The position numbers and the translations under genes were made by a program. The notes below the pieces were generated by a model. The model did no database searches. It was not told where the DNA came from and was given only the letters and a program-made list of their open reading frames with translations. A stretch of DNA of 61,861 bases, the filler included, from Sphacelaria rigidula (Eukaryota): NCBI GenBank assembly GCA_964200075.2. It is 8 parts of 8 records of this genome, joined end to end, with 100 filler letters (N's around TTAATTAATTAA, not from the genome) between each part and the next. Parts side by side here need not be neighbours in the genome. Positions count along the whole stretch, not along the records: positions 7,748 to 15,393 come from CAXNAA020013952.1; 7 more parts are not named here. One strand, given 5' to 3'. This document shows, piece by piece, positions 1 through 61,861 of the stretch. Each line of letters opens with the position of its first letter. Positions within the stretch are counted from its first letter, which is position 1.

Positions 1-12700: not shown

Positions 12701-13504
12701 TTTATGCAGTTGAATCAACATTGCCTCGGTACAGTATCATTGCGCCGAGCAGCTTCGAAATCCAACGAGAAAGTGCTCTTCTACACTCGAACGAAACATG
12801 AAGTGGAGAAAAAAAACAAATTATGAAATTATCTCCCACACCTCTATGGGCAAGCATTGCTGCGATCCGTCACATGAAACGTTCCGTCCACACGAAAAAC
12901 ACTTTGTATCTACGTGACACCCACTAGCTATGTTAAACAAGACAGAAAAAACGCAAGTCTTCCTCGGACCTTAGGAATCTGGCGAATAAACAACATCGAA
13001 AGAACTTATCTCTTCTTCTAAATATCAGGGTCTTGTCCGAACAATAGCGTGAGCAATCGGCTGTTTGTGGATCAAAGTATGCAGGTGCGCGTGGAACCTC
13101 CCTTATTGATTCTAGTATACTTCGGACGTTTTCCTTGTGCGCTTGAGTTAATATCGACCGTTTCGGATCCGGTTTCCGAGGAACGCACCGACACTTGGCA
13201 CAATCGTTGCTTAGACAACCTCGGCACGAGTCAGATTCAAATCTTACATTTTGAAGCAAACAGTACCGATCTGTAGGGGTCTTTATGCTGGGACCCCCAG
13301 AAGCGTGTGGAGAGCGGATCAACCATGTAATGCTGTATACTTCACCTGGGCATAGTGCGCCACAACGGGTTTGTTCATTCATCGAATGCAGATGAGAATG
13401 TTCGAATAAAAATTTGAAAACAAACATCAGCAAGATATGTCGGTATAAACTGGAATATTGACCATTGCATGCGATTCCTCCTACCGGGTGGAACCGCACA
13501 CCAG

Positions 13505-14430
13505 GTCTTATGAGAGATGACCTCGCTGGCTACGCCTTTGATGTGGAAGATCATATGTATCTTAGGAGATACTCGTTCGATTTGGAAAGGAATGAAGACG
13601 CTAGGAAAGCGAGAGGCGTGACTCAAGGAAAGTTGTACTCCATGAGCTACTCATTTGATCTGGAAAGGAACGCAGGCGCCAGGAAAGCGAAAGGTGCTGC
13701 TCAAGAAGATATGTACTCCATGAACTATTCGTTTGATATGGAAAGGAACGACAACATGGAAACGAGAGATGTATTATATGAGCTATATTACTCCAATGAT
13801 CTAGGAAGGAACGGAGCCATCAGCGAGGCGAGAGGTGCAGCGCAAGGGAAAGTGGATGCCGTGAAGTACCCCACTGACCTGGGAATTAACGGCAACGGCA
13901 TGAACAAGAGAGGTACTGCGCATGGAGGAATGTATGCTATGAGCTACTCCTTTGATATGGGAGTGAACGCCAACACCATGGAAACGAGGGGCGCAGAACA
14001 GGGAGAGGTGCATTCCATGAGCTACTCCTTCGATATGGAAAGGAACGGAGCCGTCAACAAAGCGAGCGGTGCAGCGCAAGGGAAAATGGATCGCATGAGC
14101 TACTCATTTGATCTGGAAGGGGACGACGACACCACGGAAACGAGAGGTGCAGAACAGGGAGGGGCGTATTCTATGAGCTACTCCTTTGATCTGGGAGTGA
14201 ACGACAACACCATGGAAACGAGAGGCGCAGAACAGGGAGAGGTGTATTCCATGAGCTACTCCTTCGATATGGAAGGGAACGGAGCCGTCAACAAAGCGAG
14301 CGGTGCAGCGCAAGGGAAAATGGATCGCCTGAGCTACTCATTTGGTCTGGAAGGAGACGACGGCACCACGGAAACGAGAGGTACTGCGCATGGAAGAATG
14401 TATTCTATGAGCTACTCCTTTGATGCGTAA
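13505..14430 (+). CDS. Tandem-repeat protein (~12 x 26 aa, core YSMSYSFD); probably a terminal exon
   Basis: Uninterrupted ORF 13465-14430 with mostly 78-bp units, consensus G(A/T)xQGxxYSMSYSFD(L/M)(E/G)xNxxxxETR. Candidate acceptor caccag| at 13504; stop TAA directly after the last YSFDA. Confidence 0.75.
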
Positions 14431-14982
14431 AAATAGCTCGAAACGTTGTACGTCCGACATCGACGAGAACGTTTATTTTGTGGGAAGGAGCAAGTATCGT
14501 TGCGGACCGAACAAGATAGTATTTGCTTCCATAACGAGTACGCAAAGGTTTGCTTGGTTCTCTTTTCTTTGGCGCTGGCATGTCACTTCAGTTGTCGACG
14601 TTCTTGTCGTGTTGAACACGATTTCATCGAACATAGCGTGTGATCAAGTTACCTCGGATTATCGCATATCATTTTCCGCTCTAGTACTGTCCCTCTCTCG
14701 CTTGGTCGGTCGTTTTCACTCGAAGTTTTCCTCTCTTGTTTTTAGTTGTAGTCATAGCGCTATTGATTTTGTTCACGAAACGTGCGTTCCATTGAAGCGG
14801 CTGCAACCTGTTTGATGTAACTCTGGGCACAAGCCTTACTTGATGCTCAGGTTATTTGTCTTTCTTCGTGGCGTTTGTGTTCATCCGGAGTGTCATGATC
14901 GATGCCGCACGGTCACCTTTGTAATGCGTGAAAGGACCCGCGTGCTTAGGCGACCGTATCGTTGTTCAAATACGCCTATGGT

Positions 14983-15039
14983 CAGGGTTAGGGTTAGTGT
15001 TAGTGTTGTGTAGGGATAGCGTTGGGGTTAGGGTCAGGG
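14983..15039 (+). repeat. Degenerate interstitial TTAGGG-like repeat
   Basis: tcagggttagggttagtgttagtg...ggggttagggtcaggg. Confidence 0.6.
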
Positions 15040-16204
15040 GCGTGGTGCCTGCGAGGACTGGTTCAATTGGTTTAAAAAACGTCGACCCTGAGGTGTTTTG
15101 AACTACGATGCGGTCCCCTAAGCACGCGGTCCTCTCACGCATTACAACGCTTGTGATCTGTCTTGAACGTATTCCTGCGGGAGACTGAAACAGTGTGTTG
15201 TGACCGTTGCTCTCGCTTCAGCGACTGGCACATGAAAACTACGATGGACTGCTGCCGAGATAGCCCCCCCCCCCCAAAACCGGCCAAAACCGTGCACGGG
15301 GGCGATGATCATAACTGCCGTTAAAGCTGGTTTCGTGCTGCACGACGCGACTGATTCGGGTGTTATAGCTGATTTCGGACTGCTACACGCCTCNNNNNNN
15401 NNNNNNNNNNNNNNNNNNNNNNNNNNNNNNNNNNNNNTTAATTAATTAANNNNNNNNNNNNNNNNNNNNNNNNNNNNNNNNNNNNNNNNNNNNTGTACAT
15501 CTGATGCAGCGGCAGCTGCTGCTTCAGTCAGAGAGGCGTACTACAGTGTACTGTACTATTCTGTTGTATGTATGCGCGCCGCAGCGCTGATACCCTTCGA
15601 AGAGAATTTGCCGCATGCAACAAAGGGGGCAATGGCGGCCCGCCCCGCCCACAAAGGGCTGTGTGGCAAGATGATGGGGACATCAGTATCATCCAAAGCC
15701 ACAAGTGACGGGCGGCCCGCCGGTCGCCGCATCCTGTTGGGAGCTCTCTATCGCGACACGTACTGCTTGCTACATCAGATGTACACCACCTAATGCGCAC
15801 CCTGCATCTGAAAACAGACTAGATGAAACTTTCGGTCTTCGTCATAACCCTGCAGTTACATACGCGGATTTTAAGCAACACGCCACTGTTTCGTTTAGAC
15901 GCCAGACACGTCATTCCTGACCGGCCTCATCGGTCGTTCCGGAGGCCCGGTCCCAAAAGGGTTAATTACATTTGTCAGAAAGTGTGCTTGCTGCCTATAA
16001 TGTGAAATCTATTGTCTACTACAATAGCCGCAATAGTCGATATCGTACGCCATACACCTTTTGAGGATGATATTCATCGTCATCACCCGGGATGTGGATC
16101 CGTCGCGGATAAATGAATGTGAGAATGCCAATCTATCTGCTCTCACGCCTTAGTCCACTACTTGTATGTTGTTCTGTTCTACCTTTTTTTTTTTTCCTCA
16201 GCGG

Positions 16205-16348
16205 GTCTTTGTTTCAGTTTTGTTTTGTCTCGGGTACGTCTATCATGTGACCACGGCTGGATCATGACCCCTGGGGGGTCAGTTCAAGTGCGAAAATCAA
16301 TCAAACAATCGACCAACTATTCAATCTACTGATCAATTAATCAATCCA
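16205..16348 (+). mobile_element. 3' end of a short retroposon with (CAAT)n tail
   Basis: GGGTACGTCTATCATGTGACCACGGCTG followed by CAAT/TCAA repeats. Related motifs occur at ~7406, and on the minus strand at ~41411-41455 and ~58946-58990. Confidence 0.55.
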
Positions 16349-16401
16349 GCAACCCAGAAATCCAGCAATCGATCAGTCAACTTGCGTTTTCGTCGCGACA
16401 G

Positions 16402-16611
16402 GCGTTACATGAATTCCGAGGAGGTGTGGACCCAAGCGCGAGAGAACTAGAGGTTTTCACCCCTCCCGAGAGGTCTGTAGAAGCCATCATGGGGCCGAAG
16501 GGAGGTGCGGGGCCGTCGCCCCCCGTGTACGGTGGGGACGGGGACAGCGTGGACTTCGTGTTGACCCTTGGGGGAGATGGGCTCCTCATGTACAGCAATA
16601 CCTTATTTCGG
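16402..16611 (+). CDS. Internal exon of an NAD(+)/NADH kinase-family gene
   Basis: gacag|GCG ... CGG|gtgagg; a 210-bp phase 0/0 exon encoding VDFVLTLGGDGLLMYSNTLF, the NAD kinase GGDG signature. Confidence 0.85.
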
Positions 16612-16751
16612 GTGAGGCTTTGCCAAAGTCGATTGGTGCATGTTTGAATGATGATAATGCGGAGGGGTGTGTACTCATGTTCTTGCATGCCGTAGTCGTG
16701 TGAACGTTCACCTCGCATCCCTACAAAGCCGTGACGGAGCACGACGAGGAA

Positions 16752-19390
16752 AGGGGGGGGGGAGGAAGGGGGGGGCGTACTCATCTGTTGCTTGCGTTAG
16801 TCGTTCGATCATTGACCACGCATCCCTTTCGAGACGGAGCACTGTTCCTACTCCTAATAGAGACACCTCCAACATTCTGGCGCTCATTACGTTTCTTCCA
16901 TACATCACACAAAAACCGTTTACATATCTTATCCCTGTCCTGCTCCGCTGTCTGTGGCCACTACCTATCTCCTGATATAACCATCGTTTTCCCGCTACTG
17001 TCTAATGCATCAAACGATTTCATACCACCTTCATTCACGTCCCGCATTTTCCCCTTCAGCATCTCCCATTCCTCCTTGTATAGTTCACATTCTGCCACTA
17101 AATGATTTTTGCTTCCTATTGCTTCGCCACAGGAGCAATTGTGTGCATCTACTTCCTCCTCCTCTCGACGACTGGTATATCTCTTTCTTCTTCCTGGCAG
17201 GTCCAGGTCCCCCACCCGAAATCGCAGTTTCAATTTTTTCGCCGCGTCCATTGGGCCATGCAGATATGTTTTCATCCCCATCCCCTCTCTCAGCCCCCCC
17301 GTATATCTTCAGGTGTTCTTCCTCGTCTACCTTGCGTCTGAGCGCTCCTTTTCCCGTTACTTTTATCATGCCTGTTACTTTTGTCGTGTACCCCGCGCCT
17401 TCACCTATGAACATTATTTCATCTTGGTTTCCTCCTATCTCCTTCCATACTTTCTCCACTTCTCTATCCCACCTTATTCCAGCCTACCCTTTCGTCATTT
17501 TCTTCCATACAGCCTCATCAACTATAGCTGGCAATCTCTTTCTATGCATGTTCTTAAAGCTATATTGTCATCGCAATTTTCTCACGTCTCTGTTTGTTTC
17601 AAGTGGGCACATTCCTAGATCTGCTCTCAATGCTGTATTACTCGTCGTTTTCGAGCATCCGAGTATTTTCTTATCTGCCGCCATCTGTACTGTTTCCAAC
17701 TCCTTCACCAATTTCACGTTCCCCTCCCATGGTTCTCCTGCATATTCCATTTTTGGTATACTCACGTTCATCGGGATACATATCTTAATCCTAGTGTCTA
17801 GGTGCGAGTTTCTGAGGATCACGTCCATCCTGCCCACCTGTGCCTTACCCTTTTCTATTACTTTTTTTACGTGTGCATCCCGAGAACAGCTTTTTTAGAT
17901 CTCTACGCTATAGTATATATACTGGTCTACGATCGGCAATTCCTCTTCTCCCCACTTCCATTCGAACTCTACAGAATTTTTCTCATCTTTGTTACAGGCG
18001 AGTACCGCGCATTTGTTGACGTTCGCTGTCACTCTCCATTTCCTAGTGTTTTCTAGCGCATTGTCTATCTGTGTCTACAATCCTTCTGCTGTTCCTACAA
18101 TCCCCACAAAATCATCCCCTTGTAGAATATAAAAATATTTCGATATTTTTCCGTCTAGCATCATGGCACTTTTGGCGCATCATGTTATCTTCTTCACCAT
18201 TTTCCACATCTTTCTTTTGATCCCAGTTTCCCACAAACTTCTCCACAACCCATTTATTCATACTGTGTCACAAGCCTTTTGCACGTCCAGAAAGAAACAG
18301 TACGTTGTCAACCCGGTGTCTTTCCTTCCCCGAATAATCTTGCCTAATGTGTACACATGGTCTACGCAACTACGGTTTGGTCTAAATCCTGCTTGCCCCT
18401 CGCTGATTTTCTCTTCCTTTTGTAGCATCGTTCCTACTCTAACATTTAGGATCTTAAACAATGTTTTCCCTACCATGCTCAGTAGCGTTATCCCTCTATA
18501 ATCCCCTGGGTCACTCTTGTCTCCTTTTTTGAAAAGGTTCACCACCACTTCTTCTCTCCACCTCTTGGGTGTATACTCGTCTTCCCAGATCCACTAATAC
18601 AGCATAAACACCATGGTAATCATTCCCTCTGCCCCGTACTTCGGAAGCTTATTCACTAATTCGTCTGCCCCTGCTGCTTTTCTGTTCTTGAGTGTAGCTA
18701 CGCACTCCTTTACTTCATCTCGGGTACACTCTCCCTGCAATTCTTTCGAGCCACTATCCTCCCGTTTTGACGCCTCTACATTTGCCTCTGTCCATGCGTT
18801 GATTTATTTTTCGAAGTCCATGTCAAACTCCGTGGTTGTATTTGGTGTTCCTAGTTTACGGTAGTGCTCGACTCGCACTTGTCTCTTCCCCTTCGAACCA
18901 CTGATCATTTTACCATTCTGTGCCCGTAGTGTGGCTATCCCGTTGTCTATCTTTCTTGCCTGGGTTCTCGTTATCCCTTTTGTTCCTCCCCACATTGGTT
19001 TCATCTCGCCATCGAATCTTGACTTGTTTTTCACCACGTCTTCCCACACTCCCTCCTCTTCCTTCTGTACCATATTTTTTACTTCCTTTCTAGCTTTGGT
19101 ATACTCCTCCCATCCTGCCGTACTTTTACTCGATATGCATCTCGCGTGGGCCGCTCTCCTTACTCTTACAGTCTCTTTCACTTCCGCATCCTACCATTTT
19201 ACTGCTCTGTTGCATACGATCAGTTTCTTCCCTATGACTTTACTCGCTATTTTCTTCACCAACTGCTCCCTTCCTGCAAAGTCTTCGCTCCTGCCCGATT
19301 TCTCTCCATTTCGGTATCAACTGCACCTACGCGTTCCAACAACTCGGAAATTTCACTGTGTTTTTGCCCATCTCTTCTTGGAACTCTTAG
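16752..19390 (-). mobile_element. Decayed LINE copy (same family as 1640-5825), 5'-truncated, in the NAD kinase intron
   Basis: Minus-strand pieces VVNLFKKGDKSDPGDYRGITLLS, QAGFRPNRSCVDH, FFLDVQKACDTV, LKLRFRVGDLDL..CSCG..HLVAECELY and the conserved 3' end plus C-rich tail. An internal deletion joins LQG directly to DDFVG (~18115). Confidence 0.92.
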
Positions 19391-19397
19391 ACAGACG

Positions 19398-19672
19398 GGG
19401 GAGGGGCGGGGGTTACTCTTTTGTGGCATGCCTTGGGTTGTTGAACGATTGACCACGGATCTCTTTCGAGGCGGAGCACTGTTCCTACTCCCAATAGAGA
19501 TAAGTTCAACATTTGGGCGCTCTCAACGTTTCTTCCATACATCGCACAAGAACCTTTTTAGATACATGTTATTCCCTTCCTGTTTCGCCGTCTGTGGCCA
19601 CCATCTATCTCCTAGTATTTAATGTCATCAAACGATTTCGTGCCACCCTTGTATATTTCCGACATCCCCCCC
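19398..19672 (-). mobile_element. LINE 3' fragment (same family)
   Basis: Reverse complement contains ILGDRWWPQTAK and the conserved 3' end followed by CCCCGCCCCTCCCC. Confidence 0.8.
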
Positions 19673-21417
19673 TGACAATACAGCGGCAAAAGTTGAATTC
19701 GAAAATGCACGGTGACTGTGTGGTCGCCCGATAGATACCCGTGCTGAGCCTTACCGGTAGCTTTGGAGCACCGTCCTTCTCCCACTACCGTGCCTGCGGT
19801 TGTCCATTGTGCCCATCCGAAACACGCAAGATCATCTGCAGCGTCTTGAGCCGCCTGCTCCAAAGTTAGGGTCAAGCTTAATCTTCTCTGCCATCGAGAT
19901 TGTGTAAGGCTTTCCGACAATCAAAAGGAAAGAGAAGCTCTGGTTGTCGTGCGAACATGACAGGATCAAGGCCTACTGGAACTCCCTACCGTAGCACAGG
20001 GAGGAGGGCTCAAGATTGCCTACTGAGTTGAGGCACAGTGCAACCGGTCTGGCAACGTGATGAAATAACACCACGTTATTCTCTGCATCAGCCAAGCGCT
20101 TCATCCTTCCCATGCTACGCGAGCCTTGCTCAGAGTTCCGGGGTGCACTCGGGGCGCTCGAGTAGCCACCTAGAAGATACGTTATGCTGTTGGCCTTTGC
20201 TCACGGTAAATATATGGATGCAATAGTGGAGTAAGCCCGCCCTATTTTCTGCACTGAATTTTGACGCTGCAACAGCATTTTCCACTGGCGCAATCCTGTC
20301 GTACTGAAAAAATTTCCTCATGTGCCGATGCGATGTCAGCACACCCAAGTAGAGTACCAGGGAGTACATTTACCTTTGCGTATGAGCCGCAGCCGTCGCT
20401 CACGAAGGCCTCGTATCGGAAGCCATGATATCGATCCTGAGAGTAAACCACCAGCGAAGCAGGGTACGGCAATTGGGTTGGGGCGTGGGAAGCCACGGGT
20501 CAAAATGGCGACCACACATGGAAGACCGCACTGTTGCATTGCCTTGAAAATCTTTCTCACGTGTAAAGACTGCGACCCGTAGTCGTGGGAATTTAAGTCG
20601 TTGAATTAGCTATCGTCATTTTCCGAACTCGGTCGTGGGAATCGACTCTGGGTCGTCCCCCACGTTCCGATTTCAGCCGTAGGAGTCGAAAACCACGACT
20701 TCGGGTTATCGTTAACGTTTTTTTTTTTCCCTCGACATCTCCAAGCTTTGGGGGGGATTCCCCCCCCCTGAAGAATGTGGTGGTAGATTTCTACACCAGA
20801 TGAGGCAATCGATCTATTTTCTATTCAAGACTACAAACTTCTCCGAAAATCAAGCGCCATTCTTGTTTTTCAGCAAATTTCATTTCGGAAGACGAAAAAA
20901 AAACATATTTTTCGGAAAACGTGAAAAACCTTTTGCCCTCTATATAAGATACCTGGAGAGTCGTTGGACGTGTGGAAATTCCGCTCCCCTCAATCTATAC
21001 ACAAAGGGAGTGCGTGCGGTGACGTGCGGTGACACGGTCGGAGGCGTGTGATCTTGTTGAAACCAAAGAATCGGACGTTCTCATGACCGCACAGAATGTA
21101 CCTCTACTTGCAGCAGCTTCGTTGTCCAGGCGACTCATGACTTGCGCAGGGTTCCACAATGAATAAAGTAAGTGACGTCATGCCCTCGAGCGATGACTAT
21201 GAAGATGGAAGGGACACTGTACTGCAATTGGTACTGTACTGGTCTGTCCTACACTATGGGTATGGTGTGCTTGTAGGGTCATGGAATGATGTACCACCGT
21301 ACGATGGTGACCTATTCCGTGCTCGTCGGGTAATGGACGGCGCTTCACTCGTGTTGTACCATACTATGGTGTACTGCACTGTACCACAGTAAGACACACA
21401 CGCCCGAACGGGATTCC

Positions 21418-21787
21418 ACATGTTCAAAGATGCTCCCCGTATCCCGTACGGCGCCAGTATCAATTACAGTATCACCCGTACCCGTAAACTGGGCACGGCG
21501 AGTATCCACCAGTATGAGGCTGCGATATACGCAATTTTACCAGTATCCGCCAGTATCAGGGGGGGAAAATACCATGTAACACCAGCATCCGCTTGTATGA
21601 GGCTGTGAAATATGCAATATATCGCCAGTATCCACCAGATTTAGGGGGGGGAAATACCTAGCATCGCCGGTATCCCGCCAGTATCAGGCTGCAAAATACG
21701 CAGTATCACCAGTATCCACCAGCATGAGATGAGGAATTACGAGGGGCGTACGGATACGGGTCAGACGGGGGGCATCTTTGCACATGT
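21418..21787. mobile_element. MITE with ~20-bp TIRs and internal CCAGTATC repeats
   Basis: ACATGTTCAAAGATGCTCCCC ... GGGGCATCTTTGCACATGT form an inverted pair; the interior is built of (C)CAGTAT(C) units. Confidence 0.65.
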
Positions 21788-21926
21788 TCGTTGGGCCTTT
21801 GTGAGCTCCGGCCCACAAGCGTTCGCGTCCTCGATGCATCGTCGGATCTTCCGAGTCTGCGGGCCAACCAGCAGGGGGCTCCACTTTCTCGGTCGTTGGG
21901 TTTGGGCATTTTCGGCGGGGTGTAAC

Positions 21927-22300
21927 GGCGTGTCTTAGCACATTAGTTTTCGATCGAAAATATGCGGTGGAAGAGACAAAACTCCGATGTAATAGGTCGT
22001 AATTTCAACTATCGTCGTTTATTTTGAAGATGGTTGAAATCACAACCTATCAGGTCGGGATTTTTGTTTTCCGCCGCACTTTTTTCGATCGAAAGATGAT
22101 GTGCTAATAAGGGCGTGTCTTCGCACATTAGTTTTCGATCGAAAAAGTGCGGTCGATTTTTTTTTTGCCGATCTGATGGGTCCACCGCATGTATGTTCCT
22201 AGAAGGATCCAACTCAAAATGATGATCAGGGGCGCGCGGAGAATAATTACTAGAGGTGAAAAACAATTGTTTTCAATCGAAAACATGCGGTCGAAAGGCA
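21927..22300. repeat. Cluster of direct and inverted TTTTCGATCGAAAA-containing repeats (MITE-like)
   Basis: GGCGTGTCTT.GCACATTAGTTTTCGATCGAAAA at 21927 and 22112, with an inverted copy at ~22075-22105. Confidence 0.55.
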
Positions 22301-23239
22301 CGAAGCGGCACTTGACTCCCACCACGCCAGATAACACCTGTTCACAGGCCCATGCAAACTCCATCTGACTCATTCTCAGCTACCACCGCAACCCTGCAGC
22401 ATAGAGCACGAGTTGAGCCTAGTACCACGCCCGAAGACACGGCCAAATTCACAAAAAAACGGGTATGGTTGTGTCTGTTCGGCGTATTTTCTGCGGAGCC
22501 GGCGATACGGTCATCAACCATTTCACCGAAAAGGTGAAGAAGAGTACGCACTTGAGCATTGAAGGATCTACACGTGAAAAAAAAAAGGGGAAGAGATAAT
22601 TTTTTAGCGGAGACCAGGGTGTACCCTCCTCGTTTGTTTACAAGAAAAGGGTACTCTCACAGGCTGTTCTTTGCCACGCCGTAGTTAAGCCTAGTACCAC
22701 GTATGGGGGAAAAAAATAGCAGCGCATGCTGCCCAGACACCTTCGGCGTCGGGCTGAGGCGCTGGAACGTGTTTTTGAGGTGTTGAGTTTGCGTGCAGCG
22801 CCGCGCCCGTTGCCGAAAAATGCGTCACTTTTTTTTGTTCCATAAACACCATGGTGTACCCTTTCGCGTGTGTTGTCCTAAAAACAGTGTCGATAACAAT
22901 GAGCTAAAGACCCAGTTTTATGGCAACCACGAATCTTGATTTTTTCAAAATCGGAGGGACAAAAAATCGGGGAACGCTTTGTATGGACATGGATTTGGAC
23001 CAAGTCGGGGCCGAAAAAATTGGGGGGTCACGACTTCGGAACGGTTTTCCCCGATTTTCCCGAAAAATCGGGGGAAAAACGTTCCGAGATAGTGACTCCC
23101 CCGATTTTTTTGAGGTGACGTACGTGCATTGACGTACACNNNNNNNNNNNNNNNNNNNNNNNNNNNNNNNNNNNNNNNNNNNNTTAATTAATTAANNNNN
23201 NNNNNNNNNNNNNNNNNNNNNNNNNNNNNNNNNNNNNNN

Positions 23240-24430
23240 GAATAAGAGCTTGTCCTCGGTACTTCTGCTACGAACAGGTTGCAAGTCGGGTTGCCCACTT
23301 GAGCCTCAATTCAGAGTTAAACCTCAATTCGCACAATTTGCTGTTAATTTTTGAATTTTCTCGAAGGCTTCATGATGTTCAGAATTCCAGAGTTTCGACA
23401 CCTGTTTTGCCGATCCGTTTTTCGTGAGATCTACCAGTGGTGCTATAGTTGTAGCCAAGTCTGGTATGAATTTCCGTACGAAATTTATTGCACCGAGTAC
23501 TGATCGTAGCTCTTTGATATTGATGGAATTCGGCAAGTCGAGGATAGCTTTTATTCTTTCATCACTCACTCTGATGCCATCTGCGGATAGTACATGGCCC
23601 AAGTATTTGACCTGCTCTGGACCAAATTGGATTTTTGTCGGCTTTAATGGAAGGCCTGCTGTTTGCAGTGCTTTGAACGTGCTTTCTAGTAGGGTGGGAT
23701 GACTCTCCCAGCTTGATGAACAACAAATTATGTCATCCATATACACTAGTAAACCACTCTTGGGTCCAAAGTGTGCAAATGCTTGTGCCATAATGCGTGA
23801 AAATGTAAAGGATAAACACGCTAAACCAAAAGGTAACCGGCTGAACACCCATTGCCCTCTTTGAGTTACAAACGCTGTTTTCTCTTTTTCGTTATCCGCC
23901 ACTGGTATCTGGTGGAACACACTTTGTACATCGTACACTGTTATGAATTTCGCCCCTGCTACTGTGTCTTTGTGACTTTCGATAGCTGGCATGGGCCATG
24001 ATTTGCGAATCAAGTTTTAGTTTATCGTCGCTCGATAATCTACGCAAAATCGTGCTGTTCCGTCTGCTTTTGCGACTATTGTAACTGCTGATCTCCACGG
24101 GCTTGGGCGTTGTTCGACTATACTATCTTTTCCCATCTGGTCGACGCATTTCTCGATTGCGTCTTGCACTCTGGGTTTTGCTCTATATGGTGCTCGGCCT
24201 ACCGGCTGAGTCCCGGGTTTGAGCGGAAAACGTACTTCATCTAACGTAGAACAGCCCAACTCCTGCGAAGTAAGTGAAAACACAAAACGGTATTCTGCGC
24301 AAATATCCAGTATTTGAGAGCATTGTTCCGGGGAAAAAATCGTATTTTCGAAAGCCTTGCGTAAAGCTGGACGTGATAACTTCTTTCGCATTTTCTCTCC
24401 CTTACACCTTATTTCCCGCCATTGCACTGA
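23240..24430 (-). mobile_element. Ty3/Gypsy LTR retrotransposon pol remnant (RT)
   Basis: PSPWRSAVTIVAKADGTARFCVDYR, DVQSVFHQIPV, LPFGL, VYMDDIIC, VKYLGHVLSADG and LRSVLGAINFVRKFIP; frameshift near 24015. Confidence 0.92.
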
Positions 24431-25693
24431 CTGTGGCTGGTTTTGTTTCTCGTACTGGTGTCATGAGGAAGAAAGATGGAAAGGCGTTATTTGTTTCCAC
24501 AGGAAACTTTGGGGCAGGTTGGCTCACAGATCACTCGATCCATCCATGGAAATGCTCCTGTAGTTCTGGGGAAGGTTGATGTACAGACTAGCTTCTGGGG
24601 AAGGTTGATGTACAGACTGGTGTACCCTAGCTGGGGTAGGTTAGTGTGCAGGCTGGTATGCCATAGTCTCGAGGAGGCGAAACGCCTTCTCTGGCCGAGG
24701 TCGGATAGGTCGCGTTCCATGCACACTCGCCTACTCTTGAGCTGCCCTTTGAGCCGGACATCTGCTTCTACTGTTTACCTTTGGTGAGAACAGTGTGCTA
24801 GGTGAGCAAGGGAATGATGAGTGAGAGTTACAAGACATCAAGCCTTCGAGCTCCTTTTGTCTGTTTGCTACATACTGTTAACCAACAGTCGCGTGAATCT
24901 GTGTGTGAAACACATATCTGCAGCTTGCTCTACTCGGACATATTGCACCTTGTGCATCTCACCAAGCTTGCAGTGCATTGACCTATCAAGGAAGGTGTGT
25001 GGAGTTCTGTCCATACCTATCCCTCTTACACTGGGGTTCGACTAATTGGCCGTGTCTTGCTTGGTTTTTCAGTAGCCTTTCACTCGTATTCTTGTAGCCT
25101 CGTTGCCTTGTTTTGCTGTAGTTCACTACTGTCCCTCGTTTTTTAGTTGCACCTGTACCTCCCCTTTCTTTGTGTAGCAGACCACAGTCCTTGATTCTTA
25201 CTTTGCCTTTAGAGTGTTTTTTTTTGCTGTGTTTTAGTACGGTAGTTCATTCCCGCAGTTACGTTTCCCCCACAGCAGCCACCACTGCGCCGCCGCGGCT
25301 GGCGCACTCTGTCTTTGTTCTTCTCCTGCTTCGGTCGCTCCTTTTGCTGAGCCGCACGTTTGATCTGTAGTGCCCTTGTTCTGTTGACATCGGCCTTTCT
25401 GCCCCACATCGCTCGCCGAATATCCCGCCCAGCGTTGTGTCAGATTGCCTTTTGTAAACTCTTGCAGACAGTTGACATGATATCTTATTGGACAGATCCA
25501 ACAACGCCGCTTTTATGTTACAGCGAAAGCGACGATACCTTTTCTCCTTGCAGGACGTTGTCACTTGTGTACCGCTGCTGTGTCTATTGTGCGGTGTTCT
25601 CTCATTGTTGACACTGACTGCTTTAGTGTTTTCGTTCACCGCTTACAACCACGCTTACTTTTTCGGTGCGACAATTGCGTAGTCGCAACTGCC

Positions 25694-25708
25694 GCAGTAG
25701 TGGCAGTG

Positions 25709-25769
<61 letters not shown>

Positions 25770-25771
25770 TA
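25694..25771. repeat. (GTA)n microsatellite
   Basis: About 20 GTA units. Confidence 0.95.
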
Positions 25772-25799
25772 GAACCTGCCGCTCCAGCGTGCAGAGTAC

Positions 25800-28700
25800 T
25801 GTAGTGCACACTATTTGTTCTCCCGCGCGACAATATGCACCAACACAATAAATTGAAAAATTCGGTACTGTACGTCTCTCATCGCACCTCCCATCAGGTT
25901 TCTCTCACACCCCAGCCCCGCTCCCACATTTCTCGCTGGGTGAGCACTACGTGGTCAACTTTTCACCTCTGGGTCGTGCATTCCACGACGCCCTTTTCAT
26001 CTTTTGTGCGTGTACTGGTAGATACATTTTTCATCTTTCGCGTGCGTACTACATACATATTCTCTTTTCCCTTTTGGCCCTGCACTGCGTGATCCACTTT
26101 TTCCTCTTTGGTGCTACACTACCTGGATCGCTTTAAGATCTCCTGATTTCTTGTTCGAAATTTCGTATCCCCCTGTAGTACTTTCAGTTTGGCACCAACA
26201 TGAGTGTTTCAGTCGGCTGCTACGGTTGTCTCCTCTTGGATCCCTGCACCTGACTTCAGCGTTTCGCACCCTCGCTGCCGCGCTTTTGATTGTCATTCTG
26301 TATTGAATTCCAACTATTCACGCATCGCCTTCACCTTGGCGACGTGATCCATACTAGTTTTGGTGTCCATTTTCGCGGTCTGGAGTTGTGTTATTTTTCT
26401 ACACCTCCTGTGTGCGGTGTCTTACTTGCACCACTGACGTACCCCTGTCCAGCGTGTGCCTGGCCACTAAGTACCCCAGTCATATTTGACGTGCATAGTG
26501 CGCCAGTCGGACATCTATCCGGGTGTCTGTCTTCTTTCACAGTCGCCTCATTGTTAGGTTTTGCTCTTGCACCAAACCTCTCGTGCGGCCCCTGTTGGGT
26601 TTATCTGTAAGTTTGTTCCTTTGCGACTATTTACACCTTTTGGTACACCTTTAGTGCGCCCCCCCTACTCCCCCATACACAGTTTCCCCTACAGGTGTCC
26701 TATTTCCGCCGCAGTTCCTCCCTTTTCGGCGTTAAATAATCTTCATCTTTTTGCTCTGCTGTCTGCCTTTTCGGTACTTGGAATTGCCGATATTACGCTG
26801 ATTGTTATTATCACAGCAGTCTACTCTACTTTGGTGTACCTCCGTTTATAAAATTCTGTAGTCTTTACTGCTTAATTTTTTTTTCGGTACTTATAGTCTC
26901 CTGCCGAGTCTACACTACCTGCTATTATTATACCAGAACTATTGTACTCTGGTGTCTGGCGTCCATTTCTACCTCTTCAATTTAATATGGCGCAACCGCA
27001 GGCAATAGTTCTCTCCTCGGCCCTGCCCACTTACAAATCTTTACGCCGTCAGCGTTTTCTTTCATCACTTCCTTCAAAATCATTCACTCTTACTTCCCCT
27101 GTACACGAAGAAGTAGAATCCGACAGGGCTTCGGCCCTTCACTCTGGCGACTACACGTCTCAAGACTTGGCTGCTAGTGGCGACCACGACCACCATTTCT
27201 TCAAGACTTCCAACATGATCGACGAGCCGCTACGCGCTCGCTCTGTTGTGAAACGCACACCGTCTAGGAGTTCCCATGTGTCTATAGAGCCCTCCTGGAC
27301 TCAGAACAAGGCCACAAGATTGCTCCAAGGGCTTCCTCCCTCACTAGGGCCTGGAGACTTCTAGACAGTTGTTATTCATAAACACACAGCCTTCGTCATC
27401 GGAAGTAACCACATGCGTGAAGCATGTGATGTTCAAATCCACATAGTCTGCCGATCAGACCCGCAAGTCCGTCAACCAATAGAAAACGCTTACAGCAGAT
27501 TGTTCCACTTGTATATCATCATGAACCTGCACGTACGTGTACTGGAGGTGGACTACTCTACATGCCTCACGAGTCGCCACGCGTTGCCACTGTTGTGAAA
27601 CGCAAACCGCTTCAGGCTTCTACCGCGGTTATTGACTCACCCCGCGCTCGCGGTGTTGATGAACGCATCCGTCCATGCCTTCAGACGTTTTCGGTACGTC
27701 GCACAAGGGTTCCGATGGCTTCCAGCGCCCGCGACGATACAGCATGTATCGTGAGGACTCTTCTGTTCACCAGCCCTCGCGCCGAACATCCTTCTCGCGT
27801 CTTGGCCGCTCCGAAGAGCCTTCCACAGGGCACTTGTCTTTAGTAATGGCCCTTGAGCACTTGCTTCGTTCATCACCGGCTGTCATTGCTGACGGTCCGG
27901 CGACAACTGCCCTTTCACAAGCGCTTGCGGCCGCGTTTCACACAGTCGTTCAATATTCAACGTCCTCAGATCATGTTCACTTTGACAGTAACGTGAATCA
28001 TCAGGCCTCTGTACCAGCGGCTGCAGCCCATGATGACGAACGTTCATCCTCAGATGTTCCTTTTGATTCGGATATGGATGGCGATGCCACTGTTCACCAT
28101 GGTGATCATACCACTTATGTTCATGATGTACGTGCATTGCTATCGGGATTATCATCGACCACGGGATCCTCACGACCTAAATCTGTCGATCGGACCCATG
28201 TGAGTTCACGATTGCCCAAAGATACCTCGTTGATTGACATTCTCGCATCTTTGCGAAACGGGCGCAGTACTAACCGGGCCCTTCCGCCTACCCTGATGCT
28301 GCCACTGTACGTGCGGTGGAACGACAAATTGCAGATTTTCGTCGATACCTGCGATCTGCTTCAACAATGGGTCGCACCCAGGCACCTTCCACCACCTTCC
28401 CTCTCGCGGCCACTCCAGCTCCTGCGGCTGCAGACATCGACACAGATGCGGAAAGCACCCGTGTCACGCCCCCCGCCACCAGCGCGGCGGCGACTGTCGC
28501 TCCCGCCGCGGCGGCCGCAGATGGCACCCCCATTACGGCCACTGATGAGGAACCGGCCACTTCGCCGCAGGCTTCTACCGCCACGGGCTCGGCTCCGGCG
28601 CCTGCCCCCGAATCTATCACGGACGACCGCCCACTGTTGGACGTTGAGCATTGCCCGCCGGGCCTCCTGCTTCGGCTCTGGTTGCGAGGTCCCCGCTCCG

Positions 28701-30270
28701 GTCAGGAGCAAATCCTCGAGGATTACCGCGCACCCTGCGCCACCTTCGCCCCGCCAAACGGCGGACGACGCTGCCCACCGTCTCCTTCATGACGACCTCA
28801 CGGCACGTCTCACGTGCAAACGTCGAATCGTCGACTCGGCGACCAGCCGCCAGCAGGCGACCCAGGAGACTCTGAATGAGCGTCTCGCGGCCTTTGACAA
28901 GATGCGCGACACCATCCGGCGCGATGAACACCGCCTGCGCCAATACACCGCGGCCACGGCCATCGCCACCTCGGCTCTCCGATTTTTGGAACAGGAGCGG
29001 CACTTTCCTCTTCTGAGGACAACGCCGACCGCATCAGCGCCTGCGCCTACCTCTGCACATCCAAGCTCTGCAGAGAACCGTCGGCCCTCGCGCCCAGACG
29101 CTGCTGCTGCCGCTTCTATGGCCTCGCCTACGCGCACCCCGCCTGCACCACCGCAGGTCCCTCAGGCCTCGGCGCCCCCTGCCCCCACACCTTGGCTCCG
29201 CCTTCAGGGTAGCGAACGTTGTTGGCTTTCTTGGACGCTACGCCAACTTTCAGGGAAGCATAACCGCAACAATGTTCTCCGCGCCTCTGAGCAGGCTTGG
29301 CGCTCACTAACTCTGCCCATAAATAGTGTGATCGCCCCCTTCCTTGCAAGGGGGACAGCTGCCGCACAACGACCCGGGAGCTCTCACCATTGAACGAAGT
29401 ATCCTCTACCTTACAATCGGTACCGGGGACAGTCGCCCTGCTTATGAGGCCGCCGTCGCCACCTTCTTCGCTGCTATGCGGGCAGCCCACAACACGCTGC
29501 CGCCCGACGATGATGGGGCCTGGACAACACCCCACCCCCCTCGCCACCGTCGTGATCACGACCACTTCGACGACGACCAACCCGGTGCCGAACAGCGCCG
29601 CGGTCAGGGCACCACCCGTAACCACAACAATGGTCGCCGCACAACCCGGGGCACCCATAAACGCTCCGGCAACCAATCTTCAAGCTCGTCTACGACCAGA
29701 CTCCGTCAGAACACCTTGACGCGATCCATGCGGCCCTCACCGGCCGTCAGGCAAGTAACGCCTCCTTCATCAGCTGCGTCTGCTCGCCTTTGAGGTCTCA
29801 CGGATAGTGATAGTGACAATTCGGTTCGCCCATTCTCTTTAAACTCGGCTCGGTCACTAGCTGCCGCCGCCGCAGCCAAACAACAAGCTGCCGCTGATAA
29901 AGTCGCTTCCGATACTCGTAGAGAAGCGTCTCGTGTCGCTGCAATCAAGCGTGAGTACTTACAGATGGATGTAAAGAAACTCTGGCACATCAAAACCATG
30001 CCTGCTGCAGACAATGAGGACTCTGATCAGTTTACGCCCGCTCTCATTTCCTCAATGCGTCGAGCGATGCGCAACATCCTTGAGTGGGCCGATGCAACTG
30101 GTCGACAACGTTTCGAAGACTCTGACTGGCTTGATGGATGGCAAACACCGCTGCATGAGGCATTGCATCGCTCAATCAGCCGTCGCTCCCCTGACGTTGT
30201 TGCTTCCTTAACGCAGATTCTCGACTCCTTCTTCGCCGCCATGAATCAAGATTGTACCGGCGGGCAAAGC
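25800..30270 (+). mobile_element. Putative LTR retrotransposon 5' part: candidate LTR (25800-26053), long leader and frameshifted gag-like ORF (~27846-30270)
   Basis: TGTAGT...ACTACA inverted termini 254 bp apart with an internal AATAAA. Downstream is a long intronless coding-like region broken into ORFs 27675, 28316, 29344 and 29965. No diagnostic motif was recognised. Confidence 0.45.
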
Positions 30271-30272
30271 TT

Positions 30273-30707
30273 AATCCTAAGCCAGGTCACATCAGCTTCC
30301 GCTACGAACTTGTTAGCGCCTACTCTACCATCTTTTAAAAATACAACTGACTTCTCATTGATCATCGATCGTTTCCGGATCAGACCCGCAACCATGGCAG
30401 TTTGGAGTATCGAAGTCTGTCTGTTGACGGGTGACAAGTCACACCGTAGGTCATAGAGGGCACTTTCAGACAGCTGCTGCAACGGCTGGAGGAGGCGCAT
30501 AAAAAATTACCGCAACTTTATGCTCGTTTCAAGAACATTATAAGCTTGCCAGAAATTTTACGCTCGTCTTAAGCCTTTAAAACAAGAGCTTATTTCAAGT
30601 TGAAATAATCCAGATTAAGCTACACCTTATGCGCGCATACGAAGAAAAATCCTAGAGCCAGTTCACATCAGCTTCCGCTACGAACTTGTTAGCGTCCACT
30701 CTACCAT
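30273..30707. repeat. ~58-bp direct repeat (30273-30331 and 30648-30707)
   Basis: AATCCTA(G)AGCCAG.TCACATCAGCTTCCGCTACGAACTTGTTAGCG...ACTCTACCAT occurs twice; the first copy truncates the gag-like ORF. Confidence 0.75.
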
Positions 30708-30984
30708 ACGGGATTATACAAGATGGGGATGGATCTTTATTTGGGGATGAAAACCCGGAGAATTGAAATATTCGTATCCACACTAAATCTTCGAAGTATG
30801 CTTCCATTTCTTCACCTAACAGGGTTGCCAGAAAAATGAGAACGTATTTTGAAATGAGAATCAACCGCTCCCCGGGATTGTGTCNNNNNNNNNNNNNNNN
30901 NNNNNNNNNNNNNNNNNNNNNNNNNNNNTTAATTAATTAANNNNNNNNNNNNNNNNNNNNNNNNNNNNNNNNNNNNNNNNNNNN

Positions 30985-31056
30985 CTCCGTCTCGAAAGGG
31001 ATGCGTGGTCAATGGTCAAATGACTAAGGCAAGCAACAAATGAGTACGCCCCCCCC
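30985..31056 (+). mobile_element. LINE 3' terminus with C tail
   Basis: CGTCTCGAAAGGGATGCGTGGTCAATGGTCAAATGACTAAGGCAAGCAACAAATGAGTACGCCCCCCC. Confidence 0.85.
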
Positions 31057-31059
31057 ATA

Positions 31060-31614
31060 GCGGTGGTGCAAGACGTCATGATCTCTCACAGGATGGGAAT
31101 ACAGCCAGGGGTGGTACTGCTTCTGCGCTGTACACTACGAATCGTTCCCACCGTCTTCTTCCAGCTGAGGCTAGCAAGAGTGACGAGCTGCACCCAAGTC
31201 AACGTGTACCCGTCGAGCATTTGAATATTTACGCAACACAACCAAGCGAATGCTGATACCATGGCGGCGTCAGGAGGTCTTCTGATTGCGATGCCAAGCT
31301 TTTCTACTTCGTGAATGGCCCATTGTGACGCGTATGGCAGTTTTGATGGACGATGAATGTCCCACTTTGCTGGTTAGGGTGTATTGACTTTGGACTGGAC
31401 GTGACCACGGCGGGGAAGGTGGGTGTGGTTCTTTTTCATTCCGCTATTGAGCTCTGAAGAGGAACAACGGTTTTCAGAGTGAAGTGGTGCAAACGGCACT
31501 CTGACTCTGAAAAAACGCTCTTAAGAAAACTTCAAAGCGGAAAGTGCACCGTTACCGGCTATTTTCCCTTCCACTCTGACTCTAGGATTTGAAAAAACAT
31601 TTTCCGAAACTCTC
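31060..31614. mobile_element. Partial copy of the MITE at 8641-9725
   Basis: Colinear similarity to ~9180-9725, e.g. CTTCAAAGCGGAAAGTGCA.CGTTACCGGCT..TTCCACTCTGACTCTA..TCCGAAACTCTC. Confidence 0.7.
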
Positions 31615-33107
31615 TATTACCCATAGAACATTTGTGCGAAATTTCAGGGTCTAACTCCTTGAAACGGCGTGAGGTTTTGCCGATGAGCGTTTTCTGGGTG
31701 ATCACCGTGAACCAGCCTGTACTTATAAGAGGTATCTCAAACTCGGCGTCCCGGTATCCTGGTATGGTATTTGGCTCTTCCCATCCCGGAATGGATTTAA
31801 GGATATCTCCGGAAATCAGTAGAGTTGTCTCAAACTGGGCTCCTGCATTATCTTCACTTGAAAAATGAATGTGAGCCACACCATCCCGTCGCGCAAGCTC
31901 TGAACTCACGACTCGAGGGAGCAAACCTCGCGCAAGGCGGAGGCAAGACTCAGGCCACACCGGAGCAGAGGGCGGAGCGAGCTCAGCAGAAGATGAGATA
32001 GAATGAGCAATTAGCGCGACCACCGCCGGACATGCCAGGGCTCGAGTGCAGAAATTGCAGTAGAGCAGGGCGCCCTTACCAGCATCCCTTCGACACGTGT
32101 GCCTGGACTAGGTGTACCAGGTGCAAGTGGGTGGGGCACATCGTAAGAAACTGCGTCAGAATGCCGATTCCGGAGTAAAAGGGCAAAGCGGAGCGGAAAT
32201 GCAGATAAAGGCGGACAAGAGCGGAGAGGGGCGGGGCAGATCGCATTCCTGGAGAGTGCGGGGCGCGGCGACTGGGCAACGGAGCGGGAGCGGAGGGGGC
32301 GGTCATCGCTCATTTGTAAATGAGTTGTAGTATGCGGTCCGATTGGGTATTCAAGCGGAGATGAGGCGAGTAGGGATGCACAGACATAAGCGCGTTGCGG
32401 GTAATTGAGGAGAGAAGTAAACGGAAAGTACAGAAGCGTGGGCGGGCGGGGCGCAACTAGAGAACAAAGGTAGAAGGTTGGAGAGCGGGCGGCGTTCTTG
32501 TAGCTGGTGCGGTGATACGTTTGTGGGGCGTGAACGATGGCAATGATTGGGCCTAGTCGACGTGCATTGGTTGGGGGTAAAAGGTGGCGGAAGTGCTAAT
32601 GATAGCGTTCATAACAATAATAAACCAAAAAAAAAAGAAGACAGCTGTGATCATTCCGCTTCGCGAGAGCGGGTGGAAAAGAATTTCCCCGCACGACCGT
32701 TTGGGCGGACCAGCATATCACTTGTGGCAGCTACAAGATGGCCGCCATCGCCCTAACTGCGTGCACATATATCTAGAACGCTTAAAACGATACTAGATAG
32801 CTTCTGAACTGAAACAGCGGCCCCGGTCGCACTGCGGATCTGGGTGAAATCCTGCCAGATTTGTAGCAGTATACTAGTACGTCTTGGTAGGACGCCTGGA
32901 GACGCGTAGGCTGGAGGTTGCTGAACTCATCCGCGATACACTGGAACGGAACTTCAGCCGACGGCAGCATCGTTTGACTGTTTGCGTTATGTATTTGTAT
33001 AAACATTCACAGTCAGGCTGAAGAAAAGAAAACAAAACAAAACAGAGCTGGTATTGTAATTTCATGCTTGCTTGCACGCGTCATACCTCGCCTCACGTAC
33101 ATAATAG

Positions 33108-35402
33108 GTGGGTGCAGAGGCCTGGTTGGAAGGGTTACGTATCAGAAGACGTGCAGTGGGGCCTATCAGCGCCCCGGCGCCAACGCTCACAAAGCAAGAA
33201 CAATGGGCGCGAGAAGCGGGTTGGCACCAGAGCAGCGCAAGCACGACGCCCGCACCACACGATGTTTTACGCACGCAGTTTGTATTGGCGACAACAGCCC
33301 CGTGGGCTATAGCTTTTCGTGATGACAAAAATTTCGTGCCGGGGATGCTGGAGCAACATGTTGACTTCTGGGACAAAACTTTGTTAGCAGGACACCCGGA
33401 CCATGGCAAAATTTTACCATGGATTGTACACGGGGTAAGTGTATTCGGTTTCTTGAACGATCGAGCAAAAGGGAAAACAGTATACCAGCCGTTCGCACCA
33501 GACGCTTTCCCAGGACGTGTTTTCCCAAATCGGATCCCGCGAGAACATGCCGCTTTCGTAGAGGACGAGGTAACCGCTTTGGTAGACAGGGGATGCTTAG
33601 TACCTTGGGCAACAGTTAAGGACCCAGGAGGAGGCCGCAGACCTAGACGTATAGAAGCTTTGAGCGTCGAGCCCACGAAGCCGCGACTAGTATACGATGC
33701 AAGACCACTTGACGAAGACTGTAAGCATGTACCTTTCTCCATGACACAGTGGGTGCGATTGCGGGCATGGCATGGCAAGGATGCTTTCAGGGTTCTTTAG
33801 ATAACAAAAGTGGGTTTCATCACATCATGCTGCATCCAGACTCGTGGCCGTTGTTTGGTGTCGAATTCCAGGGAGTGGACTACGTATGGACGGTAATTCC
33901 ATTTGGTTGGAATGAGAGCACGTACGTCCATCACGACATTTCGGGAGTCAGATCATATTTCTTGAGGGCGCGTGGCATACCCGCAACTACATACATTGAC
34001 GACGCGTGGTTGACAGGCTTGTTGAGCACAAAAGGACAGGTAGAGCAGTTGCAGTGGAGAGCAGCGGCGGCAGTGATAGCACTGGCAGTGTCTGTTTCCT
34101 TCTTGGCAGGGTTTTACTTGAGCATCAAGAAGTGTGATCTTGTCCCGCGGAGAGTGCAGCGATACTTTGGCATTATATGTGACAGTGAACGAGCGGCGTA
34201 CCATGTTCCGCAGGACAAGCTGGACAAGCTTGGCACCTTGATTAGGAGGGTGATGAAAAACAGGGCAGTCGATGCGGCTACACTGCAGAAGATCGCGGGA
34301 AAGTGCATGAGTATGAAGGTAGCGGTGCGGCCGGCGTCCCTATGGACGCACTTCATTTTCAAGGATGTGCAAGCGCTCGACAAAAAGGTTAAAGGGAAAT
34401 GGTTGACGGAGATCCCAGTGCAGAAAGGTAGCGGCCTCTGAGGATGAGTTAGAGCTATGGTTAGGCGTTACGCAGCACTCGCAGCAGGGTCCGTGGTATT
34501 CCGCCAAGCACTATGCGCTGGCCGTCACGAGAGGCGCCACGGATGCTTCGCCCATGGGGGGTGTGATGCGAGTGGACGGTCAGCTTTTCCAAGCTGGTGC
34601 AGAGGTTTCCTCAGTATGGACACAGCAGCACATTAACGCCAAGGAGGCATTCGCACTTAATAAGGCCTTGCGTGAATTTTGCAGGAGAGCGCCGGGGCGA
34701 CTTAGAGGAGCGCAGGTTTAAGTGGATGTTGACAATATGTCAGTGGTGGATGCTTTTGCACGAGGTAGATCGAGAAACCCCAGTACACATGCACTGTTGC
34801 TCGATCTATATAACCTGCAGAGGAGAGAGGGATTTTGGTTAAGGTTGCAATGGGTATCATCCGCGCAAAATAGCGAAGCAAGTGCTATTGCCAGAACAGG
34901 TAGGGTGGAGTTTGTGAGGTGGCGCCATGAGATTTTCGCGGATTTGTGGATATTCTTCGGGGCATTTGACGCAGACTTCATGGCCACAAACGTCTCAGTA
35001 CACCGGGTGCCACGAGGGCAACCAAGAGAGGGCAGTGGGTACCCGTTTTGCGCGCGATACGCATGTCCGGGAGCGGCGGCAATAGATGTGCTGGCGCAAG
35101 ATGTTGCATTGACTCCGGGCTTGAGCGAGAAGGGTCTTTATTTCTGTTTCCCGCCCGTGTGTATGGTGGGGGGGGTGTTGCAACGAATGGGGGAGTGCAG
35201 GGCAAGAGCAGTGGTCGTGGTGCCAGCGACAAAAGGGGCTTGGTACCCTAGGTTAAGGAGTGCGCGTGTCAAGGAGAAATTGGTAGCAAAGGCAGGAGAG
35301 CGGCATGCTTTCTTCTCAGAGCACCGTACAAAGGGTGTAAGGCCGTTTGTATTTGAAAAGTGGGACATGGTAGCGGTGGAGCTTAATTTTGGCCTGGCAT
35401 AG
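33108..35402 (+). pseudogene. DIRS-type pol: reverse transcriptase, RNase H and N6-adenine methyltransferase-like domain (2 frameshifts, 1 stop)
   Basis: RT: KPRLVYDARPLD, LDNKSGFHHI, VIPFGWNES, YIDD. RNase H: TDAS, HINAKE, VDN, WVSSAQN. MTase-like: FDADFMAT..IDVLAQD..YFCFPP..VVVVP..WYPRL. Frameshifts at ~33745 and ~34440; TAA at 34719. Confidence 0.88.
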
Positions 35403-35453
35403 GCAGCCCGTTCTGCCTTTGTCACTTCATGGTCCTCCGTGCTGCTGTGCTAG

Positions 35454-36848
35454 GTGATGGAGAGCACAGATACCTGGGTGGCGGCATTTGCGCCGATAGG
35501 AGAGAGCGGAGGAGGAATAACGGCAGGAACAGCCTCTCTAGGGGTGCCCCAAGGCGCTACCAGAATTGCAGATCGGATGCCTAGAGTGCTGTACGGAGCA
35601 TGCCTAGAGCATAATAATGGCAATTACAGGTTTTGTCAGCGCTGTGGTGTGCCCGCCAAATTAACGCGGCCGGCACCGCGACCGCAAGGGGAGGCCCACT
35701 TGCATATCAACGACAGTCTGCTTAATGACAGGCTGGCGGCGTTTGCCGCAGCAAGAGCGGCTAAAGTTGGGCATAGGCGTAAGAAGAGTGTCGTAGCAGA
35801 TGATTTCGACCGTTTCATACGACAGCGTTCGGGTGGCGCAGTAGGGTGGGAAAATGCCACGCCAGAGCAAGTCGTGGATTATGTGGCATACAAGGACTCG
35901 CAGAGCACGGGTACAAAGGTAGTGCACGTTCCGCAATGCCCACAGATAGGCACAGACAGCTTGGTACAATGCAAAGATCTAGGTCTCGGGTGCGCGAAGC
36001 GGTATGCACATACTTCGCTAAATAAACAGTATATATCGAAACTGCGCTGTGCGTATACGGAGATCCTCGCTAACAGCGACGATTGGTCCGTCACAGAACA
36101 CCGAGGTAATCCGGTCAAGAGTGTGCCAGTGACGGAATACTTAGCATTCGCGGCCGCAGAGCAGCAGAAGGCGGGTGTGGCTACAAAGCAGGCGAGGCCG
36201 CTGCTACGGCCGGACCTAGCCGCGTTTGTCGCAGCTATCAGAATACAGTTAGCAGGAACTGAAAACCCCGCGGAGTCCATTGCTTTAGTCAGGGATATGG
36301 CGTGGTTTATGGTGGCTTCACGTACGGCGGGTAGAGGAGGAGATTTGACGCGTATGATGGCAGGAAGTGTTCTGCGGCTGCCCGAGGATCAGGGTATCGT
36401 CTTGAACTTTCGTTTCACCAAAACGCTGAGGGAGGGTTCGCGGCATGTATGCTACGTAGCCCCAGACAGGGATATGCGTGACACGTGTGCAGTGGCGGCG
36501 CTACAAGTATATGCACAGGCCATGAAATCATGCGGCTGGCAGGGAAACCAAGGTTTCCTTTTTCCCGAGATACGGAGGACAGGTGATATTAGGTTGGCAA
36601 AGTGTGATACCGCGATGACACCGCGGGCGATGACGGCTCGACATCAGAAGCATGCCCAGCGAGCGGGTTTGGGGGATAAAAATTTTATGATGCATTCATT
36701 CCGGGTGGGGGTGGCGGTAGCGCGCACCATAGCGGGCCAGGATGTGGCGACAGTTATGGCGCAGATTGGGTGGAAGTCGAGCCGGGTTGCGAGTCGGTAT
36801 ATTGGGCAAACAACGCGACCGGAGCGACACGGGGGTAAGGCGCAGTAG
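35454..36848 (+). CDS. ALOG-domain tyrosine recombinase (Cys-rich N-terminus, ALOG DNA-binding domain, YR catalytic domain)
   Basis: Open ORF of 464 aa (possible ATG at 35577). ALOG-like TKVVH..CP....C....C.KR.A..SL...ISKLR.AY..GNP..S..V..YL....EQ..AG. Catalytic residues R (GRGGDL), K (TKT), HSFR, GW and SRY. Confidence 0.9.
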   Translation: MMESTDTWVAAFAPIGESGGGITAGTASLGVPQGATRIADRMPRVLYGACLEHNNGNYRFCQRCGVPAKLTRPAPRPQGEAHLHINDSLLNDRLAAFAAARAAKVGHRRKKSVVADDFDRFIRQRSGGAVGWENATPEQVVDYVAYKDSQSTGTKVVHVPQCPQIGTDSLVQCKDLGLGCAKRYAHTSLNKQYISKLRCAYTEILANSDDWSVTEHRGNPVKSVPVTEYLAFAAAEQQKAGVATKQARPLLRPDLAAFVAAIRIQLAGTENPAESIALVRDMAWFMVASRTAGRGGDLTRMMAGSVLRLPEDQGIVLNFRFTKTLREGSRHVCYVAPDRDMRDTCAVAALQVYAQAMKSCGWQGNQGFLFPEIRRTGDIRLAKCDTAMTPRAMTARHQKHAQRAGLGDKNFMMHSFRVGVAVARTIAGQDVATVMAQIGWKSSRVASRYIGQTTRPERHGGKAQ

Positions 36849-37128
36849 GTCGCCGAAGCGGATTACGCGGATACCAATACTTTTGTAGCAAGCCTCGACC
36901 CGGCGGAATTTGGTTTCTTTAACGTAACATGAGAAGGCTGAGGGAGGGTCAGCTGACAAGGGACACGCAGAGATGCACAGAGACCTTGGCAATGTGGGGA
37001 TCCGGTATACAGCTGGCTAGATTAAGGTCGGTTGCGCTTGCTAATTAAAAAAGAAAACAAGGCACAGACAGGAAGACGTACAAGCCAAGAAGTCTGGGTG
37101 AGCCGCCGGGCGCCAGTAAATAAGTCTG

Positions 37129-37564
37129 GGTGAGGTCGCCGGCGGGGCTGGAGACCTCATTCCATCCCAATACTAACAGGACGAAGAGTGCAAGAGAGAA
37201 TGTACTGCAGTATTTTCACATTCCATTATGGCCGCATTTTGGGGTTTCGACACAAAAAGGCGGTGTTAACGGAAGGGGAAGAATACAAAGAACGTTCCGA
37301 GAACAACAGACCCAACCCCGTATCAAGCACATATAATCAGTCTGAAATAAGTAGCAAGAAAAATACAGCCCTAAAAGGGTGCAAGAACGGATAGGATTTT
37401 GGCCATCTCGCCCACCCGGCAGACAGCGGAGCAGAGAGCGAGGGTTGAGCCTTGTCTCGCCAGGGAACTTGGCGCTCCCTCGCGAGCGCAAGGGGTCCTC
37501 TCAACCTGGTGAGGTCGCCGGCGGGGCTGGAGACCTCATTCCATCCCATTAATAACAGGACGAA
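37129..37564 (+). repeat. 3' split direct repeats of the YR retrotransposon (37129-37185 and 37508-37564)
   Basis: GGTGAGGTCGCCGGCGGGGCTGGAGACCTCATTCCATCCCA is identical in both copies and is followed by a near-identical ..TAACAGGACGAA. Confidence 0.85.
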
Positions 37565-39013
37565 CACCCGTAGACAGATAGCACCCTGTGGGGCGCACTG
37601 TGCAGGGTCCGTACAGGGTCCTCCACAGTCTTTGTGAAAAAAGCCTGACAGTGAAATGCAAAATCTGTACCCATCGCAGCGTTTTGATAGGGTTTTCCCC
37701 AGGGTTGGATTTGCAGCCCTGTGTAGGCACGTCGGCAAAGTCCTGCACAGTCATGTGGTCGTGTTTTGGTGAAAAAACCTCAAGTTTTGTTTTTGAACAT
37801 TCCAAATTTTCTGGTACAAAATCTGTAAATTTATGTATCTTGAATACCTTGTCCTCCTGTCCGAGGTAAATTCCTCTTCACCCGATTTGAATCGAGCGAA
37901 AAGGAATTTATTTTCGACAGCAGGACAAGCTAGATCCAAAACAGATCCTCTTCTCGCCCAATTTAGTTCGGCAAAAAAAATATTAGTTAGAAGAGCGGAA
38001 GAAGCTGTTCATGATCGATCCTTTTTTCGCTCATTTTTGAGATGAGCGAAAAAAGGATCTACTTCGAACAGCTTCTTCTGCTGCGCAAATCCCATGCACA
38101 CTGGCAGATTCGGAATTTGAACAGCAGAAGAAGCTCGAAATAAGTACTTACTTTTCCCTCCAATTCCATCCAGAGATTGAGGGAAAAGAAATTTAATGCA
38201 AGCAGCGTCAGCTGCTGGGCAGATCCCGCAAACTGCATCGTCACCGGCGCATGCGATCCGACACGCAGAAAATGATGATGAAAGGTATTCATCCTTTTGC
38301 CCCCCAGTCCATGTGTACATGGGCTAAAGGATGAATAGCTCTCAGCCGCTTTCGCTGAATAAAGATTCCACACGTTGGATACGTGTGTTTGTCCACACCT
38401 GTGCTTCGTCTGAAGCCCCCGGGAAGGTGTGGGAAGATGCCAGATGATCGGGTATACCTCGTCAACCTATTACATTTTTCACAAAACCCCGTCTTCCATC
38501 CTCCACCACCACGAACCATGTTCAGAAAATATCACTTAATCAATCGTATATATGAATAAACAGCCGATTTTATATTTTGGGGTTCATACAAAATATGGGG
38601 CTGAAGTGGCATATCTCTCTTGCACGAAANNNNNNNNNNNNNNNNNNNNNNNNNNNNNNNNNNNNNNNNNNNNTTAATTAATTAANNNNNNNNNNNNNNN
38701 NNNNNNNNNNNNNNNNNNNNNNNNNNNNNCAAACGTCTTTCGACACTTTCTACGATAGCCCCCCCCCCGGAACCAGCTAAAAGTGTCACGAAAAAAATGG
38801 CCATACAGCGCCTGATGTTCGGGTTGAGGCTACATGAAGCGCCTTATATTGGCGACATTTGCTAGAACGAACCCGAGCGTGGGAATTCTCAGCTTCTCGT
38901 TGTGCTCGGCTTTTCCCATTTCGATTTGAGTGAATATTTTGCTTCCCAAAATCATGCACTTTTTTGGGGGGGCTATCGTAGAAAGTGTCTTTCTCGCAAC
39001 CTCTCTGTGAAAC

Positions 39014-39236
39014 GGGGGGAGGAGGGGGGGGCGCGTACTCATTTGTTGCTCGCCTCAGTCGTTCGACCATTGACCACGCATCNNNNNNNNNNGGTCGAAC
39101 AATGGGTAGTGGACCTGAAATAATTACGCAATGGGGGTAATTGTATTGGGAGGAGGGAGCGGGTGGGGGCGCGTACTCATTTGTTGCTCGCCTCAGTCGT
39201 TCGACCATTGACCACGCATCCCTTTCGAGACGGAGC
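39014..39236 (-). mobile_element. Two LINE 3' termini (39014-39082 and 39149-39236) with C-rich tails
   Basis: Reverse complement GATGCGTGGTCAATGGTCGAACGACTGAGGCGAGCAACAAATGAGTACGCGCCCCC occurs twice; a small N gap lies between them. Confidence 0.8.
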
Positions 39237-41469
39237 AAAGGGGGGAGCAGTCGGGAAGGCAAGGGCGGGATCGATGGACCCGCCCGGAATACAGCAGCAG
39301 CAGTAGCATACACAAAGGAAAGAACGATTGTTGAAATGCTTAACAAGATGGACGAAAGGGCTGTTGGATGCGTGAGTTCATGATGATGTATATTCTTGGT
39401 CACAATCACACGGTCTGTTTCAACGAGCAACTACATGAGTCATGATGCCGTGCTCTGGTGTTGTATCAGCGTGGACTGCTGTATGTTGTCTTATGAAAAT
39501 CGCTTAGGACCCTCGTCCTCTTGGATCGTTGTTGTTACCGGGGTCATCAGCGGCATTACTAAGTCGTTGCCGAACAATGCCAGAAACACTCGAAAAGCTC
39601 AGGGCAAAGTTTGCAGCATGCTTCCTTCCTGTCAGTTGTATGCGCAGGTGCACCCGCCACACTACCAGCTACAGACATTACAGATGGTGCGGTCGCGTAC
39701 ACTCATAGCAGCGCAACAGGCAAGTAGATCGCCTCTGGATTGTTTCTACTCTTCACTTCGAAAGCGTATATGTCTGCCAACGGCGACCACCGTACTTTAC
39801 CCCAACAGGCCAACAACCGCTGCTGACGCACACTCCGTCGCTAAGAAGATGGACACCGCTAATCCACGGCCCGTTTTACTCTCCGACATGGCCCAGGCAA
39901 GGTTCCTGATGACTCGCGCACGCCTGCAAGCCCCACAGCGTGCGCCCAGGGCAGCTCCGCAAAGTGTCGCGTTGCCGTCCAAAATGTTCAGACGCCTCTA
40001 AACGTGTTGTGGAGAAACGTTTATGACACTTCATTTTCGGAGAAGGCTGAACGCCGTGTGTGAAAAACGTGAAAAAAAACAGAGATCTCCGACAGAACAG
40101 TGTCGATAATAATGGACGTTACCCATTCCACTTTACGTTCTGGCGTTTCTGCTCCTAATTTCGGGGAAGCATATGCGCCGAGGAGGTATTTCTACTCGTT
40201 GGTCGTGCCACTTTGGGGTATTCTTAAACCTCTGCTTGTTAGTATGTGCAATTGTGCCTCTTTTCTTACCCCCATCAATTTTTCGTTCTCATGTGTTTGT
40301 CTCTGTCTTGCTTTTTTGCGCGCTTCATTTTTTTCTCGTTGTCTCGGAGTTTGCGTAGTGCAAACAGTATATTTCAAGTGAAATTCCAAGATTATGGGCA
40401 CAATAATCGCATTTATAATTCATCATGGAGGTGCCCCGGGTGCCTCCATACCCTCTTTCGACCTGTTGTGTCGACCTTCTGCTAAAAATGGAAATACGTG
40501 TGATGGCATGTGCCAGTCTATTCCTGTCTTGACACGGGGTGTTACAAAGCGCGGATGGATTTTGTTTCCACGATGAGCCTTGGAAACGCTCATGAGAGAA
40601 TTCTGGCGAAAAAGAAATACATTTTCCGACCGTGATGTGCGGCCTCGTTCACTTGAAAAAAATAGCTACTTGTAAAATTCCGGTTTTACTCCGAACAATG
40701 TTGACCTGCGCTCATTTCAATGCCAAAGGTCGTGTTCTTTTATTCATAATCCCCCGTTCAGCACAAGATTTTACTAATTGCAGACGGATTTTTTTTATGA
40801 GAGTGAGCGAGGCCGCACATCACGGCCGGAGAATGCGTTTGCATATTTTTAAAAATGTGGCGTTTTTGATAGAGGTTCCCAAGGCTCATCTTCGAAAACA
40901 AATCCATCCGCAGTTTGTGAAATACCGTGTTCTATGCTCCTGATCATGCTCGAAATGCTCCTATTAATAGAAGTTATGGTGACGCTTTATATTTCGAGCC
41001 TGCTTTCGCTGATGCTCATCTTTTTTGGGTACAAAATTACTCCCATTTGTTCGGGCAGAATGGGTAAGGTCATCGTGATCGTTGGGTTCTCTCAAACCGG
41101 CATACGTTTTCTTCTCCTGGACTGGGAGGCGTTCATAATAGTAGGCCATTTTTTAAGGAAAATAAAGCCTTGGAAGCTGCAAACAATAGTGGTCCTTGGA
41201 AGCTGCAAACAATCTACCATATGTTGTTGAAAAATCAGCACCTCGGAATCAGCAATTTTTCATTGCCAGTACCAAGAGGGTTTACGATAGGATAGGAAGG
41301 TGTGTAATGCTTCTGCAGTACAACGTTACATCGCTCCTTCCGGCAGTGGCTTCCAGTATGAGCATGAGGCGATACTCTGCAGAGACACATATCCCCTGGG
41401 ATTCATAACCCAGCCGTGGTCATTATCCACAAGACTGACGTACCCAAGGTGAACACAATGAAAGCATTC

Positions 41470-42548
41470 CAAGGGTAGGTCGAGTACAGTATACTCAGTA
41501 CTCAGTATTTTTGAAGATTCATACTTTTAGTACTCAAAGTTTGAGTAGAGTATTTGAGGTCATACTCAAGCTACTCAATTATTCGAGTAGAGTATTTGAG
41601 ATCATACTCAGTATACTCGAAATTCGAGTATTGAGATTATACTTAAGTGATACTCTGTACTCAATTATTACTGAGAGTGCTTACTCAATATTCGAGTACA
41701 GTATTTGAGGTCGTACTCAAAGTACTCAAACGTTGAGTGGAGTATTGGAGGTCGTACTCAAAGTACTCCAAATTTGAGTAGAGTGTTTGAGACCATACTC
41801 AATGTACTCAAATTTTAAGTAGGGTGTTTGAGGTCATACTCAAGTGATACTCCATACTCAAGTATTATTGAGAGTGCTTACTCAAAATTTGAGTAGAGTA
41901 TTTGAGGTCGTACTCGACCTACTCAAAATTTGAGTAGAGTATTTGAGGTCGTACTCGGCCTACTCAAAATTTGAGTAGAGCATTGGGGGCCGTGCTCGAC
42001 CGACTCAAAATTTGAGGTCAATATCTGACGCCGGATCGGATGTACCGAAAATTTATGACTTCAAATCAATATTCAAGTTCGTATGCAAGATACCCAAGCT
42101 CGGGTAGAGGAAATATCAAGGTATTCCTAGAGTTGCCACCCATGATGAGTGTTGGTTCGAAGTCAAACTTCAGCAAATATTCGGATCAGAATCAAATGGT
42201 ACAAAACTAGGGTAGAATGGATGTTGGGGTATTATCGACGGGCCCTGCACGCTTTTTTTATTATTCTATGGCCATCATTCGCTCATACTCCTTGTTGGCT
42301 GTGATGTAACACCGCCCATCTAATTGATGGCCATCGTTCGCCCATGTATTCAACATAGTCTGTAAAGTGACGTCACGAAGTCGCCGACTGTCAGGGATAC
42401 TCACCATATCCAAGGGGTAGGTACTCTATACTCAAGTATTACTGAGAGTGCTTACTCAATATTTGAGGAAAGTATTTGAGGTCGTACTCGATACTTGAGT
42501 ATTTTACTCGAGTACTCAAAAGTACATATTCTACTCGACCTAACCTTG
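41470..42548. mobile_element. hAT-like non-autonomous element with an internal ~41-bp tandem satellite
   Basis: TIRs CAAGGGTAGGTCGAGTA / TACTCGACCTAACCTTG; 8-bp flanks AAGCATTC / AAACATTC (TSD with 1 mismatch); internal units TTGAGTAGAGTATTTGAGGTCGTACTC..TACTCAAAAT. Confidence 0.8.
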
Positions 42549-42666
42549 AAACATTCATGAAGACAGCTCCAGAGAAGGGGAGCGGCAAAAAACGATATAA
42601 ACGAACGCAATAGAGTGGACAAACACGATAGACGAGCAAAACAGGAAGTGAGGAACCAAGAAGACG

Positions 42667-42735
42667 AGGGCGTACTCGTCTCTTGCTTGCCTTGGTCGCT
42701 TGACTATTGACCACGCATCCCGTTCTAGACGGAGG
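42667..42735 (-). mobile_element. LINE 3' terminus remnant
   Basis: Reverse complement GGGATGCGTGGTCAATAGTCAAGCGACCAAGGCAAGCAAGAGACGAGTACGCCC. Confidence 0.7.
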
Positions 42736-44822
42736 AAGGGCAAGAAGAGTAAGAATATGGTAACACGGTCCTGACGAAAATGATGGTGACGACAACAACA
42801 GCAACGGAGAACGATACAGTATATACGTACAAAAAACAAGAAATGGCTGACCGCTACAGCATGACGTGAGGTAAGGAGGCCGTACGAGTAAAAAACGAAA
42901 TACCACGGAAGCTAGTTTGGAAAAACACTTTTTTGGCATGAACTGTATAAGCCGCGGAATAAGTCGACGACTGCAAAACGTGTAGACTGAAGTACAGTAC
43001 AGTACGATGCTCCAACCAATGTTCACATACAACACGATGATCACGACAACACGGATATCGGTAAGCATGATCTACTTGTGTTGGGTGAGACGAACTCTCA
43101 GTAAAACAAAACGGGCGAAGAAGTCTCGCAATTACCTGGCAATTTTGATCCTTCAGTCTCAGACGGCAGCCGAGCGGTATACTTTAGTTCATCAGGTATA
43201 CTGTGTATTTCGTGGTCCCCTTACCCTGATTAATGCCATGGTGTTCATCGTAATCACTTGTTTTCGGTTATCCCCAGTGGATTCAAAATTGAGTGAGGGA
43301 GTCTGGCGTCTAAGAGGTTAACCCTCCCGGGGCTGAAGCTATCGTACCACCGTGTTGTTTATATGTGTATCTGCTGATGCTCAATCTATCACATCTTCGG
43401 AAGACTAGCAAGCTATCTTGTTTCATTCCTTGGAAACCGTGCCAGTGCCTGATGCCACTGCTCGCAACAAAATGTAAATATGATGTCGGAAAGAGCTCAG
43501 CTGAAACTGATGCGATTCCGGTGATGGAATCAACATGCATTGTGCTTGTCTCGAGTTTTCGGGTACAAATCAAACGAGGAATCCCCGGTCTTTTCAGGCC
43601 CAGCTTTTGTGGACCCACCCCTGACGAACGCACTTACAACACACCAACACCGCACATGACAAGGAATAGCGGGGGAGAGACGGGGAACCGCCCTCATGCG
43701 ACGTCTGAGGTAAGCAGCAAGTCACAAATTTTTTCACTCCCGCGTACACCCTTCGCCGATGGCTTAGAGCAGCGTGTTCGGGGGTACAAGCTGGAAGCGA
43801 CGACCGTATACAAACTTTCAAGGGTCGGACAAATGATGATTTATCTGAAAATTAATTGGTTTTAGTATTATGAGTCCACTCGTGACGAATCGATCCCTAG
43901 GCTTTATTTTAGCGTTACAACCCAGGTACACGCAGCCCAGACNNNNNNNNNNGGATACCCCTTAGACCAGCGATCAACTCTTTTCTCCTATTCGGGCAAT
44001 CAGGCCAAAGAAATCGTGAATTTGGTGATTTGGAGTCGTGATGATTTGTCCTAACCGTGCAAACGTTTAAGCGTTGTTTCGGCTAGTGCACCTCTCCGTA
44101 GAGAGATACATCCGTTGTTGGCTCGACTCATGGCCACCCCCAATAACAGTCAGTGCTGTCATGTCTATCGATGACAGGATTACATACAGACGGACAGATA
44201 TGAGACTATACCGTACGGTGCGGTACGGTGCTGTGCTGTACTGTACTGCTGGGGTATGACCAATATGAGATATACACCGTACTCACTACATGATTTTTCT
44301 GTCTGTGTACGGTCGCATCTGGTTACATGCTCCGTTTTTCGCGCTGACGACTAGCATCAATCATCCTTTTGGTCGTTTGTGAGCCCCAGGGCTCTGAAGG
44401 GCCAACGTGTCACCAGCGCAAACTGGCTGGGTGCTTGTCTAGTCCACCCACCATTGATTATGGAGGTAAATTGAGACTTCAATGCAGTTTCTAGTGGCTG
44501 AGCAGGAGAGGTGGTACCAGGTTGCATGACTTTAGTCGTACTACTAGACTCCCCGGGGCACGGCGGTAGGGTTAGCGTGAGGGTTGTGGGTTATTGGTAT
44601 CGAAATATAGTGATCGATGCCGATATATTTACATACGAAGTACATTGATTTGATAGCACCGGCGGAGTAATATATTGCCACCACCACCTTCGCCATTTTG
44701 CGCTGAATCTACGCGTCCCATGCATATCCTTCAGTACACGCAGTGTGTGAATTGTGGTAATATAACCGTAGTATGCTTTTTGGTGGTGCCAAGTGCCGCT
44801 GCCCAGAGCGGTGGCAGCGTAC

Positions 44823-44872
44823 CCCATGGCGAGGACTAGGAGTGCGGAAAACGTCTTCGAGATTGCAGGCAT
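44823..44872 (-). CDS. Possible first exon encoding a signal peptide (MPAISKTFSALLVLAMG)
   Basis: ATG followed by a basic residue and a hydrophobic stretch, then a candidate donor GG|gtacgc. Downstream exons were not identified. Confidence 0.3.
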
Positions 44873-47673
44873 CGTTTCACCAGCGAAGGGTCCCGACACA
44901 GGTTCCGATGATTGTCGTGTCGCCGTGCGTTGTCCCTGAGTCATCATGGTGAACGGGCACGAAATACACAACTGAGGCAAAAAATAAAACTCGTTTATAA
45001 TTATTGCAAAACCAAATTCTGAACGCTCCCATAAGAGTTGGCCTTAGAAAGTAATGGTCAAACATGGGCTGCTCTGGCTAGTAGTGTACTGTCTAACTGT
45101 CGCTAGCAAAAATAGAACCAATTCTCAATCCATTCATACAAGTGCAAAAAAACGATTTACTGAAACTACAACAAAACAGTATGGTTTACGGAGCCGTCTC
45201 CGCCTGAAACTTGGAAGAACATCGCTTGTTACAGGATTGAATACTCCACAAGACCAGTCGCCGAGCTACAGCATGATTCCGTTCGTTCTGGTGTCGACGG
45301 CTCGATCGTCAAACAGGGCGTCGGGCAGCTATTCCCATGGAACGTGTTCATAAACGAAATGGCGTACTTCAGACGGCGGCTCCGCGGCTCGATGTTCGAG
45401 CATAGCTTCGAAAACTGCTTTTCTCTAGGCTTCAACGCTGCCCGCTTGTTGGGGCTCGTGTTGGCGCTCCGGTGAGCCCAGTAGAGAGGATAAAGAGAGT
45501 CTGAGCGATTGATCCGTCGCTCCAGAGTGGGGTAGTCACCGTTGCGTTTGATCGCCATGCAGATTCGAATCAGTTGACCATTTGGGAACGCGCAGTCTTG
45601 CATTATCGTGCAACCTCCATCTACGATATGCATATAGGATATCATATTCATGTGGGTATATATCTGAGATATCAAGGTACATTTGGGATGTTCACCTGAA
45701 GTAGTATCGCTGCCCGTATGGAATTTCCATCTGGGGTATGCACATCCCAGATGGATAATGATATCCCCAATGGATTGTGATCTCAGATGCATATCCCAGT
45801 TGGTTACGAGTATAATACCCCAGATGGAGATTGCACGGTAATGCAAACTAGAAATCATGGCCTGCCAACTACCAGAAGCCCTGCGTGAGGGTTGTCATTA
45901 GCAGATATATGTAACCGACGTCATGGAAAGTCACCAAGAAGCAAGATGTTCGGCGTGACAGGTCAAGCCACAATTCAACCCCGATGGTTCTCACTGTAAT
46001 ATTTTGAGCACAATCCCTCGACCTGCCAGAGGAGCATTCTGCGAATAACTTGTGACCATCCTCTACCGTCAGAAGCGGTTTCCGGCATGATGCCCATGCA
46101 GCAGTGACGCGTGTTGGGATTACTTGGTCCAAATCATTCATGGTCGGACCTTTAGGGTGTGCAGACCACTGGACCTCCCCTCCCCGACCGCCATCCGTCT
46201 GGGGTTGGTTGTGTCGGGGTAGGCTAACCCCGTCGACAACACAAGCAGTAAGTAAGGGAGGGTGAGTTGACCTACTGGCTTGTCTGCGTGTCGTGTCAAT
46301 GGTAACACAACATACAGTGTAGGTAGTGGGTCATGTCGACGGTGCCAATATCCAGGCTCAATGCTGCAGCTGCNNNNNNNNNNNNNNNNNNNNNNNNNNN
46401 NNNNNNNNNNNNNNNNNTTAATTAATTAANNNNNNNNNNNNNNNNNNNNNNNNNNNNNNNNNNNNNNNNNNNNAAAACAAAAAATTCTGGATGAGGCATG
46501 CTGCGTTGAGGGACTTCCATACCACCATTTATTTTGAGGGGGGAAACCCCCCCCCCCCCCCCCCCTCCCTCCCTCTCTGATGAATGTTTCAAACTTCGCT
46601 AATAAAAGATCCCGTGCAGAGATAATGTTTTACAGGGGATTTCCAAACAAATCTGGCGCAGTGGTTTTTGGGTTGGTATAAAAGACCGGGTAGAGCATTC
46701 ATTGGGTCAAATGAATCATTGCCCGTCAGCGAACGCTGGCATCTAGTTGCCGTGTTCTTTTCTATTGTATAATAAGATACGCAACATTCTATTCAGATCA
46801 CCCGGGCAACAATTTTATCAATTGATGGAGACATTCACCCAATTCCGGCCAAAAGTAAACGTCTGCACGCATCCCGTTGTCCTCACCGAAAAGCTCTTCC
46901 CCACAAACGTTTGTGTCCCTCGGTTGATGGTTTGGCCAGAAAACATTGAAAAAAACCGATTCCTTTCAAGTTGAGAGCAAACAATACTTTTGCGCTTCGT
47001 GCTCGCCACTGGCTTGTCCCGACGTTTGCCAAGGCTATACAACTGTTGGAAGCCACGGGATTTTCATCAAGGTACACCAACTTGAAGGCGAAGGGGCGGG
47101 CAAGGAGACGTCCCAAGGTAAATATACATACAGCACATACATCACTCCAGTAAACCCCGAGCCTGAAAACATCATCACCGGTAGGGGTTGCTTCCTTCGT
47201 GTTTCTCGGTACGGGTCCTATTCCATTGTTGAAAAATTCACCTGAGTCCTGACCCGTACTCATTTCCCCAAGCCTTGGTGCGAGTGTGAGTACACCCGAT
47301 GTTCCGCTGCAAGGCCTTCTCGAAGCCCAATATCTTCGTCTCCTCCGCGATCAGTCGCTGGCGCTCGAGGTCCGCCAATCGTTTCAGCTTGCTCAGGTCC
47401 TCGTCGCGAGCACTCTCAACCACCCGTATCTTAGCCTGGAACGCCCTCTCCGTAACCTCATCCTACAATTCATGTAAACACGCACATGTATGTATACATA
47501 CACACCGTGAACAAGGTGCAACTCGTGTCGATATCGACTTCAACGCTATTCAGCCGACAGCACGTGACGAAAACATACGTGTAGGGAACATGCAAGGAAA
47601 TACACTTTTAGCGCGGGTGTCTTCACACCTCTCCGTTGAATGAATGGTACAAACTACGGTTTTGAAAACAATG

Positions 47674-47676
<3 letters not shown>

Positions 47677-47712
<36 letters not shown>
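47677..47712. repeat. (CA)n microsatellite
   Basis: About 18 CA units. Confidence 0.95.
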
Positions 47713-47715
<3 letters not shown>

Positions 47716-50700
47716 TCATCTGGGAGTGGTATTGTCTCTGATCGGGTTTGTTACAGCAATCCATAGACCCGTACAGGCTAGTTCAGGTGAACGCCCCAAA
47801 ATGCACTCATCCGCAAAACTTGACGCAGGTTTTTGGAGTTAGACTCTGAATATTTGCACGCATGTACTTTGGATCCTTGAGAACCTTTGTGGAGGCGATT
47901 TTCTCGCTTCTTTGTTTCGCCGGTTTTTGGGGGGAGCAGGGTTTGAGGAATTTCGGAGGATCACATGCCGTTCTGGGACCCCCGATAACCGACGAAATGA
48001 ACGCAAAAGTGTAATGAAGAACGTCGTCAGTAATTTTTCGCAGTAATATCAAGTACATGTGTGTAGATTTTCAGAGTCTAGCTCGAACGACCTGCGCGAA
48101 GTCTTGCGGAAATGTGCGCTGAAGTATACCTTGACGGCACCACCTCCTGATTACTTGGTTTTAGTATACAATACACTTTTCGACGTCAAGACGCCCCCCT
48201 TACGTCAGTTTATCGAGGTTCGCAACGAAGCTTCATACAAATGTTTTGTGGACTACCGAAAATATGTTTTGATTACTAACTGTGGAATTCCGCATCGGCT
48301 TCCGGCGGTCTCGACGCCTGGACCCCCAGTAGCCGATAAAGAGCGGAAAAAACTTGAAACAATATTTCAACAATGATTTCTCATTTGGAGCACTAATACC
48401 CACCAAACTGCCGAATTTCGGACGATCTGAAATCGACTACGACATGGAAAAGGGAAACCGTCTGGAGGCTTCATGGGTCTTTGGTGCATATCGTCAGTGG
48501 AAATCCGACGAAGTAAAATCCCACATAACCGAAATACCACGATTCGGGGTATAAGTCGATTCCATAGTAACCGTTTTCAAATATAATTTTCCCATTGGAT
48601 GCCCAGTACCAATGTACCGCGCAGATATCGGAACGGCTTTTAATGTGAAGACAACAACATGCCCAAGCTGATGGCGATTACTACGATTTGAAGCATGTGG
48701 AGTGTGGGTGACAACTGGGTTAGAAATTTGGTTCAAATCTCAGAATAATTTGAAGGCTGCTAATTGGTCGCGCCACCTTTCCGCCCAAAGCGCCACCGCT
48801 TTTGCCTCAAACAAAACTCCGGCTGTATCGCCCTCTTCATCTGTCCATGGCGGTCAGTATGACACCATGGTTGCGATTTTTGGATGGATCCTGCTGAAGA
48901 CATTCGCTGATGAATAGATTTGGGATGTTCACCCCGAGTCAGCCTGTAGGTCATACAATATCTCACTGGGTCGTTTTCCCCGCGTGTGTCGTGTTGTGTA
49001 GACTTTCGCCGGGGGCGACGGCGTTGAACGGACGTGATTTTCTTCTCAACCTCGCAGAATCCTTCTCGATTCAGCTACGAGTTGGGCCAGCTGTAAAAGG
49101 TGCATATCCCGGGCACGCAAAAACTATTTCAGTTTCCCGAATCAGCACAATGTAAGTATATCGCTGTGAACTGCAGACCGACTCGGTGATGCACGCTCTG
49201 CTTTAAAAAAAGGGAAAAAAATGTCCTGCATGATATATGACCTCAATGACGGAACTAGATTCTGCAAAAATAAATGAATTTGTCGGGATTCGAGTTCATG
49301 AGTCGTGTCTCCATAACCGGAATTTCCTGTATCACTCAGATTACCGGGGTGCAGCGATGTCACACAAAGAATTTGATCTCCCGCCCAATTTTGAGAGTTT
49401 TGAGCTGAACTTTGACGAGGAATTTCTGCACGGAAGTTATTCGTTCTCAAAGCAGCAACAGTTTTATCTATTCATTTCATGATATCATGACATATGTTTT
49501 TGGCGTATATTTCAAGTCGCTCCAACTTTTGCTTTGCGCTGCTTGGAGCATGTTCAACGTATTGGTAACAAAAATATCGTGTCAAAATTTCAGCGCCCAT
49601 CTCCTAGTACCAAACGGTGCCTCACCTACTCACTGTGAATAGGAGCCCGCGCAGTTCGTACATAGTAAGCTTTTTCCACAGCCGCCATCCAGAGCGTTTT
49701 TGAAGTCGTGCTTGGTGATGGAAGAAAACAGTGGCAAACTGATGCACGATACGGGTGTGATTTTGGCCCCAATGCGATGTACACCTAGCCGAGCCCGGGG
49801 GCTTACCGGCGAAAGGGTTGCCTACTGATAGTTCGAGACCTTGGCAACTGTTTACTGACAAGACATGACCCATCGACCTTGTCGTGGATTACTTCCCGGT
49901 CTAATATAAAGATGGCCATGTGGCGAGGGGTTCAAGGTGTATACGCACCACAATTCAAAGCACAGGCTGGCGCTCTCAATCCCTTTCATTAAGAAGTAGT
50001 CCCTACTAGTTCGTGTATGCCAGCTGATGCCCCTAAGCTTCTGTGAGGTGACGGGGTGTATATTTTTTGCGACTCGATTTTATGTACAACCGCGCTTCCG
50101 CAGCGAAAATGGAGGAAGGCTCACCGTCAAGGGTTATGATAGAGGCGGACAGTCCTGGAACGGACGAAATTCGTCGAGGGCACTCGCCTCCTTACGTCGC
50201 CTAGTTTTAGCTTCCTCTCTCGTGAGTCTGAACTGCATCACGGCGCGGGCAGCCGCTTCCGCTCCTTGGTCGTCCACCCATTTTCGTCTCGAAACCGCCA
50301 ATGCTATCCTTTTTTTTCAGCGCGCACACACAAACACATCGATTTTTAACAAGGGCGCGGACAATAATCGCCTAACGAACGCTTGCCAGAACCACGGTAT
50401 AAAGTGCAATCGGCTTTCGTTCGGGCCCTCTTCTTCAACGTTCTCTCTCTCCCTCCCGTCCCTCCATCCCGCCTATCTGTCCCTCCTCCAGGCTCACACT
50501 GTACACGCCATGGACGCGTCTTGAAGCTTCAAGAAGACGGAGCGGTAACTCGGAAACGACGTCGTAGGATCCCGACCGCCTGCTCCGAATCCCCCAAAGT
50601 CTCTCTCGCAGCAACACTCGAGCTACACCTACCTCACCGAGAATATCAATTTCGATATATATATATATATATGACATCCAGTATCTACACCAGGCGCCCC

Positions 50701-51621
50701 CCTTCTCTCTCTCTCCTGCTCCCCCCCTCCCTCGCTCTCTCTCCCGTGAGTCCTACTCCCACTCTCACGTTGATAGCATATATAGCACCCCGCAATAAGG
50801 ACGCCGAGACTTGAAAAATGAACTTGATGGATCATGACCGTGAACAGCGATTTCCATCTGTTTTGGGAAGCTTACTTCACTACAGTATTATACCACCTCA
50901 ATAATACGGATTTGGGAGTTTGCAGCACCCCAACAAACCATAACATAACCAAGATGATCATATGTTTGCTATATTAGTAGATATTCAGTTACACAAAGAT
51001 TCAGCCTCACTTTGCCGTCGCTCGTTCGCCTGCGGGTGGCTTTCCTATACCCAGCTTCCAGTCTTTCTGCAACGACCGCGCACGACTTGCGATCTCCGCC
51101 TTCACTTCCTTGTCGCGGACGGCCAGCAGTTGGCTCTCCGCCAGACTCGCCTGCTTTGCCTGAGGAATTTACAAGAACAGCATGATGTGATCACAAGATG
51201 ACCGGTGGCATAAGAGATGAGACAGGATAGGACGTCAAGACAGGATAAAAGAGTATGGGAAAACATGATACATTAGACCTGAGACAAATGACATAGGATC
51301 CGAGGCATTAAACACAAGAGGGAAAGGCACGAGGTTTGAAATATTAGGCATTAAACATTGAACATTGGATGGTTGGATGTTATACATGAAGTATAGGATA
51401 TAAATACATTAAACGGAAGGAATGTGACAAAATAATGGCAGGCGAGATGAAGAGCACACACTTCACGCACTGCAAGCGTCTTGACACGCTATTATGATCC
51501 CCGTACAGCATATCTCATGTCGGTTCTACGGGAGATTGTGTGTGTATATATGCGCATACATGATTACTAGTAGTCCTCTGACCGCAGAGGTAATGCATTC
51601 GAGCCCCCGCCCCCACTGCGC

Positions 51622-51856
51622 CATGAAATCGTTCGGCACATTAGATGGTAACGAGAAAACGATTCCTATCCTAAGAGATAGATGATGGCCACAGACGACG
51701 AAATAGGAAGTAGATGTCAAAGGGTTTTGTGTAGTGTATGGAGGTGTCTAATAGGAGTAGGAACGGTGCTCTGTTTCGAAGTGGATAATTGGTCAATCGT
51801 CAAATGACTAGGGTAAGCAACAAAGGAGTACCCCTGCCTCCTTTCCCCCCTCCCTT
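51622..51856 (+). mobile_element. LINE 3' fragment with C/T-rich tail
   Basis: MKSFGTLDGNEKTIPILRDR followed by the conserved 3' end GGTCAATCGTCAAATGACTAGGGTAAGCAACAAAGGAGTACCCC. Confidence 0.8.
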
Positions 51857-52477
51857 TTGGGGGTTAGCGTCGGTTGGCAACGACACTGTACAACACGCCA
51901 CTCCCTGCGTAAGATAGATCACCAGCTTACCGAGGTTTTTCGCTTGCGTTTCGTATGCGGTAACCATGGTGGTGGTCGAGCTAGGTCATGTTGTACAGAG
52001 TGGAGAACCCCAACTCCGCGTAAAAGGGATGATCGTACTACCGAGTGTTCATATGGTGCGATACCCATGAGGCAGTGTGGAACCCGTGGCTGCCTCTTGA
52101 AGTGGCGATCCCAGAAAATTAAGCAACTCATCATAGGCTGTCATCCATATGCAAGACAATCAGTAGGTTCCGGGCCGAACAATCTCAGCAGGATGCAGCT
52201 CACCCGTTATGCGACTCGCCGAACACATCACGGCCTTTCACGCTTGATGACTGCGAGCCTGGTCCAGCGAAGGCCCGGCGTGCTACTTCCCGGCTTTGTG
52301 GGGATGCGAGTCGCTTATGACAATTCGCTGCATTTTTTGCGTACAAAATGTCACTAAAGGGAGGAAAGAAAGGATGCACTTCCACCACTTGTTGGCGGTC
52401 ACACCAGAGGCTTAAGAGCTCGCGCGCCCCCATCCCTCTTTGCCGTAGCTTGTTGGCTTGAGAAAAGTTCGTTTTGG

Positions 52478-52755
52478 TGTATGCATGTTTATCATTTATG
52501 TTATGTAATGTATGTAATGTATGGAATGTATGTAATATATGTGCTGTATGTGCTGTATGTAGTGTATGTAATGTATGTACGTACGTATGTATGTACGTAC
52601 GTATGTATGTATGTTATGTATGTATGTATGCATGTATGCATGCATGCATGCATGTATATATGTTATGTATATTATGTATATTATGTATATTATGTATGTA
52701 TGTATGTATGTATGTATGTATGTATGTATGTATGTATGCATGGACGGATAGATAG
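52478..52755. repeat. (TATG)n-type compound microsatellite
   Basis: Long TATG/TATGTAATG/CATG runs. Confidence 0.95.
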
Positions 52756-55525
52756 ATGGGTGCCTACTCACGTTCACAGGCAGAAGCTGATGGTCGCAAA
52801 ATGTTCTACCGAATGGCTCTTGCAAGTGTATTACGATATAGGGATGAGTAAGCAAGGCACCTGAAATCCATGTATTGGGACCATACACGAACAAAAAACA
52901 ACCAATCGAAGTGCTTCGTCAGTCGTAGTTCGCGCATGCATATGCCGACACCAGGCAGAGACAGTGCTCGACAAGAAATCAACAGTTTTTTTCCCATTTA
53001 CGACAGTTTTTTCTTGGAATCTGCATATTTGGCGTTCTACGTAGTCGCCCGGTGCCTGTGTACGTCGCTCCTACTTCTCACACGAGAGACGGCGCCTTCT
53101 TTGGCCATAATCATCGCCGTATCCTCCACTTTCCTCTCGCTTGCCGTGCGTCGCATTTGCAGGTTCATCTCCTGTCTCAGCTTTGTTATTGAAGCGTCGG
53201 CCTGCCGAATCGCCTCATCCTTGTGAGACTGTCGACCGCCTGCGCGCGCGCGCGTGTGTGTGTTCCGTTTCGTTTCGTTCCGTGTTGTTTAGTTCAGCTC
53301 TGTTTGTATGTTGTTGTCATCGACAAAAGAGTGAAGGGAAAAAAAAAAAGGTTGCAATATCCAGCATGGAGAAAATCGGGAAAACTCGGAACAGTACGCA
53401 CGAAAAACGAGAAAAAAAAACGTACAAAGTACGTAAAAAATGTGCTACACCCACGTTTAGTTTTCAGGTCTCCGGGGTCCAGAATGGATCCGCCTATGGT
53501 CGTGTGGGGTTTTTCATTTTCGTCACCCGGTTCAAATACGACGAGGTATATTTTTTTGGTAGGTGTTGGTAATCACGTGTATTCCCATGCGGGCCTGGGT
53601 GGAATCTGCCGAACCGGGTTGCCATACCAAGCATGTTGCAGGCGCGGTACAACGCATGACGTTTCTGGACAAAAGTCCCCATTGGGGGAGAAACATGGTG
53701 GTGAACGGGTTCAACGATATTGTGTCACACGCTCGTGTTTCCATACTACGGTCCGGGAAATAGTGTTTTGGTTGAGGAAAATTCTGTGGTAGAGTCGGGA
53801 CATTCCGCACATGTCCAGTAGTGTACATGTAACCCGGCGGGATTAATTACATTACGCGTGTCTCTTCCCGGCTGAAATATAGTCCTGTGGGAGTATATCT
53901 TGAGACGATGATCGAAAAAGCGGTGAAGCAGCGAACTGGACGTCGTCCCCGAAGCCCTACCTCGAACTCGCTCTGAACGGTAGCGTTTGTCTTACTCTCG
54001 ATGTTCTCTCAAGTTTTCTTGTTTTTTCTTCCAATTCTTCGAATTTTGTTCTTGAAACAGCCAATCATCTATGTTGAGGATGGTGCTTTTGATTGAGGAT
54101 GAGAACCCGGAGGATTANNNNNNNNNNNNNNNNNNNNNNNNNNNNNNNNNNNNNNNNNNNNTTAATTAATTAANNNNNNNNNNNNNNNNNNNNNNNNNNN
54201 NNNNNNNNNNNNNNNNNGGGGGGGAAGAGAACGATGTGTTGGGTTCATAATGGTGAACAGAGACTGCAATTTTTGAAAACCATAACATGCTCCCCTTTCG
54301 TCAGTTACTCAGTGTCATTATACCGGGGTTTGGAACAGGGCGAAGGGCTATGTTTAGAGCAGTGTAGGAGGAGTGCAGGTTTTACAAATATATCTCCCGG
54401 TGTTTTTCGTACACCGTTTTATGATGCCATTATGCTTTTTGTAATGATGATTTTCTTCATTCGCTGGTTATAATATTACATATCATTCATCAACGATGTA
54501 ACTTGTTTTCCTTTATTAAAGGTAAATTTCAAGATAAGACGATCTAATTGGGATGGAACTGGGAACGAGAAGGACGAGGACGAGGAGAAGGACGAAGGCG
54601 AGGTGAGCGGACCGTTACTGCAGTAGTCCATGGTTGAACATGGTATCGCCCCCCGTGGGGATTTTGTCGCGGACGATTTATCACGTCACTCAAAAGTTTG
54701 AGAGTCGGTAGGCATTGAAACAAGGAGCAGGTCGATTTCCCAATTTTGTCTTGTCGGAACGATACGGCGGAAAACCCTGTTTATCGAGCGGAATGTTGTT
54801 GACCCCGATTATATCCGAAACTACGATTTTTCGGCTGTTGCGCAATGAATATACTGAGACAGTAGAATAACTGAGGCCGATAAATGGTACATTGTAACCG
54901 TCCGGATCGGTCCGGTCGAGCGAAGAGATCAATTAGCGAAAACCGGAGGCTGTACACTCGTGGGGCCCCCTTCGACCGGTGAGCCCGTAATTCGTGCAAA
55001 ATTGGTCGTGGAAAATACAACATGTACATGCTATCCAAATTTGTGTGGGGTACTTGCGGTCTCTCGATTCCCATACTTTTGCATCAAACAGAAACGGTTT
55101 TGAGTCGTGGCAACCGAAAAAGTGAAGAAGAAAAACCGCCTTCAGTCGATTTGTTTAGTGAAATGTTGAGTACTGAAGGACATCAAAACCTCTCACGTTT
55201 CTATCATCCCTTGCAACTACGGGCCCAGCCACATATACACAGTACAAATACACAAGACGCATGCAGCAGGTTTCCGAAGAAAGCACGATGGGTGGATACA
55301 GAACGACTTTTCGACCCCACTATATCAGGACCCCTGTCTGGTACATCAACAAGTAATTTTGACCGTACTGCACTGGGGTGGGCGGGGTACAGTCTGGGGT
55401 TGTTTTCGAACGTGCCACCTGTATCGAGGCCCGGACCGTACTGAATACTAGAAGCATACACTAAGCACAAAAACGCGGACACGCATACACACACATACAC
55501 ACACGCGCGCGCATGTAATGTACAG

Positions 55526-58090
55526 GTTCACGAGTGGACGTACGAAGGCGAAATAGGAGAACAAACGGAAGCCCCCGAGGTCCTCGCCGCAAGGCGAGAA
55601 GCAGTGCGTGAAGCTGCGCGCGCTGCGGGTATGCGCGGGCTACCCCCACCCCCGCCACAGCCCTCGGCAGAAGAGGCGTTCCCATCCCTGAGACCAGACC
55701 GCCCGGCACAGCAAATAAGTGGCTGGGCCAGCCTCGCGGCCTCGGGCAACCGTCCGCGGGCGGAAGATTTCCCGGTCCTACACGCGCCGGCGGCCGCCCC
55801 GAAAAGCAACACGAGGGGTAGGGGCGGTGGTGGGGGATCGAATTTCAGGGCGGCCGTACAGGCGTACCCAACCCGAGCGCAGGAGTTGGCCATGTCCGGA
55901 CCCGGGGAAGGGGGGTGCTGCTTCGAGGTGCCCATGCCACCGTCGCCTGAACGACCGAACAAGAAAGGCGGCGGAAAGGGCGGAGGAGGTGGGGGGGGGG
56001 GGGGGGGACCCCGCCGTGTCGCGGGGATCGGGAATATGAAGCTTAAGGTAGATAAGAAAGCCGGCAAGAGAAAACAGAAGGGTGGCGGGGGTGGCGGTGG
56101 GGGTGCTTCGGGCCATCAGCCCCCTGCGAGCCCTGCGAGGCAAGCCCAAGCGGGGGCAGGCGTACAAGCTGTTCCCACGGTGGCATCCCCTGCGAACGAG
56201 TTTCCACTTGCTCCTGGAATGAAGCCGCCGGATCTTTCGGCCGGTAACCAGACAGGGTCGGCGAGCGCGGTTGCTGCGTCGTCAGGCCCGACATTAGCGC
56301 AGACTATCAGTGCACAGCAGCGCCCTGTGGTTGCGGCAGCGGGGGATGGGAACGGTTCTCTGTCGGTGGTAGAGCAGCTGAAGGAGTTGCTCGGGGATGA
56401 GGCGTTTTCGGAGGTAAAGGAGCTGTCGGCTAATTACAGGTCGGGATGGATGCTGCCGGGCGAATACTTCAAGGCTATGCAGGAGCGGCTGCCGAAGGAC
56501 AGGTTTGGGTGAGTTTTTTCATCCGGCGTGTGTTGTTTTGGTGAGATGAAGGAGAGAAGGAGGAGGAGGCGAGGGAAAAAATACACAATGCATGGCTGTG
56601 AGCGAGTTTGTGGCTTGGCCTGACGAGTAGAGCATGGCTGCTGTGTGTGAGATACACAAATCTTGAAGGTGTGTTGCTACTGTATAGTATCCTATTTGAC
56701 CGTTCACTCGCAACTCTTCGTGTTTTTTTCACCTTTTCCGGTGCGTGTGAATAATTCCTCGCACTGATCGCGTGGTCCTTAGTTGACGTACCCGGGGATG
56801 GGGGCCTTCTGCACCAATCGGTAGGGTTGTCCATTTCATGTTTTGTCCTGGCTTTGGTTGCGCACTACTGACTCCTCATGCGGTTACGGGCCCGCCGTCT
56901 GCTTTTTCGTTCTTGTTTTTTACAACAGAGAGCTCTTCGAAGGACTGGTCGACATCCTTCCCGACGCGGACAAGAAGCGAGAGATGCTCGTGCTGCTGTC
57001 CGCTAGCCGGGCGGTGCAGGCCAAAAAAGAGCTAACCGCGGCGGCGAAGAAGGACAAAAAAGACGCAGTCAACAAGAACAAGAAGGGTCCACCACCTTCC
57101 ACCACTTCATCTATCTCGGACAAGCGCGCCAAAGACGACACTGCAGCAGTACCTGATGCGCTTCCCAGCGACGCAAATGTTTCCACTGTCAACGGCACCG
57201 CCACTGACCCCTCTCGATCTCCATCTCATGCCAATTGGCCCGGACTCGGAGGGAGTCCGTCGCCTTCCGGAGAAGAGCAAAACGGAACGGCGAATGTAAG
57301 CCGAAAAACGAAGGCAAACAGCAGCACCGCAGGAGGCGGGGCGCGGGGAGCCAAGAAGAACACCCAGGTCGCCGCGACGCCAGCGCCAGGTAGTGCGGCA
57401 ACCTGGCTCAAGGCAATGAACAAGACGGGTGGGGGCGGCGGGGGTAAAACCGGAATTTCAGTGGTACGTACGTCAAGGGGTACAGGTGGCGGTGGCGGCG
57501 GCGGGGGTGCTTCGAAATCTTCTAACTCCCTGTCTTCGCTAGCGGATACCGGTGGAAGCGGTAGGGCAAGGTCGGAGTCTCCCCCCCCAGGTGTTCCCAT
57601 GCGTCGGAGGGCCGATGATGATGACGCATATACCGGGGGAAGGATACAGGATGCCGGAGCGTCATGGGCAAACCTTGGAGGCTCGGGCTTCCGCGGCGGC
57701 GGTAGCGCCAACGGCAAGAAGAAAGGGCATACGACTGCTGGTAGGGATGATTTTCCAGGACTACCTGGAGGGCGGGCGGTGACCCGCACTGCGGTATCTC
57801 CGCCACCGGTGGTGGACCCTGCCGGAAGGCGAGTCGAAGGTCGGCCTATGAATATGTTTGCGCCGAAAGTAGATGCCGCCCCGCCGCCGGCGCACCCCCC
57901 CGCGTCGTCCAGTCGAGATGATTTCCCAGGATTACCGACGCCTGCGCAAGCGCCGCCTGGGTTGGAGCGGGTAGATTGGGGCACGGTGGTGGAGTCCGCG
58001 ACTGGCGGAGCGGGGAAAGGTGCGAAAAAGAGGAACAAGCAGAAAGCTGAGAAGGACACCTTGAAAGGGATGGCTTTTGGTTTCAGGTAG
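55526..58090 (+). CDS. ZNF598: 3' exons (55526-56508, 56929-58090) of a ZNF598/Hel2-like ribosome quality control E3 ligase
   Basis: The phase-2 splice GG|gtgag..caacag|A reconstitutes VEQLKELLGDEAFSEVKELSANYRSG..EYFKAM..FGELFEGLVDILPDADKKREML, which matches the ZNF598/Hel2 C-terminal helical domain. Repeated (E/D)(D/A/E)FPxL motifs; C-terminus KKRNKQK..L..AFGFR*. The RING and zinc fingers are not in the contig. Confidence 0.8.
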
Positions 58091-59071
58091 TGCTGTTTTT
58101 TCCAGCGAATAGTGGTGTTGCTTGCGGACGTGGTACGGGGGAGGTTTGTCGGCGTCCTGCCCTTGTCAGTGGTATCAGCTTGGTCATCGAGAGATCGTGT
58201 GTGGGATTTTTCGGCCTTGGAATATTGCGTTACGGGTGGTTCTGAGTACGCTTGGATGATATTCAAGACGTTGTTCGTTGCGCAAAATAGTCCTTGCCCG
58301 AGGGGATGTTATTCTGTGGAAATGTGGTGTATGGCTTCACTCCGATACTTTGGTGTGTCGTTGTAGATCATACAACTGTGCAACGTGCTGCACCGATGAG
58401 CTGTACGTAGTGCCCTACGGTGCAGCATAGACTAGTTAGGTAAGTGCCCTTTTATCGCCTCATGTACAGGAGAGGGCTGCTACGAAGGAATAGCTAGTTG
58501 TGAGACAGGGGTTACGATTGATCCCCCTACACGGGGTCGGGGGCGGTGATTGCACAAAGCAAAGGGGTTCAGAGGTGTGTTTCACCATCCCACACACTCG
58601 CTGTGCACTTGTACTGCATGTGGTCGGAAACGCTGTTCGGCGGTGTGGATGCATTTGTTGTGTTGATGAGCACAGAGAGCACCCGAATGAAATTTGATGA
58701 TTGCAGCGACACTTCGAAGTGACCCCTTTGCACAAGAAACCCCACCCACCCCCTAAAATCATGGGATCACTCTCACTGTCCTTATAATGAAGGGAAATGC
58801 TGCACTGCAATGTTCCCTAATACGTTGCAGGGGGGATGGCGTGCGGCTGTGCTCACTTGAGCCCTCAACGGTGCAGCTCGAGTGGATTGATTCACTTGAT
58901 TTCTTGTCGCACATTAGATGATCGCCGAGGTACCCTGTTGATACTCAGCCGTGGTCATCATCTACAATATAGACGTACCCAAGGTGAACCGAACGGAAAC
59001 GCTCGCCTAGAAGAAAAGTGACGGGAAGGAATGTTTGAAGCAACCTAGTAAAACTAAAGAACAAACACAAA

Positions 59072-59330
59072 GACTGATGCTGCGATAGGGTCAGCACTTT
59101 TACGGCCTGAGAGTAGAATTGTTGGGAACCCTTTATCTCATCCAAAACACGACTTTCAAAATAGGTAAGAGTACGCCAGGGTTTTTCTTCCAATTTGGTA
59201 GGGATTTCTCGAATGAATTTGCAAACGGGGATATCCCGACCCATATTCTTGTGTAGTTCCTAATTTTTAGGAACCCCTGAATCAGGCCGGTTTTGGCCCC
59301 AAAAGTGCAGACCCTATCGCAGCATCACTC
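59072..59330. mobile_element. MITE with 30-bp TIRs
   Basis: GACTGATGCTGCGATAGGGTCAGCACTTTT ... AAAAGTGCAGACCCTATCGCAGCATCACTC (2 mismatches). Confidence 0.8.
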
Positions 59331-61806
59331 CAAACGAAACAAAACAAAACAAACCCGAAACCAACCAGAAGAAAGAAGGAGAGACACGGACGGCCAGGGA
59401 TGAATGTTGGCGGACATTATGCTGGAGGCGAACACGAAGCCGTGCGCCGAAGATAAGGCTTTGAGCGGTGTCCGGCACTCTGCCCTCCTGGTACCACCCA
59501 CCCAGGGTGTGTCTGGATCGAAAAGCACAGTACGACGGGCTGGGTGCAGCCTCTGAGCGTCAAGTAGATGTCTATCCTTTTTGAGGTGAAAAAGTGATGG
59601 ATTCAGTTTACCTTGCTCCAAGTCACTCCCATACGCCCCGGTGAAGTTACATGCATTGCTGCGCCCTCGCAGAGACTGAGCTAAGTGGGCGCAAGTTTCT
59701 CGTACTGATCGTCAGTCAATAACCCATCTGCTTTAGTTCTGTTTGACCTTTTCGTAAAATTTTGCGTAAAATAATAGTGATTTACCGCCGCGCCCTGGTG
59801 ATCTATCGGTACAAGTGGCACCATTATTGGGCAGGGGAAAGGGCGGCTTCGCTTCCCGCCGGGTGCGTCTAGTTCGGCTTTTTTCCAACTAGTTTCATAG
59901 TGCTACATTAGTATCTGATCCCCGTGGTTCAAAACGTGATGATGTGAGTAGCACAAAAACGAATAACATGTACGTTGGACGACAGTCGACGCCGTGCGGG
60001 ATTGCTGATGGTCGTGATCCAGTCGGCGATACCAAAATGAAAGGCGTTTACAGGGGGAGAGAGCTAGATGGGTGGATCCCTTGTGAACACGGACTCGTCC
60101 CGAGGAAGGGCAGGGATATTATGTGAGTGAGACCAAAAGTGATTCCCGCCGAGCCCCGGTTGCCTAGCTGATACTTCAATAATAATAGCCAGTTGGGGCG
60201 TGGGATTTCGGGTCATCTGGACAAATTTACTTGTTTTTTAGCAGAGCCTGGGTTCCGTCGTTGAAAGCGTGAGAACGTGGGTAACAAAGGAAAAATCCGA
60301 AAGCGCTGACGGGGTGCGAGAAGCTGTGTCATCCTCCACATCAAAACATCAGGTAGGCATCAGGCGGGAGTTGGGTGATCCCCAGACATCACGTTACGGA
60401 CTCGTCGCGAGGAAGGAGAGGGGTTAGAGTGGTGACAAGAGAATGACAGTAAAGCGGGGAGCGGAGGGAAAATTGGCAAGTCCGCCTCCCCCGCAGATGA
60501 AATGAAATAAACAGCAGAGTCTTGTAGGCACTTGCTGGGAGAAGTTAAAGCTTGTAATGTTTGGCCACGCCGAGGTGCCGCGGTGAGCGAGGGTACACAC
60601 GTGCAAGTATAGTCATGGGTTACCTCTTCTGCCCATCCATACTGGAGGTGCACAAGTGATCGAAACGGGTACAATATTGACCAATAAAAGCTGACACCGA
60701 AGGAATGTACACGCTGGTCCCACTATTTCACCCCAAAAAAGTGTCTCTGGGACAAGCAGCTTGAACAACAAAGGTACGCTCTGTGCTACAGTACCGTACA
60801 ACCGCCCTCGAGTGCGCCGCGATATCTTATTAGTCATTTGAGAACGTTCATTATTTCGATACTGTTATTATCCAACATATCTTTATACATTTTGCCGTTT
60901 GACAGGTATTCGGGCGGTAGTGCTACAACGTTGAAAAAATGGTGGCTCTCCTTTGCTGCCTAATCTTGTGCATACTACCTACTACTCTCGTTACCAACTC
61001 AAAACTAAGGGCAAGTGATCCACCTCATGCTGAGAGCATGCGGATGTTTGTCTAACCAAGCAAACCTGTGGTATGAGTCGCCTCTTCCTGTTGTCTGAAG
61101 AACTTTGGGAGGACAAACAAACGTGGGCGGAGATACTGATAGGCGTCGGAAAACATTCCCCTTCCTGCGCGTTCATACTTGTTGGTTCGATCACTTGGGT
61201 CACCTGTAACACAGCACAAAAATATCCCTCTTCTTCACTGAAATGTTCCATAAGGAGAAACGCAAAATTCAACGCCCGAATCGGTCAGTAGCATTATTTT
61301 TCAAGAATGTTGAGGCCTGGGTCTAGCACGCAGAACACTATTCTTCATGTACTATATACAAGCTACTCGGATGATACATTATCCAGGAATAAATCGCAGA
61401 ACGTGGGTGCACGGACGATAAAACAATTGTAGGAGGTTGACTTGCAGTGCTGTACTGCACAACAAGCCAGCCCATATAGTATGTTTTTTCATTATAACGA
61501 GCTGGGCCAGCCTAAAAACGGATTTAAGCTCTCACAGCCACACATTTTATTGACACAGACGGGTTGGGCCATGATCCGCATATCGTATTAATCGTCTCAT
61601 CAATGGGAAGGTGCCCATTTACTCAAAAGCCTGGACCAACATCTTCTCACCGTTAAACTCCATATTTTCTCGATCCATCGCTCTTGTTCGCACTATGCAA
61701 GGCACCAACACCCGTCGGACTGGACAAGGTATTCCGGGAAACTCTCGAGACCAATCCAAAAAATAGCAAGGATTACAAAAATGATGAAGAATATATCATG
61801 CAGTGT

Positions 61807-61861
61807 GCCGGTCGCCCCGGTGGCTCAGTTGGTAACCTCGTAACCTTCTGATGGTTGAGTT
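61807..61861 (+). mobile_element. 5' end of a tRNA-derived SINE (same family as 4821-5165), cut by the window end
   Basis: GCCGGTCGCCCCGGTGGCTCAGTTGGTAACCTCG.AACCTTCTG. Confidence 0.8.

Follow-up and report, generated by a model that had tools for sequence, protein, structure and literature searches.

A transcribed 78-nt tandem-repeat gene of Sphacelaria rigidula and its candidate beta-repeat protein

A tandemly repeated reading frame in the brown alga Sphacelaria rigidula raises the question of whether its product would be a precursor cut into many short peptides, a repeat protein that acts whole, or a protein with any established role at all. The frame lies in a DNA stretch of 61,861 nt (the window), which consists of eight unrelated pieces of ~7.6 kb with N spacers between them. 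Since the pieces are unlinked, the real context of the repeat ORF comprises only positions 7748–15393 (7,646 nt), and neighbours outside this interval carry no meaning. No other recognisable gene was found in 7748–15393, and the Rfam search over the whole window returned no matches. A tyrosinase-like fragment is present in a different, unlinked piece of the window. When a profile of the repeat unit was run against the six frames of the window, no further units were detected outside 13462–14427 (best other E value 2.4).

Architecture of the repeat array

The plus-strand frame 13462–14430 is open for 322 codons from stop to stop, which is not as remarkable as it would be for 322 independent codons, because the repeat period is a multiple of 3. 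The following features were delimited:

13510–14430, plus strand: CDS of the repeat protein, 306 aa and stop codon, from the first in-frame ATG of the RNA-supported transcript
13510–13581, plus strand: partial, degenerate units 5' of the regular array
13582–14424, plus strand: regular repeat array of 10 full 78-nt units (13582–13737 and 13801–14424) and one 63-nt unit (13738–13800)
13957–14190 and 14191–14424, plus strand: the two youngest higher-order blocks, three units each, 92.3% identical

Tandem Repeats Finder reported a period of 78 nt in two tracts, at 13566–13751 (2.4 copies, 80% matches) and at 13931–14424 (6.3 copies, 71%), together with a higher-order period of 234 nt at 13806–14424 (2.6 copies, 85%, score 865). 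The 234-nt structure and the identity between the two youngest blocks point to a recent expansion at the DNA level.

Ten of the units in the 306-aa protein are full (26 aa), one has 21 aa and two at the 5' end are partial, close to the initial annotation, which had described an intact ORF with about 12 units of 26 aa. Within it, the core motif is found as YSMSYSFD four times, as MSYSFD seven times and as YSFD nine times. With a loosened pattern, 13 core-like motifs were located, with successive spacings of 13, 26, 26 and 21 aa followed by eight of 26 aa (26 aa in 10 of the 12 core-to-core intervals), and all length changes in the array (spacings of 26, 21 and 13 aa) are in frame. The C-terminus lies one residue past the last core, as expected from the earlier description of a stop right after it. 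Among the 10 full units, G12 and Y23 are invariant, G16 is found in 9, and N4 and Q15 in 8; at least 90% of units retain G16, S24, F25 and D26, and columns 18–26 alternate between hydrophobic and polar residues. The G12 residue is constant while its third codon position varies. Gly, Asn, Asp, Glu, Arg and Thr are abundant in the linkers, and the residue before the invariant Gly is basic in 8 of the 10 full units and Ser in the other two, so that the basic-Gly pair had been correctly assigned to most linkers. The proposed contrast between a conserved core and variable linkers stood as regards the stronger constraint on the core, but the linkers retain the conserved Gly, Asn and Gln columns given above. 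The protein as a whole is acidic (net charge −18, GRAVY −0.85), with 1 Pro and no Cys or Trp among its 306 residues.

An array of this kind could also represent a young, barely constrained ORF, that is, a 78-nt minisatellite, free of stops by chance in one frame, that expanded in the last exon of a transcribed, TE-rich locus. In that case its RNA may not code for protein or may be translated poorly, and any protein produced would be without an established function. The recent expansion and the end of the ORF one codon after the array are consistent with this account, to which a lesser but real chance is given.

The repeat gene is transcribed and spliced

Transcription, which had been proposed as a check on the ORF, was found in X4, X6 and X8, three samples of one study that were obtained as three separate small runs. 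The joints 9954>10288 and 10400>13504 were each found in one contig in each of the three, and neither was seen in X1, in which all 30 of 30 bins are covered, introns included. X4, X6 and X8 were taken as RNA because the GT..AG joints span both introns; parts of the locus without cover in them were given no weight as evidence. As contig joints with GT..AG ends were observed in three samples, the repeat ORF is exon 3 of a spliced plus-strand mRNA. The frame is open as first described, but its first 43 nt (13462–13504) are intron. The transcript has the following parts:

9777–9954, plus strand: exon 1, with the 5' end as a minimum; non-coding as observed, with an in-frame stop at 9789–9791; contigs from X6, X8 and X4
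9781–9834, plus strand: upstream ORF 1, 17 codons, in the leader
9953–10363, plus strand: upstream ORF 2, 25 codons, spliced, its ATG formed by the exon 1–exon 2 junction
9955–10287, plus strand: intron 1, 333 nt, GT..AG, joint 9954>10288
10288–10401, plus strand: exon 2, 114 nt; contigs from X4, X6 and X8; donor after 10401 by the 'cut +1' reading
10360–13513, plus strand: upstream ORF 3, 16 codons, spliced across intron 2
10402–13504, plus strand: intron 2, 3103 nt, GT..AG, joint 10400>13504 (cut +1)
13505–15008, plus strand: exon 3, with a 5-nt leader, the CDS and a 3' UTR of at least 578 nt

Exon 1 was covered from 9777 in X6 and from 9796 in X8, both contigs running to 9954 and then continuing at 10288. 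The X4 contig covers 9875–9954 and carries 27 further letters on its 5' side, which were not placed on the window; it departs from the genome line at 9875, adjoining a possible acceptor, and the 27 letters may come from another exon. In the three samples, exon 3 was represented by contig pieces at 13504–14071, 14065–14305 and 14299–15008/15107, the longer end (15107) being that of X4 and X8. Intron 2 contains a 10-N assembly gap (11801–11810) and high-copy, TE-like segments (11828–12082 and 12338–12847), with X1 word depths of 36,178 and 8,576 in the TE-like bins vs ~25–30 in plain bins. High-copy segments are abundant at the repeat-gene locus.

A locus so full of high-copy segments would suit a minisatellite-derived young ORF, and the assembly of spliced RNA in three separate small runs argues against it.

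In the spliced transcript, the first in-frame ATG is at 13510. No in-frame ATG was found in exons 1 and 2 of the RNA-supported transcript, and the upstream in-frame stop at 9789–9791 is contained in the X6 contig, which extends furthest 5'; translation would thus begin at 13510. Upstream of 13510, exons 2 and 1 add ~95 codons to the frame that contain neither a stop nor an ATG, and together with the 27 extra letters of X4 this would allow a longer protein with another N-terminus. The TGA of upstream ORF 2 overlaps the ATG of upstream ORF 3, whose own TGA (13511–13513) overlaps the main ATG (13510–13512), and a chain of at least two upstream ORFs appeared in 226 of 20,000 dinucleotide shuffles of the leader. 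This relay of two short overlapping upstream ORFs might feed translation from the ATG at 13510. The weak context of the main ATG and the three upstream ATGs before it weigh against the presumed translation of the repeat CDS, and they count in favour of the young-ORF account. As for exon 2, no match to the repeat profile was obtained, despite a faint likeness by eye.

A signal peptide had been expected on an upstream exon. Two upstream exons do exist, but they hold no in-frame ATG, and our own hydropathy scan detected no signal peptide in them or at the N-terminus from 13510, the 5' end being possibly incomplete. The N-terminus from 13510 is charged, with a best 8-aa Kyte-Doolittle mean of 1.15 in the first 37 residues. 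When a start exon that would encode a signal peptide was sought further upstream, in 7748–9870, none of 65 ATG-to-GT candidates was convincing; the best of them (9449–9595) was rejected, as an acidic residue lies inside its hydrophobic run and part of it falls in a bin without X4 depth. Given that no signal peptide was found, the product would stay in the cytosol. These results bear on the view that the gene encodes a multi-core precursor of secreted, possibly Tyr-cross-linked peptides, cut at the basic-Gly pairs, in which a further 5' exon would supply the start and the signal peptide. The ~95 open codons through exons 2 and 1, and the X4 contig with its extra letters next to a possible acceptor, leave some room for such an exon, and the missing upstream ATG, the in-frame stop, the charged N-terminus and the unconvincing start-exon candidates all speak against it; the view is regarded as improbable.

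Constraint on the repeat and search for relatives

Constraint was assessed by comparing the units of the one array with each other. No stops were present in the repeat frame of the 10 units, vs 4–15 in the other five frames, and pairwise omega was 0.535 in the repeat frame vs 0.705–0.955 in the other frames. For MSYSFD, the pairwise omega was 0.148 vs 0.77 for the linker, at a synonymous divergence of 0.50 within the core. By codon position (1, 2 and 3), the events per site amounted to 0.67, 0.67 and 1.17 in the core and to 1.28, 1.44 and 1.56 in the linker; the core rate at third positions is thus ~1.75-fold that at the first or second, and no codon-position bias is seen in the linkers. None of the 72–101 substitutions inferred in the array made a stop, for which p = 0.0007–0.053 was calculated with stop fractions of 0.04–0.07, and p of up to ~0.15 by our own arithmetic under a strong transition bias (stop fractions 0.0265–0.0346). 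When core and linker changes were counted as independent events, 5 synonymous and 7 non-synonymous changes were obtained for the core and 19 and 43 for the linker (Fisher p = 0.51). The two youngest blocks differ by 12 non-synonymous and 2 synonymous codon differences, an approximately neutral ratio, with 3 changes in the core.

These comparisons suggest a moderate constraint, centred on the aromatic/Ser core and a few Gly, Asn and Gln positions, with the event-based contrast at p = 0.51. The dN/dS comparison of core and linker that had been asked for therefore came out as anticipated in the pairwise values but not in the event counts. The young-ORF account gains from the near-neutral differences between the last blocks, from the linkers without codon-position bias and from the event-based contrast. 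It is weakened by a frame that has stayed open through 72–101 substitutions and in-frame length changes, by the excess of core third-position changes with residues unchanged at a synonymous divergence of ~0.5, and by the preservation of the G12 residue over a varying third position.

Searches for relatives of the repeat protein, which covered ~15 billion proteins, metagenomes, viral contigs and the PDB, returned none. The word-seeded search of 5.8 billion cluster representatives gave a single match, P0001 (E value 3.7e-3), and the exhaustive phmmer search of 1.84 billion representatives gave another, P0002 (1.3e-5); P0001 did not reach E ≤ 1e-3 in the exhaustive search. P0002 was rejected as a relative, its match being a short Tyr/Ser/Phe/Thr stretch in the long repeats of an otherwise unrelated-looking 1,720-aa protein. 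The unit profile found nothing among the 8,000 longer candidate proteins scored, which is weak evidence, and the ESM Atlas gave no usable match. In metagenomes, 20 pattern matches were obtained by protein, none of them confirmed, and no match by a degenerate core DNA pattern; in viral contigs, neither of 2 pattern matches was confirmed. Pfam gave 6 weak matches to the repeat protein, all below the cut-offs (best E value 0.0043) and none to a solenoid repeat family, and nothing above the cut-offs for the exon 1 and exon 2 frames or for P0001. Resemblances to beta-hairpin repeat families such as MORN and YD/Rhs repeats and to the low-complexity aromatic-Ser segments of RNA-binding proteins were set aside after no Pfam match to any of them was seen. 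In the PDB sequence search, the protein had 0 matches and the profile 1 irrelevant match (E value 0.42). No description of the repeat protein was encountered in the literature on the core motif, judged by title, or on brown-algal secreted tandem-repeat orphan genes.

According to the available text of PMC6374913, orphan genes are frequent in brown algae and often strongly life-cycle-biased. In the collections searched, whose brown-algal share is unspecified, the repeat gene is an orphan by the definition given there (no BLASTp match at 1e-4 in other proteomes), and it resembles those genes in having no detectable homologue outside its source. Both the lack of a relative in any search and the commonness of brown-algal orphan genes, as described in that text, are points in favour of a young ORF.

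P0001 (CAH1767961.1, a cluster of 4) is a protein of the arbuscular mycorrhizal fungus Entrophospora sp. SA101 with five tandem units that carry LM[SP]YSFDLG[VTI][ND]. This motif is near-identical to the core of the repeat protein with the first linker residues (MSYSFDLGVN), whereas P0001 differs in its 29-aa period, its Pro- and Lys-rich spacers, a C-terminal domain of ~110 aa outside the repeats and an N-terminal region that is acidic. A two-unit profile scored 44.7 bits on P0001 vs at most 22.1 in 2,000 repeat-preserving permutations. With a one-unit profile, the real score of −7.9 was exceeded by 512 of 2,000 permutations, a comparison that carries no information, since the motif in common runs across the boundary between units. 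The likeness, with a database E value of 3.7e-3, may equally reflect homology, convergence on a shared motif or chance.

Predicted fold and nature of the product

The single-sequence AF2 model of the protein had a pTM of 0.58 and a mean pLDDT of 59.2, with block means of 65–76 from residue 141 and 22 predicted strands, two per unit over the regular part. The N-terminal third was of low confidence, with 82 residues below pLDDT 50. When the model was compared by VIA-align with beta-solenoids, Z scores of 18.8 (9h78_B, rmsd 2.9, 225 aligned), 18.2, 17.8, 17.7 and 17.6 were obtained; the match at 17.8 is curli CsgA (8c50_A), but with an rmsd of 9.3 Å. Of the 93 Foldseek matches of the same model, the best had an E value of 0.11 and none reached E ≤ 0.001. 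Translated in antisense (100 aa), the array gave a pLDDT of 38 and a pTM of 0.35, although this control is shorter and comes from a less regular part. AF2 is biased on repeats, and beta-solenoid predictions of such sequences are known to be over-called; the model is weak evidence that each unit might form a beta-hairpin rung of a solenoid. The folding of the sense frame in AF2, and not of the antisense frame, is a further point against a young ORF without function.

The reading preferred here, which we put at about even odds (roughly 0.5), is that of a lineage-restricted three-exon gene, the last exon of which encodes a 306-aa acidic beta-repeat protein that functions uncleaved, with no processing into peptides. 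Each 26-aa unit would then be a strand-turn-strand element. The core (columns 18–26 and the next Leu or Met) would form an amphipathic strand with Met/Tyr/Phe/Leu on one face and Ser/Asp on the other, and linker columns 7–15 would form its partner strand, with small residues toward the aromatic face and Asn4, Gly12, Gln15 and Gly16 in or beside turns. Stacked on one another, ~10–12 such units could build an elongated beta-solenoid or beta-sheet scaffold that might also self-associate. A folded beta repeat accounts better than peptide spacers do for the invariant Gly, the conserved Asn, Gln and Gly, the strict 26-aa spacing and the near-absence of Pro. The second suggestion of the initial annotation, a Tyr/Ser-rich wall or adhesive protein, comes nearer to this reading as far as a structural protein is concerned, but nothing shows secretion.

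The likeness to beta-solenoids (CsgA 8c50_A and the SufB/SufD-type beta-helices 9h78_B and 5awf_A; Z 17.6–18.8 for the AF2 model) extends to the short 26-aa units, the conserved Gly, Asn and Gln and the alternating hydrophobic/polar strand. In contrast to these named solenoids, the repeat protein has no sequence similarity to them in the Pfam and PDB searches, and its fold is an AF2 prediction of moderate confidence. Unlike the curli subunits, which are secreted and bacterial, it comes from a eukaryotic gene for which no signal peptide was found.

The same residues could be arranged without a fixed fold, as a disordered 'sticker and spacer' protein in which aromatic/Ser motifs for binding or self-association are separated by polar spacers and act through avidity or in condensates. 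The composition (GRAVY −0.85, net charge −18), polar linkers that evolve nearly neutrally, a constraint limited to ~8–10 residues per unit and the low AF2 confidence over the N-terminal third are in line with this possibility, as is the unrelated fungal P0001, which repeats nearly the same 10-residue motif between Pro-containing spacers in the manner of a short linear motif. Against it stands the single Pro in 306 residues; so little Pro is unusual for disordered regions. Moreover, the spacing is strict in 10 of 12 intervals, Gly, Asn and Gln are conserved inside the 'spacer', AF2 gives regular hairpins at a pLDDT of ~70 over the regular units, and the core is not known to match any binding motif. 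We consider a disordered product unlikely, and less so than we do the peptide precursor.

The precursor view recalls the fungal KEPs, including ustiloxin/phomopsin-type RiPP precursors, in that tandem, near-identical short Tyr cores are separated by more variable spacers in a small protein. KEPs carry a signal peptide and KR, RR or KK sites between all repeats, and at least 4 fragments were demanded in the screen, as described in the available text of PMC6339444. The repeat protein contains the at least 3 near-identical internal repeats of such proteins (MSYSFD seven times, YSFD nine times, 10 full units), but KR or RR occurs at 2 places and KK at none, which would yield 3 fragments (20, 114 and 172 aa). 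Unlike KEPs, its spacers carry an invariant Gly and conserved Asn and Gln, and no signal peptide was found on the RNA-supported protein; with the 5' end incomplete, this last difference is provisional. The repeated conserved cores, the end directly past the last of them, the stronger constraint on core than on linkers and the basic residue before Gly in 8 of the 10 full units are all features that a precursor would show. The dibasic sites, however, are not conserved, and the sole semi-conserved basic site is located mid-linker, so that 14 linker residues would remain on any peptide released there; past the core, no conserved cleavage site is present. The invariant G12, the conserved G16, N4 and Q15 and the fixed spacing would be needless in spacers, and no modifying-enzyme gene is visible within the 7.6 kb of true context. 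The claim of a processed multi-core precursor is accordingly not upheld, and in its full form, as the first brown-algal multi-core peptide precursor, which would release roughly twelve peptides, each with the Tyr/Ser/Phe core at its end and perhaps oxidatively cross-linked, it is judged very doubtful. The likelier of the two would be a beta-solenoid protein that originated de novo in a minisatellite and is translated via the relay of two upstream ORFs.

Provided that it is produced and adopts the predicted fold, the beta-repeat protein would clearly exemplify a new repeat-protein family in an independently multicellular eukaryotic lineage, one that arose by expansion of a 78-nt unit and in which the higher-order duplication is still visible. 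The repeat gene is a convenient case for the birth of tandem-repeat genes and the onset of selection on them. Its core, which recurs in the unrelated fungal protein P0001, may point to a short motif for self-association or binding.

Transcript and probable start codon of the repeat gene

Eight sequencing runs contained at least half of the sampled words of 12900-14900, and four of them (X1, X4, X6 and X8) were compared along the whole piece 7748..15393. X4, X6 and X8 are three samples of a single study, and the RNA nature of these three runs is presumed. X1 covered 30 of 30 bins, with a word depth of ~25-65 across plain sequence and the ORF and of 10^3 to 10^5 at the TE-like segments 7748-8002, 8513-9532, 11828-12082, 12338-12847 and 14888-15393, and on this cover and depth profile it behaved as genomic DNA. 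The first four of these high-depth segments, which were also found in the RNA-like runs, are presumably transposon fragments in or around the gene; the last two of the four lie within intron 2.

One contig each from X4, X6 and X8 joined 9954 to 10288 (333 nt skipped, GT..AG) and 10400 to 13504 (3,103 nt skipped, GT..AG with the cut shifted one base right), and neither joint was present in X1. Other contigs of X4, X6 and X8 ran through the array (13504-14071 and 14065-14305) and onward to 15008 or 15107. No base differences or indels were listed inside the ORF. The repeat ORF is thus part of a spliced, plus-strand mRNA of three exons, and the array is low copy and lies outside any high-copy element.

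Features of the repeat gene and its piece
At least 9777-9954, + strand: exon 1 (contigs of X4, X6, X8)
10288-10401, + strand: exon 2 (contigs of X4, X6, X8)
13505 to at least 15008, + strand: exon 3, carrying the repeat array (contigs of X4, X6, X8)
ATG 9781, + strand: upstream ORF of 17 codons
9953-10363, spliced, + strand: upstream ORF of 25 codons; ATG in good context, TGA overlapping ATG 10360
10360-13513, spliced across intron 2, + strand: upstream ORF of 16 codons; TGA 13511-13513 overlapping the main ATG 13510
11801-11810: assembly gap of 10 N within piece 7748..15393

When the exons were joined by coordinates, the repeat frame continued upstream for ~95 open codons, across exon 2 and the greater part of exon 1, to an in-frame stop at 9789-9791 that lies within the X6 contig. 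Since this stretch contains no ATG, the first in-frame ATG is that at 13510, five bases into exon 3 and in a weak context. The leader of 297 nt carries three upstream ATGs, and that at 9953 exists only after exon 1-exon 2 splicing. Dinucleotide shuffling of the leader gave a chain of at least two stop/start overlaps leading onto the main ATG in 226 of 20,000 trials, an estimate made after the pattern had been spotted post hoc. The arrangement suggests that termination-reinitiation via the upstream ORFs may feed the weak-context main ATG.

The N-terminus encoded from 13510 is charged and without a hydrophobic stretch. Scanning 2.1 kb of upstream DNA for phase-compatible ATG-to-GT exons yielded 65 candidates, none of them convincing. 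At 9875, where a possible acceptor lies close by, the X4 contig departs from the genome sequence and carries 27 further letters; given these, an additional 5' exon, and hence a different N-terminus, may exist. The upstream exons guessed in the initial annotation do exist (exons 1 and 2), but the signal peptide expected from them was not found on the RNA-supported protein. The reported open frame held, except that its first 43 nt are intron.

Repeat architecture and coding constraint

Measured stop to stop, the open frame 13462..14430 (+) spans 322 codons. Tandem Repeats Finder gave a 78-nt period at 13566-13751 and 13931-14424, and a higher-order period of 234 nt at 13806-14424 (85% matches, score 865). 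The 306-aa protein from ATG 13510 contains four copies of YSMSYSFD, seven of MSYSFD and nine of YSFD; relaxing the core pattern raised the count to 13, with successive intervals of 13, 26, 26 and 21 residues followed by eight of 26. Across ten full units, G12 and Y23 were invariant, G16, S24, F25 and D26 were kept in at least 90%, and N4 and Q15 in eight. The residue before G12 was basic in eight units and Ser in two, and the C-terminus lies one residue beyond the last core. The open frame, repeat periods, core counts and conserved columns therefore agree with the initial description of about 12 units with a conserved core, basic-Gly linkers and an end after the last core; the linkers are not simply variable, however, as they hold conserved positions of their own (G12, G16, N4 and Q15).

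Several measures favoured coding. No stop was found in the repeat frame of ten units, versus 4-15 in the other five frames; pairwise omega was lowest in the repeat frame (0.535, versus 0.705-0.955), and array length changes were in frame. The proposed comparison of core with linker came out in the direction of a constrained core, with a pairwise omega of 0.148 for MSYSFD (0.056 minus one degenerate unit), whose synonymous sites were ~50% different despite the low omega, versus 0.77-0.84 for the linkers, although pairwise figures count shared changes repeatedly. On the unit tree, events per site at codon positions 1/2/3 were 0.67/0.67/1.17 in the core and 1.28/1.44/1.56 in the linker. Other measures weighed against coding. 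Counted as minimal events, synonymous and non-synonymous changes were 5/7 in the core versus 19/43 in the linker (Fisher p = 0.51). Between the two youngest 234-nt blocks, which are 92.3% identical, 12 codons differed non-synonymously and two synonymously, three of these changes being in the core. In favour of coding, the 72-101 inferred substitutions created no stop, where 2.7-4.7% would be expected at random; the probability of this outcome, however, ran from ~0.001 to ~0.15 according to how many events and what share of stops were assumed, the upper end being our own arithmetic. In our reading, the constraint is real but moderate and falls on the core and a few Gly, Asn and Gln positions, the linkers being otherwise nearly neutral. 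A recently arisen ORF of little or no function, which would fit the counts against coding but less well the open frame and the low core omega, was judged somewhat unlikely.

Predicted structure and peptide processing

The repeat protein is acidic and hydrophilic, having a pI of 4.65, a net charge of -18 and a GRAVY of -0.85, with no Cys or Trp, one Pro, 7.5% Met and 7.2% Tyr. In columns 18-26 and the next L/M, hydrophobic residues (Met, Tyr, Phe, Leu) alternate with polar ones (Ser, Asp), which at the sequence level is an amphipathic beta-strand pattern. The single-sequence AlphaFold2 model (mean pLDDT 59.2, pTM 0.58; block means 65-76 from residue 141 on) contained 22 strands; in the regular part each unit contributed two, the core and linker columns 7-15, with a turn at columns 16-17 and a loop at columns 2-6. 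AlphaFold2 has a known bias with repeat sequences, and models of this kind tend to be over-called. Foldseek gave no match at E ≤ 0.001 among 93 (best E 0.11). VIA-align against 48,161 chains ranked SufB/SufD-type beta-helices and curli CsgA highest (Z-scores 18.8, 18.2, 17.8, 17.7 and 17.6), ahead of many beta-helix adhesins, tailspikes and lyases. An antisense control of the same array (100 aa) had a pLDDT of 38, a pTM of 0.35 and nearly no structure, versus block means of 51-74 for the sense protein over roughly the same DNA; being shorter than the sense protein, the control is supportive, not decisive. A disordered protein with multivalent motifs, compatible with the hydrophilic composition and the nearly neutral linkers but less so with the single Pro and the predicted strands, was considered unlikely. 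We favour, at a probability of about one half, an expressed gene restricted to its lineage, encoding a protein of beta-strand repeats that acts uncut and is probably cytosolic.

The initial annotation had proposed a multi-core peptide precursor. PMC6339444 describes a screen in which KEX2-processed repeat proteins are recognised by three features: a signal peptide, repeats within the protein and, between these, KR/RR or KK sites that yield four fragments or more. Measured against this description, the repeated cores stood, but a signal peptide was not found on the supported protein, KR/RR cutting gave three fragments and there were no KK sites. The sole semi-conserved basic residue is single and mid-linker, and no conserved cleavage site follows the core. 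A secreted precursor of this kind is accordingly improbable, and under each of the other three readings (intact beta-repeat, young ORF, disordered) no peptides would be cut from the protein.

Relatives and genomic setting

Searches with the repeat protein returned next to nothing. Only P0001 (E = 3.7e-3) emerged when 5.8 billion clusters were searched by word seeding, and an exhaustive phmmer search of 1.84 billion representatives yielded one other match (P0002, E = 1.3e-5). P0002 was rejected as a relative, the match being a short stretch within the long repeats of a seemingly unrelated 1,720-aa protein. No match came from a two-unit profile run against longer proteins or from the Atlas, metagenomes, viral contigs and PDB sequences, and no Pfam family exceeded its cut-offs. 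Related genomes seem to be represented in the protein database, since many reverse transcriptase (RT) relatives on megabase contigs were returned. By sequence, the repeat protein is thus without relatives of substance in the databases searched. PMC6374913 reports orphan genes to be frequent in brown algae, and finding one here is therefore unsurprising in itself.

P0001, a partial sequence, comes from the mycorrhizal fungus Entrophospora sp. SA101, the source of all four members of its cluster. The conserved part of its units (residues ~70-215) comprises approximately the same ten residues as the algal core, but its five units have a 29-aa period and spacers unlike the algal 26-aa linkers. The two-unit profile scored 44.7 bits on P0001, whereas the best of 2,000 repeat-preserving permutations reached 22.1. 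Because P0001 was picked among billions of proteins, chance or convergence could explain the likeness, as could homology. The gene is of modest interest for its clean repeat architecture, its upstream-ORF relay and a core motif that a fungal protein shares.

Pairs of 44-N runs around one 12-letter all-frame stop linker recurred at seven places ~7,746 nt apart, as spacers of 44 N + TTAATTAATTAA + 44 N (7648-7747, 15394-15493, 23140-23239, 30885-30984, 38630-38729, 46374-46473 and 54118-54217). The window therefore consists of eight separate pieces of ~7.6 kb, and only piece 7748..15393 counts as the neighbourhood of the repeat gene. In piece 1, the ORF 6218-7027 (+) carries a His-rich stretch, SPHGPVHVWLGG, in its second half, which we take to resemble the CuB site of tyrosinases or polyphenol oxidases; Pfam gave no match to this ORF at E ≤ 0.001. 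As it lies in another, unlinked piece, it is no evidence for an oxidase adjoining the repeat gene. In the boundary region of pieces 3-4, the RT ORF 23327-24460 (-) is of LTR-retrotransposon type (Pfam RVT_1, 81 bits), and its nearest named relatives are from Ectocarpus sp. CCAP 1310/34 (best three, 67-68% identity, E 2.5e-100 to 4e-96). One of the runs containing the repeat locus carries the label of an algae metagenome; provided that the eight pieces belong to a single genome, a brown-algal source is therefore likely. Piece 5 holds an RT-like ORF at 33725-34438 (+; RVT_1, E 4.5e-4) followed by a tyrosine-recombinase-like ORF at 35454-36845 (+; Phage_integrase, E 3.7e-4), both under the Pfam cut-off, an order suggestive of a DIRS-like retroelement. 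Two long open frames at 55445-58090 (+) in piece 8, with Gly/Ala/Pro runs, a more ordinary C-terminal part and no Pfam match, may be a host gene. Telomere-like TTAGGG copies (x3 and x2) were seen in piece 1 at 7036-7071, and GGTTAG-type hexamers (10.3 copies) at 14980-15039, just past the 3' UTR of the repeat gene. The segment 14888-15393 was very high copy in X1, X4, X6 and X8, with numerous contigs having loose ends there.
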